A stretch of 64,000 nucleotides of DNA from Candidatus Dojkabacteria bacterium. Its GTDB lineage: Bacteria > Patescibacteriota > Dojkabacteria > SC72. The stretch covers positions 593,073-657,072 of the forward strand of contig JBMNHC010000001.1 of assembly GCA_050950165.1 (NCBI GenBank). The letters are read 5' to 3'. The notes under the pieces were generated by a model. That model did no database searches and had not been told where the DNA came from. It saw only the letters and a program-made list of their open reading frames with translations. The number at the start of each line of letters is the position of its first letter. Within the stretch, counting starts at the first letter, position 1. The position numbers and the translations under genes are program-made. This document shows, piece after piece, positions 1 to 64,000 of this stretch.

Positions 1-1983
1 TTGGGTGGTGTAAACTACGGTTTTCAAGCTGCTGCTAATGCTTACTTTGGTAAAGATGTTAGTGAATTAACTTTAGCAGAGAGTGCTTTAATAGCTGGCT
101 TGATTCAGAGTCCTGGTACCTACTCTCCTCTTTTTGGTACTAATCCAGATATGGCAAAATCTAGACAAACATATGTTCTTAATCAGATGTTAAAGCACAA
201 AAATTTAACAGGTGTAACTGAGGAGCAGATAGAGCAGGCAAAGAATGAAGAGTTAGTATACAGAACTAGGAGGATAGATATTAAGGCTCCTCACTTTGTA
301 TTCTATGTTAAACAACAGTTAGAGAATGAATTTGGTGTAGATCGTGTAGAGAGAGGTGGATTAAAGGTAAAGACTACGCTTGATTACTCTGTACAAGAGA
401 TTGCAGAAGAGGAAGTTAGAAATGCTATTGCAAAGAAAGGTTTACCATTTAAGGTAAATAACGGAGCTGCTGTAGTTATGAATCCAAATACTGGTGAGGT
501 ATTGGCTATGGTTGGGTCTGTAGATTACTGGAATGTAGATAATCCAAAAGTAGATGGTAATGTTAATGTAACAACTAGTAATAGGCAGGTTGGTTCTTCT
601 GCGAAGCCTTATGTATACCTAGCAGCTTTCTCTAAGAGATACGGTCCATGGACTTTAGCTCCTGATATTAAAATGTCTTTTGGTAATTATAGACCAGATA
701 ACTGGGATAAAACATTTGAGGGGATAGGGACAGCAAGAAGGAACTTAGGAAGGTCTAGAAACTTGCCCTCTGCATATACTCTACAGCTTGTAGGTATAGA
801 TAGTTTCCTTCAGGTTACAGAAAAATTGGGTATTACCACATTAAGGAATAAGGGAGATTACGGTTTAGCTTTGGCATTAGGAGCAGGTGAGATGAAATTA
901 ATTGAGCATACAGCTGCTTTTGGAGTGTTTGCTAATGAGGGAGTAAGAAACGAAACTGTATCGATACTAAAGGTTGAGGATTCTAAAGGTAATGTTCTAA
1001 AAGAGATAGAGGAGTTTAATGGTAAGCAGGTAATAGATGAGAAAGAGATATATTTGCTTAACTATATTATCTGTAATTTAAGTGGAATTGGGGATAGGAT
1101 AGGAGGGTCATACTCTAGGATTAAGGGTGTAAATCTATGTTTTAAAACGGGTACAACTGATGGACCTAAAGATTTAACAACAGTTATGTATCACAAAAAT
1201 CTTGTTGTTGGTGTATGGGCGGGAAATAATGATAATACTGTAACTCCTGGAGCTTGGGGAGTATCACTTCCTCTTCCAATGGCGTACAGTATAGTTAATA
1301 GATTGGCAGATAGATATCCAGTAGAAAGCTTTACACGTCCTTCTGGGATACTTTCTACTGCGGTATGTAAAGATACAGGAGCAGTACCTGCAGAGGGAGT
1401 AGAATGTGAGAAAGAGCCAACAGTATATATTGCAGGTAGACCTCCTCAGATGGATACTAGAGAGGTTGTACCAATATGTACAGCTAATGGTTTAATACCT
1501 ACCAATTTAGCAGCAGCGAGGCAGTATGGATTAGTCACAGACAAGATATATATGACATTCAAGTTAGAAAACCCTATGCAAAGAGAAGCATATCAAACCT
1601 ATTTGATGTCCGAAGAGGGTAGTGTGTATATATTCGAAAAGCCTGCAAGTGGTATATGTCCTCTTCCTTTAGGTCCAGATAATGCACCTGTGGTAGAGGT
1701 AGAGAAACCTGTTGTAAGTGCACAGTTTAAAAAGAATGAAACTATGGAGATTAAGGGTACTGTTAGATATCTAGATGAAATTAAAGAGTTTACAATATCC
1801 ATAGATGGTACTGCTATAGAGGGGGCAACTTTGGTAAATGGAGAGTATTCATTAACATATCCTGTTACTACATTATCTATTGGAAACCATACCCTAGTTA
1901 TATCTGCAAAGGATAAGCACAACAAGGTAGGTAGCAAGAGCGTACCTTTCTCTGTAATACATTCTATTGAACCTCTACCCTAA
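1..1983 (+). CDS. mrcA: Class A penicillin-binding protein (PBP1A), 5'-truncated by the window edge. The end of the glycosyltransferase domain and a full transpeptidase domain are present, plus a C-terminal ~150-aa beta-rich extension.
   Basis: The translation starts mid-domain (GGVNYGFQAAANAYFGKD...IAGLIQSPGTYSP), which is the GT51 C-terminal region. Transpeptidase motifs SxxK (SSAKP), SxN (SRN) and KTGT are all present. The ORF reaches position 1. Confidence 0.85.
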   Translation: MGGVNYGFQAAANAYFGKDVSELTLAESALIAGLIQSPGTYSPLFGTNPDMAKSRQTYVLNQMLKHKNLTGVTEEQIEQAKNEELVYRTRRIDIKAPHFVFYVKQQLENEFGVDRVERGGLKVKTTLDYSVQEIAEEEVRNAIAKKGLPFKVNNGAAVVMNPNTGEVLAMVGSVDYWNVDNPKVDGNVNVTTSNRQVGSSAKPYVYLAAFSKRYGPWTLAPDIKMSFGNYRPDNWDKTFEGIGTARRNLGRSRNLPSAYTLQLVGIDSFLQVTEKLGITTLRNKGDYGLALALGAGEMKLIEHTAAFGVFANEGVRNETVSILKVEDSKGNVLKEIEEFNGKQVIDEKEIYLLNYIICNLSGIGDRIGGSYSRIKGVNLCFKTGTTDGPKDLTTVMYHKNLVVGVWAGNNDNTVTPGAWGVSLPLPMAYSIVNRLADRYPVESFTRPSGILSTAVCKDTGAVPAEGVECEKEPTVYIAGRPPQMDTREVVPICTANGLIPTNLAAARQYGLVTDKIYMTFKLENPMQREAYQTYLMSEEGSVYIFEKPASGICPLPLGPDNAPVVEVEKPVVSAQFKKNETMEIKGTVRYLDEIKEFTISIDGTAIEGATLVNGEYSLTYPVTTLSIGNHTLVISAKDKHNKVGSKSVPFSVIHSIEPLP

Positions 1984-4446
1984 CTTACCAACTTTTAGAA
2001 TTATCTTTTCTACAATCTTGTTTAGCTCTTTTGTACTCAATGTCTTCTCTTGGTGTTCTACAGATATTCTAATAGTTATATTTTTATTCTCATCATCCTT
2101 GCTATAGATATCTAAGCACTCTATTCTAACAAACCTATTCCTAGTATCTATACTACTAGAAACAATCTTCTCTATCTCTTTGTACTCTATCTTTCGATCT
2201 ACACTTAATGTAATATCTTGTACTATTGCTGGATACTTAGAACTCTGATATCTTACCTTGTTATCTCTCTCTATCTTTACTAATGACTCTAAATCTATCT
2301 CTAAACCTGCTGTAAATGTTGGAAGTTTGAAATTCCTCTTTACCTCATCTGCAAGTTCCCCTACTACTCCTAATATCTTTCCCTTATGTGTAATATATGC
2401 ACTAGACTTTGGATTAAAAGTAGGTATTAAATTCTTTATCCAAGAAGGTAAATCTTCCTGCGAAGTGGTATTAAGAAGTAGATATTCAATATGGTTAATT
2501 TTTAATGTAGTAAATATCTTTTCTAAATATCTCTTTACTTGATAGTAAGGGTTACCATCTATCTTACTCTCTTTTGATGTAAAAAGAAGTGCAAGATTCC
2601 ACTGCTCTTTAGGTAGTTGGAAATTATCCATATTACCCTTCTGATGAGCAATATTAAATTCATAGAGAGCAAAAGTGGGAATATTCCTTTCAATATTTTC
2701 TTGTGCTTTTGATAGCATAGAGGTTAGTAAAGATGTTCTCATTAAAGAAAGTTCTGGTGAGAGAGCATTCTTAATTACAAAAGAAAGATTAGGATCTTGA
2801 TTACTCTTCTTAACTAACTCTACACCAACAAAGCTATATGTATCTATCTCATTTGCTCCACTATTACTTAATATATCTCTTATCTGAGATTTCAAATCTA
2901 CTAGTTTATTTCTCTTAGTTGCAGAAAGCTCTCGTTTAGGAAGTAGAGGTTTAATATTGTTGTACCCATATATTCTTCCAACATCTTCGTGTATATCTTC
3001 AGGTATAGAGATGTCCATTCTAAATGAAGGAATCATGAGACTTATATATTCATCACTACTGTCTGATGTAATCTCTTTATACTCAATATTGGTAAGTATT
3101 GTCAGTATCTCTTCTTTAGATAGATTACTACCTAAATGATTATTTAAAGTAGAGATAGAAAGTGAAATCTTTTTAGGTAGAAGAGGTTCTGGATATATAT
3201 CTATAGTATCGCTAGCGATATTACCTTGAGCCAATTCATTTATTAATTGTGCAGTATATGTAATTATGGCTAAACAGTGATTAGGATCTAGTGCTTTTGT
3301 AAATCTAGTAGAAGCCTCTGTATTTATACCTAAAGACATAGAGCTTTTTCTGATATTGAATCTATCAAAATTTGCACACTCAAGTATGACTCTCTTTGTA
3401 TCTCTATCTATTTCTGTATCTTTCCCCCCTATTATCCCAGCTATTGCAATTGGGTGAGAGCTATCTGCAATAACGAGGGTGTTTGTGTCTAGTTGTACTA
3501 AAGTATTTTCCAATGTAGTAATGCTCTCTCCTTCTCTTGCCATTCTAATATTAATCTCTACCTCTTTCTCTCTTCTAATATCTCCATCTTTAACTTTGTC
3601 ATAGTCAAATGCATGCATAGGTTGTCCTGTTAGTATTGCAATGTAGTTAGTAATATCTACAACATTATTGATAGGTTTAATACCACATTTAAGAAGTATG
3701 GATTTTAGCCATATTGGAGAATCAGCTATTTCTACATCATCTATTACTAAACCTACATATCTAGGACATAGAGCTTGAGCACTATTTGTTATTTTAAAAG
3801 GTAGCTTAGAAACAGGTTTAACTAGTGTAGGTTCTTCATCTAAGTACCACTGTGGACTTAAAAAGGGTTTAGATTTAGCTGCAGATATCTCTCTTGCTAG
3901 TCCTAGTATACCGAAAAGGTCTGCTCTGTTAGTAAGAGCTTTGTTTTCTATCTCAACAACAGTGTCATTAAAGTTGTACACTTCTGCAAAAGTCTTACCT
4001 ACCTCTAACTCTTTATCTAATTTTAATACTCTACTATTATCTTGCCCAATATCTAATTCTTTTTCAGAACAGAGCATTCCACTAGAGCGTACACCTCTCA
4101 TCTTTATCTCTTTAATCTCAAATGGTTGTGATGTTGCATATGTAGAAGGAACGATATTGCCAGGTTTAATATATGCAACCTTATCTCCAACCTCTAAAGC
4201 CTTATCTCCTGCTACTACCTGAATCTTATAATCTTGCCCTATTGTTATCTGATATATTGCAAGTTTCTGTGCTTCTGGATGGTCCTTTTTAGAAAGTATT
4301 TCAGCAATGTATATACCCTCATACATCTCATTGTATCTCTTGTATCCCTCTACTTCCCCTATCTTTGTAGAGAGAATCTCTAGAAGTTCTTCTAGGGTAA
4401 TATCTAAATCTGTAAACTCTTTTATACTACTAACAGGTAATTTCAT
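1975..4446 (-). CDS. pheT: Phenylalanine--tRNA ligase beta subunit
   Basis: 823 aa. The N-terminal MKLPVSSIKEF...LEELLEILSTKIGEVEG is typical of PheT. It sits immediately downstream of pheS in the conserved infC-rpmI-rplT-pheST cluster. Confidence 0.9.
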   Translation of the reverse strand: MKLPVSSIKEFTDLDITLEELLEILSTKIGEVEGYKRYNEMYEGIYIAEILSKKDHPEAQKLAIYQITIGQDYKIQVVAGDKALEVGDKVAYIKPGNIVPSTYATSQPFEIKEIKMRGVRSSGMLCSEKELDIGQDNSRVLKLDKELEVGKTFAEVYNFNDTVVEIENKALTNRADLFGILGLAREISAAKSKPFLSPQWYLDEEPTLVKPVSKLPFKITNSAQALCPRYVGLVIDDVEIADSPIWLKSILLKCGIKPINNVVDITNYIAILTGQPMHAFDYDKVKDGDIRREKEVEINIRMAREGESITTLENTLVQLDTNTLVIADSSHPIAIAGIIGGKDTEIDRDTKRVILECANFDRFNIRKSSMSLGINTEASTRFTKALDPNHCLAIITYTAQLINELAQGNIASDTIDIYPEPLLPKKISLSISTLNNHLGSNLSKEEILTILTNIEYKEITSDSSDEYISLMIPSFRMDISIPEDIHEDVGRIYGYNNIKPLLPKRELSATKRNKLVDLKSQIRDILSNSGANEIDTYSFVGVELVKKSNQDPNLSFVIKNALSPELSLMRTSLLTSMLSKAQENIERNIPTFALYEFNIAHQKGNMDNFQLPKEQWNLALLFTSKESKIDGNPYYQVKRYLEKIFTTLKINHIEYLLLNTTSQEDLPSWIKNLIPTFNPKSSAYITHKGKILGVVGELADEVKRNFKLPTFTAGLEIDLESLVKIERDNKVRYQSSKYPAIVQDITLSVDRKIEYKEIEKIVSSSIDTRNRFVRIECLDIYSKDDENKNITIRISVEHQEKTLSTKELNKIVEKIILKVGKLG

Positions 4447-4447
4447 A

Positions 4448-5518
4448 TTAGAACTGTTTCAAGAAGTTAAGGTCTCCATCTCGGAGCTTACGAATATCTG
4501 AGATATTCTTTTTTATCAATGTTAATCTATCTAATCCTACTCCCCATGCAAAACCAGAATATTCTTTAGAATCTATTCCACCTGCTGCTAAAACATTAGG
4601 ATGAATCATTCCACATCCCATTAATTCTATCCATCCACTATGACCACATGTACTACATCCTTTTTTCTTACAGAATGGACAACTAATTACAAATTCAGCA
4701 TCAGGTTCTGTAAATGGAAAGTATGAGGGTTGTATCTTTATATCTAGCTCTGTTTCTAAATATTTTTCTAAGTACTCTTTAATAACTCCCTGCATATGTG
4801 CAAAGGAGATACCTTTATCTACATATATTCCCTCTATCTGATAGAAGGTATGTTCATGGTTTGCATCAGTAGCTTCATTTCTAAAACATCTTCCAGGTAA
4901 CACAACCCTTATGGGTGGAGGTCCGTATCTTCTTAATGCCCTATTTTGCATTGTAGATGTATGGGCAGGTAGTACAAATCCGTCTTCTGTCCAGAAGGTA
5001 TCATACATATCTCTGGCAGGATGACCTTTAGGAAAGTTAAGACTTTCAAACATATGAAAGTCATCATCTAATTGTTTACTCTCCATTATGTCAAAACCCA
5101 TTCTAGAGAATATATCTAAGATGATTTCTAACTCTTGCATTAGAGGATGCTTTGATCCATGTAGGTCTAATATTCTTGGTCTTTTATTCTTATCTGTATT
5201 TATATCAAACGAAGCACTAGGGTCTATATTCTGTTTATCTAAATCTTGAATATCATCGTCATTGTTTTTAAGATTGATATTTTCTTCTATTAATTTTTTA
5301 ATAGCGTTGATTTTCTGTCCATACTCTTTTCTCTTACTAGGATCTATATTCTTGATCTCATTGAAGAGTTCTTTAAGGATACCTTTTTTAGAAAGATATT
5401 TATGTTTAAGCTCTTCTACTGTTAATTTATTGATATCTTGATCTATACTTTTTTGTATCTTTTCAATATCTTTGGACATATATAAAGGATATGACTTTAT
5501 GGTAGAAGTATACAACAT
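4448..5518 (-). CDS. pheS: Phenylalanine--tRNA ligase alpha subunit
   Basis: 356 aa. Class II aaRS motifs are present (FRNEATDANHEHTFYQIEG; GxGLDRL). It is adjacent to pheT. Confidence 0.9.
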   Translation of the reverse strand: MLYTSTIKSYPLYMSKDIEKIQKSIDQDINKLTVEELKHKYLSKKGILKELFNEIKNIDPSKRKEYGQKINAIKKLIEENINLKNNDDDIQDLDKQNIDPSASFDINTDKNKRPRILDLHGSKHPLMQELEIILDIFSRMGFDIMESKQLDDDFHMFESLNFPKGHPARDMYDTFWTEDGFVLPAHTSTMQNRALRRYGPPPIRVVLPGRCFRNEATDANHEHTFYQIEGIYVDKGISFAHMQGVIKEYLEKYLETELDIKIQPSYFPFTEPDAEFVISCPFCKKKGCSTCGHSGWIELMGCGMIHPNVLAAGGIDSKEYSGFAWGVGLDRLTLIKKNISDIRKLRDGDLNFLKQF

Positions 5519-5543
5519 TTAGTTATTTTGAGTAAGGGAGGTT

Positions 5544-5882
5544 TTAGAGAGATTTTACAATGGTACTAAATACCTCTGGATTGTTTACAGCGATATCTGC
5601 TAAAACCTTTCTATTTAGTTGAGAACCTTTCTTATTTAATCTGTTTATGAAATCTTTATATTGTATATTATTATTTTTACATGCTGCATTAATCTTTTGA
5701 ATCCATAGCTTTCTCATCTCTCCTGCTCTCTTTCTCCTATCATTGTATGAGTATTGACCAGCATGCATATATGCCTCATGTGCTACCTTGTATAGCTTGC
5801 TTTTAGTCATTCTGTATCCTTTTGTCTTAGAAAGGATTTTCTTATGTCTTCTTTTTCTTACAATTCCACCTCTTACTCTCAT
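5544..5882 (-). CDS. rplT: 50S ribosomal protein L20
   Basis: 112 aa, MRVRGGIVRKRRHKKIL...KGYRMTKSKLYKVAHEA, a classic L20 N-terminus. Confidence 0.9.
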   Translation of the reverse strand: MRVRGGIVRKRRHKKILSKTKGYRMTKSKLYKVAHEAYMHAGQYSYNDRRKRAGEMRKLWIQKINAACKNNNIQYKDFINRLNKKGSQLNRKVLADIAVNNPEVFSTIVKSL

Positions 5883-5889
5883 ATCTTTA

Positions 5890-6105
5890 CTAGTTTAAGT
5901 TAACGATGATTTTCCTTAAATTCTTCTCTACAGAACTATGTACCAATCCCTTAGAATCTTGTCTACGTTTGGATTTAGAAGACCTTTTTGTTCTTAAGTG
6001 GCCTTGATGACTTTGGTTATACATCATTTTGGCCTTCCTGTTGCCCTTTGGATTGGATAGCCTTATTCTCTTTATTGCTGTTTTGTTTGTTCTTTGACGT
6101 GCCAT
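5890..6105 (-). CDS. rpmI: 50S ribosomal protein L35
   Basis: 71 aa, highly basic (MARQRTNKTAIKRIRLS...HLRTKRSSKSKRRQD). It sits between infC and rplT as in the canonical operon. The 5' end overlaps the infC 3' end by 89 nt in another frame. Confidence 0.7.
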   Translation of the reverse strand: MARQRTNKTAIKRIRLSNPKGNRKAKMMYNQSHQGHLRTKRSSKSKRRQDSKGLVHSSVEKNLRKIIVNLN

Positions 6106-6616
6106 TTTTCTTAAATGTTATTGAAATTCTATTACCTTCACTCTTTAATTCGGGCTCTATAGTACTATATTCAGTGAAATTCGTCAATATATCATTAAAA
6201 ACAGATAGTGCTTGTTCATATGTTTGACGACCTTTTCTCTGTACAGTAATTCTAACAGGGTAGTTTTTTTCTAAGAATTCATGAGCTCTTCTTATCTTAG
6301 TATTTTTATCTCCTTGATCTATGACTGTACTAAATCTAAATTCTTTCTGATCTTTTGCCTTCGTTGCTTTATTCTTTTTCATCTTCTTATTCTGTTCGTA
6401 GATGTATCTAGAGTAATTCATTATTCTACAAACTGGAGGTTGTGATGTTGGACCTACTTCTACTAAATCTAGTTCAGCATCTTGTGCTAATCTAATTGCT
6501 TCCTGTCTGCTTAACTCTCCTAAATTTTTTCCTTCCTGATCTATAACTAATACCTTCTCTGCTCTTATCCACTCGTTTATACGAGTATTATCTCTGTTAG
6601 ATTTTTTAAAATCCAT
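6017..6616 (-). CDS. infC: Translation initiation factor IF-3 with a low-complexity K/N/Q-rich C-terminal tail
   Basis: 199 aa. Both the IF3 N- and C-domains are recognisable (EVRLIDQEG-like VLVIDQEGKNLG; ...PVRITVQRKGRQ...). It lies downstream of thrS. Confidence 0.9.
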   Translation of the reverse strand: MDFKKSNRDNTRINEWIRAEKVLVIDQEGKNLGELSRQEAIRLAQDAELDLVEVGPTSQPPVCRIMNYSRYIYEQNKKMKKNKATKAKDQKEFRFSTVIDQGDKNTKIRRAHEFLEKNYPVRITVQRKGRQTYEQALSVFNDILTNFTEYSTIEPELKSEGNRISITFKKNGTSKNKQNSNKENKAIQSKGQQEGQNDV

Positions 6617-6640
6617 TTAAAAATTTTTAATTTAATTAAT

Positions 6641-8398
6641 TTAAATATGACCTTTCTCTCTTATCTCTTCTTCAAGGTAGTCTATAAACTCTTGTTTTTT
6701 CATCAACCCAATCTCTTTATTCATTCTAGACCTAACTGATACAGTCTCTGTCTCTATCTCCTTCTCTCCCACTATTGCAAGATATGGGATCTTTAGTTTT
6801 TCTGCATCTCTAATCTTGGATTGCATACTTTTAGCTCTATCATCTATCTCAGCTCTAATGTTGGAGTTTTTTAGAGATTGTAATATCTCTCTTGCATAGT
6901 CTAGGTGTTTTTCAGAGATTGGAATTACTACTACTTGATCAGGTGATAACCAGAGAGGGAAATCTCCTCCGTGATGTTCAATTAAAAATGCAAAAAATCT
7001 TTCAAAAGATCCTATCAATGCTCTATGTATTACAAATGGTTCTTTCTCTACTCCATCTGAATCTACATATGTAATATTGAATTTCTCTGGCATATTAAAA
7101 TCTAGTTGGAGTGTAGATACAGAATCTTCCTTACCGAATACATTAACGGCTTGTATATCTATCTTAGGGCCGTAGAATGCAGCATCTCCTGGCATCTCTT
7201 CAAATTCCACCTCTCGTTCTTGTAGTACTCTTCTGAGTGCCTCTTCAGTAATCTCCCACTTCTCAATACTACCTGCATATTTCTCTCGATTCTCATCCTT
7301 ACTGGAGAGAGAGAGTCTAAACTTGTATTTATCAAATCCCACATCTTTGTAGAATGTCTCTAACATATCTAATGTTTCATTTAATACCGAATCTAGTTGT
7401 TCTGGTGTACAGAAAAGGTGAGCATCATTTTGTGTAAATCCTCTTACTCTTTGTAAGCCGTGTAGTTCTCCAGATTTTTCAAACCTGTATACAGTACCAA
7501 ACTCTCCAAGCTTGTATGGTAGGTCTCTATAGCTTTTAGGTTCTAGTTTGTAGACCATAAATGCTGCAGGACAGTTCATAGGTTTAAGGTAGTACTCTTC
7601 TTCTTCAACTTTAATGGGTGAATACATAGATTCTTTGTAAAAGTCTAAGTGTCCTGAAGTTTGAAAAAGCTCTCCCTTATTTATATGTGGTGTTAATATA
7701 TGCTCATATCCATGCTTTCTTTCTAAATCAAGCATATATTCTTCTAATATTCTTCTAATCATATATCCTCTTGGTAGCCAGATGGGTAGACCTTGTCCAA
7801 CCTCAGGTATTATGGCAAACAATTTTAACTGTTTACCTAATCTTCTGTGATTTCTTCTCTCTGCTTCTTCTAATTGAGATAGGTATTCCTTAAGTTCTTC
7901 TTTTGTTTCAAATGTAGTACCATATATTCTAGTTAACATCTTCTTTGTTTCATCGCCTCTCCAGTAAGCACCTGCTGTCTTAAGAAGCTTTATTGGCCCT
8001 ATCTCACCAGTATTTTCTACATGAGGACCTCTACACATATCTACAAACTCATTATCTCCTGTAATGAAGAAACTAACCTGTTCATCAGGTATCTCTTCTA
8101 GAAGTTCTAATTTGTACTCTTGACCGATATTTTTTAAATATTTAATTGCCTCTTTTCGTTTCATAAAGGTTTGAGTAATTTGAAGCTTCCTCTTAATGAT
8201 TTTCTTCATCTCTTCCTCTATCGGTTTTAAATCTTCCTCTTCAAGTGGTTCTACAAACTCAAAATCGTAGTAGAAACCGTTTTCTATAGCTGGCCCTATT
8301 CCCAACTTAGCATCAGGGTAAAGCTTAAGTACTGCTTCTGCCAACACATGTGCTGCAGAGTGTCTCATTTTTTCTAATTTATTAGTATCTTCTTGCAT
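6641..8398 (-). CDS. thrS: Threonine--tRNA ligase (lacks an N-terminal TGS domain)
   Basis: 585 aa. It carries the class II core (RDLPYKLGEFGTVYRFEKSGELHGLQRVRGFTQNDAHLFC) and a C-terminal anticodon-binding domain. Confidence 0.9.
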   Translation of the reverse strand: MQEDTNKLEKMRHSAAHVLAEAVLKLYPDAKLGIGPAIENGFYYDFEFVEPLEEEDLKPIEEEMKKIIKRKLQITQTFMKRKEAIKYLKNIGQEYKLELLEEIPDEQVSFFITGDNEFVDMCRGPHVENTGEIGPIKLLKTAGAYWRGDETKKMLTRIYGTTFETKEELKEYLSQLEEAERRNHRRLGKQLKLFAIIPEVGQGLPIWLPRGYMIRRILEEYMLDLERKHGYEHILTPHINKGELFQTSGHLDFYKESMYSPIKVEEEEYYLKPMNCPAAFMVYKLEPKSYRDLPYKLGEFGTVYRFEKSGELHGLQRVRGFTQNDAHLFCTPEQLDSVLNETLDMLETFYKDVGFDKYKFRLSLSSKDENREKYAGSIEKWEITEEALRRVLQEREVEFEEMPGDAAFYGPKIDIQAVNVFGKEDSVSTLQLDFNMPEKFNITYVDSDGVEKEPFVIHRALIGSFERFFAFLIEHHGGDFPLWLSPDQVVVIPISEKHLDYAREILQSLKNSNIRAEIDDRAKSMQSKIRDAEKLKIPYLAIVGEKEIETETVSVRSRMNKEIGLMKKQEFIDYLEEEIREKGHI

Positions 8399-8563
8399 AT
8401 ATTTAGGTTATTGAAATAAATGGTGTGTGAAAAAGTTTTGTACAAAAGAGAAGTATCATTAAAAAAATACTGTAAAAACAATCTTACTTAAATCTCTTCT
8501 GTTAGTAATGAATTTTGTATACATCTGTAGTATTTTATTCTTTTTCATCTAATTATGCAATCT

Positions 8564-9298
8564 TTACTTAACTACAATGAAAAAAGATATTGAGTTAAGA
8601 CCAAACTCATATGTTTCTACTCTTTTAATATGTTCTAAGGCTAGTGTATCAATGGGGTATCTTCTTGGATGTTTTACTATTAATACACCTTTAAACTTTT
8701 TTGTTTTAGGATCTTTTACACCTGGTAGTAAATATGATGCTTCATTAATTACTTTTTCCATCTTAAAAACTCTTTTTGTATTGTAAAGTTTGTATGGTGG
8801 ATCCATGAATATGACATCGAAGGTTTCATCCTCTTTTATCTTTTTATTTAGATATTCCTCTACCTTAGATTTAATGACTGTTGATTCAGGTAGGAAACCT
8901 GTATGTGCAACATTCTTACTAATTACCTGAAAGGCTTGTTTAGATGCATCTACAAAGGTAACTTCGCTTGCTCCTCTGGAGAGTGCTTCTAGTCCAAAAG
9001 ATCCTGCTCCAGCATAGAGATCTAGTACTTTTTTCTTACTAATATCTTCTCTTAAAAGATCAAATATTCTAACCTTCATTCTGTCTGTTAATGGTCTAGT
9101 AGCTCTAGGTATATCTATATGGAAGTTTTTGGCTTTTCCTCCAGTTATTCTTACCTTTGCATCTATAGTGGGTTCTTTACTTTGTAACCTTTCTCTAAGA
9201 AAAAGATTTTCTCTTTCTTCATATTCTTGCCATGTTTCAACTTTGTGTTTACTTTTTTCTTTTCTTAATTTTTTAGGTGAATCGAATTTTAAGCTCAT
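8564..9298 (-). CDS. rsmD: 16S rRNA (guanine966-N2)-methyltransferase RsmD family, with a Lys-rich N-terminal extension
   Basis: SAM motif LDLYAGAGSFGLEALSRGA and the DPPY motif (VIFMDPPY) are present, together with an RPTxDR-like segment (RPLTDRMKVRIFDLL). Confidence 0.7.
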   Translation of the reverse strand: MSLKFDSPKKLRKEKSKHKVETWQEYEERENLFLRERLQSKEPTIDAKVRITGGKAKNFHIDIPRATRPLTDRMKVRIFDLLREDISKKKVLDLYAGAGSFGLEALSRGASEVTFVDASKQAFQVISKNVAHTGFLPESTVIKSKVEEYLNKKIKEDETFDVIFMDPPYKLYNTKRVFKMEKVINEASYLLPGVKDPKTKKFKGVLIVKHPRRYPIDTLALEHIKRVETYEFGLNSISFFIVVK

Positions 9299-9314
9299 AT
9301 TAGTGCGTATTTTA

Positions 9315-11834
9315 CTAGAATATCTTTAATCCATCTAGTCCTACTCCATCCATCTGTGTAAAGTTAAGTAGATCTACAAATGAAGAGGTTGTAGACCAGC
9401 TACTAACAGTATCGTCTGTGTCCCAGAATCTAATTCTCCAGTAATATATGGCTCCTGTGTTAGCAAGTTGTGGTCCTGCATATGTAATATCTGGGGATCT
9501 AGTCCCACTTGCTGTTGATGTCATGGGTTGTTTACCTGAATCCCAGAGTGTTGAGCCAGTAAAATTGCTATTTGAATTTATCTCTATTTGATAATATGTT
9601 GCACTGTCTCCATTGGGGTCACTATGTATCGCAGAGAATTTTGGTCTTACTACTGTAAGCCAAGCTGGATTTGTTTTTCCATCTACTAGGGGTCCTGAGG
9701 GAGCTGTAGGTACACCAGCCATTCTAAATGAGGCAGTAGTAGACCATTCTCCTTCTACATTTAAATTATCCCAGAATTTAATTCTCCAGTAATATATATC
9801 TCCACTTTGTGTAAGGGTAGTACCAGCATATGATATGTCTGGAGACCTCGCTCCTATGGCTGTAGAGCTCATACTTGTTTTTCCACTATCCCACATACTA
9901 GTACCAGTAAATGAAGAGTTAGTATTTACATGTATTTGATAGTATATACCAGTATTCCCACTATCACTGTCTTGGAATATTGCACTAAACTCTGGTGTAG
10001 TGTCATACACCTTGTTAGGATTACTTTCTCCTTCTGTAAGTAGAGAGGTTGGTGCTGTAGGTGATTCATTTGCAGTAAATTGAGCAACAGAAGACCAGTT
10101 ACTTTCGGAATATATGACTCCGTTATCCCAGAATTTAATTCTCCAGTAATATGTAGTACCTGGAGTAAATGTAGATCCACCATATGAAATATTTGATGAT
10201 CTTGCTCCATTGTTGATAGGGGTAATTGCAGTTTTTCCACTGTCCCACATACTAGTACCTGTAAATGAGGAGTTAGTATTTACTTGTATTTGATAGTAGA
10301 TTCCTGTATCAGAGGTATCAGGATCACTAAATACAGCACTAAAATATGCAGAAGAAGAGATAACTCCTGATGGATTAGTAGCTCCGTTTGTTAGTAATGA
10401 AGAAGGTGGATTGGGTTGTCTGTTCAATATCTCTTCTCCCCCGACAGAAGTAGCTTGAGAAGTTTTTCTCTCTATATATATTACTGAGTAGTAAGAGGGA
10501 ATATTAGAGTTAGTTAAAGATACTGTTGTAGTATGTGTATGGTCAGCATTAGCATATACTATACTAGAAGGATTCCACTCTTGCCGAGAAGTGGTATCAG
10601 CAAGACTTATACTCACATTATGTGTATGAGTTGATGACCCTTGAGCAGTTAGATTAGCAGTAGCAGCACCCATTAAGAAATTGTTATTCATTGTAGTATA
10701 TTGGGTCCAACCTAGTGGTGGAACAGCACTAGCCATTGCAATTACATTTGTTCCTAAAGTTGTTGTTGCTGGACTTTTTACAAAAAGTAGACTTTTGTAT
10801 GGTGGATAGTTTGATGCAGCAGGATTAGATGTTAGAGAAACAGGATGTGTGTGACTAGTAATAGCTATACCTCTCTGATTTGGAGAAGGAACAGTTAGAC
10901 CGTAACATTGTGTATTTGTAGTTGCTGCCATAGACAAGTCTGTAATTGTATGTGAGTGTGTAGCTGCACCACCTGTACCACCATATGTAGCATTTCCAGC
11001 AGGAAGTCTTCCGTCAAATGCAGACATTCTTGTCCACCCAGATGGTGTTGTGGTAGAAAACATTATAATATTAGCTAAATTTGATAGATCACTTTTTTGA
11101 CATACGATTGAATAGATATATGGTGGAGTTGAACTAGCAGAGCCTACGGTTCCTGATACATTATGGGTATGTCCTTGGGTAGGTGCACAAACAACTTCGT
11201 CACTTCCACCAACTCCACTACCAGCAGATCCGCCAGATGAAGCTACAGTAAATGAGCCCCCATGGTTGTGATTACTTGCTACTCCTCCAGTAGATCCTGC
11301 AGTTGTAGAACCGTAGATAAATTTCCCATCAAAGGATGAACTTCTGGTCCAACCATTAGCACATGCTGTATCAGAGAGGGCATAGAAAACTCCTGACCAT
11401 CCACTCTGTCCACTCCCTGCAGATGTATTACCGTAGTATGCATATATTGTTTTTCCTCCTGATGGTAGTGATGGAATTCTTACCCATATTTTTGTACTAG
11501 TAGTATTACATCCTCCCTCTATCCAGTATGAAAGTAGTGTGGTATCGTTACTATCCACAAACCTTAAATCATTACAGTTAGATTGTAGTTTACCTGCTGT
11601 AATTAGAGATTGTGTATCTAATGTAATTAATACATCTTCATTAGTTAGTGTAGAACCAGAATTACTAACAGTAATCGCTCTTCTATACAACCAGTTATTA
11701 TCATACCAAGCAGAACTATCTTCTGTTTTCTCTCTATTAGAAAGATATACCAAAAGAGGTGTACCTAAGAGTATTACTAATGTTGATGCTATGAGAATTG
11801 TTCTTTTAGATATCTTTTTAAAAGGGTTTTCCAT
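9315..11834 (-). CDS. Large membrane-anchored surface protein. It combines a DUF2341-like N-domain, repeated HxH phage-tail-collar-like motifs, and three tandem ~110-aa FN3-like repeats.
   Basis: 839 aa with an N-terminal TM (ILIASTLVILLGTPLLVYL). W..NW.YRR.ITV resembles DUF2341. Six motifs (NHNHGG, GHTHNVSG, THSHTITD, SHTHPVS, THTHNVSI, DHTHTT) recur. Three repeats share ...YYQI.VNTNSSFTGTSMWDSGKT...YYWRIKFWD. Composition is Ser/Thr/Gly-rich. Confidence 0.7.
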   Translation of the reverse strand: MENPFKKISKRTILIASTLVILLGTPLLVYLSNREKTEDSSAWYDNNWLYRRAITVSNSGSTLTNEDVLITLDTQSLITAGKLQSNCNDLRFVDSNDTTLLSYWIEGGCNTTSTKIWVRIPSLPSGGKTIYAYYGNTSAGSGQSGWSGVFYALSDTACANGWTRSSSFDGKFIYGSTTAGSTGGVASNHNHGGSFTVASSGGSAGSGVGGSDEVVCAPTQGHTHNVSGTVGSASSTPPYIYSIVCQKSDLSNLANIIMFSTTTPSGWTRMSAFDGRLPAGNATYGGTGGAATHSHTITDLSMAATTNTQCYGLTVPSPNQRGIAITSHTHPVSLTSNPAASNYPPYKSLLFVKSPATTTLGTNVIAMASAVPPLGWTQYTTMNNNFLMGAATANLTAQGSSTHTHNVSISLADTTSRQEWNPSSIVYANADHTHTTTVSLTNSNIPSYYSVIYIERKTSQATSVGGEEILNRQPNPPSSLLTNGATNPSGVISSSAYFSAVFSDPDTSDTGIYYQIQVNTNSSFTGTSMWDSGKTAITPINNGARSSNISYGGSTFTPGTTYYWRIKFWDNGVIYSESNWSSVAQFTANESPTAPTSLLTEGESNPNKVYDTTPEFSAIFQDSDSGNTGIYYQIHVNTNSSFTGTSMWDSGKTSMSSTAIGARSPDISYAGTTLTQSGDIYYWRIKFWDNLNVEGEWSTTASFRMAGVPTAPSGPLVDGKTNPAWLTVVRPKFSAIHSDPNGDSATYYQIEINSNSNFTGSTLWDSGKQPMTSTASGTRSPDITYAGPQLANTGAIYYWRIRFWDTDDTVSSWSTTSSFVDLLNFTQMDGVGLDGLKIF

Positions 11835-11919
11835 CTATTAAATATGATATCAAAAAAGAACAGTTAGTCTATCTCTTTTTTCTAATACTATATTTTTAAT
11901 ATTTAAATTAGTAAAAATG

Positions 11920-11947
11920 TTGACTAAATACTCTTATCTGTTATACT
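11920..11947 (+). promoter_or_regulatory. Sigma70-like promoter (TTGACT-N16-TATACT) for the NYN-domain gene
   Basis: TTGACT at 11920-11925 and TATACT at 11942-11947, with a 16-nt spacer. It lies 70 nt upstream of the ATG at 12016. Confidence 0.4.
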
Positions 11948-11958
11948 TAACACATAGT

Positions 11959-11992
11959 CGCCTCAGCCTGGCTCGTAAGGGCCCGCTGAGGT
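11959..11992 (+). promoter_or_regulatory. GC-rich stem-loop (CCTCAGC...GCTGAGG) followed by a U-rich tract at the 5' end of the predicted leader
   Basis: An inverted repeat cctcagc/gctgagg with an inner ggc/gcc pairing, then taaaattttct. It sits in an otherwise AT-rich region directly after the predicted transcription start. Confidence 0.4.
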
Positions 11993-12015
11993 AAAATTTT
12001 CTATCCCTAAAAGTT

Positions 12016-12573
12016 ATGAATAATACAATCGTTTTAATTGACGATGAAAATTTCATATACAAAATGGAAAAAGTTCTTAGAACAGAGAATATCAAAATTA
12101 ATATCCAAGACATTAAATTGCGAGATTTAATATCAAGAGCTATTAAATCGAATGTTGATATTAATTTCTACGCAGCAAGGTTAAGATTTTATTCAAGTAC
12201 ACCCAGAAAATCTAAACAATTGATAGATACTCAAAGACGTCTGAGAAACACTCTTAAAAAACAGGAAATAAATTTTATCTATTCAGGATATGTAAGAGCA
12301 AGAAGAGAGAGAGGTAGAACTGTATTCAAAGAGAAAGGTGTTGATGTGAAAATAGCTGTTGATATGGTAAGTATGGCTTGTGACAAGAGATACGAAACAA
12401 TTGTATTGTGCTCTTCAGATTCTGATCTTCAACCTGCAGTTACCGAAGCCAAGTCTCGAGATGTTAGAGTTGTATATTTAGGATTTAGTATGGAGCCTAA
12501 TAGAGGGCTTATATATACAACAGATAGAACGGTTTTGTTTGATAATGATGAGATACTATCTGTTGTTAGATAA
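12016..12573 (+). CDS. NYN-domain (LabA-like/DUF88, PIN-like) protein
   Basis: 185 aa. GVDVKIAVDMV...ETIVLCSSDSDLQPAV matches the NYN acidic-residue pattern. Confidence 0.7.
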   Translation: MNNTIVLIDDENFIYKMEKVLRTENIKINIQDIKLRDLISRAIKSNVDINFYAARLRFYSSTPRKSKQLIDTQRRLRNTLKKQEINFIYSGYVRARRERGRTVFKEKGVDVKIAVDMVSMACDKRYETIVLCSSDSDLQPAVTEAKSRDVRVVYLGFSMEPNRGLIYTTDRTVLFDNDEILSVVR

Positions 12574-12577
12574 ACTG

Positions 12578-13039
12578 TTAATCATTAGACTCTCTTGTTA
12601 TTTCATACAGAAGTATGGATGCACAATTTGCAACATTAAGAGACTCTTTTAAACCTCTCATAGGAATATATACTTTCTCATCTACTCTTTTTAATATATC
12701 TGTTTCTACACCTCTTTTTTCATGACCAAAAAGAAGTGCTATCTTAGATGGGTATTTTATCTTTTGAAAATGTTTAGCATCTTTAGTTAGCTCTACTGCA
12801 TATATTGGAATACCTAACTCTTTTATCTCATCTATCGCTTCATCTGTACTATCGTAGTACTCTGAAGGTACCATCTCTGTTGCACCTAATGCAGTTTTAT
12901 CTAATTTAGGATTATCTATCTGTGTAGTAATACCACAAAGGTATATCTTTCTAACACTACCTGCTCCATCTGCAGATCTAAATATACTACCTACATTAAA
13001 AGCAGATCTAATATTGTCTAGTATTATATGTATCTCCAT
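12578..13039 (-). CDS. SpoU/TrmH-family RNA 2'-O-methyltransferase (TrmL-sized)
   Basis: 153 aa with SPOUT motifs (IYLCGIT...; LLFGHEKRGV; IPMRGLKESLNVANCASILLYE). Confidence 0.75.
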   Translation of the reverse strand: MEIHIILDNIRSAFNVGSIFRSADGAGSVRKIYLCGITTQIDNPKLDKTALGATEMVPSEYYDSTDEAIDEIKELGIPIYAVELTKDAKHFQKIKYPSKIALLFGHEKRGVETDILKRVDEKVYIPMRGLKESLNVANCASILLYEITRESND

Positions 13040-15045
13040 TATTTAAAAAGATTCTTATCTATATATCCAAGGTCTAAATTATCTCTTCTTAATATCTCTT
13101 TTGCAATATGTTTTGCCTCTTTAAAAAGCTTAATATCTGTAAGAGAAGCAACCTTAAATTGAGGTATACCTGATTGTTTAATACCGTATACCTCTCCAGG
13201 ACCTCTTGTTTTAAGATCATATTCTGCAACATCAAAACCTGATGAGTGTGATGCAAAATATTTTAACCTATCTACAGAAGAAACCTCTTGATCTTTACTA
13301 GCTATTACAAAACAGTAAGAAGAGATATCTGATCTACCTACCCTACCTCTTAGTTGATGAAGTTGTGCAAGACCAAATCTATGTGCATCCTCTATTACCA
13401 TTACTGTAGCATCTGGTATATCTATTCCTACCTCTATTACAGATGTAGTTACTAAAATATTAAATTCTTTTTTTCTAAATCTCTCTAGTATTTCATCTTT
13501 TTTACTAGCTGCTATTCTTCCGTGTAGAAGTTCAATATTAATATCTTTAAAGTTGTTGTTTTTAAGATTTTCAAACTCTGTTAATACAGCTTTAGCATCT
13601 ATTGAGTAAGACTCTTCTATCAAGGGGTATACAATGAAAGCTTGTTGTTTAAAATTAGAATCTTTAATCTTTTTAGATATCCAATTAAAACAATCATCTC
13701 TTTTGTTATACGGTACATACTTTGTATCTATCTCTTTTCTACCTTTTGGTTTCTCTTTAATGGTACTTACTTTAGTACTACCAAAGACAATTTCAGTAAG
13801 ACTTCTGGGAATGGGTGTTGCACTCATTGTTAGGTAGTGAGGAGTCTGTTTGTTTACTTTAAGAAGTTGTTCTCTCTGTTTAACACCGAATCTGTGTTGT
13901 TCATCAACAACAACGAGGTTTAGATTATCAGGGATATTTTCTTTAAAAAGTACTGCATGTGTCCCTATTATTACTCTTTTAGTAGAGATATCTTTAGTTT
14001 TTTTAGATGATATCCAGAGTTGAATATCTATATTGAAAGGTTTAAGAAGTTTTTTAAAGGTATCGAAATGTTGTTGTGCAAGAACAGTAGTAGGAGCTAG
14101 TACAACAGCACTGTATCCATTTCTAATACACTGTAATATTGCTAGAGCAGCTACTACTGTTTTACCACTTCCTACATCTCCATTAAGAAGTCTGTTCATT
14201 GGAGTTTTTTTAGATATATCAGAGAGAATCTCTCCTATGCTTTTTATTTGATCTTTTGTTAGCTTAAAAGGTAGTGAACTAAAAAAGTCCTTACTTAGTA
14301 ACTTATCTTCTATTATTGGAAATGCAGTAAGTTTTTTTCTCTCAAGTTTCTCTTGTTCAAGCTTTAGTGCAACTCTAAGCATTTCATCTAGTGCTAATCT
14401 ATTGGTAGCATCTATAATATCTTTTCTACTTTTTGGGAAATGTATAGCTTTAATACTTTGAGCTAGAGATATTGTTTCTTTTACAATGTCTTTAGGTAGT
14501 GGTTCTTCTATTAAATTTTTAATATCTCCTTTTATTGTACTAAGTATATTTCTAATATTTCTAGAGGTTAATCCTTCAGTTTCAGGATATATCCCTATTA
14601 TCTTTCCAAGATGCTTCTGTTTAGATATATCTCCATCATATTTTTCATACTTAGGATTGTATATATTCTTAGTTTTACCTTTTTGAGAAATCTTAGCATC
14701 AAATATATACCATTGGTCTTTTTTAAGAGTTTTAGTAATGTATGGTTGATTAAAAAAAGATAGATCAAGTGTACTGTTTTCATCTCTGACTCTGACTTTA
14801 CCTAGAACTTTTCTAGTTCTAGTATATATATTTTTTGTTTCGACTACCTGTGCAAGAAATACCCCTTCACTGCTCTCTTTAAACTCTTCTATTGTTAATA
14901 TATCTGAAGTGTCTCTGTATCTGAAAGGTATATGGAAGAGTAAGTCCTTTACTGTTTCTATACCTAACTTAGAAAGTTTCTCTGCCTGAGTATGTCCTAC
15001 TCCTTTAAGGATTCCTACTGGTGAGTTAGCTGTTAAATTATCCAT
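13039..15045 (-). CDS. recG: ATP-dependent DNA helicase RecG
   Basis: 668 aa. The wedge domain is followed by SF2 helicase motifs GDVGSGKTVVA, DEQHRFGV and QLRGRVGR. Confidence 0.9.
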   Translation of the reverse strand: MDNLTANSPVGILKGVGHTQAEKLSKLGIETVKDLLFHIPFRYRDTSDILTIEEFKESSEGVFLAQVVETKNIYTRTRKVLGKVRVRDENSTLDLSFFNQPYITKTLKKDQWYIFDAKISQKGKTKNIYNPKYEKYDGDISKQKHLGKIIGIYPETEGLTSRNIRNILSTIKGDIKNLIEEPLPKDIVKETISLAQSIKAIHFPKSRKDIIDATNRLALDEMLRVALKLEQEKLERKKLTAFPIIEDKLLSKDFFSSLPFKLTKDQIKSIGEILSDISKKTPMNRLLNGDVGSGKTVVAALAILQCIRNGYSAVVLAPTTVLAQQHFDTFKKLLKPFNIDIQLWISSKKTKDISTKRVIIGTHAVLFKENIPDNLNLVVVDEQHRFGVKQREQLLKVNKQTPHYLTMSATPIPRSLTEIVFGSTKVSTIKEKPKGRKEIDTKYVPYNKRDDCFNWISKKIKDSNFKQQAFIVYPLIEESYSIDAKAVLTEFENLKNNNFKDINIELLHGRIAASKKDEILERFRKKEFNILVTTSVIEVGIDIPDATVMVIEDAHRFGLAQLHQLRGRVGRSDISSYCFVIASKDQEVSSVDRLKYFASHSSGFDVAEYDLKTRGPGEVYGIKQSGIPQFKVASLTDIKLFKEAKHIAKEILRRDNLDLGYIDKNLFK

Positions 15046-15172
15046 AGCTAGAAGATTGCTAGGAGTATTGGTAGTAGTAAGCTAGCTATCATGATTACAG
15101 CGATAAAGACACTAAATATTTTTGCTAGTTTTTGAGTAGTGCTTTTCTTCATATATTTGATTTTACTAATAT

Positions 15173-16636
15173 CTAATATTTTTTCCAAGACTTTTGTATT
15201 TTTGTTTGTGTACTTGGAGAGTTAGCATACATTATCCAGTCAGGGTTTACTGATTTTTTACCAGGTTGTGTTTTTATCTCTACAGTATCTCCTGTTTCTA
15301 GTATGTAGTTGTGTTTAACTGCAGCTCCATTTACTTTTGCAGATACCATACTATTCCCAATATCTGTGTGTACTAGATATGCAAAATCTACAACGGTATC
15401 TCCTTTATCTAGTTGGACGATTTTTCCTTTTGGAGTAAATACAAATACATTGTTAGGAAATATATCTACATTTATTGAATTTGATTCTTTGCTTTCTCTC
15501 TCAGAGATATTTTTATCAATCTCTTTGTGTATCTGTTCTATCCAGTTATATTTATCTGTAGGTTTTGCGTATCTACTCTTGCTCTCTTTATATGCGATAT
15601 GTGATGCTTGTCCGTATGTATTTGTATAGTACATCTCTTGTGTCATTATCTGAAGTTCTACTATTTTGTTAGATACTTCTGGAAGGATGATGGGACCTTG
15701 TAGTGCCATATATCCATTGGGTTTGGGATGTGAAATGTAATCATCAAAATCTTCTGTTATTATTTGCCCATTATCCATTACTAACTCTAGTACTTTAAAA
15801 CATTCATCTTCTGTTTCAGTAATTACTCTAAATGCTAAAAGGTCTGATATATTAGAAATGTTTATTTTCGCTCCCTCTTTTAGAATTTTTTTTAATTTGT
15901 TGTATATACTGTATATACTTTTGACTCTACCGTGTACTGATTGCTCAGCAGGGATTTCTTCTAAAAGTTTTTCTAAATATGCAATATATCTATCTCTCAT
16001 CTGTGAAGTAAATCCTTTACTCTCCATTATTTTTTTAATATCTTCATACTCTTCTGGTCTATATATCTTTAAAGCATTCTCTTCTAGTTCTTTTTTCATA
16101 ATGTCAAAGTTAAGATACTCTGCCAAAGGTCCATATATTTTAAATACCTTCTGTATCTTACTTCCCATTTTTTCTTTAGGCATATATTCTACTGTTCTGA
16201 TATTGTCTAGTGCATCTGCCAATTTTATGAGTAAAGGTCTTAAATCCTTTGAGCTATTAAGTATATATTTGTTGATAATTTCATACTCTGTGTCTGTACT
16301 AGCTGTTGCCTTACTTATTTTATCTGATCTATCTACAATCTTTAGTACATCTTCTCCAAATTTATTCTCTATCTCTTTGGATATACTCTCTTTTTTTTCT
16401 TGATTGTTAGAGAGGATATTGTGGAAAAGTCCTCCCACTATTGTATTTGTTTCTAATCCCATTTTAGCAAGCGTTATTGCACACCTAATTGGGTGATTAA
16501 CAAATGGCTCTTCAGAGTTTCTTACCTGTCCTTTGTGATATTCTTTAGCAAAAGCGATTGCTTCTTCTATCTTTTCAACAAAGTTCTTTGGGCTTAACTC
16601 TATTAATTCTTTTTCTAGTTGTTCTGTTTTGTCCAT
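15173..16636 (-). CDS. Compact RelA/SpoT-family (p)ppGpp synthetase/hydrolase
   Basis: 487 aa. An HD domain (HKGQVRNSEEPFVNHPIRCA) is followed by a synthetase motif (GRVKSIYSIYNKL) and a C-terminal TGS domain (VFVFTPKGKIVQLDKGDTVVDFAY). Confidence 0.8.
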   Translation of the reverse strand: MDKTEQLEKELIELSPKNFVEKIEEAIAFAKEYHKGQVRNSEEPFVNHPIRCAITLAKMGLETNTIVGGLFHNILSNNQEKKESISKEIENKFGEDVLKIVDRSDKISKATASTDTEYEIINKYILNSSKDLRPLLIKLADALDNIRTVEYMPKEKMGSKIQKVFKIYGPLAEYLNFDIMKKELEENALKIYRPEEYEDIKKIMESKGFTSQMRDRYIAYLEKLLEEIPAEQSVHGRVKSIYSIYNKLKKILKEGAKINISNISDLLAFRVITETEDECFKVLELVMDNGQIITEDFDDYISHPKPNGYMALQGPIILPEVSNKIVELQIMTQEMYYTNTYGQASHIAYKESKSRYAKPTDKYNWIEQIHKEIDKNISERESKESNSINVDIFPNNVFVFTPKGKIVQLDKGDTVVDFAYLVHTDIGNSMVSAKVNGAAVKHNYILETGDTVEIKTQPGKKSVNPDWIMYANSPSTQTKIQKSWKKY

Positions 16637-16684
16637 ACTAAAAAGACCCTTTATCCTAAGGAAGAGGTCGAATTTTAATCTTAA

Positions 16685-17908
16685 CTACTTAATTTGATAT
16701 ATATGTTTACCACACTTAAGGATATATTCTTCTGTAGAGGATATATCTATCTCTTCTTTCCAATCTAATATTTTCCTATCATTAATTTTTACAGCTTCCT
16801 GCTCTACTAATCTTCTAGCTTCTGATTTACTTTTAGCAATATCTAAGAAGAGAAGAAGGTCTATGATATTGATTCTATCTTTCCCTATCTCTCTAGTTGG
16901 TATCTCTACCTCAGTATCTAATCTCTGAAATATATTTTCAAAGTATGTTTGTGCTTTCTTAGCTTCTTCTTCCCCCTTTATATCCTTAGTAATCTCATAT
17001 GCAAGTTCCTTCTTAATATTTATTGGATTCTCATTAGAGTTTAATCTACTCTCTATCTGTGCTATCTCCTCTAAGTCAAAGTTAGTAAGAATTTCAAATC
17101 CAATTAAGATCTGCTCATCAGTGAAAGCCATAACTTTACCGTATATATCGTTACTACTGTCATCTAAAGAGATCATATTGTCTTCTGATTTACCCATTTT
17201 AGTTCCGTCAATAGCAGAGAGTAGTTTGTTTGTAATTACTACTTTCTCTTTGTTTAGTCTGCTCTTTATTAAATCTCTACCTGCTAGCATATTGAAGAGT
17301 TGGTCATTTCCACCTATCTCGATATCTATATCCATCATTACACTATCGTATCCTTGCATTAGGGGGTAGAGAAATTCGTTTAGGTAAATTGGCTTATCTT
17401 CTTTAATCCTTTCTTGAAACATATGTCTTTTAAGAAGTTGCTGTACTGTAAACTCTGATGCTAAATCTATTATCTTTTCAAATGTAAGAGGTTCTAGCCA
17501 CTGGCTATTATATACAACTTTTACAGGATTTTCTCTGTTAAAGATATCAATTATACTAGATGCTTGTTCTACATATTTCTTCATATTACCTTCTACTTCT
17601 TTTTTAGAAAGTACTTTTCTTGCAGAGTCTCTAGCTTCTCCTTTGTCTGAAGGGTCTCCTACTCTAGCTGTAAAATCTCCAATTACAAAGAATATCTGAT
17701 GACCTAGCTTCCTAAAATCTTCCAACTTTCTCATCCCAACTGTATGCCCTATATGCAAACTAGGTGCAGTAGGATCAAATCCTTGGTATATGTTTAGTCT
17801 TTTACCAGAGAGTAGCAGTTCGCTAAGCATCTGCTTCGAAGGTAGTATCTGCTCTACTCCTTTGTTTAGTATCCTCTCAATTATTTTCTCATCTTTTGAT
17901 ATATTCAT
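16685..17908 (-). CDS. tyrS: Tyrosine--tRNA ligase
   Basis: 407 aa with HIGH (PSLHIGH), KMSKS-like KMGKS, GGNDQ and a C-terminal S4-like domain. Confidence 0.85.
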   Translation of the reverse strand: MNISKDEKIIERILNKGVEQILPSKQMLSELLLSGKRLNIYQGFDPTAPSLHIGHTVGMRKLEDFRKLGHQIFFVIGDFTARVGDPSDKGEARDSARKVLSKKEVEGNMKKYVEQASSIIDIFNRENPVKVVYNSQWLEPLTFEKIIDLASEFTVQQLLKRHMFQERIKEDKPIYLNEFLYPLMQGYDSVMMDIDIEIGGNDQLFNMLAGRDLIKSRLNKEKVVITNKLLSAIDGTKMGKSEDNMISLDDSSNDIYGKVMAFTDEQILIGFEILTNFDLEEIAQIESRLNSNENPINIKKELAYEITKDIKGEEEAKKAQTYFENIFQRLDTEVEIPTREIGKDRINIIDLLLFLDIAKSKSEARRLVEQEAVKINDRKILDWKEEIDISSTEEYILKCGKHIYQIK

Positions 17909-17956
17909 ACTTTGGTATTATATATTTTTAGTAAGAATATTACAAAGGTAAGGTAA

Positions 17957-19186
17957 TTATTTAATATATTTTTTATTTTTCAGTTTATCAGGCATACACT
18001 GTTGGTTAGATTTCTTACTTTCTAAATCATGGTCATATTCATATCCTTTGGCATATCCTAAATCTTTTAGTAGTTTTGTAGGAGCGTTTCTAATATGTAG
18101 GGGTACTGGAAGATTACCATATTTTTCGATATCCTCCTTTATCTCTCCCTCTATCCTGTATGCAGTGTTGTCTTTAGGGGCGTTGGAGAGGTAGATTGCT
18201 AGTTGAACTAAGAATACTCCACACTCTGGCATACCGATTTTTTGGCATGACTCATATGTTGCATTAGCCAAAACTACAGCGTGTGGATCTGCATTCCCTA
18301 TATCCTCACTAGCAAATCTAAGTAGTCTTCTTGCGATATACAGGGGGTCTTCTCCAGCTTCAAGCATCCTTACAACCCAATATGCAGCAGCATCTGGATT
18401 GCTAGATCTCATAGATTTGTGTATTGCAGATATTATATTGTAATGCTCTTCTCCATTCTTGTCGTAGTAAAGAGGTTTCTGTACAACATCGTAGAGAGTT
18501 TCTGCTGTAAGAGTTGGTTTCTTTTTTCCATCATTTTCATTTTGTAAGAGTGTTGTAGACATCTCTAAGATATTTAGTGCACTCCGTATATCTCCATTTG
18601 AAAGTTCAGATATTACTTTTATACTTTTTTTAGGTATTAAGATATTAGGATATTCCTTTTTAGATATATCTGAGACTAACTTTTCAATATCTTCTTGTGT
18701 ATGTTGTTTAAAGATGAAGACCTTTGTTCTAGAAAGTAGTGCACTATTGATAGTAAAAGAAGGATTTTCTGTTGTTGCTCCTATCAATATTATTACTCCT
18801 TTCTCTACATATGGTAGTAGAGTATCTTGTTGAGCTTTGTTCCATCTGTGAATTTCGTCTAAAAAGAGAAGAGTTTTTCTATTGTACTGTTGGTTAGCTA
18901 TCGCTACTTTAAGTATTTTTCTCAATGCTTCTTTTCCACTGTTTACTGCTTGCATTTTATGAAAATCGAAGAAGAGATTCTGAGATATTATATATGCAAG
19001 TGTAGTCTTACCACTGCCGGGAGGTCCCCAGAAAATCATGGAAGGGATATTGCCTACTTCTAAAAACTTTCTAATTGGTGCATTCTTACCAACAAGGTGT
19101 TGTTGACCAACAAATTGGTCTAGAGTAGATGGCCTATACTTTGATGCTAAGGGTTCGTATACTGACATGTATACTGTATTGTACAC
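17957..19186 (-). CDS. rarA: Replication-associated recombination protein A (AAA+ ATPase RarA/MgsA)
   Basis: 409 aa. Walker A (GPPGSGKTTLA) and Walker B (LFLDEIHR) are present, plus the MgsA C-terminal helical domain. Confidence 0.85.
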   Translation of the reverse strand: MYNTVYMSVYEPLASKYRPSTLDQFVGQQHLVGKNAPIRKFLEVGNIPSMIFWGPPGSGKTTLAYIISQNLFFDFHKMQAVNSGKEALRKILKVAIANQQYNRKTLLFLDEIHRWNKAQQDTLLPYVEKGVIILIGATTENPSFTINSALLSRTKVFIFKQHTQEDIEKLVSDISKKEYPNILIPKKSIKVISELSNGDIRSALNILEMSTTLLQNENDGKKKPTLTAETLYDVVQKPLYYDKNGEEHYNIISAIHKSMRSSNPDAAAYWVVRMLEAGEDPLYIARRLLRFASEDIGNADPHAVVLANATYESCQKIGMPECGVFLVQLAIYLSNAPKDNTAYRIEGEIKEDIEKYGNLPVPLHIRNAPTKLLKDLGYAKGYEYDHDLESKKSNQQCMPDKLKNKKYIK

Positions 19187-19197
19187 TTTTTAAGAAA

Positions 19198-19725
19198 TTA
19201 ATACGTATATTGATATATATCCTTTTGAGAAGTAGAAATTTTCTTACCTTTCTTTTTAGCTAGAGGGTATCCATATGTAAATACTCTGCTTCCTGCTTTT
19301 AGTTCTTTTTCAAACTTTTTCTCTAATATTTCTAAAAGATCCATAGGTAGACAACAATATATGACGTCATATTTAGAGAGGTCTGTTTTAAGAAAATTCT
19401 CTTCTTTAATCTCTATCTTTCTGTTAAATGGAAAGAGTAAAAGTTTCTTAAGTTTGAAATATATTAAAAGCATAGGGCTAATCTCATACCCAGTACTAAA
19501 GCTTTTGTACTTTCTGTATACAGCAAAAACAACTCTTCCGTCTCCACTTCCTAAGTCTGTGAATTTCTCATCCTTCTTTAATTTAAAAAGAGGAAGTATA
19601 TCTTTTAGTATCTTTTTAGGTGTAGTAAAGAAGGGAGTAAAGAAGTTTAGTAAAAGAGATACCGTATATGCAAAGAAGAGTAGAGCTACTAAAAGTAATA
19701 TTGCAAGTGCTAATCCATTTGGCAT
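19198..19725 (-). CDS. Hypothetical membrane-anchored protein with a possible class I SAM-methyltransferase-like motif
   Basis: 175 aa with an N-terminal TM helix. DLGSGDGRVV resembles SAM motif I. The family assignment is weak. Confidence 0.4.
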   Translation of the reverse strand: MPNGLALAILLLVALLFFAYTVSLLLNFFTPFFTTPKKILKDILPLFKLKKDEKFTDLGSGDGRVVFAVYRKYKSFSTGYEISPMLLIYFKLKKLLLFPFNRKIEIKEENFLKTDLSKYDVIYCCLPMDLLEILEKKFEKELKAGSRVFTYGYPLAKKKGKKISTSQKDIYQYTY

Positions 19726-19764
19726 ATGAGATAATATGTGGATTAAAAGTAATATATTAAATAT

Positions 19765-20466
19765 ATGATAGATGGAATTTTGATAATAGACAAGGAGGTA
19801 GGAATTACCTCTTACGATGTTATTAGAAAATTAAAGAGAGTATCAAAAAAAGGTCAGAAGATTGGTCATGGTGGTACACTAGATCCTTTTGCTTCTGGAG
19901 TACTTCTTGTTCTTTTAGGAAAAGCTACGAAGTTAATGGAGAGGGTTCTTTTGTTAGAAAAGGAATATATTGTTAAAGCAGAATTTGGATATATTACAGA
20001 TACTCAGGATATTGAGGGAGAGGTTTTACAAAGATGTTCTCTAATTCCAAAGTATGAGGATATTAAGGATGCTATACAGAGGAATTTTGTAGGAGATATT
20101 TTACAAACACCACCAATATATTCTGCAAAAAGGATTGGTGGTAAAAGAGCATATGATTTAGCAAGAGAAGGAGTGAAGCCTGAAATAGAGCCTAAGAGGG
20201 TTCATGTAGAGAAGTTTGAGATATTGAAGTATGAGTATCCATATATTGAGTGTAAAATATTGTGTAGTAGTGGTACATATATTAGGACTTTAATTAGTGA
20301 CTTAGGTAGAGAATTGGGAGCATATGCAACAGCAGTAGAGTTAAGAAGAACAAGTATTGGAAATTTTAGTGTAGAGGATGCACTCTCTTCTAAGTTGATA
20401 GATGAGGGAGTATATGAGAGGGTTATAGATGTATCTAAAGTTAGTTGTATGTTAAATGGAGAGTAA
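19765..20466 (+). CDS. truB: tRNA pseudouridine(55) synthase
   Basis: 233 aa with the HGGTLDPFASGVL catalytic-Asp motif. Confidence 0.9.
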   Translation: MIDGILIIDKEVGITSYDVIRKLKRVSKKGQKIGHGGTLDPFASGVLLVLLGKATKLMERVLLLEKEYIVKAEFGYITDTQDIEGEVLQRCSLIPKYEDIKDAIQRNFVGDILQTPPIYSAKRIGGKRAYDLAREGVKPEIEPKRVHVEKFEILKYEYPYIECKILCSSGTYIRTLISDLGRELGAYATAVELRRTSIGNFSVEDALSSKLIDEGVYERVIDVSKVSCMLNGE

Positions 20467-21151
20467 AGGTAAGTTATATGTAGTTGCTACCCCTATTGGT
20501 AATTTAAAAGATATTACATACAGGGCTGTAGATATTTTAAACTCTGTTTCTTTTATTCTTGCAGAAGATACTAGAGAGAGTGCAAAGTTGTTACGAAGAT
20601 ACAATATCTCTACTCCACTTGTATCGTACAGGGATCAGAATCATTTTAAGATGATAGGTAAGATATTGGAGAAATTAGAGTTAGGACTTAATCTCGCTTT
20701 GGTATCTGATAGTGGAACACCATTAATTAGTGATCCTGGATTTAAGTTAGTAAGGGAGTTGAGAGAGAAGGGATATATTGTTGAAGCTATACCTGGTCCT
20801 AGTGCACTAGTTTCTGCTCTTTCAATATCTGGATTGCCTACAGATAAGTTCTCTTTTTTAGGTTTTCTTCCTAAATCTAATAAACGGAGAGAAGATATAT
20901 TGCGAAAGTATCTAGAGTTAGAATCTACCGTTGTATTATATGAATCACCTAGTCGTATCCTTGCTTTATTGGAGCTATTAAATGTAATTAGTAAAGATTG
21001 TAAAGTTGTTTTAGCAAAAGATCTAACTAAGAAAAGAGAGGAGCTATTACAAGGTACTCCTAACTCTCTTTTATCAGTACTTCGAAAGAGAGGTTATGAC
21101 AAGAAAGCCTATGGTGAGTTTGTTGTAATTATCTCTTGCCAAAAAGGTTAG
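20456..21151 (+). CDS. rsmI: 16S rRNA (cytidine1402-2'-O)-methyltransferase RsmI
   Basis: 231 aa. LYVVATPIGNLKDIT...ILAEDTR is the tetrapyrrole-methylase-like RsmI N-terminus. Confidence 0.85.
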   Translation: MESKGKLYVVATPIGNLKDITYRAVDILNSVSFILAEDTRESAKLLRRYNISTPLVSYRDQNHFKMIGKILEKLELGLNLALVSDSGTPLISDPGFKLVRELREKGYIVEAIPGPSALVSALSISGLPTDKFSFLGFLPKSNKRREDILRKYLELESTVVLYESPSRILALLELLNVISKDCKVVLAKDLTKKREELLQGTPNSLLSVLRKRGYDKKAYGEFVVIISCQKG

Positions 21152-22019
21152 TATAGTTGGTGTCTGTTTCTTCTTCTAACTTTTGTGCAGAGATACCTTT
21201 TATAGCTGCTGCTATTTCAATAATCTCTTTTATTAAAACTGGTCTACCATATTTTTTGTTTTCCTTTTTATTCTTTCTGATACTTTGTGTTGGTAAGAAT
21301 GGTCCATCTGTTTCAAAAAGTATTCTTTCAACGGGAGTCTTTTTTAATATCTCTCTTACATTATCTCCACTAGGGTATGTAATTATTGCATTAAATCCTA
21401 TATAAAATCCCATATTAAGAATATCTTCTAACATCTCTATAGAGCCGGTATAGCTATGAAAACAACCTCTGAGAGTACCTTTTCCTACCTCTGCAAGTAT
21501 CTCTAGTACATCTTTGGTGCACTGTATACTTTCTTCAATATCTCTTGAGTGTATACTAAGTGGTAAGTCATTCTCCTTTGCTATTTTACACTGAGCTCTA
21601 AATGCTATCTTCTGTACTTCTTTAATCTCTTCTTCTCTCTCTTTCGTTGTATTTAGATATGTATATATTTCAAAGTAGTCTAATCCACACTCTCCTACTG
21701 CTTTTACCTTCTCACTGTTTTTCTTAAAGAGTTCTTCTAAAAGTTCTAGTTGTTTTTTAGAGTATCTATACAGATCTACACTGCTATCTCTCTGATGAGC
21801 TTCTGCAAATATTGTTGGGTGTAGGCCTAGTGCTAGATCTGCAATATCTCCAAAGGAGTTGTTAATTTTTTCTACAATCTCTAAGGTCTCTACTAAATCG
21901 CTACTCTCGGTACTTTGTACAAGTATCTTTTTACCTCCCTTTTTTATAAACTCATCTATATCACTAAGGTAGTTTTCTTTAAGAGGGCTTAATGCCATAT
22001 GTATATGTGAATCGTGCAT
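21129..22019 (-). CDS. tatD: TatD-family metal-dependent hydrolase/DNase
   Basis: 296 aa with MHDSHIHM, GECGLDY and a further His-cluster motif. Confidence 0.85.
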   Translation of the reverse strand: MHDSHIHMALSPLKENYLSDIDEFIKKGGKKILVQSTESSDLVETLEIVEKINNSFGDIADLALGLHPTIFAEAHQRDSSVDLYRYSKKQLELLEELFKKNSEKVKAVGECGLDYFEIYTYLNTTKEREEEIKEVQKIAFRAQCKIAKENDLPLSIHSRDIEESIQCTKDVLEILAEVGKGTLRGCFHSYTGSIEMLEDILNMGFYIGFNAIITYPSGDNVREILKKTPVERILFETDGPFLPTQSIRKNKKENKKYGRPVLIKEIIEIAAAIKGISAQKLEEETDTNYTNLFGKR

Positions 22020-22087
22020 AACTGTATTCTAGCATAGATGGTGTAGTATAATGTAGGTTGAAGTAATGTGATACAATATAGCTTGTT

Positions 22088-22789
22088 ATGAAAAAAAGAT
22101 GGAATGTTAATTGGTTGGTGATAATTACAGTATGTTTGCTCCTTTCTGCATTGAGTCTTTTCTATGCATCTTTTGAAAACAGTTTAGGTTTTACTAAGTG
22201 TGCATATGGAGATATTGTTTACAACGGAGATAAAAGTTGTATGTGTGATAGTAAGGGCAAGCTCATATGTGATGAGGATGTTGATTTTATGGTTGAGTCT
22301 GCTGACTTTACAACAGAGAATTTAGGTTTTACATATGGGTTTCAAAATTTAATTACTAATCAAGAGTCTCCTTCTCAGACTGTTAGGTTTGTTAATATCT
22401 CTCAGGTTGGAAATATATTAAGGGTTGTAGTTGAGAAGAGTACTTTGTGTAATGAGGATAACTTAGTTGCTCCTCATGTCGGTTTTTACAAGTATGAGAA
22501 AGATAAGATTACATTTACAATTGGAGAGAACTTTGTAGATACTTCTTTTAATATACCTTGTATGAGTGAATCTCTGTTTGAAATTAGAGATATGTCTGTA
22601 AAGTTTAGTGATGACTTTAAGATATATTTCCAAGATCAATTGGGAACTCTTACACCTGCTAGAAACTGTTCATATGAAGGATTTCTTAAAAATGAAGGAG
22701 ATGTGTATAACTCCTCTGATGGTTGTTTTATCTGTACCTGTAAGTTAGGTCAAAACAGCTGTGAGAAAGAGAAAAGATGTTTAAAGTAA
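22088..22789 (+). CDS. Secreted Cys-rich hypothetical protein
   Basis: 233 aa with an N-terminal signal/TM (WLVIITVCLLLSALSLF) and about 16 Cys. No recognisable family. Confidence 0.5.
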   Translation: MKKRWNVNWLVIITVCLLLSALSLFYASFENSLGFTKCAYGDIVYNGDKSCMCDSKGKLICDEDVDFMVESADFTTENLGFTYGFQNLITNQESPSQTVRFVNISQVGNILRVVVEKSTLCNEDNLVAPHVGFYKYEKDKITFTIGENFVDTSFNIPCMSESLFEIRDMSVKFSDDFKIYFQDQLGTLTPARNCSYEGFLKNEGDVYNSSDGCFICTCKLGQNSCEKEKRCLK

Positions 22790-23809
22790 TCCTACATAAA
22801 GACCTAGTATTGAGAGAAAGAATGTGAATAGCCAGAATCTCATTGTCACTTTATACTGTGACCATCCAATAGCTTGAAAGTGATGGTGCAAAGGTGCAAT
22901 CTTAAATACTCTCTTTTTGAAAAACTTCATACTTAGCATCTGTATAGCAGTAGATGCCATGATGACCCAAGTAATTGATGTCATTAGGAAATATGCAGGT
23001 AGATTACTACTAACTAAGCCGATGAAAAAGAGTGCAAACGCTATCGGCATAGCTCCAGGCCCTCCATTCCAGAATCTTGCAGGAGGAATATTGAAGTAAA
23101 GGTCGACAATTTCTACTCCAAGAAGAATTGCTAAGAATGGTAAGAATTCATACTGTCCTTGTACAAGAAGTAATACTATGAATACAGATGTAATTATTAT
23201 AAATATTCCCATCATTAGTCCATCTAATCCATCTGTAAGCTCTCCAGCATATATTGCAAATTGACCTACAATGGCAGATATTACCAATACCAGAGGTGTA
23301 AATGAAAATACAATGTTGTTAAAAAGTGTAAAGCTTTCAAACTCACCAGTTTTGTAAAGTAGATACATAACGAAGATATTAAGTAAGATTGCGATAAAAA
23401 GCTTACCTAATCTCCACTCGAAAGTTTCTTGTAATGCTTTCATCTTTGGATTATTTTTAAATCCATTTGTAAAGATTGCTACATCGATAAAGCCCCAGAA
23501 GCCAAAAATTAAAAAACCTACTAGTAATACCTTAAGTAATGGAGTAAGGGGTACAGATATTAAAGTGATTAGTGGTACAACTATCCATATTAAAATACCT
23601 CCCATATTAGGAGTACCGTTTGTTTTAGTTGCATTCATAATTCGCATAAACATGGAGTTTGTTCCTCTTCTAGATCCTAGTTTAGTCTTCTTTAATCCAC
23701 TAACTTGATTAAATTTATAGAGCATTCCAATTATTATCGGTGCAAGGAAGATAGATACAACAGTGGAGATTAGTAAATAGTTAAGACTCTCTTTTAGTAT
23801 GGAAACCAT
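22781..23809 (-). CDS. mraY: Phospho-N-acetylmuramoyl-pentapeptide transferase
   Basis: 342 aa polytopic membrane protein of the GT4/MraY family with an N-terminal DGLDGL motif. It lies in the division/cell-wall cluster. Confidence 0.85.
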   Translation of the reverse strand: MVSILKESLNYLLISTVVSIFLAPIIIGMLYKFNQVSGLKKTKLGSRRGTNSMFMRIMNATKTNGTPNMGGILIWIVVPLITLISVPLTPLLKVLLVGFLIFGFWGFIDVAIFTNGFKNNPKMKALQETFEWRLGKLFIAILLNIFVMYLLYKTGEFESFTLFNNIVFSFTPLVLVISAIVGQFAIYAGELTDGLDGLMMGIFIIITSVFIVLLLVQGQYEFLPFLAILLGVEIVDLYFNIPPARFWNGGPGAMPIAFALFFIGLVSSNLPAYFLMTSITWVIMASTAIQMLSMKFFKKRVFKIAPLHHHFQAIGWSQYKVTMRFWLFTFFLSILGLYVGLL

Positions 23810-23841
23810 TAGATGTAATTCTTAATTTATTTCTAATTATC

Positions 23842-25698
23842 TCAATTCTTTTTAGGAATTTCCAGGTCATTAACAATACCTAAGAAAATCTCTGTCCAAA
23901 GAGGAACAACAGTAGAGGATGCATATGGATTATTCTTAGGTTCTTCTAATCTAACAAGCATAATCATCTTAGCATCGTCTGCAGGAGCAAATCCTACGAA
24001 GGTAGTAATTGTCTTTTTCTCTTCATATCCTGGACCATCTTTCTTTGCAATTTGAGCTGTTCCTGTCTTACCTGCAATGTAGTAGTCCGAAAGAAGATCT
24101 ATCTCTTTCTTGTTAATTCCACCATCTTCTATAACATGGGACATCATAGTTGCAACCTTGTCTGCAACTTCTTTAGATATCGGTTTTGAGAGAGTCTGAG
24201 GTGTAAATTTAATAGTCTCTTTCTCATCTGAAATTTCTGAGATAATGTAAGGTCTCATTCTAGTTCCATGATTAGCTATGGCAGAGAGAGCAGATGTTAT
24301 TTGCAGTGGTGTGGCAGAGATACCTTGACCGTAAGAGGCTGTAATGATATCTAATCTAGTCCAAAGAGAGAAAGGTTTTAAATAGCTACTAGACTCTTCT
24401 TGTAGTCCTATGCCAATAAACTCCCCTATTCCAAACTCTTTTAGTTTTGAGTAGTAGTAAGCATAATCTATTTTAAGAGCGGTTTTTGCTATACATGGGT
24501 TATTCGAGTTTTTAAGCATATCTGCTAAATTCTGTAATCCATCTGGTCTCCTATCCCATGTACTGATTCTTCTTCCTTTTAAATCGGCATACCCAGTAGC
24601 GGTAAAGAGGTCTAAATATCCAGTCTTATCCTCACAGGTATAATTTTCATCTACAGCTTCAGACTCTAGAGCAAGAGCTACTGTAATGGGTTTGTGAACA
24701 GAACCATATTCATATACATCTGCTACTGCTAGATTTTTAAAAACCCACGGGTCTGATACTCTCCAATATTCATTAGGATTAAATGTTGGATAGTTTGCCA
24801 TTACAATGATTTCTCCTGTCTTTGGATTCATCACTATTACAGTACCACTCTTAGCACCAGTTCTTTCAACTCCTGTTTTTAGATACCTCTCTACTTTATT
24901 CTGTGCAGATGGTCGAATCGTAAGTTTAAAATCTTTACCAGATCTAGGAAGTACAGGCTCATACTCGGCAGTTAGAATGGTGTTTCCTCTAGAGTCTTTC
25001 TCTTCGTATGTATACCCTTCTTTACCTGTAATATCTCCAAAGTAGAAACCTTCTATTCCGTACTGTCCTAAGTCATTACCTTTTGAATCTTTACCGATAA
25101 AGCCTAGAACATGTGAAGCTAATTCAGCATTTGGATATATTCTTTTTACTCCCTTCTCAAAATGAAGACCGAAACCTCTTCTGTTTATTTTCTCTGTACC
25201 AAAGATATTTTCAGATTGTAGTGCATTCTTTTTTTCATTATCTACTCCCTTTGCTAATACAGCATATACAAAATCATCTGTTATCTTACTTGCTATCTCT
25301 GCATTTTCGACTGAAAGTATAGAGGATACTGTTGCTATAAACTGGTCTTTTTTGCTAAAAAATAACTTTCTTTCATCAGGATCCTGACTAAGAGTTGCAT
25401 ATATATTCCATACAGGTTGATCTACTGCCAATACTGTGCCGTCACTTGCTTTAATAATACCCCTTTGAGCAGAGTTAATATTACTCTCTTGATATTGTTG
25501 TTTAGCCATTAGTTGGAATTTCTCTGATTGTAATACCTGCCATCTAAATATTTGAAACAGTATTATGAATCCAAAAAGAGTAATTAGAACTATCACTAGG
25601 TTATAGTTGTTCTTTTGAATTTTAGAAAAGAGAGTTTTTTTCTCCTTCTTAGAAACAGAGTGAAGAGTAGATAGCTTACTCATTAGATCTATTAGCAA
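23842..25698 (-). CDS. ftsI: Peptidoglycan D,D-transpeptidase (class B PBP, FtsI/PBP2-like)
   Basis: 618 aa. An N-terminal TM and dimerisation domain precede the transpeptidase motifs (SxxK, SxN, KTGT: AGKTGTAQ). Confidence 0.85.
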   Translation of the reverse strand: MLIDLMSKLSTLHSVSKKEKKTLFSKIQKNNYNLVIVLITLFGFIILFQIFRWQVLQSEKFQLMAKQQYQESNINSAQRGIIKASDGTVLAVDQPVWNIYATLSQDPDERKLFFSKKDQFIATVSSILSVENAEIASKITDDFVYAVLAKGVDNEKKNALQSENIFGTEKINRRGFGLHFEKGVKRIYPNAELASHVLGFIGKDSKGNDLGQYGIEGFYFGDITGKEGYTYEEKDSRGNTILTAEYEPVLPRSGKDFKLTIRPSAQNKVERYLKTGVERTGAKSGTVIVMNPKTGEIIVMANYPTFNPNEYWRVSDPWVFKNLAVADVYEYGSVHKPITVALALESEAVDENYTCEDKTGYLDLFTATGYADLKGRRISTWDRRPDGLQNLADMLKNSNNPCIAKTALKIDYAYYYSKLKEFGIGEFIGIGLQEESSSYLKPFSLWTRLDIITASYGQGISATPLQITSALSAIANHGTRMRPYIISEISDEKETIKFTPQTLSKPISKEVADKVATMMSHVIEDGGINKKEIDLLSDYYIAGKTGTAQIAKKDGPGYEEKKTITTFVGFAPADDAKMIMLVRLEEPKNNPYASSTVVPLWTEIFLGIVNDLEIPKKN

Positions 25699-25990
25699 CT
25701 AATGTCTTATCTGTTATGTACAGTACTGTTTGCTTTTTATCTGGAGTAAGGTTTAATTTTTTCTCAGAGAGATTCTCAATGACTTTGATCGAGTTGTTCT
25801 TAGCAATATCTTCAGATATCTTCCTGTTTTCTTCTAAGAGATATTCTTTTTCACTGTTTAGTGTTTGAAGTTTTACACCTAATGGAGTAAGTATTGAGTT
25901 TACTACTAGCTGAGAGCTACCGAAAACAATGAGGGTTAGTAAAAATACTTTGAAAATGATATTTGATTTTCTATTCTTCTGGTTATTCAT
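25676..25990 (-). CDS. FtsL-like small bitopic division protein
   Basis: 104 aa with a single TM and a coiled-coil. It is positioned between rsmH and ftsI as in division/cell-wall clusters. Confidence 0.5.
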   Translation of the reverse strand: MNNQKNRKSNIIFKVFLLTLIVFGSSQLVVNSILTPLGVKLQTLNSEKEYLLEENRKISEDIAKNNSIKVIENLSEKKLNLTPDKKQTVLYITDKTLVANRSNE

Positions 25991-25997
25991 TATGTTA

Positions 25998-26885
25998 TTA
26001 GCTTTTTATTAATGTCCTTAACTTTGCAGATGCGGATCTAGGGTTCTCCATTATTTCTTTGTTGGTTGGGGCAAAAACATTTTTATAAAGAAGAACCCCT
26101 TTTCCGCTATCTACAATATTGTGAAAGAAATTCTTCACAATACGATCTTCAAGAGAGTGGAAAGTTATTACAGATAGCCTTCCATTCTTGTTCAAGATCT
26201 CAAAAGAATTGTCTAAACCTCTCTTAAGACTATTAAGTTCATCATTTACCACTATCCGCAGGGCCTGAAAGACCCTGCGTGAAGGGTTCTTAGAACTTTG
26301 ATGAGCTGCCGGCACAACTCTATAGACAAGTCTTGTTAGATCTCCAACAGTATTAATATTTGTGATATTTTTCTTAATCTCTGATGCTATTCTTTTGGAA
26401 TATCTCTCTTCTCCATATGAGAAAAAGAGTCTAGCTAATTCTTTCTCTGGTAGAGCAACTAGTAAGTCTTTTGCACTTACTGCTAAGCTCTCATCCATCC
26501 TCATATCTAGTGGCTCATTCTCTTTTAAGTAACTAAATCCTCTATTAAAAGAGTGCTCTAGTTGTCTTGAAGATATGCCCAGATCCATTAGTATGCCATC
26601 AACTGTTCTATTAAACTCAGAGGATATCTCTTTTATATTAGAGAAATTACCCTGTTTAATTACCCAGTTCTCTTTAAGTTCGTTCTTGTAGAACTTAGAA
26701 ACAAACTCTATCGCATGTATATCTTGATCTATACTTAAAAGTAATCCTTTAGGAGAGAGTTTTTTAAAAATCTCAAAACTGTGTCCTCCATCTCCCAAAG
26801 TACAATCTATGTAGAAACCATCTGGTTTGATATCTAGAGATTTAATTGTTTCTTTAAGTAGAACAGGAATATGGATCTTTTCCAT
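25998..26885 (-). CDS. rsmH: 16S rRNA (cytosine1402-N4)-methyltransferase RsmH (MraW)
   Basis: 295 aa. The HIPVLL...DCTLGDGGHS motif is present. Confidence 0.9.
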   Translation of the reverse strand: MEKIHIPVLLKETIKSLDIKPDGFYIDCTLGDGGHSFEIFKKLSPKGLLLSIDQDIHAIEFVSKFYKNELKENWVIKQGNFSNIKEISSEFNRTVDGILMDLGISSRQLEHSFNRGFSYLKENEPLDMRMDESLAVSAKDLLVALPEKELARLFFSYGEERYSKRIASEIKKNITNINTVGDLTRLVYRVVPAAHQSSKNPSRRVFQALRIVVNDELNSLKRGLDNSFEILNKNGRLSVITFHSLEDRIVKNFFHNIVDSGKGVLLYKNVFAPTNKEIMENPRSASAKLRTLIKS

Positions 26886-27322
26886 TACTTTTCAGAGCTC
26901 ATTTTACTAATCTCATCTGCTATCTCCTCTCCGTGCTTTTTAAGGTATGTAAGTCTCTCTTCCCATTTCTCTCTATCCCATATCTCTATCCAGTTAACCA
27001 GTCCGATAAAGACAACGTCTTTACTAAGTTGAGCGTGTTCAAAGAGAGCTTCTGGTATTAAGAATCTGCCTAATTTGTCAATGGTAATTTCTACAGCTCC
27101 TCCTACTAAGAATCTGCTTGTATCACGAATATTTTTATTTATAAAAGAGCCATCCATTACTTCCTTTGCAACCCTACTCCACATCTTCTTGTTAACAAGT
27201 ATCAATGAGTCTTCATATCCTCTTGTTAGTATAATTTCCGTACCTAATTGATCTCTAAATTTTTTAGGAAGTGATACTCTTTTCTTCTCACCTACTTTAC
27301 TTCTGTATTCTCCAATTATCAT
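26885..27322 (-). CDS. mraZ: Transcriptional regulator MraZ
   Basis: 145 aa. MIIGEYRSKVGEKKRVSLPKKFR shows the duplicated MraZ/SpoVT-AbrB-like fold signature. Confidence 0.9.
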   Translation of the reverse strand: MIIGEYRSKVGEKKRVSLPKKFRDQLGTEIILTRGYEDSLILVNKKMWSRVAKEVMDGSFINKNIRDTSRFLVGGAVEITIDKLGRFLIPEALFEHAQLSKDVVFIGLVNWIEIWDREKWEERLTYLKKHGEEIADEISKMSSEK

Positions 27323-27342
27323 AGTATCTATATATCATAACT

Positions 27343-27367
27343 TTCCACCTTTTACCACCTCTTGCCA
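27343..27367 (-). promoter_or_regulatory. Putative MraZ operator: three (A/G)GTGG direct repeats at 10-bp periodicity upstream of mraZ
   Basis: The minus strand reads AGTGGcaagaGGTGGtaaaaGGTGG, 20-45 nt upstream of the mraZ ATG. MraZ is known to bind GTGGG-type triple repeats. Confidence 0.5.
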
Positions 27368-27426
27368 CTAATGTATCACTGTTTAATGTAAAGGGTCAAG
27401 AGAGAAATACTACAAGCTACTCTTTA

Positions 27427-27452
27427 TTAGAAAAATCCCTCTTAAGAGGGAT
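27427..27452 (-). terminator. Intrinsic terminator downstream of murA
   Basis: An 18-nt perfect palindrome (atccctcttaagagggat) lies at 27435-27452. On the minus strand it is followed by TTTTCT. Confidence 0.5.
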
Positions 27453-27558
27453 AACTTAAATTTGGAAGATTTAGTAAGATACCTGATAGAAGAGACGGAG
27501 AGGATGCACAAAAGGAGTGTTAATAGGGGAAAACTTTAATATTGCAATACTATATCTG

Positions 27559-28851
27559 TTATTCAGACCATTTAATATCTGCTCCTAATCTCTGAAGATT
27601 TTCAACAAAATGGGGATGAGCTCTTTTAATACTATCAGCATCTCTTATCACACTCTCTCCTTCAATGGTTAATGCTACCATTAGAAGTGCAACTGTTGCC
27701 CTTATTATATTAGGAGCATCTACAGTTGCAGGAGTTAGCTTTTTATTACCAAACACTATTACTCTGTGAGGATCACACATTACAATATGTGCTCCAAACT
27801 TTATCATCTCAGGAATCCAGAAGAGTCCTCCTTCATATATTTTGTTCCAGAACATAATATTACCCTCAGATTTGACAGCAAGTGCTAGCATGAGAGGAAG
27901 AAGGTCTGCAGGAAAGTATGGCCAAGGAGCAGCCTCTACTTTTTGAAGGAGATTTGATGTGTATGGATTAACTATTTTAAGAGGATTATTACTCTCTATA
28001 TATGCAGTATCATTGTCATATTTAACTAAGACTCCAAACTTTGCAAAAGTTTTATTTATTAATGGAAAATGATTTGGAATTGCATTATTAACCCTTACAT
28101 CTCCTCCAGTCATTGCACCTAGTGCAAGTAAGGTAGTTATCTCATGATGATCAGACGAGACAGTAAACTCAGTACCGTGTAGCCTCTCTACACCCTCTAC
28201 TATTAAAGTAGAAGACCCTATACCCTCTATCTTTGCTCCCATACTAATAAGGAAATTACAGAGATCTTGAACATGAGGCTCAGATGCACTATTTACCATC
28301 TTAGATTTCCCCTCTGCCAGTACTGCAGCCATTAAAAAGTTTTCTGTTGTTGTTACAGACATGTAATCTTGCCAGAGAGAACCTCCTCTTAATCCATCAG
28401 TTGCATCTATCTTTATTCCACTATTAGTAGTTACTTTTGCACCTAACTCTTTTAATACCTCAAGATGTGGGTCAATCTCTCTAATACCTAAAGCACATCC
28501 ACCAATCTCTTCATTTATTTCTAAGACTTTGTGTCTGTGAAGTAGTGGAGCAAGTATTAAAAGTGCACCTCTCATACCTAGAGGGAAACCTTCATCTCCA
28601 AAAGTATCACAGAAATTAGAGTTATCTATACGCACTGTCTGCTTCTCTTTATCCCACTCTATTTTAGAGCCAAGTTCCATCATTAAAGTGACTAACTTTT
28701 CAATATCTGTTAATTCAGGAAAATTATGTATAACTATTGGTTCATTAGTTAAAAGTGTTGCACAAAGTATTGGTAGTGCAGAGTTTTTATTTCCTGCAGG
28801 AGTAATCTCTCCATTTAATTTCTTACCACCTTTTACTATTAAATCTGCCAT
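27559..28851 (-). CDS. murA: UDP-N-acetylglucosamine 1-carboxyvinyltransferase
   Basis: 430 aa. MADLIVKGGKKLNGEITPAGNKNSALPIL is the EPT-family N-terminus. Confidence 0.9.
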   Translation of the reverse strand: MADLIVKGGKKLNGEITPAGNKNSALPILCATLLTNEPIVIHNFPELTDIEKLVTLMMELGSKIEWDKEKQTVRIDNSNFCDTFGDEGFPLGMRGALLILAPLLHRHKVLEINEEIGGCALGIREIDPHLEVLKELGAKVTTNSGIKIDATDGLRGGSLWQDYMSVTTTENFLMAAVLAEGKSKMVNSASEPHVQDLCNFLISMGAKIEGIGSSTLIVEGVERLHGTEFTVSSDHHEITTLLALGAMTGGDVRVNNAIPNHFPLINKTFAKFGVLVKYDNDTAYIESNNPLKIVNPYTSNLLQKVEAAPWPYFPADLLPLMLALAVKSEGNIMFWNKIYEGGLFWIPEMIKFGAHIVMCDPHRVIVFGNKKLTPATVDAPNIIRATVALLMVALTIEGESVIRDADSIKRAHPHFVENLQRLGADIKWSE

Positions 28852-28858
28852 ATTAATT

Positions 28859-29881
28859 TTAAAAAATATTAATTTCAGGCTCTAAGTAGAGACCTGTATG
28901 CTCTTTGAAATTGTCTTGCATTTTAAGTATAAAAGCAAGAATCTCTTTGCCACTAGCTCCTCCATAGTTTGTAACGATTAAGGGATGATATATCCATGTA
29001 CCAACATTTCTTTCTCTTCTGTTTTTCCACCCCAATTTATCTAAGATATATGCAGTAGGTATCTTAACAATATCTTTCTGTTCAGTTTCAAATGATGGTA
29101 ATCCAACAAACTTCTGCTCTAACTCTTTGTACTTATTGATATCTACTAACAGATTCTTAAATGTACTACCACAAGATCCATACTCTTCTATTGGAGGCAA
29201 TTTCTCTTTTCTAATATCTCTAACAATCTGCAAGAGAGAATTAAGATCTACTTCTCTATCACCTATCTTTTCTTTTATCCCTGCATACTCTATATATCTG
29301 TCATCCAATATACCTTTGTACTTTTTTAGTTTAAGTATTACTTGGGTAATGACTACTTTATCTTTAAGTTCGTTTTTAAAAACACTATCCCTATATCCAA
29401 AATGACATTCCTCATTTGTTAGAATCTGCTCTTTACCATCTTCTAAGTTATATATCTTTACTCCCTCTATATATTCTTTAATCTCTACTCCATATGCCCC
29501 TATATTTTGTATTGGAGAACTACCTACATTACCAGGAATATCTATTAGATTTTGCAAACCTAAAAGATTTGCTTTTGTACTCCACAATACTAAGTCATTC
29601 CAATCTACTCCTGCATTAACCTTAACTACAGTCTCTTCACTATCCTCTTGCTCTATTTCAATACCAGTATTTCTCAAAAGAAAGATTGTACCTTCGAAGT
29701 CTTTAGTAAAGAGAGTATTTGAGCCTCTTCCTAAAAAGAGAATATTAGTATCTTTAAGGTATGGAGTAATATCTGAGGAGAGAAGATCTCTACTATCCTC
29801 TATCGTAATGAGTCTGTTAGCTATCACATCAACATGAAAAGTGTTATATTTTTTAAGAGAAACTCCCTTCTGTATTTTCAT
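28859..29881 (-). CDS. murB: UDP-N-acetylenolpyruvoylglucosamine reductase
   Basis: 340 aa. An FAD-binding domain (FLGRGSNTLF) is followed by the MurB C-terminal domain. Confidence 0.85.
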   Translation of the reverse strand: MKIQKGVSLKKYNTFHVDVIANRLITIEDSRDLLSSDITPYLKDTNILFLGRGSNTLFTKDFEGTIFLLRNTGIEIEQEDSEETVVKVNAGVDWNDLVLWSTKANLLGLQNLIDIPGNVGSSPIQNIGAYGVEIKEYIEGVKIYNLEDGKEQILTNEECHFGYRDSVFKNELKDKVVITQVILKLKKYKGILDDRYIEYAGIKEKIGDREVDLNSLLQIVRDIRKEKLPPIEEYGSCGSTFKNLLVDINKYKELEQKFVGLPSFETEQKDIVKIPTAYILDKLGWKNRRERNVGTWIYHPLIVTNYGGASGKEILAFILKMQDNFKEHTGLYLEPEINIF

Positions 29882-29891
29882 ACATATTTAT

Positions 29892-31076
29892 TTAAAAACT
29901 ATTCAATATATCTTGAACTATTGTAGAGCTAGCATTAGTAGGAAAGAGTTCTTCTAGTTTCTTATATGATATCTCTCTTAGTGCAAGTTGTTCTTCAAAC
30001 CTTTCTAACTCATATGAGAGGTTAACCTCATCTAGATATTTCTCCTCTAGTATCTTGGCAGTACCTATATTTTCTAATACTTTTGCATTTAAATACTGCT
30101 CATTGTGTGTAACCCAAGGTATTGGGATAAAGAGAGCATTCTTTTTTAGTACCCCTATTTCATACACAGTATTTGCTCCAGATCTTCCCAAAAACATATC
30201 CATATTATTCAATACATACCCTATGGTATCTCTATCAATATATTCAATGGGAAGGAAGCTATTTCTTTTGTTTTCTTCTAAATTCTTGTGTATCTCTTTT
30301 GCTAAATTGTAATCCTCTGATTGTTTCTGTTTTCCTGTTTGAAGTAAAACAGTATATCTTTCTAACAGAGAGTCTAGATCAGAGAGTACCTTTTTATTAA
30401 TCTTATGTGAGCCTAAACTACCTCCAGAGATGTAAAGTAGAGGCTTCTTCCTATTCTCTACAAGAGAGAGAACCTCTCTGTTTGTATTAGGGGTAGGTTC
30501 CTTTCTTAGAATCTCTCTCCTTATTATATTCCCTACATGTACAGTCTTTCTCTTATTAAAATATCTCTCTGAATCTTTAAAAGCGATGTATATCTTTTTA
30601 GCTACTTTACTCACTATTTTATTCGAAAGACCAACTGCAGTTGTTTGTTCATGAAGAAAGATTGGAATATTTCTAAGCCATGCTACTATACAGATTGGTA
30701 CTGATACAAAACCTCCTGTAGAGATAACTATCGAAGGTTTCTCTTTTCTAAGTATCCTGTTTGCATCTAGAAATCCAAGTACAACTCTAAGAAGAGGTTT
30801 AACTGATCTAAGAGAGAATCTCCTTTGTAATTTACCTGCTCTAATGAAGAGGACTTTAAAATCCTTTCCAACCATCTCTCGTTGCTCAATGGAGTTACCG
30901 TATGCATCTCCCTCCATCCCTAAATCTCCTCCAACATATGTAATATTCTCTTTTGGAAATCTGTACTCGTGAATTAAACACTCTATTAGAGTATTAGCAC
31001 TAAAGAGATGCCCACCACTTCCTCCACCTGTAATTAATATTTTTTTACTGTTCATTCTTTCTAAATCTACTAACAT
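29892..31076 (-). CDS. murG: Undecaprenyldiphospho-muramoylpentapeptide beta-N-acetylglucosaminyltransferase
   Basis: 394 aa, GT28 family, with ILITGGGSGGHLFSA. Confidence 0.85.
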   Translation of the reverse strand: MLVDLERMNSKKILITGGGSGGHLFSANTLIECLIHEYRFPKENITYVGGDLGMEGDAYGNSIEQREMVGKDFKVLFIRAGKLQRRFSLRSVKPLLRVVLGFLDANRILRKEKPSIVISTGGFVSVPICIVAWLRNIPIFLHEQTTAVGLSNKIVSKVAKKIYIAFKDSERYFNKRKTVHVGNIIRREILRKEPTPNTNREVLSLVENRKKPLLYISGGSLGSHKINKKVLSDLDSLLERYTVLLQTGKQKQSEDYNLAKEIHKNLEENKRNSFLPIEYIDRDTIGYVLNNMDMFLGRSGANTVYEIGVLKKNALFIPIPWVTHNEQYLNAKVLENIGTAKILEEKYLDEVNLSYELERFEEQLALREISYKKLEELFPTNASSTIVQDILNSF

Positions 31077-32232
31077 TTAGAAGTAATCCGAATGCCATCA
31101 TTACCACTATTGTACTAGAACCGCCGTATGTTAGGAATGGTAGTGGAATTCCTGAAAGAGGGAGTAATCCTACATTGCCTGCCATATTAAAAAAAGCTTG
31201 GCATGTTAACCATATGGTTATTCCTGTTGCAAGTAGTTGCCCTTCCCTATCTATTGCATTCTTTGCAATCCTAAATCCTCTCCAGAGAAAAAAGATCCAA
31301 GAGAATATTAATATTGCTCCTCCCCAAAGTCCTAACTCTTCTAGAATTACAGCGAAGATGGAATCTGTAAATGCTGTATTTTCTACTAGATATCCAAATC
31401 GTTGCCTAGATTGACCAAAACCTTTACCCCACAAACCTCCCGATCCTATCCCTATCAATATCTGTTGCATCTGATATCCACTAGCTTTAATGTCAGTTAC
31501 CTCTCCTGTTAACATCAAATTAAGAAATGTTTGTATTCTACTTAGTCTGTACGGCTCTAATATTGCAGCTAGTATACCAAGGGGTAGTAGTAAGAAAAGA
31601 ATACCAATTGAGCCTACAGTATGTGCTCTGTCTTGTCCTGATACAAAGAACATTCCAAATGCAGTAACAAAGATAATCATGGTAGTTCCTAAATCAGGCT
31701 CTAGAAGGATGAGAAATGCAACACTACCTAATATTGCAAGAAACCCTAGTAGATTTTTAGCAAAGCCTTTTTTTAGAGAATCTTCAAATTTAGAATATTG
31801 ATGCTTCTGTTTTGCTAACCAACTGGAAAGGTAAAGAATAATTACTATCTTTGCAAATTCTGCTGGTTGTATTTGTGGAAGCTCCCCTATCTGAAACCAT
31901 CTTTTTGATCCATTAATATCTTCTCCAAATGCTAATACCAGAATTAATAGTACAATGATTCCTATTAACGCAGGTAGAGATAGTTTTAATAGTTTTCTGT
32001 AATCAATCCAGTAAAGTATAAAGGCGGGGATAGTTCCAAGAAGTATCCATAGTAGTTGTAATTTAAGAAAATGAAATTGATCATTAAATGCTTGATTAGC
32101 TTGATATACACTAGCGTCATATATCATGATGGCTCCAAAGATAGCCATTATGAAAAGGAAAATCAGAATGGATCTGTCTGGTTTTCGTAATGAGTTTTTT
32201 GTTGATCTTTTTTTTACTGTTTTCCTCGACAT
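31045..32232 (-). CDS. ftsW: SEDS-family peptidoglycan glycosyltransferase (FtsW/RodA)
   Basis: 395 aa with about 10 TM helices and SEDS conserved blocks. It is adjacent to murG. Confidence 0.85.
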   Translation of the reverse strand: MSRKTVKKRSTKNSLRKPDRSILIFLFIMAIFGAIMIYDASVYQANQAFNDQFHFLKLQLLWILLGTIPAFILYWIDYRKLLKLSLPALIGIIVLLILVLAFGEDINGSKRWFQIGELPQIQPAEFAKIVIILYLSSWLAKQKHQYSKFEDSLKKGFAKNLLGFLAILGSVAFLILLEPDLGTTMIIFVTAFGMFFVSGQDRAHTVGSIGILFLLLPLGILAAILEPYRLSRIQTFLNLMLTGEVTDIKASGYQMQQILIGIGSGGLWGKGFGQSRQRFGYLVENTAFTDSIFAVILEELGLWGGAILIFSWIFFLWRGFRIAKNAIDREGQLLATGITIWLTCQAFFNMAGNVGLLPLSGIPLPFLTYGGSSTIVVMMAFGLLLNVSRFRKNEQ

Positions 32233-32264
32233 TGTACGTGTACTAATATACTATATATTGTAGT

Positions 32265-32864
32265 ATGAAACAAAAGAAAGAAAAACTTCTTCTTGTAGTT
32301 GGTGGACCAGGTAGTTCTGGTAGTTCTACAATATCTAAGATGTTAGCTAAGCATTTTGGATTACCTCGAATATATGCAGGTGATCTTTTTAGAAAGAGAG
32401 CTAGGCAACAAGATATTGATTCATTTGAAGAGTTTTTACAGGAGATCTCTCATGGTGGAAATAGCTTGGATTTAGAGATAGATAAGTTGCTTTTTGAGTA
32501 TGCTAAGGAGGGTAATGTGTTAATAGAGAGTAAGATATTTGGAGCATTAGCAAAGCGAGAGGTAATAGATTGTACTGCAACCATATGGCTTGATAGTGAT
32601 TTAGATACTAGAGTTAAAAGGAGATTACAGAAAGAGGGGATAAAGGGTATTAGGGCTTTCTTTAAAAAATCTAGAATTAGAAGAGATTTAAAGAAGAGAT
32701 ATGTGATAGATAAGGAGAAGTATACTAGATTGTATAATATTAGATATGACGCTCCCTATCTTTACTATGATATTGTACTAGATACCTCTAAGTTAAATGA
32801 AGAGGAGACATTTAATTTAATTTTGAGGGAATTAGAGAATGGACGATATATTACAAAACAGTAG
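32265..32864 (+). CDS. P-loop NMP kinase, archaeal-type cytidylate kinase-like
   Basis: 199 aa. GGPGSSGSSTISKMLAKHFGLPRIYAGDLFR matches the short-form CMP kinase architecture. Confidence 0.55.
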   Translation: MKQKKEKLLLVVGGPGSSGSSTISKMLAKHFGLPRIYAGDLFRKRARQQDIDSFEEFLQEISHGGNSLDLEIDKLLFEYAKEGNVLIESKIFGALAKREVIDCTATIWLDSDLDTRVKRRLQKEGIKGIRAFFKKSRIRRDLKKRYVIDKEKYTRLYNIRYDAPYLYYDIVLDTSKLNEEETFNLILRELENGRYITKQ

Positions 32865-33084
32865 TGGGGTACAAAGTGGTACTGGTGATCCTACAGAACA
32901 TGTAGATCCTAATCCTACAGATACTGTAGTTATGGATGATGAGTATAATCCTGAAGATTTAGATGATCGTTGGTTAAGATGGAAATGTCTTAGCTGTGGT
33001 TATCTATATGAGGGTGTAAAGGAACTTAAGAAGTGTCCTAGATGTGGTAATGAAAACCCTGATCTATTTGAAGATGCCGCCTAG
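32839..33084 (+). CDS. Small acidic zinc-ribbon protein (CxxC-N16-CxxC)
   Basis: 81 aa. WKCLSCGYLYEG...KKCPRCGNENP is rubredoxin-like. It overlaps the preceding gene by 26 nt, so its reality is uncertain. Confidence 0.4.
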   Translation: MDDILQNSSGVQSGTGDPTEHVDPNPTDTVVMDDEYNPEDLDDRWLRWKCLSCGYLYEGVKELKKCPRCGNENPDLFEDAA

Positions 33085-33122
33085 CCCAGCTAACCTATAA
33101 TATTCAAGTGGAAATGATAGAG

Positions 33123-33206
33123 TGCCGAGAGGGGGAATCGAACCCCCACTCTATTGCTAGAACGGGATTTTAAGTCCCGCGCGTCTGCCTATTCCGCCAT
33201 CTCGGC
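33123..33206 (-). tRNA. tRNA-Leu (anticodon UAA)
   Basis: Manual fold: acceptor GCCGAGA/TCTCGGC, anticodon stem-loop cggga-cuUAAaa-ucccg, a long variable arm and T-loop GGTTCGATTCC. No CCA is encoded. Confidence 0.85.
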
Positions 33207-33260
33207 CTAAGAACTAATTATATCCTATTTTGCCCCACTACACTATAAGTTAGCGGGGTG

Positions 33261-33333
33261 AGGTGACGACGGGAGTCGAACCCGTGATAGCGGTTTTGCA
33301 GACCGCGGCCTTAACCAACTTGGCTACGTCACC
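33261..33333 (-). tRNA. tRNA-Cys (anticodon GCA)
   Basis: Manual fold: acceptor GGTGACG/CGTCACC, anticodon loop cuGCAaa and T-loop GGTTCGACTCC. It is 73 nt long. Confidence 0.85.
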
Positions 33334-33336
33334 TTA

Positions 33337-34758
33337 CTATGCAATTATATCCTTTACTTTTGATATCTCCAAGATGGTATTTTGAGATTTATTTTTGATA
33401 GAACTGCCACTAATAATAGCAATTTTATCTTCTAAATCCAATTCCCCGTATGAATAAACAGTTTCTGTACAGCGAGATACGACCTTATCTCTATCTGTAG
33501 GAAATTTTTCTAGGTAGTAACTTTTTACTCCTCTAAGTAAAGAACTCTGTCTTATCTGTTTAATACTGTCTGTTATTTCCCAAATAGGGATATTTAGTCT
33601 ATGTCGTGAGAGACTTCTAACAGTTTTCCCAGTATTAGAGATAACAATTATACCCTTTAGATTAATCTTCTCACTTATATCGAATAAAGATCGACAAAGT
33701 TCATCAGTCTCTATACTAGCGTTTGTGTCTCCTAATATCTTTTGTGGTCTTAGAACATTCTCTACCCTTTGAGCTATCCTATTCATAACTTTAATAGCCT
33801 CCACTGGATATTTACCAGTAGAAGTCTCTGCCGAAAGCATTACAGCATCTGTTCCATCCATGATGGCATTAGCTACATCACTTACCTCTGCCCTTGTTGG
33901 TCTTTGACTCTCTCTCATACTCTCTAACATCTGTGTAGCAACAATTACTGGTTTACCAACACTCCTACATTTAAATACGATCTGTTTCTGAAAGATAGGA
34001 ACCTCTTCTAATGGTATTTCTACTCCCATATCTCCTCTTGCTATCATTACTCCATCTACATAGTTAATAATCTCATCAATATTCTCTAACCCCTCCCTAT
34101 TCTCAATCTTAGCAATCAACTTACAGTCTGTTTTACCCATTGTGTTTCTAATTAACACTACATCATGAATATTTCTAATGAAAGAAGCAGAGATATAGTC
34201 AAAATTATTCTCTACTGCAAACTTAATATCTCCTTTATCTTTTTCACTTAATGCAGGAAACGAAAGTATTGTATCTGGAATATTTACAGTTTTCTTAGGT
34301 TTTAATATTCCACCTCTCTCTACTATACAATGTACCTCCTTATTCCTAATATCTTCGACTCTTAACTCTAAATTACCATCATCTAGTAATATTCTAGAAT
34401 TTCTAGATATATCCTCATGTAAATTAGGATACGTTATTGATATCTGACCCTCTGAAAGAGAAGCTTTTTTCCCTAATACTTCTGGAACAACTACAACTCT
34501 TTCTTTCTCTTTTAGTTCTCTCTCTTTGGAAAAACCTGTCACTCTAATTTTGTGACCCTTTGTATCAAGCATAATTCCTACTCTAGGGGAGAGCTCTCTT
34601 ATCTGCTTAGAGACTCTTTCCAACTCTTCGAAATCTGCAAAGGAGGCATTTATTCTAGCAATATCCATGCCTTCTATAATCATCTCTTTTAGGATTGTAC
34701 TATCCCATGAAGATGGCCCTATTGTGGCAACTATTTTTGTCTTGGTAAATTCTTTCAT
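33337..34758 (-). CDS. pyk: Pyruvate kinase
   Basis: 473 aa. TKIVATIGPSS is the N-terminus, followed by the PK barrel and C-terminal domains. Confidence 0.9.
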   Translation of the reverse strand: MKEFTKTKIVATIGPSSWDSTILKEMIIEGMDIARINASFADFEELERVSKQIRELSPRVGIMLDTKGHKIRVTGFSKERELKEKERVVVVPEVLGKKASLSEGQISITYPNLHEDISRNSRILLDDGNLELRVEDIRNKEVHCIVERGGILKPKKTVNIPDTILSFPALSEKDKGDIKFAVENNFDYISASFIRNIHDVVLIRNTMGKTDCKLIAKIENREGLENIDEIINYVDGVMIARGDMGVEIPLEEVPIFQKQIVFKCRSVGKPVIVATQMLESMRESQRPTRAEVSDVANAIMDGTDAVMLSAETSTGKYPVEAIKVMNRIAQRVENVLRPQKILGDTNASIETDELCRSLFDISEKINLKGIIVISNTGKTVRSLSRHRLNIPIWEITDSIKQIRQSSLLRGVKSYYLEKFPTDRDKVVSRCTETVYSYGELDLEDKIAIISGSSIKNKSQNTILEISKVKDIIA

Positions 34759-34903
34759 ATGAGCAGTTATAGTTAAATATACACGAATTAGACTCTTTAG
34801 AACAAGTAATTTACTATCCTATATTAAATATTTCTACTTCTAGATTGCAAATATTACTTTAATATATGTAGAATGGTAGTTAATAATATTTAGATATGTA
34901 GTA

Positions 34904-35311
34904 ATGGTAAAGTTTATTAAAAACCTTATTCAATTCTTTCTTGTTTCATACTTTGTATTAACTATATTTAGGGGTGTAGAACTTCCTAGTAGTATTATCC
35001 ATACAGCAGTCTCACTCATATCTTTGTCACTAGGTACTATTGTTGCATCTTCTATTATTAAATTCCTTACTATTAAAGAGAATTTCATTACATTCTTTCT
35101 TATGTCCTCTTTACTTTCTGCAGGGATACTGTTTCTTTTAAATACCTTTATGACAGATTTTTATATTAATGAATATACTTTTGAAGGTTTAGAAATGGGG
35201 TCATTGATTGTTAATAGCTTTGAAGTATCCCCCATATTAACTATTGTTTTCTGTGCTATCTCAAGTTCTTTCATTGCTTCTATATTGCGTACTCTTGAGA
35301 AAAGTGCTTAA
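34904..35311 (+). CDS. Hypothetical small membrane protein (4 predicted TM)
   Basis: 135 aa and hydrophobic. No recognisable family. Confidence 0.4.
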   Translation: MVKFIKNLIQFFLVSYFVLTIFRGVELPSSIIHTAVSLISLSLGTIVASSIIKFLTIKENFITFFLMSSLLSAGILFLLNTFMTDFYINEYTFEGLEMGSLIVNSFEVSPILTIVFCAISSSFIASILRTLEKSA

Positions 35312-35329
35312 TATTGTATAATTCTACTC

Positions 35330-35560
35330 ATGAATCCTATATTACAAAATATTCTCTTTTATACTCAAATTGTAGTATGTGTCCTTATAGTAGTTTCTGT
35401 ACTACTTCAGAATAGGGCGGAAGGTTTAGGAAAGATGTTTGGGGGAGGAGGAGAAGTATTTAGAACTAAGAGGGGTTTTGAAAAATTCCTGTACTACTTC
35501 ACTATATTTCTAACCTTAGTTCTTGTTGCTATCTCTTTGGTATTAGTTAAATATTCTTAA
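35330..35560 (+). CDS. secG: Preprotein translocase subunit SecG
   Basis: 76 aa with two TM helices separated by a Gly-rich loop (LQNRAEGLGKMFGGGGEVFRTKRG), the SecG hallmark. Confidence 0.75.
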   Translation: MNPILQNILFYTQIVVCVLIVVSVLLQNRAEGLGKMFGGGGEVFRTKRGFEKFLYYFTIFLTLVLVAISLVLVKYS

Positions 35561-35563
35561 TAG

Positions 35564-37345
35564 ATGGTTAAGAAAGAACAGGACTCTAGTAAAGCTAAGG
35601 GGCAGAAACTTTCTATGAAAGAAGCTTTTGAACTTCTTAAGCCTGCTTCTGTTATTAAAACAGGTGTAGAAAAGAAAGAGCCTATTACCTTTAGAGATTG
35701 GGTTTGGAACTATCCTAAAAACATTTTAACTTTCTTTTCTAAGACTGCTCCACTAAGCTTTATTCTACTGTTCATTCTTTTTGGTGTTGCTATGTTCTCT
35801 ATTCTAAGAAGTGATGCTTTTGCAGATGTATTTAATACTAAAAAAACTTCTGTATTTGTAGAGGGTAGTGTAGGTGCTGTATCTTCTTTTAATCCTCTCT
35901 TTATCTCACAGAGTACGGTGGATAGTGATATACATGCTCTTGTTTTTGAGAAGTTTATAGATATTTCTAAAGAAGGTTTACCTGTTGGGAATATAGCGGA
36001 GAGTTGGAATGTATCAAGTAATGGAAAGATATATGAGTTTACAATATCTCTAAAGCATAAATGGCAGGATGGTGAAGATTTAACTTTAGATGATGTAATA
36101 TTTACTTTTGAAACAGCTAAGACACTATCTAAGAGTCATGGATATGATACAGTAGGATCGGCTCTTTTAGATGTAGAGATAGAGAAGTTATCAAAGGAAA
36201 AAATTAGATTTGTACTACCAGAAAGTAATGGAACTTTCTTTGAGGTTGTATCTACATATATTGTTCCTAAGCATATATTAGGAGAGGTGCCTATCAATGA
36301 TATACCTTTTAACTCTTTTGCAAGATATCCTATCGGTTCTGGTCCATATATGGTGACGCGATCAGAGCCTAATGTTGTGTATCTTAAGGCTTCTGATTAC
36401 TATACAGTTAAACCTAAGATAGATACGATAATATATAGGTTGTATTCTGATGATAGTGGTTTAGAAGCTGCATTCAGAAATGGAGTTTTAGATGGTATTG
36501 GGGGAGTAAATATTGATGCTATGTCTTTTGTTTCAGAGTATCCCAACTATGTAGAGCACGAGGTTACTCTCTATCCTAGAATTAGAATGATATTTTTTAA
36601 TACTAGGAAGGAGAAGTTAGAAAACAAGGATATTAGAATTGGACTTAGTCATTTGGTGGATAAGGAAGAGCTTCTTAGAAGAGCAAAAATATCCGGATTA
36701 GTTGCATATAGTCCTGTTTCTCCTACCTCTTGGGCATACAATAGTGATGTAGTTAAGTATGAATATGATGTAGCAAAAGCTAGTGAGCATTTTAAAAAGA
36801 TTGGGTTTGTAAAGAATGAAAACAGTGGGTACTTTGAGAGTGAGGATAGGAAGATATTGAGTTTTACTCTTAGTTATTTTAATAATGATTTTAACTCCAA
36901 ATTAGCAGAGGAGTTTAAGGAGTTACTTAGAGAGCAAGGGGTTGTTATCAATTTAGAGCCTTTAACATATACACAGTTAACTCAAGAGATTGTAGCTACT
37001 AGAGACTTTGAACTATTAATGTATGAATTTGCAACAACCATAGATCCAGATCAGTACAATATGTGGCACTCTCTAAAGAGTAACTATCCAGATCTTAACC
37101 TCTCTGGGTATGGATATGAGAGGGTTGATATTTTACTGGAAGAAGCAAGAAGAAGTATTGATCAAAAATCTAGAAAAGAGAAATATATACTCTTCCAAAA
37201 ATACTTAACACAAGATGTCCCTGCTCTCTTTCTCTATCATCCTAATTACAGATATGTTGTAAGAGAGGGTATAGATATTGGGGATATTAGCGATATACTC
37301 TATCCATATCAGAGATTTGAGGATGTAGCATATTGGGATAAATAG
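35564..37345 (+). CDS. ABC transporter substrate-binding protein, family 5 (peptide/nickel type), N-terminally membrane-anchored
   Basis: 593 aa with an N-terminal TM. It has SBP_bac_5-like architecture. The next gene, secG-adjacent, is not a permease, so this is an orphan SBP. Confidence 0.75.
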   Translation: MVKKEQDSSKAKGQKLSMKEAFELLKPASVIKTGVEKKEPITFRDWVWNYPKNILTFFSKTAPLSFILLFILFGVAMFSILRSDAFADVFNTKKTSVFVEGSVGAVSSFNPLFISQSTVDSDIHALVFEKFIDISKEGLPVGNIAESWNVSSNGKIYEFTISLKHKWQDGEDLTLDDVIFTFETAKTLSKSHGYDTVGSALLDVEIEKLSKEKIRFVLPESNGTFFEVVSTYIVPKHILGEVPINDIPFNSFARYPIGSGPYMVTRSEPNVVYLKASDYYTVKPKIDTIIYRLYSDDSGLEAAFRNGVLDGIGGVNIDAMSFVSEYPNYVEHEVTLYPRIRMIFFNTRKEKLENKDIRIGLSHLVDKEELLRRAKISGLVAYSPVSPTSWAYNSDVVKYEYDVAKASEHFKKIGFVKNENSGYFESEDRKILSFTLSYFNNDFNSKLAEEFKELLREQGVVINLEPLTYTQLTQEIVATRDFELLMYEFATTIDPDQYNMWHSLKSNYPDLNLSGYGYERVDILLEEARRSIDQKSRKEKYILFQKYLTQDVPALFLYHPNYRYVVREGIDIGDISDILYPYQRFEDVAYWDK

Positions 37346-37348
37346 ACT

Positions 37349-37431
37349 TGCCAGAAGGGGGAGTTGAACCCCCACCCAACTGCTTGGACTACGTTCTGAA
37401 CGTAGCGTGTCTGCCATTCCACCATTCTGGC
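37349..37431 (-). tRNA. tRNA-Leu (anticodon CAG)
   Basis: Manual fold: acceptor GCCAGAA/TTCTGGC, anticodon stem-loop cuacg-uuCAGaa-cguag, a long variable arm and T-loop GGTTCAACTCC. Confidence 0.85.
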
Positions 37432-37436
37432 CAATA

Positions 37437-38564
37437 TTAATCCTTCTTACTTGTCAGGGATATTTTAATAGACTTGTTAATCTGAGGAGATGGCTTCTCT
37501 TTTCCTTTCTTGTCATCAGGATCTATCTCTTTATACTCTTTTAAAAACTCTTCCTTTGATACAACCCTATCTTTACTCTCTTTCTTTTCTTCCTTTTTAC
37601 TCTCTCCTTTCTGCTCAAAGAGTTCTCTTAAGGTTTTCTCTTTGTTAGGATTTTTATTCTCTCTAATCTTCTCTTCTATCTTCTTTGTAGTTGGATCACT
37701 TCCTTTTTTCGTTCCAAAAACTGATCTAAACAGAAGAGTTAGTAAGATTCCTAAAACAAAAGGAATAGCTAAAAGATAGAGTAAGTCAATATTGTTTAAT
37801 ATGGTATCCTGAATATCACTTTTTATGAGAGTATCCAGAGAGAAATATATCTTTTGATTGGATGTATCACTTGTCAGTGAAGAGTTCTCTCCTACCTCAA
37901 ATATTGTAGGTTCAGATATCTCACTAGTAAAACCATTCTTTCTAGTTAAACCTATTAACGTATATATTCCCTCTGCAAGAGAATCCTGTGGAGTAATCTC
38001 TGTACTCCATGAGCCAGTAGAATCTATATCTACAATCTCTGTGTGATTAAAAGTGTTAGAGGTTAGAAAAAGAATAACTTCGGAGTTAGCAAGACCATTT
38101 CCAGAGAGGGAAATAACGCCATCTTTTACAACAGGAGTTTTAAAAATTGGAGATCTAGGAAGAACAATAATTGTATATTCTAGTGTCTGAACATTATCAT
38201 CCTTATCATTAAATCTAAATCTTAGTTTATGTTCACCAATACCTAAGGAAGGTAAAGAGTAAGGACTTGTTATTACTTCAAAAGCTTTACCATCTATCTC
38301 TATCTCTACTCCCTTCTTACTAGGAGAAGGATCTGTAAATGTTATTGTATAGCTAGGATTATCAGTATAGAAAGGGATAGTAAAGCCCAATTGATTTTCG
38401 ATCTGCTCTTTTCTATTTTTCTCTATCTGATCTAATTGATTTATCTCTTCTGCTTTAACTTGAGAAGGAGCAAAGAGTTCTGAGAGAGTAATATCTTTCT
38501 GTTGTGCATAACTAACTATTGGAAAGAGAGAGAGTATTAAGATTGATAGTAATATCTTTTTCAT
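37437..38564 (-). CDS. Hypothetical secreted/bitopic protein with a Lys/Glu-rich cytoplasmic tail
   Basis: 375 aa. A signal peptide (MKKILLSILILSLFPIVSYA) and a mid-protein TM (LLYLLAIPFVLGILLTLLF) are followed by a KE-rich C-terminus. Confidence 0.55.
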   Translation of the reverse strand: MKKILLSILILSLFPIVSYAQQKDITLSELFAPSQVKAEEINQLDQIEKNRKEQIENQLGFTIPFYTDNPSYTITFTDPSPSKKGVEIEIDGKAFEVITSPYSLPSLGIGEHKLRFRFNDKDDNVQTLEYTIIVLPRSPIFKTPVVKDGVISLSGNGLANSEVILFLTSNTFNHTEIVDIDSTGSWSTEITPQDSLAEGIYTLIGLTRKNGFTSEISEPTIFEVGENSSLTSDTSNQKIYFSLDTLIKSDIQDTILNNIDLLYLLAIPFVLGILLTLLFRSVFGTKKGSDPTTKKIEEKIRENKNPNKEKTLRELFEQKGESKKEEKKESKDRVVSKEEFLKEYKEIDPDDKKGKEKPSPQINKSIKISLTSKKD

Positions 38565-38623
38565 TATTAAAGCAGTATTAGTTTAAACATTCTATTTATT
38601 TTATACGGAAATAGAAAAAGTTT

Positions 38624-39112
38624 CTAGTCAATCAATTTGTCTGTAAAAAGAATACCCTCTAAATGGTCATACTCATGCAATATCTCTCTAGCTTCCCAGT
38701 TTGAAAATATACCCTTCTCTTTTTTACCATCTCTGTTTAAATACTGAACCTTAATCTTTTTTACCCTTGCAACATTACCTACTCTATTTGGAATACTTAG
38801 ACATGCTTCTTTGTCTATAATTAGTTCGTCTTTAATTACCTTTATCTTAGGGTTAATCATTACTTTAAACCCTCCATCTTCATTTAATATACAGAAAGCT
38901 CTAATATCTTTTCCTGCTTGTATAGCAGCTAGTCCTGCTACTCTATACCCTTCTTCTGTTTCTGTATTTTTAGCAGTATGTATTAAATCATCCAGAAAGG
39001 ATTGGAAAGTACTAGATTCAATCTCCTCTTTGGAGACTTCTTTTGAGACCTTTCTTAATATCTTAAGGTCCTGCTTATTATCTACTTGTAATATCTTTAA
39101 CATTTTTGCCAT
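38624..39112 (-). CDS. def: Peptide deformylase
   Basis: 162 aa with PDF motifs (EACLSIPN ~ EGCLS; HEYDHLEG = HExxH). Confidence 0.85.
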   Translation of the reverse strand: MAKMLKILQVDNKQDLKILRKVSKEVSKEEIESSTFQSFLDDLIHTAKNTETEEGYRVAGLAAIQAGKDIRAFCILNEDGGFKVMINPKIKVIKDELIIDKEACLSIPNRVGNVARVKKIKVQYLNRDGKKEKGIFSNWEAREILHEYDHLEGILFTDKLID

Positions 39113-39142
39113 CTTGCAATTATATCACAGTAGAGGCTTTTT

Positions 39143-39856
39143 TCAGAAAGTAGAGAGCTCTTCTATACTCTTAATCTGCTTAATACCCTTATCTTTAATA
39201 TCTAGGGATGCTTTGTTAATAAATATGAGGTGTTTAATACCAGCTTTTTTAGCAGAGAGGATATCATCTTCGTAGTTATCTCCTATTACAAGAGTTTTTG
39301 TTAGATCAAAGTTAAACTTTTTTATAGCTTTACTCCAGTTATCACTACTCTTCTTTTCGTTAATTAGAGAAGAATATTTAGGTATCTTTATCTTTATTCC
39401 ATACTTGTTAAGAAGCTCTTTCTCAATATATTTAACCTTTATATCTGTCCATTCAGGTTGAGCATGAGAGTGGATAGCGATAGAGATTCCCCTATCAATG
39501 AATCTTTTTATTACATCAATAGAGTCTGGATGTAGCTTTGGAGATTGGTTATAGAACTTCTTACTCTTTTCTTCTATGAATTTCTTTATATCTGAATCTA
39601 AATTATTGCTATATATATTTTTAATAGCTGCTATTATCAGATCGTCTATTAATAGGGGCTTTTTCTCTCTTTTATATATCTGTACAGCTTCTAGGTATAT
39701 CTCTTCTACTTTTTTGCTATTACTCTCTCCTTCAAATTTTTTAATAGCATACTCTGCCATTTCAATCATGTTCTCTTTGTAGTAGAGAGATGTTTGAAAG
39801 AGAGTATCATCTAAATCAAATATTACGGCTTTAATATTATCTCTATTAATTTGCAT
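39143..39856 (-). CDS. HAD-superfamily hydrolase
   Basis: 237 aa with the DxD motif I (AVIFDLDDTLF) and HAD motif IV (VIGDNYEDDI). Confidence 0.7.
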   Translation of the reverse strand: MQINRDNIKAVIFDLDDTLFQTSLYYKENMIEMAEYAIKKFEGESNSKKVEEIYLEAVQIYKREKKPLLIDDLIIAAIKNIYSNNLDSDIKKFIEEKSKKFYNQSPKLHPDSIDVIKRFIDRGISIAIHSHAQPEWTDIKVKYIEKELLNKYGIKIKIPKYSSLINEKKSSDNWSKAIKKFNFDLTKTLVIGDNYEDDILSAKKAGIKHLIFINKASLDIKDKGIKQIKSIEELSTF

Positions 39857-39941
39857 GGATATATTCTATCCTAAATATCTTTTTAAGTGCAAAGAGTCAC
39901 TTGTTATGTTAATATTTAGTATAACTTGTTAGGAAAAACAT

Positions 39942-40691
39942 ATGATATTAGAGATATTAGGTTCTTTACTTTTACTTACATTTCTTTTTAGTATTAGAAT
40001 TATTCCTGAAGGACATAATGGTTTGGTACTAACTCTTGGAAAATATTCTAGAACACTTAATCCTGGTCTTAACTTTGTAATACCCTACTTTGAGTCTGTA
40101 CAAAAGATTGATATTAGGGAGCAAGTTATGGATATCCCTAAACAGGAGACAATTACATTGGATAATGTGTCGTGCATGATAGATGGTGTTGTTAGATTTA
40201 AGGTTGTTGATTCTATGATAGCTATATACAAGGTTCAGAATTATTTAAATCAGATATCTGCTAAATCTCAAACAGCTTTAAGAGATATTATTGGTAGTGT
40301 ATCACTAGATGAATTGTTATCTCAGAGGGTTCGTATTGCTGAACAGATTAAAGGTATTGTAGATCTTTCTGCTGAGAACTGGGGAGTAGATATATTGTCT
40401 GTAGAGATACAAAATATTGAAATTCCTTCAGATATGAAGAGAGCTATGGCACAACAGGCAGAGGCAGAGAGAGACAGGAAGGCTCGTATTATTAAAGCTG
40501 AGGGAGAGAAAGAGGCATCAGCAAAGCTATCTGAGGCTGCAGCTATACTATCTAAAAACAAAGGGGCTCTCTCTTTGAGAACACTTCAGACTCTTAAAGA
40601 GATATCTGCAGATCCTGCACAAAAGATTGTAATTACCATACCTAATGATTTTTTTGAGTTAGGAGATATTGTTAAGTCTGTGAAGAAGTAG
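39942..40691 (+). CDS. SPFH/band-7 (stomatin/prohibitin-like) membrane protein
   Basis: 249 aa. An N-terminal TM precedes the SPFH domain and an Ala/Glu-rich coiled-coil (RAMAQQAEAERDRKARIIKAEGEKEAS). Confidence 0.85.
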   Translation: MILEILGSLLLLTFLFSIRIIPEGHNGLVLTLGKYSRTLNPGLNFVIPYFESVQKIDIREQVMDIPKQETITLDNVSCMIDGVVRFKVVDSMIAIYKVQNYLNQISAKSQTALRDIIGSVSLDELLSQRVRIAEQIKGIVDLSAENWGVDILSVEIQNIEIPSDMKRAMAQQAEAERDRKARIIKAEGEKEASAKLSEAAAILSKNKGALSLRTLQTLKEISADPAQKIVITIPNDFFELGDIVKSVKK

Positions 40692-40707
40692 ATTAGGTAG
40701 TCAACGA

Positions 40708-41316
40708 TTACCTTTTCTTACGACTCTTTCTTCCTTCATATCTATATATAAATATGGACCAGATGCTACCTAGCATAATGATTACTCCAGCAACAGACAT
40801 AACTGTATCGAAATAGATCTCTCCTAAATTAGCAATATATCCTCCTAACAGTGCAATAAAGGAAGCAGACATACTCATGATAGTCTCATATATTGCATAC
40901 TGTTTACCTTCTCTACCTTCATCGATATTAAGTGCAAAGAGTTTTCTCCAATTTACTACATTCATAGATGCTCCTAGGCCGAAAATAAATTGGAGAAAGT
41001 AGTATTGATATTGGTTTGTAATTGAGGGATAAAGAAGAAAAGGTACTCCCATTAGAAGTACTCCTACAAAAAGAATAAGTATTTCATCTTTATCATGCTT
41101 ATACTTATCTGTTAATATCCCTATCGGTATCTGTAGTGAGGCTCTAGTAAAAAGATATATGAAAGTCCCTATACCTACAAATCTAACAACATCTTCTCCA
41201 AACTTAGTTGCTAAATAGAGACCAGTAAGCATAGAAATTATCATATGGGGTCCCCAAGTAAACACATCGGAGAGGCTTAGGCATATTACCACTTTGTTAA
41301 TCTTTGGCAGTTTCAT
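40708..41316 (-). CDS. Hypothetical polytopic membrane protein
   Basis: 202 aa with about 6 TM helices. It may be a transporter fragment; the family is unknown. Confidence 0.5.
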   Translation of the reverse strand: MKLPKINKVVICLSLSDVFTWGPHMIISMLTGLYLATKFGEDVVRFVGIGTFIYLFTRASLQIPIGILTDKYKHDKDEILILFVGVLLMGVPFLLYPSITNQYQYYFLQFIFGLGASMNVVNWRKLFALNIDEGREGKQYAIYETIMSMSASFIALLGGYIANLGEIYFDTVMSVAGVIIMLGSIWSIFIYRYEGRKSRKKR

Positions 41317-41360
41317 TACTTCTCTAGTCTATCTTCTTTCTTTCTTGGTGTAAATGAGAA

Positions 41361-41975
41361 CTATCTATTCCACCACTCTTTAATATCTGCTTCTGGTTGT
41401 AAGACTGTAGTTCTCATAACTAGACCGTCCATATTTGTAAGTTCTTCTGTAACCATTGAGTACAACTCAGTGTCAATCTCATCTCTACTTCTAGGTATGC
41501 CGTTTTCTGCTTCTTCTTTCGTAAAATAGTCAAAGAGTATATGAGTATCTAATCCTGATGTTCCCATAGATCTTACTCCAGGCTCTACAGTAGCAGCAAA
41601 AAGAATGATCATACTTGGTAGATAGCTATTTGATATCTTCTCATCTCTGTTATACAAAACTGTTCCTCCTTCAAAGATAACTTCGAATTCAAATTCTTCA
41701 GGTCTTAATTTAATACCAGTTACTTCACCTAAGCTTTTGATAGGCAGACCCTGAGGAAATTCTTTTGGTAGTAAAGAGTTGCCTCCTATAAAGCGGGTAT
41801 TTTCTAAATGATCAGCAGATAGTTCCTCTCTTATAACATCAATATATGCTTCTGAGGAAATCATTTCTTCTGTAGGATTTAGGTTTGAGTCATTTAAGAG
41901 GTTCTCTTGCTTCATTCTAAGTTTAAAGTATAAAAATTTAATCAAGACTTGTAGTACTTTTATATATGTAAACAA
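41361..41975 (-). CDS. Hypothetical protein
   Basis: 204 aa with coding-like composition and no recognisable motifs. Confidence 0.5.
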   Translation of the reverse strand: MFTYIKVLQVLIKFLYFKLRMKQENLLNDSNLNPTEEMISSEAYIDVIREELSADHLENTRFIGGNSLLPKEFPQGLPIKSLGEVTGIKLRPEEFEFEVIFEGGTVLYNRDEKISNSYLPSMIILFAATVEPGVRSMGTSGLDTHILFDYFTKEEAENGIPRSRDEIDTELYSMVTEELTNMDGLVMRTTVLQPEADIKEWWNR

Positions 41976-41984
41976 TATGAGATG

Positions 41985-43070
41985 TCAAATGGTCGTTATT
42001 ATTCCCCCTCCAACAACATAATCTCTGTTGTAAAAGACAACAGATTGTCCAGAAGTTGCAGCTCTCTGTTTTTTATTAAATACTACTTTTACCTTACCGT
42101 TACCTATATTTTCTACTGTTGCACTTGCTTCTTTTGCCTTATACCTAATCTTTGCTTTAACTTTAAGAGGGGTTGTTAATTCTTTAATACTGATCCAGTT
42201 TAACTTTTCAGCATATATCTCTTTTGTAAAAAGATTATCATTATCTCCTAGTATTACTCTATTGTTCTCTATATCTATATCCAAAACAAAAAGAGGCTTA
42301 CCTGTAGATATGCCTAAACCTCTTCTTTGCCCTATCGTATATTTTGTAATACCTTCGTGATACCCTAAGACATTACCCTGAGTATCTACAAATTCTCCTC
42401 TACTTGGCTCTCTGTTAGTATAATCTCTGATAAATCTGTAGTGGTCATTGTCATCTATAAAGCATATCTCTTGGCTATCTGGCTTAGAGGCAATATCTAG
42501 TTCTACCTTTTTTGCAATCTCTCTTACCTCTTCCTTACGACACATTCCTAGTGGAAAAAGAGTCTTAGAGAGTTGTTCTTGTGTTAAATTGTAAAGTACA
42601 TAGCTTTGGTCTTTACTCTCATCTTTTGCCTTTCTAAGAAGATATCTTCCATCTTTTTGCTCTACTCTTGCATAATGTCCAGTAGCAATATATTCAATAC
42701 CCATCTCTTTAGCTTTTTTAAGAAGAGATGCAAATTTAACATACCTGTTACATGCTACACATGGATTAGGTGTTCTTCCAGACTCATACTCTTTTACAAA
42801 GTACTCTATAACATACTTTTGGAAATCTCTCTCCATATTAAAGACAATGAGAGGGATATTTAATATGTCTGCTGTAGCTTGAGCATCTTTTATCGCTTGT
42901 GAAAAATCTTTTCTTGTATGAGGGTTGTTTTTCCATACCTGAATATGTACACCGATAACGTCATATCCTTGTTCTTTAAGAAGGTATGATGCAGTACAGC
43001 TATCTACACCTCCACTCATTCCTAATATTACTTTTTTCTTACTTCTTTTTTCCATCTTTTCTCTTTTCAT
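41985..43070 (-). CDS. mnmA: tRNA-specific 2-thiouridylase
   Basis: 361 aa with the PP-loop SGGVDSCTASYLL. It lies downstream of the nifS-iscU pair. Confidence 0.9.
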   Translation of the reverse strand: MKREKMEKRSKKKVILGMSGGVDSCTASYLLKEQGYDVIGVHIQVWKNNPHTRKDFSQAIKDAQATADILNIPLIVFNMERDFQKYVIEYFVKEYESGRTPNPCVACNRYVKFASLLKKAKEMGIEYIATGHYARVEQKDGRYLLRKAKDESKDQSYVLYNLTQEQLSKTLFPLGMCRKEEVREIAKKVELDIASKPDSQEICFIDDNDHYRFIRDYTNREPSRGEFVDTQGNVLGYHEGITKYTIGQRRGLGISTGKPLFVLDIDIENNRVILGDNDNLFTKEIYAEKLNWISIKELTTPLKVKAKIRYKAKEASATVENIGNGKVKVVFNKKQRAATSGQSVVFYNRDYVVGGGIITTI

Positions 43071-43425
43071 AATTCTCTAGTGCACTCTTAACAGCTTCTT
43101 CAGCTAGGTTTGAGCAGTGCATCTTTATAGGGGGTAGTCCATCTAGAGCTTTTGCTACTTCCTTGTTTGTGATCTCTTTTGCTTCTTTAATGGTTTTACC
43201 TTTTATTAACTCTGTAACCATACTACTTGTAGCAATAGCTGCTCCACATCCAAATGTTTGGAATTTTACATCTACGATTACATCATCTTTAATCTTTAAA
43301 TACATTTTCATAATATCTCCACATTTAGGATTTCCTACTTCACCTACTGCATCTGCATCTTTAATAACTCCTACATTTCTAGGATTAAAGAAGTGATCCA
43401 TAACTTTTTTACTGTAATCTTCCAT
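43039..43425 (-). CDS. iscU: Fe-S cluster assembly scaffold (IscU/NifU-type)
   Basis: 128 aa with conserved Cys in GNPKCGD, TFGCGAAIA and HCS. Confidence 0.85.
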   Translation of the reverse strand: MEDYSKKVMDHFFNPRNVGVIKDADAVGEVGNPKCGDIMKMYLKIKDDVIVDVKFQTFGCGAAIATSSMVTELIKGKTIKEAKEITNKEVAKALDGLPPIKMHCSNLAEEAVKSALENYEKRKDGKKK

Positions 43426-43429
43426 ACAT

Positions 43430-44596
43430 TTAATCTTTAGATATTAATGGTGACATATCTCTTAGCTTTTGTACAATTGGAGGTAGAACTTCTAAAAGAT
43501 ACTCTACATCCTGCTTAGTATTCTCTTCTGAGAAAGTTAGTCTTAATGAGCCGTGTGCAATCTCGTGAGGTATACCTATTGCTAAAAGTACATGAGAAGG
43601 TTCTAGAGAGCCTGAAGTACATGCTGATCCACTTGAAGCGGATATTCCTTTCATATCTAGCATAAGGAGGATAGATTCTCCTTCGATATATTTAAAACAA
43701 ACATTAACATTGTTAGGAAGTCTTTTCTCTAAATCCCCATTTACTTGCATATCTGGTATTCTTTTAAGTAGTCCATCTATTGTCATATCTCTTAGTTTAA
43801 TCAGCTTTTTGTTTCTTTTAGAAATATCCTTTGTAGCGATCTCGATAGCTTTGCCTAATCCTACAATACCTGCAACATTTTCAGTCCCAGCTCTTCTGTT
43901 TCTCTCTTGTGCTCCTCCATGTAGAAGTGAAGATATATTAACTCCATTATTAATGAAAAGAGCTCCTACTCCTTTAGGTCCACCGAATTTATGTGCAGAG
44001 AGTGAAAGCATATCTATATTTAATCTTTTTACATCTATCGGTATCTGTCCAATTGCTTGTACTGCATCTGTATGAAAGTATATATTTTTCTCTTTTGCAA
44101 TCTTTCCAATCTCCTCAATTGGTTGAATGGTTCCTATCTCATTATTAGCAAACATAATGGATATTAATATGGTTGTACTTTTTATAGCCTTCTTTAAATC
44201 TTTAATATTTATAATTCCATTTCTATTTACAGGCAGATATGTGATTTCAAAACCTTCTTTCTCTAGATATTTGCATGTGTGAAGTAGTGCATGATGTTCT
44301 ATACTTGTTGTAATTATATGATTTCCTCTACTTCTGTTTGCAAAAGCAGTTCCTTTTATAGCCCAGTTATCTGATTCTGTTCCTCCTGATGTAAAAAATA
44401 TCTCCGAAGGTTGTACCCCTATTGCTTTAGCTACTCTCTCTCTGGCTTTCTCTATGGCAGCTCTACTCTGTTTACCTATGCTGTATATACTGGATGCGTT
44501 TCCATACATATCTTTAAGGTATGGAATCATCTCGTCTAGGACTAAGGGATTTAGTCTTGTAGTTGCAGCATTGTCTAAATAAATATTCTGTTTCAT
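43430..44596 (-). CDS. nifS: Cysteine desulfurase (NifS/IscS)
   Basis: 388 aa, PLP fold type I. SAHKFGGPKG carries the PLP lysine and SSGSACTSGS the catalytic Cys. Confidence 0.9.
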   Translation of the reverse strand: MKQNIYLDNAATTRLNPLVLDEMIPYLKDMYGNASSIYSIGKQSRAAIEKARERVAKAIGVQPSEIFFTSGGTESDNWAIKGTAFANRSRGNHIITTSIEHHALLHTCKYLEKEGFEITYLPVNRNGIINIKDLKKAIKSTTILISIMFANNEIGTIQPIEEIGKIAKEKNIYFHTDAVQAIGQIPIDVKRLNIDMLSLSAHKFGGPKGVGALFINNGVNISSLLHGGAQERNRRAGTENVAGIVGLGKAIEIATKDISKRNKKLIKLRDMTIDGLLKRIPDMQVNGDLEKRLPNNVNVCFKYIEGESILLMLDMKGISASSGSACTSGSLEPSHVLLAIGIPHEIAHGSLRLTFSEENTKQDVEYLLEVLPPIVQKLRDMSPLISKD

Positions 44597-44902
44597 ATTC
44601 AGAATTCTATCATGTCAAGATATCAATTATCCACATATTTAAGTTGGGAGGATTGTAAAAAAAAAGAACAGTACACCAAACTGCACTGCTCAAACCAGGA
44701 ACCTGTACATCTCAATACAGGAATTGACTTAAACAGATAAGAGATCAGTTTTATACTAATCAACTATTTAAGCGTAAGTAGCCGAAGCCACAATACAGTA
44801 CAATTCTCGTCCATGGTAGTGAAGATAAAGGCGATTGGACCAATATCAACACAGTTGTCTCGAAGACCAACCATGAGGACTCGAACCTCCTAGTAGGATA
44901 AA

Positions 44903-44930
44903 TTTATAGAATTTTAGGGAAGATGTCAAC
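44903..44930 (-). promoter_or_regulatory. Near-consensus sigma70-like promoter (TTGACA-N16-TATAAA) heading a ~300-nt leader upstream of nifS
   Basis: On the minus strand, TTGACA is at 44930-44925 and TATAAA at 44908-44903. An AGGAGG and a 36-codon sORF (44874-44764) follow. Confidence 0.45.
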
Positions 44931-45002
44931 ACTTTAATGAAATTATGGACTATAAGTTAGCGGGATGGGTATAATGGGATATATAAATTATTTTTATCAT
45001 CT

Positions 45003-46097
45003 ATGAATAGACAGAAAAGGTATATGAATAAAGCACTAATATTAGTAGCTTTCTTTATCGTTCTTACAGTAGTTACTAACGGTGTCATTAAATATATCAA
45101 CTCAAAAAGTATTACTCCCAGATCTATACTTAATGAAATGACTGTAGAACAGAAAGTAGGTCAGCTTTTTATGCTTGGATTCTGGGGACAAGAACCAGAC
45201 TACTACATTACGAAAATGATATCTGAAAGAGAAATAGGTGGTGTTATTCTTTTTAAATACAATATTGATAACAAGGATCAGGTAATTAAACTAACAACAA
45301 AGTTACAGAAAATGTCTGCAGTCCCTCTCTTTATCTCTGTTGATCAGGAGGGAGGTGTAGTATCAAGAGTTGAGTTTGAAGGAACTAGTAGTATTTCACA
45401 GGCAGATATTAAAGATGAAACAGAAGCATTTACTGTTGCAAAACGAAGAGCAGAAGAGTTAAAAGAATTAGGTATTAATATGAATCTCTCTCCTGTGGTA
45501 GATAGTATATCTGATGAAAATGCATATCTTTTTAATAGGGCATTTAGAGGTGAAAGAGATGAAATTGTATCTCTTTCTAAAGGGATGATTAAAGGTTACA
45601 AAGAGGGAGGAGTACTCTCCACGATTAAACATTTTCCAGGGCATAGTAATGCAAGTGTAGATTTTCATAGTGCATTGGATAGTGTAGATATACCTGGAGA
45701 GGAGTTAGATCTGTATATATATCCATTTAAAGAAGCACTAGGTGTATCAGATGCAGTGATAGTTGGTCATATTCTTTTCCCACAGATAGATGCACAGTAT
45801 CCTGCTTCTCTATCTCCATACTTTATAAATGACTTACTTAGAAAAAAGTTAGGGTTTAATGGTTTAGTAATTACAGATGATATGCAGATGAAATCAGTGT
45901 ATGATAGGTATAGTATTGCTCAAGCTGCTGTTCAAGCAATTCTTGCAGGAAATGATATACTAATATATTCAGGTAGTCCTCAAGAGCAAGCAGATGCATA
46001 CAATGCAGTAGTAAAGGCAGTAAATGATGGAGTAATATCTGAAAAAGATTTAGATAGTAAAGTATTAAGAATACTTACTGTAAAGAATTCTCTTTAG
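45003..46097 (+). CDS. nagZ: Beta-N-acetylhexosaminidase (GH3, NagZ-like)
   Basis: 364 aa with KVGQLFMLGF and ISVDQEGGVVSRV. The catalytic region HFPGHS...ITDDMQM matches the GH3 KHFPGHG/D motif. Confidence 0.85.
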   Translation: MNRQKRYMNKALILVAFFIVLTVVTNGVIKYINSKSITPRSILNEMTVEQKVGQLFMLGFWGQEPDYYITKMISEREIGGVILFKYNIDNKDQVIKLTTKLQKMSAVPLFISVDQEGGVVSRVEFEGTSSISQADIKDETEAFTVAKRRAEELKELGINMNLSPVVDSISDENAYLFNRAFRGERDEIVSLSKGMIKGYKEGGVLSTIKHFPGHSNASVDFHSALDSVDIPGEELDLYIYPFKEALGVSDAVIVGHILFPQIDAQYPASLSPYFINDLLRKKLGFNGLVITDDMQMKSVYDRYSIAQAAVQAILAGNDILIYSGSPQEQADAYNAVVKAVNDGVISEKDLDSKVLRILTVKNSL

Positions 46098-46125
46098 TAT
46101 ATTTAAATTTTTATTCCAAAAATAT

Positions 46126-46506
46126 ATGTCATTTTATATAGATAATATCGAGGAGCAAACAAAGAACAATACTAGTTTTAGAAAGGTTCTTTTTACTGGT
46201 TCTCATATGCAATTAGTGGTAATGTCTCTTAAGCCAAGAGAAGAGATTGGGCAAGAGGTTCATGATACAGTAGATCAGTTCTTCAGAATTGAAGAGGGTG
46301 AGGCTAAGGTAATAGTTGATGGAGTTGAGCATACAGCAGGTGAGGATATGGTCTTTATTGTTCCTGCAGGTGCTGATCATAATGTAATAAATACATCTGA
46401 TACAGAAGATCTTAAGCTTTATACAATATATGCTCCAGCTAATCATCCAGCAAATACAGAGCATGTGACAAAAGAGGAAGCTATGGAAGCAGAAGAGCAT
46501 CATTAG
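46126..46506 (+). CDS. Cupin-domain protein
   Basis: 126 aa. The His/Glu spacing is cupin-like (HDTVDQFFRIEEGEA...HTAGEDMVFIVPAGADHNV). Confidence 0.6.
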   Translation: MSFYIDNIEEQTKNNTSFRKVLFTGSHMQLVVMSLKPREEIGQEVHDTVDQFFRIEEGEAKVIVDGVEHTAGEDMVFIVPAGADHNVINTSDTEDLKLYTIYAPANHPANTEHVTKEEAMEAEEHH

Positions 46507-46556
46507 TTGTAAGTAAGATAGTGAAAGTTAAAGACCTCGTATGGGGTCTTTTTCTT

Positions 46557-47081
46557 TTAGAACTTAGGAGGAGTTGTACTGTCCTGATCTTTGTATTTGC
46601 TCTCTTTTTCTCCCTCTATCGGAGTAGATAGTTGGGCAAAAAGATATGTACCAATCTTTTCTCCTTCATGCAAAACAATATCATATGGTCCTAAGTTTTT
46701 AATCTCTAATACAGAATTTTCTCTACTAAAAGGTAATCCGTCTAAAACCATAGCAGTAATGTGAATAGCAAGTCCTACTCTTGCATATGTACTTCTTCCA
46801 TCCAATATCGTCATTATATCCCTCTCTGTTTGAATACTTTGTTTTGTACTACCTAGTACAAAAGAGTTAGGTTTAAGAATATATGATGATTGTGAGAGAT
46901 CAAAGGTTTCGTATTTTAATTCAGGTATATTTTTACTATCAATAGGTTCTGTAGGTATTGGAAGTAGAAGTTTAGGTCCTAGATGTAGGACTAGTCCGTT
47001 ACTTTCTATATCAATATCACCTATTACAGTGATTTTACCAGCTTCTATATATTCTCTAATAGTTTTGTTTGAAAGAAACAT
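46557..47081 (-). CDS. dcd: dCTP deaminase family protein
   Basis: 174 aa. The N-terminal MFLSNKTIREYIEAGKITV is dCTP deaminase/dUTPase-fold. Confidence 0.8.
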   Translation of the reverse strand: MFLSNKTIREYIEAGKITVIGDIDIESNGLVLHLGPKLLLPIPTEPIDSKNIPELKYETFDLSQSSYILKPNSFVLGSTKQSIQTERDIMTILDGRSTYARVGLAIHITAMVLDGLPFSRENSVLEIKNLGPYDIVLHEGEKIGTYLFAQLSTPIEGEKESKYKDQDSTTPPKF

Positions 47082-47159
47082 ATTAAAATATACTACTATA
47101 CTTTAAGAGTTAAAAGGAGCAACTAGATACTATGGGCTGTAAGTGGTATAATTTAAGAT

Positions 47160-48782
47160 ATGGAAAATGAGTTGAACTATTTTAAAAATGGCAAAGAACA
47201 TCTTCTCTCTAGAAGAGAGTTTTTAAGATGTAGCACAGTAGCAATGGGCGTTCTTTTTCTCTCCCCTGATATAGAGAAATCAGGTGTTGAAGATAATACT
47301 TTTGCAGAAGTTGCTCAATCATATATTGCAGATACACATAAGGATGCTACCCTCATATCTGAATACATTAGAATGGAGAAAGGATCCTCTCCTTCAAATA
47401 TATGTGGTCCTCTTGCTACCTCTATACTTCTTGGTTGGAAATTGAAAGGAGATGGTACAATTAGTAGTGCTTTGGGAGAGGAAAGCAGTAAAAGTAGAAT
47501 GGAAGGAGTAGTACCAAGAGAGATGTGGTTAGGTTCTCCTTCTAATGATTTAAATAGATTTAAACTAGCGTTTCCAGAGAGCGCATACGAAAGCTATCGT
47601 ATTAAAGAGAATATATATTTTGCTGATTTTAACAATATTCCTGGTGCTAATACACTTAAACCGGGAGATTTTCTTTACTTAGACGGAGGTTCTTTTACTC
47701 ACTACATTGCTATATCCAGACGAGATAGCAGTGGAAGGTTGTACTCTGTATCAAATGTACATGGAGAGAAGATTGATGAATTTAAAATTCAAGAGTTAAT
47801 GGTTTGGGATCCTAATATTAAAGATGGATTCTTGAGGGAATGGGCAAAAGGTGTAGGCCCACAGAGAGCAAGAACGGGACTGAAAGGTTTCTACCTATGG
47901 AGAAGAAAAGAAGATGCAGAACCTCTCGTTGAAGATAAAGCAGCAAAGGAGTTGCGAGATACTCTCATTAACAAAATGCGCAACCAGAAACAAGGAGATT
48001 GGAACATATATATCAATGAGATAGGAAAGGGAGAGATTTTTGAGTGGAGAGATGGAATACCTTATCATAGTGCTTCAACAATTAAGGTTCCACTAGCAGT
48101 GTTAGCTCTTAGGATAATAAATGTTGGGTATAAAGATGAGATTGCTAAAGATGGGTTAGAGGCTACACTTAAAAAGAGAGGTTTTGAAGGTAGAACTTTT
48201 AATCAACTCCTTTCTGCGATGTTAGTTAATTCAGAGGAGGTTGCTACTGATAATATTGTAAAATTCATAAGAAGATTTGTAGCCCTAGAAGATGGTATTA
48301 AAGGTTTAGGAATGGATAATACTTCATACAAGCCTAGAAGAACTACACAGAGAGATCTTTTTAGATGTTGGAAATCTCTCTTTACTGGTAAGTATTTGGA
48401 TAAAGAAAATACGTCTTACCTTCTTAAGAAGATGGCAGAGTATACAGAAAATGATGACATGATGATTGGTGAGCTTAAAAAGCAGTTTCCTAATGCTAAG
48501 CAGTGGAATAAGAGAGGAATAATTGCAGATGATATTCTCACAGTGCAGGATAGCGGTATTACTTTAATCCCTACAGCAGATGGTAATAGATATCTGTACA
48601 TAGGTATTGCAGGCTCAGGGAATAATAACAGACCTATTAAATATGAAGAGGTAAGAGAGTTTATCTCTTCAATAATGGATGATATATCTAAATATATTAA
48701 GGATAGTAAACAAAACAGGAGTAATCTAAAATGTATTAACTCATTCTCCCCATCTCCCTCCTGTTCCTTCTATATAAAGTAA
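47160..48782 (+). CDS. TAT-signal secreted two-domain protein: an N-terminal Cys/His domain and a C-terminal class-A-beta-lactamase-like serine hydrolase domain
   Basis: 540 aa with a twin-arginine motif SRREFLR plus an h-region. The C-terminal half has SxxK (ASTIKV), NSE (SDN-like) and KRG (KTG-like). The N-terminal half has conserved-looking Cys (NICGPLA) and His (FTHYIAIS). Confidence 0.65.
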   Translation: MENELNYFKNGKEHLLSRREFLRCSTVAMGVLFLSPDIEKSGVEDNTFAEVAQSYIADTHKDATLISEYIRMEKGSSPSNICGPLATSILLGWKLKGDGTISSALGEESSKSRMEGVVPREMWLGSPSNDLNRFKLAFPESAYESYRIKENIYFADFNNIPGANTLKPGDFLYLDGGSFTHYIAISRRDSSGRLYSVSNVHGEKIDEFKIQELMVWDPNIKDGFLREWAKGVGPQRARTGLKGFYLWRRKEDAEPLVEDKAAKELRDTLINKMRNQKQGDWNIYINEIGKGEIFEWRDGIPYHSASTIKVPLAVLALRIINVGYKDEIAKDGLEATLKKRGFEGRTFNQLLSAMLVNSEEVATDNIVKFIRRFVALEDGIKGLGMDNTSYKPRRTTQRDLFRCWKSLFTGKYLDKENTSYLLKKMAEYTENDDMMIGELKKQFPNAKQWNKRGIIADDILTVQDSGITLIPTADGNRYLYIGIAGSGNNNRPIKYEEVREFISSIMDDISKYIKDSKQNRSNLKCINSFSPSPSCSFYIK

Positions 48783-48907
48783 GAAAGTTGTCTAGTAGAA
48801 CAAACGGCTGGTATCCCTACTCAATCTTTTATATAAATACATAATAGACAGAAAGGAGTATGGTTATAGCTTTTATTTAGTTATCCGTATGTGATTTGTA
48901 CAGAGTA

Positions 48908-48936
48908 TTGAAATGTTATGGGATTAGTTGTATAAT
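48908..48936 (+). promoter_or_regulatory. Sigma70-like promoter (TTGAAA-N17-TATAAT) for the giant surface-protein gene
   Basis: TTGAAA at 48908-48913 and TATAAT at 48931-48936. It lies about 85 nt upstream of the ATG at 49021. Confidence 0.45.
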
Positions 48937-49020
48937 CCGACAGTTGTAGATAGAGTGCTATCAGAGTCTCTCTACATGTTTTGTAATTTATATTTTTATT
49001 AAAATTATTATTTACAAATA

Positions 49021-52000
49021 ATGAAGCTAAACAAAAAGCTCCTAAAGAAGTCTTTGTATAAGATTTCTACAGTCCTATTTTTAATAGGATATACTTTTAC
49101 CCCACCATTTTTGGCATTTGATCAATTAAGAGATATAGGAGGAGAGATTACTCCTGTAGCTGCTGCTGATGGGCCGTATACTATTTCTTCTACTAGTGGT
49201 ATTTGGACTAAGGTTGAAGGAACAACTAACTATTCTGGTGTGAATACCAGTGAGATAAGATGGGGAACTGGAAATCCAAGAAGTGGACTAAAATTCACTT
49301 CTGCTGGTGCTCAAACTTTTGATGCAAATCAGAAATTTCTCATAGGAGATTTAACACATATGAACTGGCCAGTTTCTGGTGGTACTGCAGATTCTGCAAC
49401 TCTAAAAGTTACTTTGAATTTTTCTCAACCTCCTCTTTCTCCAAATCCAACATTTTCATACAAGTTTAATATAAATGAAACGAGTAATGGATATTCTTGG
49501 TATAAAAATTGTCCAGGATATCCTGATGAACAGTTAAGCACAACCCCATGTGATGATGTGATTACGTTCCCAAGTGCATATGGACAGGAAGTTTTTACAA
49601 TTGGGGATATGAAATATACATTAAAGATTGATGGATTCCAAAGTCAATATCCAACAGGAGATCCTGTATCTAAATTCATAACAGAAGAAAAGAAAGATAA
49701 TGTAGCATATTTGGTTGGTCATCTAAGTTCTATTTTAGTTGAAAAACCAGCTATCTCCATTGTTAAGAAAGTAAATGGACAGGATGCTAATACTCCTGCA
49801 GAAGCAGTAGAGGTAACAGCAGGAGAAACTGTAAATTTTGAATATATTGTACAGAATACAGGTAATGTAAAGTTAACAAACATTGCAGTAACAGATGACA
49901 AAGGAGTACAAGTAACATGTCCAGGAACAGAATTAGAACCAGGTACAAATATGACTTGTACAGGAAGTGCTACAGCTATTGCAGGTGACTATACTAATAT
50001 TGGTACAGTTACATCATCTCATGATTTATCAGCAAGTGATCCTGCAAACTATAAAGGTATTATTCCTACAATTAGAATTTGTCATGCATCTGGTTCACAT
50101 ACAAACCCATATATTGTAAATAATCCAAGTGCATCTGGAGATTTGAATGGGCATGCAGGACATACTGGTCCTATTTGGTTCCCAGGTATAACAGTAGATT
50201 GGGGAGATATCATTCCTTCATTTACATCATATGATGGAGTTTACTTCCCTGGTCTTAACTGGAGTGAGTATGGACAAGCAGTGTATAACAATAACTGTGT
50301 AATTCCACAAGGTAAAATAATTGTAAAGAAAGTTTTAAGTCCAGCTTCTACTAGTAATCAAGCATTTGAAATAGTTGGTAGTGGTACTCCTGCAATAGAG
50401 GGTTCCCCTACTTTCTTGTATTACAGTAATAGCAATATTGGAAGTATTAGTAGGAATCAGTCTCATACATACAATGTAATGCCTGGTACATATAATATTG
50501 CAGAAACAGTACCAGCAGGTTGGAGTTTAGTAAGTAATACATGTTCAAATATTGAAATTACAAATAATGAGACTAAGGAGTGTACTATTACTAATACACA
50601 ACATGGTTCATTAACTATTGTTAAAAGAGCTCTACCATATGGTAATACTTCATTTGGATTTAAACTTTCAGGTAATGGAGTTAGTGAACAGTTTAATTTA
50701 GTAGATAACTCTGAAACAGAAGATGCAAGTAAAACATTTAGTTTAACAACAGGTACATATGCAGTTGCAGAAGATGACTATAGTGCAGATTGGAAAACAA
50801 CACACTCTTGTACAAAAGGTAGTATAGATAATATTGCATTGGGTGCAGGTGAATCAGTAACTTGTACATTTACAAATACAAAATATGGATCTATCTCAGG
50901 ATACAAATTACAAGATGCTGACAACGATGATTCTACTACTACAGATAGAACTCCAGTTTCTGGATGGACAATAATTCTAAAAGATAAGAATGGGACTGAA
51001 ATAGCTAGAACAACAACTAATGTAAATGGATATTATGAATTTACAGGATTACTTCCTGCAGATTACATAGTAACAGAAGGTCTTGAAGTTGGTTGGATAG
51101 TTTTAGTTGGTGATAGCAAGAATGTAACATTAGATGCAGGTGAGAATGAAGAGAATGTGAATTTTGTAAATGTTAAGTTAGGTAGTATTAAAGTTCTAAA
51201 GAATGTTGATACAGATGGAGATGGAGATGTAGATCAGGAGGGTTCAACAGAGTGGTCTTGGACACTTAACGGAGCAAATGCGGGTGCAACAGGTACAACT
51301 AAATCTGATTTGGAACCAGGTTCATATACAATTAAAGAGACAGGTGGCTTAGATAACTTCCACTTTGTTTCATTAAGTTGTACAGGTGCAGCAGATGAAA
51401 GAATCACTATCACAGATGATACTGCTACAATAGATTTAAGATCTGGTGAAGATGTAGTCTGTACATATACAAATGCAAGAAACTTAGGAAAGTTAATAAT
51501 TGAGAAGGAAGTTATTAATGATAATGGTGGTAGTAAGAAGGCTACAGATTTCTCATTCCAGATAGATAGTGAAGATGCAATTCAATTCACTAAGAATGGA
51601 GAGAATGAATTACTAGGAAGAAATGAGTATGTAAGATATGCAGGTCTCTCCTACACTATTACAGAACCTGAAGCAAATCAGGATGGATATACAACTACAT
51701 ACAGAAATTGTGAAGATATTGTAGTTCCTCATGATGGTGAAGTTGTATGTAAGATTACGAATAATGATAGTAAGCCTTCACTAACTCTTGTTAAGGAAGT
51801 TAAGAATGATAACGGTGGTACAGCAGTTAAAACCGATTGGAACTTGAAAGCAGATGGACCTACTCCAATCAGTGGAGATGGTGGTGCAACAAGTGGTGAT
51901 GATTTCCAAGCAGGTACATATATATTAAGTGAGAGTGGAGATGTAGCTGGGTATAATGCAAGTGATTGGAGTTGTACAAATGGTGTTGTAGTTGATGATA

Positions 52001-55000
52001 ACAATGGAATAACCATTGGAATAGGTCAATCTACTGTATGTACAATAGTAAATGATGATATTGCACCTTCATTACAATTAGTTAAAGTTGTTAATAATAA
52101 CTTTGGTGGTAATGCAAAAATTACTGATTGGGCACTAACAGCAACTGGTCCTACAACAATCACAGGAAATGGTGGTGTTACAAGTGGAGATACCTTTAAG
52201 GCAGGTACATATACATTAAGTGAGAGTGGAGATGTAACAGGATATGATGCAAGTAGTTGGAGTTGTACCAATGGTATTACAGTTGATGCAAACAATGGAA
52301 TTACTTTAGGAGTTGGTGAGTCTACAGTATGTACCATTACTAATAGTGATATTCAGCCAACATTGACTTTAGTTAAGACTGTTGTAAATAAGTATGGTGG
52401 TAATAAAGAAGTATCAGACTTTAATCTCTACATAGGAGATACCAAAGTAACAAGTGGTGTTGCTACAGGTGTAAATGCAAATACACAATATACAGTAAGA
52501 GAAGATCAATTAGATGGATATACAGCATCTGATTGGAGTGGAGATTGTAGTGCAGATGGAAAGATTACATTACTTCCAGGTGAGAACAAGACCTGTACTA
52601 TTACAAATAGTGATTCTCAGTCTAAGATTACCGTTATTAAGAAAGTAGTTAATGATAATGGTGGTACAGCAACAGCTAATGATTTTAATATTACCTTAAC
52701 AGACTCCACATTAACGTTTGATGCAGGTGTAAAAGATGGTGATACAACAACTTACACAGCTTCAGTATTTGGAGATGTAAATAAGGAATACACACTATCT
52801 GAAACAGTTGCAAATACAGGATATACAATGGATAGTTTAGAATGTTCTCTCGGTTCTGATGGAGTCTTTACTCTTCCAGAAGGACAAGATGTAACTTGTA
52901 CAATTGTTAACAATGATATCCAACCAAAGCTTACTGTAGTTAAAGTTGTTGATAATGAAACATATGGTAACAAGGAGGTTTCTGATTTCACACTCTATGT
53001 ATCAGGAAATAAGGTAACCAGTGGAGATGTTAATAACTTAGATGCAGGAGAGTATACAGTAAGTGAAGATAACATTGATGGATATGAGGCTACAATAACT
53101 GGTGATTGTGATGTTCAAGGTAAAGTTACATTAAATCCTGGTGATGATAAGACCTGTACTATTACAAATAGAAGTACACACGGTAAGATAGTTATTAAGA
53201 AACTAGTTGAACCTGATACAGATTCTACAGAATTTACATTTACAGGTGATGTAGCTGGAACAATTGGTCATAATGGAACTATTGAAAAGATAGTAGTTCC
53301 AGGAGAGTACTCTGTAGCAGAAACATCTTTAACAGGATGGAATCTGAAATCTCTAGTATGTGATGATACAGATAGTAGTGCAAGTGGATATACAGCAAGA
53401 ATTAAGGTTGGAGATAATGAAACAGTAACATGTACATTTACTAATGAGAAATTAGGAAAGATCTCAGGTTACAAGTACGAGGATAAGAATGGAAATGGTA
53501 TATGGGATGCAGAAGAGCCTGCATTAGATGGTTGGACTATCAACAATGGACTTGGTGATAGTACAACAACAAATGCTAGTGGATACTACGAGTTTACTAG
53601 CTTACCAGTAGGTAATACATATACAATTACTGAAACTCAAAAAGATGGTTGGACTCAAACATCCACTAACCCATCAGCAATTACAATTGTTGCAGGAGAT
53701 GATGTTAAGGATATAAACTTTGGTAACTTCAAACATGTAACAATCAATGTAACTAAAGATGTTGTTGGTATAGATGGAGTAACTGATGTTGAAGACGACA
53801 GAACATTTACTGCACAACTTAATGGTGGAAATGAAAAATTAATATCTGAGACAACAACAGCTACATATACAATTGAACAGCCTGGTACATATACAGTATC
53901 AGAGTTTGATGTGGTGGACTACACATATCTAGGATGCTTCTTAGGAGATGTTGCATTTACTGACTATGCAGTAGAGAGTGGTAAAATATACAATGTAGTA
54001 TGTAAGAATGCACAACTACCAGCAACAGTAATAGTTACAAAGAATGTAGTAAATAGTGATGGGGTTGATGAGGATGTATTCTCAGATGATCAGTTTGATG
54101 TTGTACTTGGTGAAGAAACTAAACAGATTGCAGACACAGCAAATGGTAAGGTACTTGCTACATTTGAAGGATTACAACCAGGAGAGTACACATTAACAGA
54201 AACTGAAAAGGATGGATATATCTTTGAAGGATGTACAAACTCTGAGGGTACTCTTGGAAGTAATGAGACTGTAGAAGTTGTATGTACAAACAGAGTAATT
54301 GATCCTCTTCTTGAGATTGAAAAGAGTAATGATAAAGAAGGTATAGATCAATATGCAGGAGATGAAGTTACATACACAATTAAAGTAACAGCACCTAGCG
54401 ATGAACTAGATGGAACATATGTTCTAAATAATGTAGTTATTTCTGACATTGCTCCAGCAGGATTTGAATATATCTCTGATACATGGACAGCACAGAAGAA
54501 TGGTGTTGATATCATAGTTCCTGAACCTACATATGATGGAGAAAATGCAGCACAGTGGATAATTGGAGATATGAAAGAAGGAGATGAAGTAGTATTAACA
54601 TACAAAACTAAGATCTCTCTTCTTACAGATCCAGGAGTATATCCAGATATCGCATGGGTAAAAGGTGCCTCTATAAGTAATCTTCCTGTTTTGGGTAATG
54701 TATCTACAGATGCTTCTACTCCATTTGTAGGAACAGAAGTTAAAGTAATAGAGCCAATTGAAACAGAAGATGGAGAGGTATTAGGAGCTATATCATATCT
54801 ACCAAAAACAGGTGCAGATACATATCTAACATTAGGAGCATTAGCTATGGTGTTACTAGGCTTGTTTGCCCTACTCTCTAGACCATTTAAGAAATTAAAG
54901 TATGCTTTACTTACAACAGTAATGGCTTTTTCAATACTCTCAGTTGCTTTAGCAACAGAGGTGTTAGCTGAGCCTTACTTAGATGTTAAAATCGAAAAAC

Positions 55001-55812
55001 CAGTAACTCCTACTGCTAAAAAGTCATTTAATATTGATTTCACAGCACAGAGTACATCTGGAGAGACACCAGAAGTGGATTGTTACAAAGATGCAGTTAA
55101 ATTTGCATCCTTTACTGCTAACTCTGGAGCATGTCCAGTAACAGTAACAGAGTCAGGTACATACTCATTCTATGTAGTTGCAACTGCAGGAGGTCAAACA
55201 GAACAATCTGAAACAGTAACAGTCGTAGTAGATTTAACTTCACCATCTCCTGTTACGGGATACAGCAAGAGTGGTAATGTATTAACATTTACAACTGCAA
55301 ATGATGGTAGAACATCTAAGGTTGAGATATTTAGATCAGACAAGTCATCATTTACAGCAAATGCATCAACCCGTCTTGATACAATGAATGTATCACCTAA
55401 TACAACATATACATATACAGATGGAACAGCAGTAGCAGGAAACACATATTACTATGCATTAAGAGCTGTAGATGCATATGGTAATGTCTCAACACTTGTT
55501 TCAGACAATGTAGTGATTGTTGTAAAAGAACCAGCTACTACTACAACTACTAATGTAGCTAAAACAGAAACAAGTGAAGTAGAAGGAGCAACAGATGAAG
55601 ATAAAGATAGTGCATCTAAGGAAGTAAAGGGAGAAACAGATGATAGTACAACTCAAAAAGCAGACGAGGGTAAAGAGAGTAATGAAACTAATGATTCTGA
55701 TTCAGATGAAAAGAAATCATTCCTTAGTTATTGGTATATCTGGGTTCCAGTATTAATTGTATCTGTAGGATTAGTCTATCTTTATGTCAGAAGAGAGAAA
55801 AAGAGTTACTAA
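49021..55812 (+). CDS. Giant LPxTG-motif cell-surface protein (2263 aa). It carries DUF11/'CTITN' Ig-like tandem repeats and CnaB/SdrD-B-like domains. A complete sorting signal sits at about residue 1930. An in-frame signal-peptide-like segment, an FN3-like domain, an acidic linker and a terminal TM follow it.
   Basis: The N-terminus has signal/TM character. About eight ~100-aa repeats end in ...C(T)ITN. GYKYEDKNGNGIWD is a CnaB-type motif. LPKTG + LTLGALAMVLLGLFALL + SRPFKK is a textbook sortase signal. The ORF then continues as KKLKYALLTTVMAFSILSVALATEVLA..., ending in ...YIWVPVLIVSVGLVYLYVRREKK. Confidence 0.85.
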   Translation: MKLNKKLLKKSLYKISTVLFLIGYTFTPPFLAFDQLRDIGGEITPVAAADGPYTISSTSGIWTKVEGTTNYSGVNTSEIRWGTGNPRSGLKFTSAGAQTFDANQKFLIGDLTHMNWPVSGGTADSATLKVTLNFSQPPLSPNPTFSYKFNINETSNGYSWYKNCPGYPDEQLSTTPCDDVITFPSAYGQEVFTIGDMKYTLKIDGFQSQYPTGDPVSKFITEEKKDNVAYLVGHLSSILVEKPAISIVKKVNGQDANTPAEAVEVTAGETVNFEYIVQNTGNVKLTNIAVTDDKGVQVTCPGTELEPGTNMTCTGSATAIAGDYTNIGTVTSSHDLSASDPANYKGIIPTIRICHASGSHTNPYIVNNPSASGDLNGHAGHTGPIWFPGITVDWGDIIPSFTSYDGVYFPGLNWSEYGQAVYNNNCVIPQGKIIVKKVLSPASTSNQAFEIVGSGTPAIEGSPTFLYYSNSNIGSISRNQSHTYNVMPGTYNIAETVPAGWSLVSNTCSNIEITNNETKECTITNTQHGSLTIVKRALPYGNTSFGFKLSGNGVSEQFNLVDNSETEDASKTFSLTTGTYAVAEDDYSADWKTTHSCTKGSIDNIALGAGESVTCTFTNTKYGSISGYKLQDADNDDSTTTDRTPVSGWTIILKDKNGTEIARTTTNVNGYYEFTGLLPADYIVTEGLEVGWIVLVGDSKNVTLDAGENEENVNFVNVKLGSIKVLKNVDTDGDGDVDQEGSTEWSWTLNGANAGATGTTKSDLEPGSYTIKETGGLDNFHFVSLSCTGAADERITITDDTATIDLRSGEDVVCTYTNARNLGKLIIEKEVINDNGGSKKATDFSFQIDSEDAIQFTKNGENELLGRNEYVRYAGLSYTITEPEANQDGYTTTYRNCEDIVVPHDGEVVCKITNNDSKPSLTLVKEVKNDNGGTAVKTDWNLKADGPTPISGDGGATSGDDFQAGTYILSESGDVAGYNASDWSCTNGVVVDDNNGITIGIGQSTVCTIVNDDIAPSLQLVKVVNNNFGGNAKITDWALTATGPTTITGNGGVTSGDTFKAGTYTLSESGDVTGYDASSWSCTNGITVDANNGITLGVGESTVCTITNSDIQPTLTLVKTVVNKYGGNKEVSDFNLYIGDTKVTSGVATGVNANTQYTVREDQLDGYTASDWSGDCSADGKITLLPGENKTCTITNSDSQSKITVIKKVVNDNGGTATANDFNITLTDSTLTFDAGVKDGDTTTYTASVFGDVNKEYTLSETVANTGYTMDSLECSLGSDGVFTLPEGQDVTCTIVNNDIQPKLTVVKVVDNETYGNKEVSDFTLYVSGNKVTSGDVNNLDAGEYTVSEDNIDGYEATITGDCDVQGKVTLNPGDDKTCTITNRSTHGKIVIKKLVEPDTDSTEFTFTGDVAGTIGHNGTIEKIVVPGEYSVAETSLTGWNLKSLVCDDTDSSASGYTARIKVGDNETVTCTFTNEKLGKISGYKYEDKNGNGIWDAEEPALDGWTINNGLGDSTTTNASGYYEFTSLPVGNTYTITETQKDGWTQTSTNPSAITIVAGDDVKDINFGNFKHVTINVTKDVVGIDGVTDVEDDRTFTAQLNGGNEKLISETTTATYTIEQPGTYTVSEFDVVDYTYLGCFLGDVAFTDYAVESGKIYNVVCKNAQLPATVIVTKNVVNSDGVDEDVFSDDQFDVVLGEETKQIADTANGKVLATFEGLQPGEYTLTETEKDGYIFEGCTNSEGTLGSNETVEVVCTNRVIDPLLEIEKSNDKEGIDQYAGDEVTYTIKVTAPSDELDGTYVLNNVVISDIAPAGFEYISDTWTAQKNGVDIIVPEPTYDGENAAQWIIGDMKEGDEVVLTYKTKISLLTDPGVYPDIAWVKGASISNLPVLGNVSTDASTPFVGTEVKVIEPIETEDGEVLGAISYLPKTGADTYLTLGALAMVLLGLFALLSRPFKKLKYALLTTVMAFSILSVALATEVLAEPYLDVKIEKPVTPTAKKSFNIDFTAQSTSGETPEVDCYKDAVKFASFTANSGACPVTVTESGTYSFYVVATAGGQTEQSETVTVVVDLTSPSPVTGYSKSGNVLTFTTANDGRTSKVEIFRSDKSSFTANASTRLDTMNVSPNTTYTYTDGTAVAGNTYYYALRAVDAYGNVSTLVSDNVVIVVKEPATTTTTNVAKTETSEVEGATDEDKDSASKEVKGETDDSTTQKADEGKESNETNDSDSDEKKSFLSYWYIWVPVLIVSVGLVYLYVRREKKSY

Positions 55813-56461
55813 TTGGAAGATCATTGCAGGAGTAGTCTTACTCCTGCTAGGTCTAACTGCCCTCCTTTTGACCTTCTGGTCTGTAATCTCTGTATATATT
55901 TCTCACGTGCTCTCTCCTACTCCATCAACAAGTGTAGTTGAAATTGCAAAAAACAGTTCGGAGATTACTAAAGAGGTAGATAGTCAAACAGAGAAGGTAT
56001 TCGTAGATCCTGAATTTGGATTGTATATTCCTAAACTTAAAACAAATTGCTCCATTGCAGAAAATGTAGACCCCTTTGATAAAGATAGGTATACATCAGC
56101 ATTAAGAAGTAAGATAGCTCATGCTAAAGGAACATCTGTTCCTAACAAAAGTGGTAATGTATTTCTCTTTGGTCACTCTGCAGCAAATTTTTATGAAAGA
56201 CATGATCGTCTAGTCTATTTCTATCTTCTAAGAGAGCTATCTAAAGGTGATGAGATATTTCTAAGTTACAAAGGTGTAATCTACAAGTATGTTGTAGATG
56301 AACTTAAAACAGTATCTCCTGAAGATACAAAATATCTTAAAAATTACTCTGAGAAAGATACTCTTACACTTATGACATGTTATCCACCAGGTGCAGATTG
56401 GAAGAGAACAGTAGTTATCGCTTACAGAGATGAAGTAGAACCAATTGTAAAGGGTCTTTAA
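55784..56461 (+). CDS. Sortase (class A/E-like transpeptidase)
   Basis: 225 aa with an N-terminal TM. The catalytic His is in LFGHS and the active-site Cys in the TLxTC motif (TLTLMTCYP). A conserved Arg lies near the C-terminus. Its start overlaps the LPKTG protein's end by 29 nt. Confidence 0.85.
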   Translation: MSEERKRVTNWKIIAGVVLLLLGLTALLLTFWSVISVYISHVLSPTPSTSVVEIAKNSSEITKEVDSQTEKVFVDPEFGLYIPKLKTNCSIAENVDPFDKDRYTSALRSKIAHAKGTSVPNKSGNVFLFGHSAANFYERHDRLVYFYLLRELSKGDEIFLSYKGVIYKYVVDELKTVSPEDTKYLKNYSEKDTLTLMTCYPPGADWKRTVVIAYRDEVEPIVKGL

Positions 56462-57591
56462 CCTACCTCTTTATCTATCCACTTACTTACTGCTTTTCTT
56501 AAGTCTTCTTTACAGGTTTTTTGTATCTCATCAAATGTATGTGTAGGAGAAGCTATCTCATATATGCTCTCTATTAAATACTTCCTTTTTAGATTTACAT
56601 CATTGATTTCGTTTCTTCCTGTAAAGATAACGAGAGGGATTTCTCTTTTGGTAGTAAACTTAGCAATACCACTTATTGTTTTACCTTCTAAGGATTGACT
56701 ATCAAACTTTCCTTCTCCTGTGATAACGAGGTTTGTGTTATGTAAGATTTTATCAAAATTACACATCTCTAGTATTAAATCTATTCCATTAACAATATCT
56801 GCATTAAGAAAGAATGAGCATGATGCAGCTATTCCTCCAGCTGCACCACCCCCTACTATACTTGAGATATCTACCTTAAATTGTTTTTTAAGAATATTTG
56901 AGTAATGTCTTAAACCGTTGTCTAATAAAATGATTTCTTCTTTACTTGCTCCTTTCTGCTTAGCATATATATACGCTGCTCCATTTTTACCGTAGAGAGG
57001 ATTAGAAATATCTACCATGAGTGTAAATTTAAGATCTTTAATGTTATTTTTTAAACCTGAGTCATCGATACTAATGATTTTGTTTAGGGTAGAGCCTACT
57101 GGTACAAAAGAGTTTCCATCTTTATCTAAGAATTTAACTCCTAATGCAGAGAGTAGACCTGTACCTGCATCGTTTGTAGCACTACCACCTAGAGCAAGAA
57201 TAATGTTTTTTGTACCTTTAGATATGGCGTGCAGGATCTGTTCTCCCATTCCTAAACTAGTTGTAAACATGGGGTTTTTAGGGTTAGCAAATGTAAGTCC
57301 TGCACATTGTCCTGCCTCTATTACTACACTCTTGTCATATTTAACATACTTAAAATTTCTTTTAGTAAAGTTGGGGGAGGTAAAAAGATCTGTTACATAC
57401 TCACCTGAGAAATTTTCAAAGAAGACATCTATGGTATTCTCTCCTCCATCTGCTACTGAGAGTCTAATGACTTCTGCATTTGGTATTTTCCTTAAGATTT
57501 CTTCTTGGATAATGGTGCCTGCTGTAAGGGAGGACATTGTTCCTTTGAAGGAGTCTGGTGCTACCACTATTTTCGTTTTATCCTTCTGCAT
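56458..57591 (-). CDS. Glycerate kinase
   Basis: 377 aa. KIVVAPDSFKGTMSS is the N-terminal motif of the GlxK/GarK family. Confidence 0.85.
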   Translation of the reverse strand: MQKDKTKIVVAPDSFKGTMSSLTAGTIIQEEILRKIPNAEVIRLSVADGGENTIDVFFENFSGEYVTDLFTSPNFTKRNFKYVKYDKSVVIEAGQCAGLTFANPKNPMFTTSLGMGEQILHAISKGTKNIILALGGSATNDAGTGLLSALGVKFLDKDGNSFVPVGSTLNKIISIDDSGLKNNIKDLKFTLMVDISNPLYGKNGAAYIYAKQKGASKEEIILLDNGLRHYSNILKKQFKVDISSIVGGGAAGGIAASCSFFLNADIVNGIDLILEMCNFDKILHNTNLVITGEGKFDSQSLEGKTISGIAKFTTKREIPLVIFTGRNEINDVNLKRKYLIESIYEIASPTHTFDEIQKTCKEDLRKAVSKWIDKEVG

Positions 57592-58805
57592 AGTTGTCTT
57601 TCAAATACATTTTTACCTAACTGTTTAGATTTTTTAGACCAGTATCTAGTAAGTTTACTACTCTCAAAGGTATCAATTAACTCTTTATATTGGTTTACAA
57701 GCTCTTCTTCTTTTTTACTACACTCTAAAGAGAATTGTACTAATTTAGAGTGAGTAGCGTTTTCTTCTTTTAATTGATTGTCTTTCTCTATGAATTCTTT
57801 CTCTAATTTTCTTGCTTTCTCTTTCCATTCGTTTAGGTTAATGATGTTGGAATATATTAGTCTATTTAGTTTTTCTCTTTTTAGCCAGTATTGAAGACTA
57901 TCTTTTTCATTTTTGAAACATGGTGGTACTACAAACTCTTTAGACGGATGGAAGTAGAGAGGTTTAAAGATGGATATACAGGGTGTAGAGGATCCTGTTA
58001 TCCATATCGTTATATCATCATCAACAACAGTTATCATACTGCCAGTTGTATGTTCTCCTAGTATTCCTGCGTGCATACATACGCTTCTTGCAGATCCTTT
58101 TTTAATTATTTTTTCTTGGGTTGTTGTGTGTAGTCTTAGGGTATTGAAATATTGTTCTAGGTCGTACTGTTTAATATTTTTGAGGTGTTGGCTACCTAGT
58201 TCCATTCTACTTTTTGATCCAGAAAAGTATGTGAATATTGGTTCTGTATGCTTTTTAGCAAAGTTTTTATCAGAGAGTCTGTTAGATATGTTAGCACAGT
58301 CTTTTACTTGGTTTAGGGAATATTCTTTTCCTGCTGTTTCTAGTATGTATGCTTCATTTCTGTCTGTGATTAGGTATGAATTATCATAGTAGATTGTATT
58401 GTCAAAGCCACAGTTTCCTCCTTGTCCATATTGTTGTAGTAGCCCTATTATTTCCTCTGTTGCTTGTTTAGCTGTTTTACTTCTTTCAAGTGCAAGTCTT
58501 AAGAAGTCCATCCCTATTAGGGTTGGTGTTTTTTTAGTTTTAGATTTTGTAAATACTGCTTCATTCCCTATACTTACTCCATATTCATTTATTCCCATTT
58601 CTGCTCCCCATATCCATGATGGTTTTACTAGGAGTACAGCATAGTGTTCTTTAGGGTCTGGTATGGATATGTATGTACATTCTACTTGGTTTCTTGAGGG
58701 TCCTGCAGGGTAGAAGATAGTTAGGTTGGGTTCGTTAACGGCTCTGTCACTGTTTTTAAGGAATATGGAGTATTGGTTTTGTTTTTTCCATAGTGTATCA
58801 CACAT
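57567..58805 (-). CDS. C69-family (Ntn-hydrolase) dipeptidase
   Basis: 412 aa. It begins MCDT, with the Cys nucleophile directly after the initiator Met, followed by KNSDR..NEP. Confidence 0.75.
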   Translation of the reverse strand: MCDTLWKKQNQYSIFLKNSDRAVNEPNLTIFYPAGPSRNQVECTYISIPDPKEHYAVLLVKPSWIWGAEMGINEYGVSIGNEAVFTKSKTKKTPTLIGMDFLRLALERSKTAKQATEEIIGLLQQYGQGGNCGFDNTIYYDNSYLITDRNEAYILETAGKEYSLNQVKDCANISNRLSDKNFAKKHTEPIFTYFSGSKSRMELGSQHLKNIKQYDLEQYFNTLRLHTTTQEKIIKKGSARSVCMHAGILGEHTTGSMITVVDDDITIWITGSSTPCISIFKPLYFHPSKEFVVPPCFKNEKDSLQYWLKREKLNRLIYSNIINLNEWKEKARKLEKEFIEKDNQLKEENATHSKLVQFSLECSKKEEELVNQYKELIDTFESSKLTRYWSKKSKQLGKNVFERQLCRRIKRK

Positions 58806-58929
58806 ATATTATTTAAAGATATCATATGGGGGAAGGGGTGTAAATATGGGGTATGAATGGTGATATGTTGTTTGAGAAAGTAGTATCTTTTTGTTAATAT
58901 ATAAAGGATAAATTGGTATATCCTACATA

Positions 58930-60501
58930 ATGTTAAATAGCAATAATACTAAGGAACATGAGAGAGCAGAATTACATAAAACAATATGGCGAATAGCAAA
59001 TGATTTAAGAGGTAGTGTAGATGGTTGGGATTTTAAACAGTATGTACTTGGTATGTTGTTTTATCGTTTCATTAGTGAAAATCTCACTAGTTATCTTAAT
59101 GCAGGAGAGAGAAGAGCAGGAGACAAGGACTTTAACTATGCAGATATTTCAGATAAAAAAGCTGAGAATGGTAGAAAGGATACTGTTGAAGAAAAAGGTT
59201 TCTACATTCTTCCTAGTGAACTTTTTGAGAATGTAAGAAAGAATGCAAAGAATGACCCGAATCTTAATGAAACTTTAGCTAAGGTGTTTGATAATATTGA
59301 GAACTCTGCAAGAGGGTTTGAAAGTGAAGATGATCTAAAAGGTCTGTTTGATGACTTAGATGTGAACTCTAAGAAATTAGGAAATACTGTAGAACAAAGG
59401 AATGAAAAGCTTGTTAAGTTGTTAAATGCAATTGGAGATTTAAATCTAGGAGAGTATTCAGATAATACAATTGATGCTTTTGGAGATGCCTATGAATTCC
59501 TTATGACCATGTATGCTTCTAATGCAGGTAAGTCAGGAGGTGAATTCTATACTCCTCAAGAGGTTAGTGAATTACTTGCAGAGATAACTACGGTAGGCAA
59601 AACAGAAGTAAACAAGGTGTATGATCCAGCTTGTGGTTCAGGTTCATTACTTTTGAAGTTTTCAAAGGTTTTAGGAAAGGAGAATGTAAGACAGGGTTTC
59701 TTTGGACAGGAGATTAATCTTACAACATACAACCTTTGTCGTATAAATATGTTTCTTCATGATATTAACTACAATAATTTTGATATAGCTTTAGGTGATA
59801 CATTAACAGACCCTAAGCATTGGGATGATGAGCCTTTTGATGCAATAGTATCTAATCCTCCATACTCAATTAAGTGGGAGGGAGATAGTAATCCTCTCCT
59901 TATAAATGATCCTCGTTTCTCACCTGCTGGTGTTCTAGCACCTAAGAGTAAAGCAGACTTAGCTTTTACAATGCACATACTTTCTTGGCTTTCTACTAGT
60001 GGTACTGCTGGTATTGTTGAATTCCCTGGTGTGCTTTACAGAGGTGGTGCAGAGCAGAAGATTAGGAAGTATTTGGTAGATAATAACTATATTGATACTG
60101 TAATACAGCTTCCTCCTGATTTGTTCTTTGGTACAAGTATTGCAACTTGTATTATTGTTCTAAAGAAGAGTAAGAAAGAAAATAGTATTCTTTTCATAGA
60201 TGCATCAGAGGAGTTTGTAAGAGAGGGTAACAAGAACAAACTTAGTGAGGAGAACAGGAAGAAGATATTAGATACATTTAAGCAAAGGAAAGATATACAA
60301 CATTTTGCTAAGGTAGTAGATAACCAAGATATTGGAGAGAATGATTACAATATATCTGTATCTTCTTATGTAGAACAGAAGGATACTAGAGAGGTTATAG
60401 ATATTAAAGAACTTAATAAAGAGATAGAGGAGATAGTAAAGAGACAGAATGTATTAAGAGATAGTATAGATAATATTGTTAGGGAGATAGAAGGGGAATG
60501 A
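58930..60501 (+). CDS. hsdM: Type I restriction-modification DNA methyltransferase subunit
   Basis: 523 aa with an HsdM N-domain, EFYTP, a SAM motif (DPACGSGS) and NPPY (SNPPYSIKW). Confidence 0.9.
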   Translation: MLNSNNTKEHERAELHKTIWRIANDLRGSVDGWDFKQYVLGMLFYRFISENLTSYLNAGERRAGDKDFNYADISDKKAENGRKDTVEEKGFYILPSELFENVRKNAKNDPNLNETLAKVFDNIENSARGFESEDDLKGLFDDLDVNSKKLGNTVEQRNEKLVKLLNAIGDLNLGEYSDNTIDAFGDAYEFLMTMYASNAGKSGGEFYTPQEVSELLAEITTVGKTEVNKVYDPACGSGSLLLKFSKVLGKENVRQGFFGQEINLTTYNLCRINMFLHDINYNNFDIALGDTLTDPKHWDDEPFDAIVSNPPYSIKWEGDSNPLLINDPRFSPAGVLAPKSKADLAFTMHILSWLSTSGTAGIVEFPGVLYRGGAEQKIRKYLVDNNYIDTVIQLPPDLFFGTSIATCIIVLKKSKKENSILFIDASEEFVREGNKNKLSEENRKKILDTFKQRKDIQHFAKVVDNQDIGENDYNISVSSYVEQKDTREVIDIKELNKEIEEIVKRQNVLRDSIDNIVREIEGE

Positions 60502-60998
60502 GTCAAACAACAGATCTAGATGAAATTAGAAAACAAACTAGAGTAGCTTTGCCATCAGATAATGCCTATTTATTTAGGTTAGGAGTTGCTTTGTATGCTT
60601 TTAATTCAGTGAATAGTTCCTTGGTGGAAACAATTTGTTGTATAGATAGTAATCAAAAACAAACAGAGTTACTTGATTTAGAATCAGGTAAAATCTTACA
60701 GAGATTTTTTGAAATAATAAGGAATGTTAAAAAGAAAAGTCTTTTTTCTTCTGCTCATGGATTGATGGATGAAGTAGCTGAATTATTTGAGAAAGCAAAT
60801 GCAAATCGTTCAGATTTTGTACATTCATATCCAATTACAAATCAAGAAGAGAAGCAAATTCTGCATCGTAGGAGAGATTCACAAGGTAAATATTTTGAGG
60901 TAGATAATTGTTTCTTAGATGCATTTATTGAAAGTCTAAATCATATAGAAGATTTTTTATATAAAATACGAGAGGAGGTAAAAAGTAAAAATGAATAA
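60498..60998 (+). CDS. Small hypothetical protein embedded between hsdM and hsdS, putatively HEPN-like (R-x4-H motif)
   Basis: 166 aa. It overlaps hsdM by 4 nt (ATGA) and hsdS by 8 nt. It is predicted all-alpha, and NRSDFVH fits the HEPN Rx4-6H signature. Confidence 0.5.
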   Translation: MSQTTDLDEIRKQTRVALPSDNAYLFRLGVALYAFNSVNSSLVETICCIDSNQKQTELLDLESGKILQRFFEIIRNVKKKSLFSSAHGLMDEVAELFEKANANRSDFVHSYPITNQEEKQILHRRRDSQGKYFEVDNCFLDAFIESLNHIEDFLYKIREEVKSKNE

Positions 60999-62220
60999 GA
61001 ATCTAAGTGTTTTACCAAATAAATTAGAGAAACTGGTACGAAATCTATGTCCAGATGGGGTCGAATATGTAAAGTTAGGAGAGGTTGCTCAATATTGTAG
61101 AGGAGTAACTTATAACAAGAGTGATGAAACTGATTCTGAAGAAGGGTTGAAGATTTTAAGGGCAAATAATATTGACTTATCAACAAATAGGTTAAATTTA
61201 GAAGATGTGAAAAAAATATCTTCGTCAGTTAAAGTGCGTGGTAATCAGAAGATAAAAGCTAATGATATTCTAATTAGTACTGCAAGTGGTAGTAAAGAAC
61301 ATGTAGGAAAAGTAGCATATGTCTTTAATGATATGGATTATTATTATGGTGGATTTATGGCAGTATTGAGATCTAATGAAAGATTGGATAGCAGATTTCT
61401 TTTTCATTTACTAGTTGGTAAGACTTTTAATGATTATCTGCGAAGAACATTGTCAAGTACAACAATAAACAATCTAAGTTCAAGGATTATAAACGAATTT
61501 AAAATCCCCCTGCCTCCTCTTGACATACAAAAGGAGATAACTAAAATTCTTAACGAGTTTACAGAGTTGGAGGCAGAGTTGGAGGCAGAGTTGGAGTGTA
61601 GAAAGAAACAGTATGAGTATTATAGTAATGAGCTGTTATCATTTAATGAAGATGGAGAATATAAAGAACTAGGAAAATTGTTAGAAAGAACGAAAGGAAC
61701 AGCTATTACAGCGAAGAGAATGAGTGAGCTTAATAAGGATGGTGCTCCTATTAAAATTTTTGCAGGAGGTAAAACTGTGGCTTATGTAGACTATGGAGAT
61801 ATCCCTAATAAAGATGTTCTTACGGAAGAATCAATTGTTGTGAAGTCTCGCGGTATTATTGGCTTTGAATATATTGATAAGCCTTTTAGTCATAAGAATG
61901 AGTTTTGGTCATATCATAGTAATAATCCTAATGTCTCTGTTAAATATGTATATTATTATTTAAGGAGTAAAGAACCATACTTTCAAAGGATTGGTCAGAG
62001 AATGTCAAAAATGCCACAACTTTCAATTCCAGATACTGATAAATACAAAATCCCCATCCCCCCTCTCTCCGAACAAAAAAGAATTGTATCCATACTAGAC
62101 AAATTCGACTCCTTAGTAAATGATATGTCCATAGGATTACCAGCAGAACTAAATGCAAGAAGAAAACAATACGAATACTATCGTAATAAACTATTAACAT
62201 TCAAAGAATATGGAAAGTAA
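60991..62220 (+). CDS. hsdS: Type I restriction-modification specificity subunit
   Basis: 409 aa. Two target-recognition domains are separated by conserved helical regions (LPPLDIQKEITKILNEF / IPPLSEQKRIVSILDKF; central ELEAELEAELECRKKQYEYY and C-terminal LNARRKQYEYYRNKLL). Confidence 0.9.
   Translation: MNKNLSVLPNKLEKLVRNLCPDGVEYVKLGEVAQYCRGVTYNKSDETDSEEGLKILRANNIDLSTNRLNLEDVKKISSSVKVRGNQKIKANDILISTASGSKEHVGKVAYVFNDMDYYYGGFMAVLRSNERLDSRFLFHLLVGKTFNDYLRRTLSSTTINNLSSRIINEFKIPLPPLDIQKEITKILNEFTELEAELEAELECRKKQYEYYSNELLSFNEDGEYKELGKLLERTKGTAITAKRMSELNKDGAPIKIFAGGKTVAYVDYGDIPNKDVLTEESIVVKSRGIIGFEYIDKPFSHKNEFWSYHSNNPNVSVKYVYYYLRSKEPYFQRIGQRMSKMPQLSIPDTDKYKIPIPPLSEQKRIVSILDKFDSLVNDMSIGLPAELNARRKQYEYYRNKLLTFKEYGK
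61564..61596 (+). repeat. About 2.75 copies of a 12-bp tandem repeat (gagttggaggca) encoding (ELEA)n in the HsdS central conserved spacer
   Basis: The direct sequence read is gagttggaggca gagttggaggca gagttggag. Confidence 0.6.
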
Positions 62221-64000
62221 TCATAAATATAACCTCGTTGTTGAAAACCCTCAAAGTACAGTAGTAGGACAATACACACCTAGTAAACTAAGAGACAAAT
62301 CATATCAAAGTGAAGCACAATTAGAAAAAGAATTCATAAAACAATTACAACAACAAGGATATGAATACCTTCTAATAAACAATGAAGAAGACCTAATAAT
62401 TAATCTAAGAAAACAATTAGAAAAATTAAATGAAATTACATTCTCTAATGAAGAATGGGAAAGATTCTTTAATAGTGAAATAGCTAATAAAAACCAAGGT
62501 ATAGAAGAAAAAACAGAGACAATACAAGAAGACTACATCAAAATATTAAAAAGAGATGATGGAACAGAAAAAAACATATACCTAATTAGAAAAGACAACA
62601 TACATTACAACAGCCTACAAGTAATTAATCAATATATAACAACAGGAGGACAGAGAGATAACAGATACGATGTAACTATCCTTGTAAATGGCCTTCCTCT
62701 AGTACATATTGAATTAAAAAGAAGAGGCATAGCACTACAAGAAGCATTCAATCAGATAAACAGATATCAGAGAGAAAGTTTTTGGTCAGACTCTGGACTA
62801 TTTGAATATGTACAACTCTTTGTAATATCTAATGGTACACATACAAAATATTACAGTAATACAACTAGATTCCAACATATCAAAGAGATGGGTGAGGGGT
62901 CTTTGTCAAAAAGAAGAAAAACAAGTAACTCATTTGAATTTACAAGTTGGTGGGCAGATGCAACAAACAAACCAATACCAGAACTAATGGATTTTGCTAA
63001 AACCTTCTTTGCTAAACATACAATCCTAAACATTCTTACCAAGTATTGTATCTTTACAACAGAGAAGATGTTACTTGTGATGAGACCGTATCAGATAGTG
63101 GCTACAGAGAGGATATTGAACAAGATTGAAATTAGTACAAACTACAAAAAACTAGGAACAATTGAAGCCGGAGGATATATCTGGCATACAACAGGTTCAG
63201 GTAAGACTCTAACAAGTTTTAAGGCTGCACAACTAGCAACTCAACTACCATACATTGAGAAAGTTCTTTTTGTTGTTGATCGTAAAGACTTAGACTATCA
63301 AACAATGAGAGAATATGACAAGTTTAAGGAAGGAGCTGCAAACAGTAATACAAGTACAAAGATTCTTAAACAACAACTAGAAGATCCTGATGCGAGAATA
63401 ATTATTACAACCATTCAGAAGTTAGACAACTTTGTTAGAAGAAATACAGGTCATCCTGTCTTCAACAGTCATATTGTTATTATCTTTGATGAATGTCATA
63501 GATCACAATTTGGTGATATGCATGCAGCAATAGTTAAAGCATTCAAGAGATATCATCTATTTGGTTTTACAGGAACACCTATCTTTGCTGCTAATGCTTC
63601 TTCTAGTGGACGACCAGATATGAAAACAACAGAGCAAGTGTTTGGAGAGAAGCTACATACATATACAATTGTCGATGCTATTTCAGATAAAAATGTATTA
63701 CCTTTTAAAGTTGACTATGTCTCTACTGTTAAAGAGGCAGAGAATATTGAGGACAAACAGATAAGTGATATTGATAGGGAAGCTGTTTTAGCTGCACCAG
63801 AGAGATTAGAAAACATTGTTAGATATATCATTGAACATTTTGATCAAAAAACAAAAAGAAATAGTTTTTACAAACTTAAAGATAGAAGATTAGCAGGTTT
63901 TAATTCAATCTTTGCAGTATCTTCAATCGATGTAGCTATGAAGTACTATGCAGAGTTTCAAAGGCAATTGGCTAACTTACCAAGTGACAAAAGGTTGAAG
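62210..64000 (+). CDS. hsdR: Type I restriction enzyme R subunit, 3'-truncated at the window edge
   Basis: The ATG at 62210 overlaps hsdS by 11 nt. The frame stays open to 64000 (597 codons). An HsdR N-domain is followed by helicase motif I (TGSGKT) and a DECH box (IIFDECHRS). It is absent from the ORF track, presumably because no stop codon lies in the window. Confidence 0.85.
   Translation, partial: MESNHKYNLVVENPQSTVVGQYTPSKLRDKSYQSEAQLEKEFIKQLQQQGYEYLLINNEEDLIINLRKQLEKLNEITFSNEEWERFFNSEIANKNQGIEEKTETIQEDYIKILKRDDGTEKNIYLIRKDNIHYNSLQVINQYITTGGQRDNRYDVTILVNGLPLVHIELKRRGIALQEAFNQINRYQRESFWSDSGLFEYVQLFVISNGTHTKYYSNTTRFQHIKEMGEGSLSKRRKTSNSFEFTSWWADATNKPIPELMDFAKTFFAKHTILNILTKYCIFTTEKMLLVMRPYQIVATERILNKIEISTNYKKLGTIEAGGYIWHTTGSGKTLTSFKAAQLATQLPYIEKVLFVVDRKDLDYQTMREYDKFKEGAANSNTSTKILKQQLEDPDARIIITTIQKLDNFVRRNTGHPVFNSHIVIIFDECHRSQFGDMHAAIVKAFKRYHLFGFTGTPIFAANASSSGRPDMKTTEQVFGEKLHTYTIVDAISDKNVLPFKVDYVSTVKEAENIEDKQISDIDREAVLAAPERLENIVRYIIEHFDQKTKRNSFYKLKDRRLAGFNSIFAVSSIDVAMKYYAEFQRQLANLPSDKRLK

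Follow-up and report, generated by a model that had tools for sequence, protein, structure and literature searches.

The gene described here is found in a window of 64,000 nucleotides (the whole stretch of DNA that was analysed) of the chromosome of a Candidatus Dojkabacteria bacterium (contig JBMNHC010000001.1). Its product appears at the NCBI as a "DUF2341 domain-containing protein" of Ca. Dojkabacteria (MGI6423544.1), and its features are listed in Table 1. The gene occupies one chromosomal slot, between RelA-RecG-SpoU on one side and RsmD-ThrRS-IF3 on the other, in ~35 genomes of Dojkabacteria, and on account of this conserved synteny among housekeeping genes a prophage remnant was rejected. 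Scans for promoters and terminators near the gene gave nothing better than the shuffle expectation. The sole stretch with a Kyte-Doolittle window above 1.6 is located at aa ~11–31, with the basic residues KKISKR just before it, and the N-terminal sequence shows no class III/prepilin motif, i.e., the anchor is plainly basic and hydrophobic. A previous reading of the sequence alone had depicted a membrane-anchored mosaic with DUF2341 and three C-terminal repeats, and this outline has been confirmed by the ORF, the hydrophobic stretch and the matches to PF10102 and PF25788 described below.

Table 1. Features of the gene and its product. Nucleotide positions are those of the window.
Feature	Residues (aa)	Position (nt)	Strand	Basis or remarks
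Complete CDS	839 aa	9315..11834	(-)	ATG start, TAG stop
N-terminal hydrophobic membrane anchor or signal anchor	11-31	11742..11804	(-)	Kyte-Doolittle; kept in orthologs
DUF2341 beta-sandwich	41-146	11397..11714	(-)	Pfam PF10102, AF2 model, ortholog identity
Fibre-tip-like unit 1	147-248	11091..11396	(-)	HxH at aa 189-191 (nt 11262-11270) and aa 222-224 (nt 11163-11171)
Hypervariable inter-HxH loop, unit 1	192-221	11172..11261	(-)	12% ortholog identity, length kept; low pLDDT; highest dN/dS
Fibre-tip-like unit 2	252-355	10770..11081	(-)	HxH at aa 293-295 (nt 10950-10958) and aa 328-330 (nt 10845-10853)
Hypervariable inter-HxH loop, unit 2	296-327	10854..10949	(-)	11% ortholog identity; pLDDT; dN/dS
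Fibre-tip-like unit 3	361-457	10464..10754	(-)	HxH at aa 403-405 (nt 10620-10628) and aa 432-434 (nt 10533-10541)
Hypervariable inter-HxH loop, unit 3	406-431	10542..10619	(-)	12% ortholog identity; pLDDT; dN/dS
Three tandem Ig-like repeats	481-590, 591-706, 707-815	9390..10394	(-)	Pfam Ig_Rha78A_N
C-terminal tail, ends ...MDGVGLDGLKIF-COOH	816-839	9318..9389	(-)	Motif conserved in family

The Pfam match to DUF2341 (PF10102) extends over aa 86–156 with 64.5 bits (E 1.2e-17), well above the gathering score of 23.4 bits. The segment W..NW.YRR.ITV (aa 43–56), located upstream of this match, is modelled as the first strand of the DUF2341 beta-sandwich (AF2 model of aa 41–152, pLDDT 91, pTM 0.82), for which Foldseek retrieved from the PDB generic accessory beta-sandwiches only (E >= 0.08). 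DUF2341 is shared with the adhesin-like proteins of archaeal type IV pilus loci and with giant CPR surface proteins, and proteins that carry it have been treated as putative adhesins (PMC4858521, PMC11809585). Unlike the pilus adhesins, the 839-aa protein has no visible prepilin signal, and a search for type IV pilus genes in the scanned ORFs of the window gave none, the neighbors and the other scanned ORFs being housekeeping genes. At the other end of the protein, Ig_Rha78A_N (PF25788) was matched in three stretches with 137.3 bits (E 2.8e-40; gathering score 27.4 bits). These repeats, of ~110 aa each, are 47–59% identical to each other and their copy number goes from 1 to 5 across orthologs. 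They had been taken for FN3-like; however, PF00041 is absent among the matches at E<=10 and Ig_Rha78A_N is the family that describes them. The full rhamnosidase model NF041572 scores 90 bits versus a cutoff of 1800, so the 839-aa protein is not a rhamnosidase. In most complete family members the motif at the end of the tail is found, as here, at the extreme C-terminus.

Between these two parts there is a module of ~310 aa that neither Pfam nor NCBIfam covers. Scans of the whole protein with Pfam, NCBIfam and PHROGs left aa 157–460 without any match, and the comparison of the middle region with PDB sequences (phmmer) produced a single spurious match to a cyclophilin (E 0.39). The sequence-only reading had pointed out six HxH motifs in this region. 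There are exactly six and they take up all 12 histidines found within aa 157–460. None of 100,000 composition-preserving shuffles reached six (mean 0.43, maximum 5) and the histidines correspond to invariant or near-invariant columns in the homologs, so that the motifs are not a low-complexity artefact, the objection that had been anticipated. Their arrangement in six separate segments, in contrast, has not stood: they belong to three tandem units of ~100 aa with two HxH each (mutual blastp E 1e-13 to 8e-10) that make up one module. All three units follow the same order of motifs, G.I..F, P.GW, F.RG, GG..HxH, a spacer, a second HxH and N.PPY..v.f.K. The AF2 model of aa 144–461 (318 aa; pLDDT 80.4, pTM 0.78) has an identical strand pattern in the three units and supports the view that this region is one integrated body.

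Counted as protein clusters at 50% identity, the unit family comprises at least 3,311 representatives at E<=1e-3; at the stricter threshold of E<=1e-10, 1,381 remain. The idea that such an architecture is unusual on a cellular protein was therefore overstated, the module being merely unannotated, and we have found no description of the triple-unit module in the literature searched. In the 158 proteins examined, the units nearly always came as contiguous triplets: 122 had three units and 22 had six, the latter as two separate triplets. Compared between proteins, a unit nearly always had its best match in the unit at the same position (first to first in 149 of 155, second to second in 145 and third to third in 149), and these same-position matches between proteins averaged 47 bits above the matches within a module. 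This positional orthology indicates an ancient triplication that has been inherited as one block. The module is internal, with DUF2341 on one side and the Ig repeats on the other, and was near a C-terminus in only 14 of 155 cases, while a DUF2341-like region directly preceded it in 71 of the 119 modules with upstream room. Whole cassettes occur two or three times in some proteins.

The kinship of these units with phage fibre tips, already proposed for the HxH region from the sequence, has been upheld by profile and structure comparisons. We refer here to an unnamed family of tip units with two HxH, represented by two alignments, A1 (dojkabacterial-type) and A3 (phage-type), whose profiles matched each other by hhalign with a probability of 99.9% (E 9.5e-35). 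By these comparisons the HxH units are homologous to the receptor-binding tips of phage tail fibres. The phage single-unit tips (P0007, P0158-P0178, and gp60 of Pa223, solved as the homotrimer PDB 9NXK) display the same order of elements, i.e., G.I..F/W...P.GW, F.RG...GG, HxH, a variable segment, HxH and an N.PPY..v.f.K end, and the single-unit proteins terminate exactly with the unit. However, each chain of a phage tip contributes a single unit, placed at its extreme C-terminus and assembled as a trimer, whereas the protein described here, cellular and membrane-anchored, has three diverged units within one chain, in an internal position. P0007 was found on IMG/VR phage contigs that also code for a major head protein, and it has matches among the PHROG families of tail fibre/spike proteins, and P0171 is coded downstream of a tape-measure gene, adjoining integrases.

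A parallel in architecture was found in Pas28 and Pas29, putative receptor-recognising proteins of the Actinoplanes phage phiAsp2 that likewise carry a three-unit module in a single chain. The unit HMM detected three units in each (Pas29, E 1e-15; Pas28, E 3e-11), and the model of our module matched Pas28 and Pas29 by Foldseek with E 2.5e-13 and 1.8e-12, respectively (TM 0.57–0.58). Both genes are located directly after that of the putative tail protein Pas27, and Pas29 was annotated by its depositors as a "possible receptor recognizing protein; contains HXHY motifs". As virion genes of a phage, they differ from the gene described here in having four HxH per unit instead of two and in lacking DUF2341, the membrane anchor and the Ig_Rha78A_N repeats, and the sequence identity is 19–20%. 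The location in a phage tail module thus holds for P0007, P0171 and Pas28/29, and the gene of the window is itself chromosomal.

Regarding solved structures, the unit profile matched the Pa223 gp60 fibre tip (9nxk) by hhalign with a probability of 89% (E 2.2e-6) over 95 collinear columns. Unit 3 of Pas28 matched the trimeric fibre-tip entry 6ov6 (E 0.0018) and, more weakly, 9qgo (E 0.039) and 9nxk (E 0.062), all of them three-chain entries; 6OV6 and the tip of Pvc13 have been described as T4 gp10/gp12-like fibre tips (PMC10097599). The link to a solved structure, which these data suggest, consists of one hhalign probability of 89% and several marginal HMMER matches (E 0.002–0.13). When the module model was searched against PDB chains with Foldseek, there was no match at E<=0.001, a null result that counts against the pseudo-trimer explanation given below, although it may be the expected outcome if a single-chain model is set beside just one of the intertwined chains of a trimer. 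The module and a single phage unit found no match by tblastn in 50,697 GenBank phage genomes, probably due to low-complexity filtering and divergence.

The explanation that we favor, and consider fairly probable as a whole, is that the module reproduces a phage fibre tip as a pseudo-trimer within a single chain and acts as a variable ligand-binding module at the surface; its geometry, metal and adhesin role are what we infer. The protein would be exposed at the cell surface of Dojkabacteria (CPR/Patescibacteria), held in the membrane by its N-terminal anchor, and is built on a recurrent cassette formed by the DUF2341 beta-sandwich, the three-unit module and a variable number of Ig-like repeats. 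Phages use one tip unit per chain in a three-fold assembly, while here, as in Pas28/Pas29, three diverged units are fused in one chain and may fold into a single pseudo-threefold body, with which the grouping in triplets, the positional orthology and the pTM of the whole module agree. The conserved HxH pairs of the units might then converge into two six-histidine metal sites (Fe2+ or Zn2+), one formed by the first HxH of each unit (aa 189, 293 and 403; site A) and the other by the second (aa 222, 328 and 432; site B). Such sites would parallel the HxH iron sites of the trimeric T4 gp37 fibre. The HxH of trimeric fibres coordinates Fe octahedrally, and in the needle of the T4 long tail fibre (gp37) the metal is held in this manner by paired HxH from three symmetry-related segments (PMC11705849). 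Runs of HxH like those of gp37 were found in the phage relatives of the unit (P0171, Pas28/29), whereas only two HxH are present per unit here; the likeness is one of HxH pattern, and by this analogy the module would bind metal and is probably stabilised by it. Site B was complete across the three units in 140 of 155 modules and site A in 109, i.e., site A is incomplete in ~30% of them. The losses of HxH are independent among units (109 complete observed vs. 107.5 expected), and these two facts do not support strictly cooperative six-histidine sites. The position of the module in the middle of the protein, whereas phage tips are terminal, also counts against this explanation.

The most variable part of the protein is the spacer between the two HxH of each unit, which has 28 +/- 2 aa over the 155 modules. 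Among syntenic orthologs the identity was 66% in DUF2341, 51–59% in the Ig repeats and 27–48% in the unit scaffolds, and fell to 11–12% in the loops. Their dN/dS (0.19–0.37) was the highest of all regions, compared to 0.05–0.19 elsewhere, but stayed below 1 throughout, and these values do not demonstrate positive selection. In the pseudo-trimer explanation, the three hypervariable loops of ~28 residues would constitute a variable ligand-binding surface, with which the module may specifically bind a ligand outside the cell, the most plausible one being some structure on the surface of a partner cell. The host-attachment role put forward in the sequence-only reading is compatible with such loops, and the module is a candidate for partner recognition by these cells.

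Relaxed constraint on flexible loops rich in Ser, Thr and Gly explains the variability data equally well. The three-unit region could be a stalk or spacer with a structural role, or else an element of a coat that is S-layer-like or antigenically variable, with no specific ligand, in which the HxH only stabilise the fold and the loops are left unconstrained. Its position in the middle of the protein, away from the distal end, the low pLDDT of the loops, the dN/dS values given above and the repetition of whole cassettes in some proteins all fit this idea. We consider it unlikely nonetheless: the length of the loops is kept tightly while their sequence is free, a pattern typical of binding loops on display, the phage domains homologous to the units serve as receptor-binding tips, and the gene has been maintained in a fixed chromosomal slot in ~35 genomes.

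Another possibility is that the protein is an ordinary member of the phage tail collar family (PF07484, MdpB/T4 gp12-like), the HxH being six collar-associated motifs, as the first reading had it. The T4 gp12/gp10-type tips (PF07484 plus S_tail_recep_bd PF14928; PF21939; Pvc13, 9QGO; the Bizionia prophage fibre, 6OV6) do form a group of trimeric receptor-binding tips that share with the units an IP.G.I..W..lP..W start, HxH and a hydrophobic C-terminal strand. Moreover, gp12 is collinear with the unit in its layout, with Collar followed by an HxH (YHKH, which binds Zn) and a ...NYIIK C-terminus, the phage-type unit profile could be aligned to the first strand of Collar in gp12, and the solved relative 9nxk has a sub-threshold match to Collar (E 2.4e-4, 21.4 bits vs. 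24) at profile positions 1–21 only. However, at E<=10 Collar (gathering score 24 bits) matched neither the protein nor any of the 23 units searched, and Pas28 gave just E 7.9, while the positive control, T4 gp12, reached E 7e-14. By hhalign, gp12 (aa 335–527) obtained 0.8% with the dojkabacterial-type profile and 27.9% over 21 columns only with the phage-type one, which in turn gave 0.6% with the C-terminus of gp10. For Gp10_C (PF21939) one unit had E 0.0033. About 36 of the 57 positions of the Collar profile, comprising the central CDG...LPDLRGRF, have no counterpart in the units, and the length of a unit is about half of the gp12 tip region. Membership in the Collar family is therefore not supported and we regard it as improbable, the kinship with Collar and T4 gp12 being only remote, as far as profiles can tell.

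Finally, although HxH follows a Gly-rich segment in cupin motif 1, to which GG..tHtH is superficially similar, and twelve conserved histidines imply metal binding, a metal-dependent enzyme (cupin-like or amidohydrolase-like) or a metal-scavenging, metallophore-like surface binder is highly improbable, since Foldseek found no cupin, amidohydrolase or other enzyme fold, no enzyme family was matched in Pfam or NCBIfam, the invariant columns are only W, G, H, P and Y, with no conserved acidic or catalytic residues, and the sequence homology points to phage fibres.

Little is understood of the way in which cells of the CPR and DPANN recognize partner cells and adhere to them, and most of their giant surface proteins carry no label other than "DUF2341" or "hypothetical". 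The large unannotated module described here can now be searched for, and deserves a Pfam/InterPro entry. Its homology ties it to the receptor-binding tips of phages, and the three short hypervariable loops are the likely determinants of specificity. A viral domain that is homotrimeric has seemingly been turned into a single-chain pseudo-trimer in which the positions of the units are still orthologous. It is conceivable, although we put it forward only tentatively and with some doubt, that ultrasmall episymbiotic lineages of the CPR (such as Dojkabacteria) and DPANN (such as Woesearchaeota) took the receptor-binding tip of a phage fibre, fused three copies of it and placed the resulting metal-clamped pseudo-trimer behind DUF2341 in their surface proteins, with the three loops setting the host to which the cell can attach. 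If this were true, the module would be the cellular counterpart of a phage host-range determinant.

The window protein (NCBI MGI6423544.1, annotated as 'DUF2341 domain-containing protein'; contig of 724 kb) is membrane-anchored and carries a fused triplet of phage-fibre-tip units as its central module. Two features of the sequence-only reading, the membrane anchor and the DUF2341 domain, were recovered as described, the former as a single hydrophobic stretch that is kept in the orthologs. The DUF2341 region gave a confident beta-sandwich model (pLDDT 91), with no informative neighbour among PDB structures. The C-terminal repeats had been taken as fn3-like, but the Pfam scan of the protein found neither fn3 nor Collar (PF07484) at E<=10 and assigned them to Ig_Rha78A_N. 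Scans with NCBIfam and PHROGs gave nothing extra for the middle region.

Features of the window protein (aa numbering) and of other genes in the window (nucleotide positions)
Feature	Position	Strand	Remarks
Window protein ORF	9315..11834	-	839 aa, ATG start, TAG stop
Hydrophobic stretch	aa ~11-31	-	sole one, after basic N-terminus
DUF2341	aa 86-156	-	Pfam E 1.2e-17
Unit 1	aa 147-248	-	blastp between units
Unit 2	aa 252-355	-	blastp between units
Unit 3	aa 361-457	-	blastp between units
HxH motifs x6	aa 189, 222, 293, 328, 403, 432	-	
Ig_Rha78A_N (PF25788) x3	aa ~481-815	-	Pfam E 2.8e-40
C-terminal tail, ~12 aa	9318-9353 (aa 828-839)	-	[FYM]xG[LIV]x[LM]xG[LIV][KR][LIV][NDF]-COOH
NYN-domain gene	12016-12573	+	predicted RNase
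SpaA_2 protein	49021-55812	+	2,263 aa
HsdM	58930-60501	+	N6_Mtase + HsdM_N
Two ORFs directly downstream of HsdM	60498-62220		

All twelve histidines found between aa 157 and 460 sit in the six HxH motifs. Since none of 100,000 composition-preserving shuffles reached six HxH (mean 0.43), the motifs noticed earlier are confirmed and a low-complexity artefact is refuted. They had been described as six spaced segments; the six are present but not independent, being arranged as three tandem units of ~100 aa, mutually related (blastp E 1e-13 to 8e-10). The motifs follow one order in all three units, namely G.IaiF, P.GW(T)R, F.RG, tYGgtGG, HxH (site A), a spacer of ~28 residues, HxH (site B) and sNlPPYi.vif.K. 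The HxH pairs are conserved in the module (the triplet of units, ~310 aa), and the spacer measures 28 +/- 2 aa across 155 modules.

In a search of 1.84 billion representative proteins, a profile of 23 units (A1, the dojkabacterial-type alignment) matched 3,311 at E<=1e-3 and 1,381 at E<=1e-10. The family is therefore large, though Pfam has no model for it (0/23 units with a significant match to any family), and the earlier view that such an architecture is unusual on cells does not hold. Units appear as contiguous triplets; among 158 proteins examined, 122 had three units and 22 had six, as two separate triplets. The best match between proteins was nearly always to the unit in the same position (149/155 for the first, 145/155 for the second and 149/155 for the third), and these matches scored on average 47 bits more than those within a module, indicating that the triplication is ancient and that the three units are passed on together as one domain. 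Sampled source names also included a 5,808-aa Woesearchaeota (DPANN) protein and an Actinomycetota-labelled MAG protein. Widespread yet unannotated, the module usually goes together with DUF2341 in surface proteins of the CPR/DPANN type; a DUF2341-like region lies directly upstream of 71 of the 119 modules having room for one. A second architecture, a triplet without DUF2341, was seen in the homologs P0003, P0004 and P0006, where an N-terminal anchor is followed by a 'WTQTSQ.DF..G' segment, the triplet and a conserved C-terminal domain ending ...GRYKQWRATLT...LQEVRVYYYG.

The phage-type unit alignment (A3) matched A1 with a probability of 99.9% in hhalign (E 9.5e-35). In Actinoplanes phage phiAsp2 the putative tail protein gene pas27 is followed by pas28 and pas29, the products of which contain one three-unit module each (unit HMM E 3e-11 and 1e-15). 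Pas29 is, according to its depositors, a 'possible receptor recognizing protein; contains HXHY motifs; similar to phage TuIa tail fiber'. Other homologs (P0007, P0009, P0158-P0178), which are small or fibre-like, carry a single unit at their very C-terminal end. On IMG/VR phage contigs, P0007 adjoins a major head protein and has an N-terminal part matching PHROG families of tail fibres and tail spikes, while P0171 is located downstream of a tape-measure gene and adjoins integrases. The links to solved structures are weaker, though consistent. The unit profile aligned over 95 collinear columns with gp60, the trimeric phage Pa223 tail fibre (9NXK, residues 67-214; hhalign 89%, pairwise E 2.2e-6; HMMER E-values 0.06-0.13). 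Unit 3 of Pas28 matched two three-chain entries, 6OV6 from a Bizionia prophage fibre (E 0.0018) and 9QGO, the Pvc13 fibre (E 0.039); in the literature, 6OV6 and the tip of Pvc13 are called 'phage fibre tip domains' that can be superposed on T4 gp10 and gp12 (PMC10097599). In the phage versions the spacer is enlarged by runs of extra HxH (P0171, L083:8822-9451, reading HTHTTSDHIHTAPSHTHIAPSHTHTAPSHTHTTGMHAH; Pas28/Pas29, with four HxH per unit, L081:19272-25990) that recall the multi-iron HxH needle of T4 gp37, whereas the cellular triplets have exactly two HxH per unit.

The kinship with fibre tips thus stood, but membership of Pfam Collar did not. Run on T4 gp12 and gp10 as controls, the Pfam search detected Collar (E 7e-14) and S_tail_recep_bd in the former and Gp10_C in the latter. 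With hhalign, A1 reached 0.8% against the C-terminal region of gp12, and A3 reached 27.9% across just 21 columns; against the C-terminus of gp10, A3 gave 0.6%. The 9NXK tip itself matched Collar below threshold (E 2.4e-4, 21.4 bits, cutoff 24) and at profile positions 1-21 only, so that the first strand, IP.G.I..W...P..W, is common to unit and Collar; the two may plausibly descend from a distant common ancestor. The best description of the module is a phage tail-fibre tip domain in triplicate on a single chain.

AlphaFold2 modelled aa 144-461 (34 aligned modules) as all-beta, with mean pLDDT 80.4 and pTM 0.78, an identical strand pattern across units and low confidence limited to the three spacers. 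Such a pTM over 318 residues argues that the units would pack as one body and not as three beads. Foldseek of this model against predicted viral structures found Pas28/Pas29 (E 2.5e-13 and 1.8e-12, TM 0.57-0.58).

The window belongs to Candidatus Dojkabacteria (WS6, Patescibacteria), and the neighbours of the gene are housekeeping (RsmD-like methyltransferase, ThrRS, IF3, PheST, SpoU, RecG, RelA/SpoT). In ~35 related genomes it occupies the same slot, between RelA-RecG-SpoU and RsmD-ThrRS-IF3, and is therefore a stable chromosomal gene; a prophage remnant was rejected on the same grounds. The neighbour genes are 70-87% identical to their orthologs, the window protein only 40-52%. Compared with 13 syntenic orthologs, the window protein was 66% identical in DUF2341, 51-59% in the Ig repeats, 27-48% in the unit scaffolds and 11-12% in the three inter-HxH loops, the length of which hardly changes. 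The loops also had the highest dN/dS in two closer ortholog pairs (0.37 vs. 0.05-0.19; 0.19 vs. 0.04-0.13), with no value >1. They are hypervariable, with conserved length. The cassette consists of DUF2341, three units and 1-5 Ig repeats, and is entirely repeated two or three times in some proteins. In some Dojkabacteria (loci L006, L007, L026) duplication of the whole cassette, up to three times, gives a syntenic gene of 1,700-2,500 aa; there, some units seemingly split by insertions were scored as four HMM matches. The window ORFs scanned included no type IV pilus genes, which matters because DUF2341 has been tied to pilus-associated adhesins (PMC4858521, PMC11809585).

Whether or not they carry the DUF2341-triplet cassette, most complete CPR proteins with terminal Ig_Rha78A_N-type repeats (ORFs in loci L001-L064) share with the window protein a conserved C-terminal tail of ~12 aa (e.g., MDGVGLDGLKIF, FEGLKLEGLKIN, YEGLKLNGLKLD). 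It is neither a transmembrane segment nor an LPXTG motif, and may be a sorting, anchoring or strand-donation tag. The NYN-domain gene, between the surface-protein gene and SpoU, had no tblastn match in any of ~35 syntenic Dojkabacteria loci and so seems to be an insertion specific to the window. Another large surface protein of the window, of pilin or adhesin type, combines six SpaA_2 domains (prealbumin fold) with SpaA, SdrD_B, DUF7507 and DUF11. The window also encodes the type I restriction-modification methylase HsdM; the two ORFs that follow may be the specificity and restriction subunits.

We infer for the module a pseudo-threefold geometry with clustered histidines, and the key structural and functional claims are likewise inferences. 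The three units would take the place of the separate chains in a trimeric fibre tip, and their HxH pairs would converge into two six-histidine metal sites, with a parallel in T4 gp37, in which HxH from three chains form octahedral Fe sites (PMC11705849). The three loops would compose a variable ligand-binding surface, and the window protein would serve the cell as a specific adhesin or receptor-binding protein. Against this mechanism, the units lose HxH independently of one another (with site A incomplete in ~30% of the 155 modules), the module is internal in the protein and not distal, and loop dN/dS is below 1. The finding gives a searchable protein family, and makes the module a testable candidate for partner recognition in episymbiotic lineages.

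Follow-up and report, generated by a model that had tools for sequence, protein, structure and literature searches.

An in-frame fusion of a giant adhesin with a small membrane protein around an internal sorting signal in Dojkabacteria, a probable polyprotein of sortase and signal peptidase

Patescibacteria are mostly episymbionts, and the way in which they attach to their hosts is poorly understood. In the 64,000-nt stretch of Candidatus Dojkabacteria DNA that we analysed (hereafter the window), one giant surface protein raises a question of its own: what becomes of a polypeptide that carries a complete cell-wall sorting signal well before its end, runs on into a second exported module, and is followed by a sortase gene? 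The initial annotation of this DNA offered two answers, namely a fusion of an adhesin with a downstream membrane protein or a polyprotein that is cut by the sortase. Comparison with relatives supports a combination of the two, in which the cleavage is read from the sequence: the locus is probably a fused three-gene cassette, the polyprotein of which is resolved by sortase and signal peptidase.

The fused adhesin-module reading frame (49021..55812, + strand) encodes 2263 aa without an internal stop, and its N-terminus MKLNKKLLKKSLYKISTVLFL agrees with that of the ortholog in L002, a fused Dojkabacteria relative. On inspection of the translation, positions 49021..49167 (+) are predicted to encode a Sec signal peptide region with a basic n-region (MKLNKKLLKK) and a hydrophobic core, both kept in L002. 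Candidate cleavage points, likewise placed by inspection, lie after LAF or after AAA. Some 85 nt 5' of the adhesin start there is a promoter-like site (TTGAAA-17-TATAAT; 48908..48936, +; consensus 11/12), which is the top-scoring one in 48500-57800 by consensus matching only. This match is of little weight because the region including the adhesin locus holds fewer such matches than its shuffled versions (15 observed vs a shuffle mean of 41.8). The adhesin body (49189..54666, +) combines a choice-of-anchor K domain (aa 57-231; NCBIfam choice_anch_K, 5e-30), DUF7507, prealbumin-like repeats of the SpaA, SpaA_2, SpaA_4, and SdrD_B families, and DUF11 (aa 1764-1882; Pfam, 3e-9). The repeated SpaA-like domains exceed their Pfam cut-offs, as befits a SpaA/Cna-B-type prealbumin-fold adhesin: SpaA_2 matches seven stretches (310.8 bits, 2e-94), next to SpaA (73.2 bits, 2e-20), SpaA_4 (71.1 bits), and SdrD_B (54.1 bits).

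The sorting signal that had been placed about 330 aa before the C-terminus is indeed there. Its pentapeptide LPKTG (aa 1927-1931; 54799..54813, +) sits 85% of the way along the protein, 337 aa from its end, and is followed by the 22-aa hydrophobic part of the signal, TM1 ADTYLTLGALAMVLLGLFALLS (aa 1932-1953; 54814..54879, +; AF2 helix aa 1933-1952), and by the basic loop RPFKKLK (54880..54900, +; net charge +4), which is predicted to be cytoplasmic. A hydrophobic segment of ~20 aa with a positive cluster behind it is what a sorting signal consists of, and the NCBIfam model LPXTG_anchor recognizes the fused frame (17.7 bits, cut-off 15.9). The signal does not close the protein, as 303 residues extend beyond the basic cluster, and it is likewise internal in 56 loci. 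In these fused loci the motif is in frame as LPxTG (49), MPxTG (5), or LPxAG (2). Immediately 5' of LPKTG stands the conserved pre-motif GEVLGAISY (54772..54798, +), and nearly all adhesins of the family, fused and split, have G-x-VLGA-[ST]-x-x ahead of the sortase motif. Some long members lack the LPx residues (VLGAATGT... in P0081, P0112, P0151, P0133, and L085), so sortase cleavage may not be universal in the family.

The basic residues were also thought to be reused, and what follows them fits that idea. RPFKKLK is predicted to serve twice, closing the sorting signal as its tail and opening a second signal peptide as its n-region. The core of the latter would be TM2 YALLTTVMAFSILSVALATEVLA (aa 1961-1983; 54901..54969, +; AF2 helix aa 1959-1980), an internal segment that resembles a signal peptide and ends in VLA|EP, with EPYLDVK... 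directly after it. TM2 aligns to the N-terminal signal peptides of three standalone homologs (P0005, P0007, and P0008), and the net charge of the loop is positive (+1 to +7) in 53/53 distinct fused junctions. A small-x-Ala signal-peptidase-type site precedes the first beta-strand in most fused junctions and in 14/15 split ones, where inspection of the junction list backed an automatic anchor that was misplaced inside TM2 in ~12 fused loci, including the window, and failed in 16 loci overall. Identity within the Dojkabacteria clade amounts to 82% for LPxTG, 68% for TM1, and 67% for the pre-motif, compared with 55% for the FN3 domain, 45% for the Ig domain, and 32% for TM2; the last value is about what would be expected for a signal peptide. 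No stop separates the two modules: over 54760-55020 frame 0 is open, and stops abound in both alternative frames.

Downstream of TM2, the FN3-like domain, acidic linker, and terminal TM with an RREKK tail announced by the initial annotation were all found, and an Ig-like domain besides. The Ig-like and FN3-like module (54970..55515, +), predicted to be extracytoplasmic, has two conserved Cys (aa 2021 and 2038) in the Ig-like domain, and AF2 predicts two beta-sandwich domains (aa ~1985-2165, pLDDT >90). Foldseek matched it to tandem FN3/Ig folds in the PDB, with the FN3-like modules of CbhA on top (3pdd, E 3e-7). The matches are generic (cytokine and Fc receptors, phage tail proteins), and we discarded them as uninformative for assigning a function by homology. 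No Pfam or NCBIfam family matches the module, nor does Pfam fn3 at E<=0.01, and its FN3 membership therefore holds at the fold level only. The module family is previously undescribed; our working assumption is that it serves this sortase system as an accessory in the membrane. An acidic disordered stalk of ~70 aa follows (55516..55728, +; AF2 pLDDT <50, aa ~2172-2236), and the protein ends with TM3, an RREKKSY tail, and the stop codon (55729..55812, +; AF2 helix aa 2238-2261), a segment that is aligned in all homologs. The predicted TM topology draws on hydrophobicity, charge, AF2 helices, and signal-peptide homology.

The sortase gene (55784..56461, +) overlaps the 3' end of the fused frame by 29 nt, just as first reported. 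Its product has an N-terminal TM, the His of FGHS, the Cys of TLMTC, and the Arg of WKR, and it clearly belongs to Pfam Sortase (PF04203; 78.5 bits vs a cut-off of 26.6, 4.7e-22). None of the NCBIfam class cut-offs is reached (class C 63.8/160, D 49.9/165, E 43.2/160 bits), and the closest PDB sortases are of class C with weak similarity (4e-11), for which reasons an assignment to one of the classes A-F was dropped; its nucleophile could be lipid II or a protein amine. By tblastn, a sortase homolog lies directly 3' of the module in 74/83 informative loci. A loose scan of all ORFs >=80 aa in the 64-kb window gave no second canonical LPxTG signal and no second sortase. Considering that the sorting signal is the best-conserved stretch of the fused region and that a sortase gene adjoins it so often, LPKT|G cleavage is the likeliest fate of the protein, with GEVLGAISYLPKTGADT as the predicted peptide substrate of that sortase.

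Whether homologs are split into two genes, as the initial annotation asked, depends on where one looks. Among 87 classified loci (86 fetched with one FN3 peptide pattern, which biases the sampling, plus the window), 56 are fused in frame, 20 are clearly split, and a further 4 are probably split; separate genes do exist, next to a larger number of fusions. The cassette family comprises 546 protein clusters at E<=1e-30, and of 156 protein representatives, which span many Patescibacteria lineages, 78 are fused and 46 are short standalone forms. Far from being unique to the window, in-frame fusion is the form met most often in this large family. In the distant split relatives, adhesin, module, and sortase are three genes with overlaps of 4-14 nt. 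The sorting signal of the split adhesins ends in ...RRKYA* and overlaps the ATG of the module by 4-14 nt, such that the tail codons of the adhesin hold the SD and ATG of the module, the Arg codons encoding the SD GGAGG. Fused Dojkabacteria forms keep TAT GCT (KYA) after the basic loop, without an SD; to judge by these codons, KYA in the window's clade is the scar of an overlapping stop/start junction. At least six changes between the fused and split forms are seen on a rough tree (quick NJ, midpoint root), in which the Dojkabacteria clade is entirely fused. Three apparent standalone close homologs (P0002-P0004) begin inside TM1, and P0003 comes from a 2.3-kb contig. P0002 and P0004 were rejected as split Dojkabacteria genes: these calls are clipped by N-runs or scaffold gaps, and they are artefacts because the frame runs on upstream through LPNTG/LPDTG.

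The history and processing that we propose would run as follows. A cassette of giant adhesin, small Ig+FN3 membrane protein, and sortase is conserved across Patescibacteria (CPR), and a small indel where the stop and start codons overlap would have joined adhesin and module in the Dojkabacteria-like clade, and likewise in many further lineages. The N-terminal signal peptide of the resulting single polypeptide would carry the adhesin over the membrane until transfer is halted at TM1, leaving the basic loop in the cytoplasm. TM2, formerly the signal peptide of the module, would restart translocation, so that TM1, loop, and TM2 form a hairpin and the Ig+FN3 module is exported with TM3 as its anchor. 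The sortase encoded downstream would then cut LPKT|G and attach the adhesin (1930 aa) to the cell wall, and signal peptidase I would cut after VLA (A1983|E1984). Together the two cuts would leave the adhesin bound to the wall, a 280-aa type I membrane protein, and, from between them, a 53-aa remnant of the hairpin. The mature proteins would be the same as those from split operons, in a fixed 1:1 stoichiometry. Both cleavages, the topology, and the wall linkage are predictions from sequence features.

How firmly this holds depends on what else could explain the locus, beginning with the reality of the fusion. A stop or 1-nt indel missed at ~54880-54910 would make one gene out of two, and since the stop and start codons of split relatives overlap, a single indel could fuse them; misleading gene calls at the same spot do arise from scaffold gaps in other MAGs. 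The assembly check that had been advised speaks against such an artefact: a contig from a separate assembly (Logan SRR31061296_64325) agrees with the window at 100% identity over 54784-57461 (2678 nt), including the junction, and has no stop or indel there. The 56 fused loci and 78 fused representatives, at 27-53% identity, argue in the same direction, as does the window junction, which has neither the SD nor the in-frame start of split forms. Because the independent contig is identical across the junction, we regard the fusion as evolutionary and fixed, and the chance of a sequencing artefact as next to nil. A real fusion could nevertheless release the module by internal initiation, with a second ribosome starting at M1968 or, in relatives, at a Met in the loop. 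Such an in-frame loop Met does occupy the old start position in 17/53 distinct fused junctions, but none is preceded by an SD, whereas split forms have GGAGG. In the window the only junction Met, aa 1968, sits within the hydrophobic core of TM2 and the former start codon now reads out of frame (TAT GCT), which makes this route very unlikely.

Other alternatives accept the fusion and dispute its processing. If LPKTG were a relic on which the sortase no longer acts, the TM1-TM2 hairpin by itself would keep the adhesin at the surface, with or without a signal-peptidase cut after TM2, and the long members that lost LPx but kept VLGA..TG and the hairpin may illustrate such a state. Against an uncleaved polytopic protein stand the clade identities of LPxTG, pre-motif, and TM1, all of which exceed those of the folded domains, the sortase that directly follows the module in most loci and overlaps it here, and the presence of a single sorting signal with a single sortase in the window; we consider it unlikely. 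One may also ask whether the sortase joins protein to protein, linking Thr1930 to a module amine (a Lys of the stalk or a domain, or the new N-terminus) instead of peptidoglycan, so that an adhesin on a stalk is anchored by TM3. The weakly similar class C sortases are pilus-polymerising enzymes, a wall-spanning spacer is missing in front of LPKTG in the adhesin while the module possesses its stalk, and the boundary of the Ig and FN3 domains carries a Y-x-K that is 95% conserved. Moreover, the motif that precedes LPxTG in the adhesin, G-x-V-x-G (G-x-VLG), recurs in 65/71 module stalks, 8-44 aa ahead of the TM (~3 expected by shuffling), the copy in the window being EVKG (aa 2201-2204; nt 55621-55632, +). 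No conserved Lys, however, follows the stalk motif, leaving the idea of a Lys nucleophile unsupported, and the residue with which the mature module is predicted to begin is not conserved. Nor does YPK occur anywhere in the 2263-aa fused protein, which thus lacks the YPKN-type motif of sortase-assembled pilins, and the sortase stays far below the class C cut-off. L002 carries MurB and alanine racemase genes beside the cassette, and wall anchoring is therefore feasible. Ligation to the module is, on balance, doubtful. A speculative variant, to which we give little credence, takes G-x-VLG as a docking site that brings adhesin and module to one sortase, which would ligate the adhesin onto the module or the adjacent wall, the module acting as membrane pedestal or pseudo-substrate. 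Were it true, the module would add to sortase systems a third component of a new kind, one confined to Patescibacteria, and fusion would ensure that donor and acceptor arrive together.

The reading of a fused cassette resolved by sortase and signal peptidase has several consequences. In its commonest form the cassette encodes a polypeptide whose complete sorting signal lies mid-chain, and LPXTG predictors that require a C-terminal position miss such adhesins. The natural pairs of fused and split forms are in effect an experiment of evolution, and they argue that a polyprotein can be resolved by a sortase together with signal peptidase. The Ig+FN3 membrane protein is a candidate third component of the sortase machinery, and G-x-VLGA-ST-x-LPxTG is a candidate extended recognition motif. 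For genome annotation, scaffold gaps create false standalone genes that start inside TM1.

Literature searches for internal LPXTG signals, CPR/Patescibacteria sortases, and the VLGA motif found the cassette nowhere described, and the searchable literature holds no description of Patescibacteria sortase systems, mentioning sortase just in passing. Comparison is nonetheless possible with several known systems. With canonical Gram-positive LPXTG adhesins that have SpaA/Cna-B-type repeats and an adjacent sortase, the protein shares, besides its predicted signal peptide, the SpaA-like and SdrD_B repeats, DUF11, the succession of LPXTG, hydrophobic segment, and basic residues, and an operon sortase with His, Cys, and Arg. 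Their signal sits at the C-terminus, whereas here it lies 337 aa away, without a low-complexity wall-spanning spacer and with the G-x-VLGA-[ST] pre-motif. The class GN marine sortase (TIGR03784) is similarly coupled in the genome to a single substrate gene; the sortase of the window scores 26 bits against its cut-off of 158, and no counterpart of the conserved third component, the Ig+FN3 module, has been described for that system.

Closer in layout are the streptococcal IgA1/Zmp proteases, for which the same logic has been proposed, with LPXTG followed by a pair of TM segments and a further signal-peptidase site (PMC3518915). Both have a signal peptide (a predicted one here), a non-C-terminal LPXTG, and then two hydrophobic segments, and by the definition of that work the fused frame, with TM1, TM2, and the candidate site VLA|EP after LPKTG, shows the succession of features of the Zmp-type LPXTG domain (PMC3518915). 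By this analogy, the internal-signal topology already has a precedent. The order of the parts is different: in Zmp the motif is near the N-terminus, a short piece precedes LPXTG, and a large passenger without a terminal TM follows, whereas here a 1930-aa adhesin comes before the motif and a small TM-anchored Ig+FN3 protein after it. There is no sequence relationship, and Pfam finds no Peptidase_M26 or other metalloprotease domain in the fused frame; the two halves are separate genes in relatives, and the sortase is encoded next door. Processing at an internal signal peptide is known from Bradyrhizobium FbcH, the cytochrome b-c1 precursor, a polyprotein that is cut there by signal peptidase. 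As in that case, one reading frame would give rise to two membrane or periplasmic products via an internal signal-peptide-like segment; the proteins are unrelated and FbcH involves no sortase, whereas the Dojkabacteria protein would have a second processing site, LPXTG, as well.

The adhesin and the module are encoded by one ORF, 49021..55812 on the forward strand, which forms a single uninterrupted frame of 2263 aa. Its first 1900 aa are a surface adhesin by domain content (choice-of-anchor K, DUF7507, many SpaA-type prealbumin-fold repeats, SdrD_B, and DUF11; Pfam, NCBIfam). In the translation, LPKTG (aa 1927-1931, nt 54799-54813) is followed directly by a 22-aa hydrophobic stretch (TM1, ADTYLTLGALAMVLLGLFALLS), the basic cluster RPFKKLK, and a second hydrophobic stretch (TM2, YALLTTVMAFSILSVALATEVLA), from whose end the chain continues as EPYLDVKIEKP... 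to the C-terminus. An AlphaFold2 model of aa 1916-2263, based on a 9-sequence alignment, folds TM1 and TM2 into one helix each. Beyond them it places two beta-sandwich domains (aa ~1985-2165, pLDDT >90), then disordered acidic sequence (aa ~2172-2236), and lastly a helix at the C-terminus (aa ~2238-2261). Foldseek matches of the module are limited to tandem FN3/Ig structures, and a profile search with its sequence found no Pfam or NCBIfam family. The initial annotation had described an internal LPKTG with hydrophobic stretch and basic cluster, followed without a stop by a second signal-peptide-like segment, an FN3-like domain, an acidic linker, and a terminal TM; all of these parts are present, and frame 0 is the sole open frame over nt 54760-55020 in a three-frame check.

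The in-frame fusion at this locus is real and conserved. A Logan contig from an independent assembly (SRR31061296_64325) encodes the exact sortase protein of the window; it is 100% identical to window 54784-57461, a stretch that takes in LPKTG, TM1, TM2, and the module. A search with aa ~1911-2263 recovered relatives from Candidatus Dojkabacteria, two of which (P0001 and P0006) cross the junction in frame. Together, the identical contig and these homologs rule out an assembly artefact, and the suspicion of a missed stop or indel can be set aside. Three other homologs (P0002-P0004, 318-324 aa) appear to be standalone proteins starting with 'MMILG', that is, inside TM1. For P0002 and P0004 such starts are spurious, produced by N-runs immediately before them (L001 ~9880-10000; L002 ~9792-9801), and in the contig DNA the true frame runs on upstream through ...GEVLGASITLPNTG/LPDTG... 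into an adhesin of ~2200 aa; P0003 probably has the same kind of false start. Because scaffold N-runs adjoin the junction upstream, gene callers emit false standalone modules starting within TM1, and the fused form is consequently under-counted in databases.

The ORF at 55784..56461 (forward strand) encodes a genuine sortase (Pfam, 78.5 bits) with FGHS and TLMTC motifs, which overlaps the adhesin-module ORF by 29 nt, just as had been noticed beforehand; it scores below every class cut-off of the NCBIfam class models. A consensus match to a promoter lies upstream of the adhesin (48908-48936), and a sequence scan found no terminator-like site between adhesin and sortase. The next gene, on the opposite strand and convergent, is a glycerate kinase (Pfam). 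Directly upstream of the adhesin (47160-48782) lies a gene for a 540-aa protein, possibly a cell-wall enzyme, with a class A beta-lactamase-like domain in its C-terminal half (Beta-lactamase2, 4e-13). Just past the cassette region, window 58930-62220 holds a type I restriction-modification methylase, HsdM (profile matches to N6_Mtase, 1.6e-119, and HsdM_N), and two further ORFs. Across relatives, a sortase homolog follows the module immediately in 74 of 83 informative loci and is found elsewhere in the locus in five more. One split locus (L003, 230-862) also carries a second, different sortase gene with a LITCD-type active site, a few kb upstream of the cassette.

Are homologs elsewhere split into two genes? 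In more distant relatives they are: P0007 and P0008 are true standalone modules, each with its own N-terminal signal peptide, and the gene order on their contigs is SpaA-type adhesin, module, sortase. The split adhesins end in a canonical C-terminal sorting signal (e.g., LPATGESTVWVIIATIIGLLGVGSLITGFKLRKRYA*), with an overlap of 4, 8, 11, or 14 nt between their stop and the module start. In the commonest, 8-nt type, CGG AGG AAA TAT GCT TAA (RRKYA*) holds the Shine-Dalgarno sequence GGAGG and the module ATG, and one stretch of DNA can thus be read as sorting-signal tail, ribosome-binding site, start, and stop at once. Such dual-coded junctions are seen in L036, L039, L062, L056, L031, and L072, as well as at L003 8290-8310.

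A quick NJ tree built from the Ig+FN3 region calls for at least six changes between fused and split forms; all members of the Dojkabacteria clade on it, the window among them, are fused. Junction scars differ between fused clades, which speaks for tightly overlapping genes having fused independently several times. An in-frame Met persists at the junction of Shapirobacteria-type fusions; the scar of the window's clade reads ...K-(K/S/N)-Y-A-L-L..., with the old ATG out of frame in TAT GCT, and TAT GC[TC] is kept in all six fused Dojkabacteria junctions examined. At window 54902-54922 this ATG opens a 6-codon ORF (ATG CTT TAC TTA CAA CAG TAA), and we read it as the surviving former module start. 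Deleting four bases from an L003-like junction, TATGC[ATAA]ATTATTAACC, yields the YALLT of the window, and such a loss would be a path to its fusion. Of the proposal that a fusion or lost stop had joined an adhesin to a downstream membrane protein, the fusion is borne out by in-frame conservation and split relatives, and the lost stop stays a putative route.

The fused form is also the common one. One genome per GTDB species was scanned, which gave 80 loci; their record titles name Dojkabacteria, Shapiro-, Roizman-, Collier-, Gottesman-, Levy-, and Woesebacteria, Moraniibacteriota, and 'Patescibacteria group'. Others among these loci are titled 'uncultured Gammaproteobacteria' or 'Pseudomonadales' (L025, L035, L038, L042, L046, L050, L052, L053, and others; a 'Bdellovibrionales' title also occurs). 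Their modules nest among CPR sequences on the NJ tree, namely those of Shapiro-, Roizman-, and Collierbacteria, and the deposited taxonomy of these MAGs is probably a placeholder or wrong. We classified 87 loci (86 fetched plus the window) by anchoring on the FN3 motif and taking stop-to-stop ORFs. Fifty-six are fused: in frame, [LM]Px[TA]G leads into a hydrophobic segment, a basic loop, and another hydrophobic segment; 20 are clearly and 4 probably split, 6 are truncated by contig ends or gaps, and 1 is long without LPx residues. A profile search run exhaustively over 1.84 billion cluster representatives gave 546 proteins at E<=1e-30, and in most of the best 150 of these the module is the extreme C-terminus of a 460-2830-aa protein. 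Among 156 protein sequences compared, 78 are fused, 46 short standalone, 6 long without LPx, and 26 not anchorable. A few long fused members have lost 'LPx' (P0081, P0112, P0151, P0133; L085 ~2400-2700; e.g., QVLGAATGTETSW...) but retain VLGA and the TM hairpin; sortase may have stopped acting on these proteins, or their enzyme may read something other than LPxTG. In some MAGs the cassette is present two or three times, on separate contigs (L020, L022, and L027 in Dojkabacteria UBA5232; L021 and L023 in UBA9296), and the system is therefore paralogously expanded in some genomes.

Pairwise identity in the Dojkabacteria-like clade (17 sequences) is highest in LPxTG (82%), TM1 (68%), and the pre-motif (67%), lower in the folded domains (Ig 45%, FN3 55%), and lowest in TM2 and the stalk (32% each). 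This pattern is as expected if the sorting signal were specifically recognized and TM2 needed only signal-peptide character. The TM1-TM2 loop is positively charged (net +1 to +7) in 53/53 distinct fused junctions, and in alignments TM2 falls on the N-terminal signal peptides of standalone modules. A small-x-Ala site lies a few residues ahead of the first beta-strand in most fused junctions and in 14/15 split ones, as judged by inspection and a partly successful script (anchor inside TM2 in ~12 fused loci, including the window; no result in 16 loci overall).

The simplest reading is a polyprotein resolved by sortase and signal peptidase I. Its three hydrophobic segments would give the topology out-TM1-in-TM2-out-TM3-in, the neighbouring sortase would cut LPKT|G, and signal peptidase I would cut VLA|EP; the two cleavages, the attachment to the cell wall, and the module's role are predictions. 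The resolved products would be those of the split operons, with the adhesin:module stoichiometry fixed at 1:1 by the fusion. Identical products from fused and split forms would account for the seemingly cost-free recurrence of fusion and fission.

Three other fates deserve mention. The adhesin could stay uncleaved and anchored by its hairpin, an arrangement whose hairpin even the LPx-less members retain; set beside the strong conservation of LPxTG, we consider it improbable. Ligation of the adhesin to the module seems just as doubtful. Here the relevant evidence is a motif, G-x-VLGA-[ST], which directly precedes LPxTG in almost all adhesins (window copy 54772-54798) and recurs in the disordered module stalk in 65/71 distinct modules (the survey includes those of L003-L086), against ~3 expected from composition-preserving shuffles. 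The stalk form is G-x-[VI]LG-[TAS]-[EQ]-T (GEV[AK]G in Dojkabacteria; window copy 55621-55632), typically ~12 aa ahead of the terminal TM, and the module C-terminus therefore resembles a sorting signal without LPxTG. It is on this motif that a low-probability reading of the module as a sortase partner would be based. A second motif, GAIPV, occurs in 34/71 stalks. Least likely of the three, the module might also be made by internal initiation, against which the old ATG lies out of frame in the window. The Shine-Dalgarno sequence ahead of the module start is present in split genes and lost in fused ones, and translation of a fused gene therefore gives a single chain, which accords with the polyprotein reading.

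Full-text literature searches turned up no account of this cassette or of Patescibacteria sortase substrates. Precedented logic and inferred processing temper the significance. In its favour, the locus lends itself to direct tests, given how widespread the family is, that fused and split forms occur side by side in nature, that the split junction is dual-coded, and that adhesin and module share a motif. Compared with canonical LPXTG substrates, whose signal is C-terminal, the signal here lies internally. In the streptococcal IgA1/Zmp proteases the proposed layout is a signal peptide, an LPXTG away from the C-terminus, two segments that span the membrane, and another signal-peptidase site (PMC3518915). 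Ours share this arrangement without a sequence relationship and with reversed proportions. The internal LPXTG, hairpin, and second signal peptide are thus known already; what is undescribed is the CPR-wide adhesin-module-sortase cassette built around them. Unlike in those proteases, the two halves are also found as individual genes in relatives, and a dedicated sortase is encoded next door.

Follow-up and report, generated by a model that had tools for sequence, protein, structure and literature searches.

A Type IC-like HsdS from Candidatus Dojkabacteria with a perfect central 12-bp tandem repeat, very probably an evolvable spacer ruler of the EcoR124 kind

Tetra-amino-acid tandem repeats (TAEL, LEAT, SEAL, TSEL) characterise the HsdS subunit of Type IC restriction-modification systems, in which two or three repeats correspond to spacers of 6 or 7 bp in the recognition sequence (PMC10030836). 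The underlying 12-bp sequence is present twice in EcoR124I, which recognises GAAN6RTCG, and three times in EcoR124II, which recognises GAAN7RTCG (PMC3874165, the review by Loenen et al.). The additional TAEL separates the TRDs by a further 0.34 nm and turns them through 36 degrees, and hybrids with an altered repeat number have spacers altered as predicted (PMC3874165). Pairing of the central and distal conserved regions as a coiled coil is known from solved HsdS structures (PMC3874165), and the junctions that join TRDs to helices likewise influence the absolute length of the spacer (PMC5399793).

Repeats of this type are not confined to the EcoR124 pair. In Neisseria gonorrhoeae, methylome data show that the number of LEAT units correlates with recognition of GACN6TGC or GACN7TGC (PMC6789123). 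In Xylella, a 12-base repeat encoding LEAE occurs in 0.75–3.75 copies, with 11.75 copies in one strain, and varies within one allele, and in X. taiwanensis 2.75 copies are invariant in 31 strains (bioRxiv 10.1101/2022.09.01.506293). The tetra-amino-acid repeat is therefore a published hallmark of Type IC HsdS and the LEAE form with 2.75 copies has already been described; what is new in the locus reported here is the host only, a CPR (Dojkabacteria) genome with a distant Type IC system.

The DNA analysed is a single stretch of 64 kb from Candidatus Dojkabacteria (hereafter the window), which carries on its + strand an operon in the order hsdM-orf166-hsdS-hsdR. The features of the operon are as follows.

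58930..60501, + strand: hsdM, N6-adenine methyltransferase of the EcoR124 type, 523 aa (Pfam HsdM_N and N6_Mtase)
60498..60998, + strand: orf166, unannotated, 166 aa, between hsdM and hsdS, its ends overlapping both neighbours
60991..62220, + strand: hsdS, Type I specificity subunit, 409 aa, intact (Pfam PF01420 in two stretches, E=3e-41; PADLOC Specificity_I)
61051..61500, + strand: TRD1 of HsdS, approximately residues 21–170, resembling the EcoKI N-terminal TRD (PDB 2y7c_A and comparison of P0001 with P0003, both introduced below)
61519..61635, + strand: central conserved region of HsdS, holding the repeat and the RKKQYEYY motif (AlphaFold2 helix 177–215; ungapped alignment with EcoR124 HsdS)
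61562..61596, + strand: perfect 12-bp tandem repeat (Tandem Repeats Finder and significance test)
61660..62055, + strand: TRD2 of HsdS, approximately residues 224–355 (sequence comparison with the homologues P0003, P0030 and P0032)
62065..62193, + strand: distal (C-terminal) conserved region of HsdS (AlphaFold2 helices 359–377 and 383–401)
62210..64000, + strand: 5′ part of hsdR, 596 codons, running off the end of the window (PDB 2w00_A; TIGR00348 hsdR)

Judged by sequence and gene order, the system is a distant Type IC (EcoR124-like) member. Its HsdM and HsdR are closest to the EcoR124 subunits: HsdM matches the EcoR124-type chain PDB 7bst_D with E=9e-193, compared with approximately 5e-15 for EcoKI M, and HsdR matches EcoR124 HsdR (PDB 2w00_A) with E=2e-164. 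The genes follow the order hsdM-hsdS-hsdR, into which orf166 is inserted, with the start of hsdR overlapping hsdS by 11 nt, and in HsdS the peptide ELEAELEAELE is bracketed by the FT anchor and RKKQY, as expected of the type. Relative to an E. coli EcoR124-type locus (L007), HsdM has 57% identity and 73% positives and the first 585 residues of HsdR have 49% identity and 66% positives; members of the classical Type I families are quoted as having ‘usually >70% similarity’ (PMC10030836), and it is because the HsdM and HsdR values fall below this level that the system is regarded as a distant member. The EcoR124_C domain (PF12008) is present in HsdR of the closest relative of the window operon (L001) and of L003–L007, the window hsdR being incomplete in this part. 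Recent horizontal acquisition was considered on the basis of base composition and gave no signal, with a GC content of 32.5% in the restriction-modification region and 34.0% in the rest of the window.

The 409-aa product of hsdS is 100% identical to a protein annotated at NCBI as ‘restriction endonuclease subunit S’ (MGI6423590.1, here P0001) from a Candidatus Dojkabacteria MAG; it contains two Pfam Methylase_S stretches, and the PADLOC Type I specificity models match it over its full length. In the AlphaFold2 model (pLDDT 88), residues 177–215 are predicted to form one continuous helix that contains the repeat (residues 192–202), and the helical context of the repeat is thus given by the model. 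The distal conserved region is presumed to be the coiled-coil partner of this central helix, by analogy with the solved structures. PPL and R(R/K)KQY are 26 aa apart in the central region and 30 aa apart in the distal one, and one more unit, a third, would make the two distances equal, which fits the remark that three repeats are the ‘optimum’ (PMC3874165). The N-terminal part of HsdS (query residues 21–189) matches PDB 2y7c_A with E=2e-15. TRD2 is approximately 93% identical to that of the closest relative, P0003, and approximately 75% identical to those of P0030 and P0032; TRD1 differs from TRD1 of P0003 and has therefore been swapped.

The repeat itself had been described in the initial annotation as a 12-bp sequence in about 2.75 copies, short and perfect, encoding (ELEA)n in the centre of HsdS, and this description is borne out by Tandem Repeats Finder and by translation. 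In the window, the program reports positions 61562–61596 with period 12, 2.9 copies, 100% matches and no indels, a tract of 35 nt that in codon register is GAG TTG GAG GCA ×2.75 (33 nt) and encodes ELEAELEAELE (HsdS residues 192–202). The in-frame DNA reads ACA-(GAG TTG GAG GCA)2-GAG TTG GAG-TGT AGA AAG, translated as T-ELEA-ELEA-ELE-C-R-K, and the tract is flanked by ...TTTACA on one side and by [T/A]GTAGAAAG... on the other. The repeat is more than a chance occurrence: no other perfect period-12 run in the 64-kb window reaches 26 nt, and its 35 nt exceed every one of 200 shuffles (mean 20.4, maximum 25). All three units use TTG, which accounts for only 6.8% of the Leu codons of the window, and, for this peptide under the codon usage of the window, the later units would repeat the codons of the first by chance with a probability of approximately 1e-4. 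The units are in frame and are 100% identical as 12-bp DNA, so that they are able to misalign, a feature of spacer-length switches that is present at this locus.

The position of the repeat within HsdS corresponds to that of the TAEL units of EcoR124. In a phmmer comparison with EcoR124 HsdS (chain 7bst_A), the centre of the window protein (PLPPLDIQKEITKILNEFTELEAELEAELECRKKQYEYYSNELLSF) aligns without a gap, and the repeat stretch FTELEAELEAELECRKKQYEYY aligns residue for residue with the TAEL repeats, the ELEA/EAEL units sitting at the exact positions of the two TAEL units. The depositors of 7bst name the molecule EcoR124II, yet the chain has two TAEL units, and following PMC3874165 it is accordingly taken to be in the EcoR124I (N6) state. 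Position, homology and length class of the repeat are direct results of these comparisons, and by alignment the window allele is of the two-unit, 12-aa linker class, with the length seen in EcoR124I. An EcoR124I/II-style location in central HsdS had been proposed at the outset, and the ungapped alignment, the predicted helix 177–215 and the EcoR124-like HsdM and HsdR all agree with it; the accompanying statement that gain or loss of a unit at this place shifts N6 to N7 in EcoR124I/II is documented in PMC3874165.

The likeness to EcoR124I/II thus covers the central-helix position, the 12-bp/4-aa period, the linker length of the two-unit EcoR124I, the flanks (ILxxFT...RKKQYxYY) and homologous HsdM and HsdR subunits. 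The two differ in the unit, which is EAEL/ELEA in the window and TAEL in EcoR124, and in the TRDs, the TRD1 of the window being EcoKI N-TRD-like; in addition, orf166 separates hsdM from hsdS in the window, the host is a CPR bacterium whereas EcoR124 is from an enterobacterial plasmid, and the spacer is a predicted one here. The hsdS of Xylella fastidiosa XfaII is similar in that its LEAE is ELEA in another register, lies in the core conserved region, has 2.75 copies as one of its described states and has also been read as a Type IC spacer-length determinant. However, in XfaII the copies vary between strains and within an allele, whereas here a single state is seen in two relatives. NgoAV of N. 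gonorrhoeae is likewise a Type IC system with tetra-amino-acid repeats at the centre of HsdS, but it also has a poly-G tract through which HsdS is truncated by frameshift, and no such frameshifting tract is seen here.

The reading favoured by these comparisons is that the repeat is very probably an evolvable ruler module of a Type IC (EcoR124-like) HsdS. The repeat codons would form part of one long α-helix in the central conserved region, which together with the C-terminal conserved helix would make an antiparallel coiled coil that sets the distance and rotation of the TRDs, so that the number of 4-residue units would measure out the non-specific spacer within the bipartite recognition sequence. 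By analogy with EcoR124I, the 12-aa linker class would give the half-sites of the window allele the shorter, N6-type spacer, although ‘N6’ may be off for this pair of TRDs since the TRD-helix junctions also matter (PMC5399793). Gain or loss of a unit is possible because the units are identical in DNA and the 12-bp period preserves the frame; slipped-strand mispairing or unequal recombination could add or remove a unit, which would leave the gene intact and, by the same analogy, shift the spacer by 1 bp per unit and hence change specificity in this organism. An evolvable ruler, changing on evolutionary timescales, describes the module better than a fast phase-variation switch does.

Variation in the number of units across the family is a matter of direct observation. 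The linker, defined as the stretch between the conserved F-T anchor and RKKQY, is 8, 12 or 16 aa long in 1, 144 and 23 of 168 database proteins, in 3, 27 and 32 of 62 species genomes (drawn from many phyla, Saccharibacteria among them) and in 1, 38 and 22 of 62 metagenome loci, with one 4-aa outlier among the last. The linker is thus almost always quantised in 4-aa steps across the family, and 12 aa, the class of the window, is the commonest length in the protein-database and metagenome samples. A perfect period-12 DNA run of at least 24 nt is found at 48 of the 62 species-genome loci and 44 of the 62 metagenome loci (approximately 70–77%). Among 67 distinct 12-aa linkers, both units share the variable dipeptide in 45, against a shuffle mean of 13.2 and maximum of 25, and the shared dipeptides include rare derived pairs (EQ/EQ, EV/EV, NT/NT and ET/ET), which marks concerted evolution of the units.

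At the level of DNA, the codon sets used for ELEA differ by lineage and are identical across the units within each gene. They are GAG TTG GAG GCA in the window and L001, GAG CTG GAA GCA in L094, GAG CTA GAA GCA in L103 and L028, GAG CTG GAA GCG in L121, GAA CTG GAG GCG in L130 and GAA CTC GAA GCA in L074. Lineage-specific sets that are homogenised within each gene point to repeated duplication and loss of units, or to conversion, in each lineage.

Individual steps of this turnover can be seen between close relatives. Two proteins, P0079 (596 aa) and P0105 (592 aa), match at every one of the 592 aligned positions, the only difference being one ISEL unit, and their loci differ by one 12-bp unit; two of these loci (L003 and L005) share 99.5% identity over 8.1 kb. 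TRD2 is identical in P0030 and P0032, whose differences lie in TRD1 and in a single unit. In E. coli, the Type IC central region is present in 1205 of 5426 complete genomes, and both two-unit (129 nt) and three-unit (141 nt) spans occur commonly, with approximately 590 records matching a two-unit query and approximately 430 a three-unit query at 95% or above; one chromosome carries (TAEL)6 and another (TAEL)5 in an hsdS pseudogene. Variation in copy number and turnover of units across the family are therefore observed directly, and the survey gives general support to a continual turnover of the module by gain and loss of units across many phyla.

Within the lineage of the window (SPECIFICALLY), the data searched contain one close relative only, P0003, encoded at loci L001 and L002 in Logan assemblies from two different samples (SRR30067281 and SRR30067306), so that public data hold two sequences of this lineage, that of the window and L001. 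The two operons are 89–91% identical at the nucleotide level; in HsdS, TRD1 is replaced, whereas the centre together with TRD2 is 93% identical, and between hsdM and hsdS L001 has a 718-aa AAA_13 protein in the place that orf166 takes in the window. The L001 tract has the same 33 nt and the same copy number as that of the window, while the flanking codons differ (AAC/AAT and TGT/AGT). Such conservation is unremarkable (P ~0.21 given a codon divergence of 12%), and no claim of a special nucleotide-level constraint on the tract is made from this pair.

Searches for other length variants of this lineage were negative within the collections covered. Constructed variants of P0001 and P0003 with −1, +1 and +2 units were absent in an exact look-up among approximately 15 billion proteins, and a variable-gap DNA scan with exact flanks for same-lineage alleles of 1–4 units gave no matches in a collection of one genome per species and none in the JGI metagenomes. 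A protein search with the half of HsdS comprising the centre and TRD2 returned only P0003 above 77% identity, and a scan of metagenome loci with the same half returned nothing above that value. The next relatives are at or below 77% identity, and one of them, L094 (77%), has one more ELEA unit, with its different codon set. On present evidence, and on the single available comparison of the window with L001, the copy number appears stable in the lineage.

These data bear on whether the repeat acts as an active switch at the level of the population, such that cells with 1, 2 or 3 units and different spacers coexist and the population is currently polymorphic. In support of such a switch, the tract is perfect in DNA and in frame, the family shows unit turnover, near-identical loci differ by one unit (P0079/P0105), strains of Xylella vary within a single hsdS allele (bioRxiv 10.1101/2022.09.01.506293) and L094, with the same type of unit, has one unit more at 77% identity. 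However, the only close relative retains an identical tract and copy number at approximately 10% nucleotide divergence, the variants of −1, +1 and +2 units are missing from the approximately 15 billion protein records, the long unit is present in only 2.9 copies, and the 2.75 copies of X. taiwanensis do not vary across 31 strains; for comparison, a three-unit tetranucleotide tract is quoted as varying at only ~1e-6 (PMC7383803). An active switch of this kind is consequently considered unlikely. The initial annotation had called the repeat a plausible copy-number switch; one-unit variants do occur in the family, and in this lineage the L001 tract is the same and variants are not on record. Its further suggestion of specificity variation within a population is unsupported, given the identical L001 tract, the absent −1/+1/+2 variants and a tract (2.9 copies of a 12-bp unit) outside the published criteria for fast phase variation; for the comparison of 2- and 3-copy variants that it had put forward, the genome and metagenome scans gave no same-lineage alleles, and L001 has the same copy number.

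Other forms of phase variation were also considered. Phase-variable SSR and shufflon hsdS systems are alike in outcome, since they, too, would use repeats within or close to hsdS to diversify Type I specificity. SSR systems have long frameshifting tracts with a unit that is not a multiple of three, whereas the window has a unit of 12 bp in 2.9 copies; under the criteria of Atack et al. 2019 (PMC7383803), frameshift phase variation is rejected for this tract, as the unit is divisible by three and tracts of this kind are excluded by that survey. Shufflons rely on recombinase-driven inversion among several hsdS copies, whereas a tblastn search of the window with HsdS recovers no copy other than hsdS itself and no long inverted repeats are present in positions 56000–64000, and a shufflon or inverting system is rejected on these grounds.

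A static amino-acid periodicity, in which ELEA would be kept purely by coiled-coil selection, with identity in the DNA an incidental outcome of codon bias and without gain or loss of units, would be in keeping with a conserved helix under purifying selection and with the identical tracts of the window and L001, twelve identical codons in a row being not unusual at this divergence (P ~0.21). It is very improbable in view of the reuse of the rare Leu codon TTG (6.8%) and the codon match probability of ~1e-4, the derived dipeptides common to both units (EQ/EQ, EV/EV, NT/NT) and the differences in copy number among relatives, and it is largely refuted by the codon sets, which differ between lineages and are each identical across the units of a gene. 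That the repeat was collapsed or expanded when the MAG was assembled, an error to which short tandem repeats in metagenomes can be subject (PMC7383803), has a negligible likelihood, as the 35-nt tract is shorter than any modern read, the independent Logan assembly of the relative has the same tract in two different samples, and the resulting linker length is the commonest in the protein-database and metagenome samples.

If the evolvable ruler works as the repeat does in EcoR124I/II, a bipartite methylation motif with the shorter, N6-type spacer is predicted for the window system, and the tract would be the one place in hsdS where a 12-bp change retargets the enzyme. This would be useful for the reading of CPR methylomes and for the understanding of phage and DNA-uptake barriers in CPR bacteria. 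It is distinctly doubtful that the population is polymorphic for 1, 2 or 3 ELEA units, such that one system would have several specificities (N5, N6 and N7) with no extra genes; were it so, the repeat would be a cheap generator of diversity for an episymbiont with a reduced genome (a CPR genome of approximately 0.72 Mb).

The slot between hsdM and hsdS is itself variable, being occupied in relatives by an AAA_13 protein, RhuM or Fic. The orf166 product found there in the window has no match in Pfam, PADLOC or NCBIfam, and a Foldseek search with its AlphaFold2 model (pLDDT 89, mostly helical with a short β-hairpin) gave no PDB neighbour. It belongs to a family of ‘hypothetical’ proteins of approximately 160 aa, with 193 homologues across diverse phyla and the invariant motif R104-x-D106-x-x-H109. 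Of three further contexts, two (L010 and L012) have a homologue placed between the hsdM and hsdS genes of an EcoR124_C-type system, and in the third the homologue adjoins an SMC/AAA_13-like ATPase. Weak matches to PF18730 (Cthe_2314-like HEPN) are found in 11 of 43 family members, and orf166 may, tentatively, be a small accessory effector of HEPN-like type, travelling with Type IC operons in their variable slot.

Tracts that differ by whole 12-bp units are found in other Type IC hsdS genes. The 'extended' HsdS proteins P0079 (596 aa) and P0105 (592 aa), which contain three target-recognition domains (TRDs) and have their nearest named relatives in Streptococcus, differ solely by one ISEL unit (12 bp), and L003 and L005, two of the loci that encode them, share 99.5% identity across 8 kb. 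Outside the enterobacteria, the two proteins form a naturally occurring counterpart of the EcoR124I/II pair. In E. coli, the Type IC hsdS central region is present in 1205 of 5426 complete genomes, with two- and three-unit alleles both common, and some Type IC alleles carry expanded tracts, including (TAEL)6 in one intact gene and (TAEL)5 in another that is annotated as partial (pseudogene).

L003 4001-5791 versus L004 4001-5779 and L005 2838-4616: hsdS genes of the P0079/P0105 pair
L008 (PCP06235), NZ_CM129869.1 4109827-4110123, and L009 (JA0072), NZ_CP070227.1: E. coli loci with expanded tracts

The HsdS encoded in the window and that of its closest relative share 93% identity across the centre, TRD2 and the C-terminus, whereas TRD1 (61051-61500 in the window, 5001-5500 in L001, a locus of the relative) is completely different, the result of a TRD swap by recombination. 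The window protein's TRD1 is similar to the one in the N-terminal half of EcoKI, a Type IA enzyme (PDB 2y7c, E=2e-15). Two further repeats lie in the operon.

61496-61532 and 62042-62078, + strand: 37-nt direct repeat in hsdS, 73% identity, copies 546 nt apart
62317-62356, + strand: imperfect period-12 tandem repeat in the 5' part of hsdR, unit ACAATTACAAAA

The copies of the direct repeat correspond to the 'KIPLPPL / KIPIPPL' segments just before the central and distal conserved regions, and reflect the internal duplication that relates the two halves of HsdS. The hsdR repeat, which is A-rich and of low complexity (3.3 copies, 73% matches and 13% indels), probably reflects chance or composition.

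Related Type IC operons carry differing cargo in the slot between hsdM and hsdS, which in the window is filled by orf166, whose start and stop codons overlap its neighbours.

60498-60998, + strand: orf166, between hsdM and hsdS
L001 2839-4995 and L002 1683-3839: 718-aa AAA_13 protein in the hsdM-hsdS slot of the closest relative

AAA_13 is the Pfam family of PrrC/RloC-type ATPases. RhuM fills the slot in L003-L005, the loci of the three-TRD proteins, and an orf166-family gene occupies it in two EcoR124_C-type loci, L010 and the Lactococcus-like L012, the latter together with Fic; in Stenotrophomonas (L011) the family member instead adjoins an SMC/AAA_13-like ATPase. This conserved, unannotated family of ~160-aa proteins (193 homologs) has no match in Pfam, PADLOC or NCBIfam. 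An R-x-D-x-x-H (Rx4H) motif is invariant across it, the AlphaFold2 model of orf166 is confident and consists mainly of helices with a short β-hairpin, and 11 of 43 members show weak matches to HEPN_Cthe2314. The orf166 product may serve Type IC systems as a HEPN-like accessory effector.

Elsewhere in the window, two overlapping genes encode a repetitive surface protein and a possible sortase.

49021-55812, + strand: repetitive surface protein, 2263 aa
55784-56461, + strand: next ORF, overlapping the end of the surface protein gene

Judged by eye, this ORF looks like a sortase. In the surface protein, a hydrophobic stretch follows an LPKTG-like motif ~370 residues before the C-terminus rather than at it, and beyond these come one more domain and another hydrophobic segment, this one C-terminal; such internal placement of a sorting-like signal is unusual.
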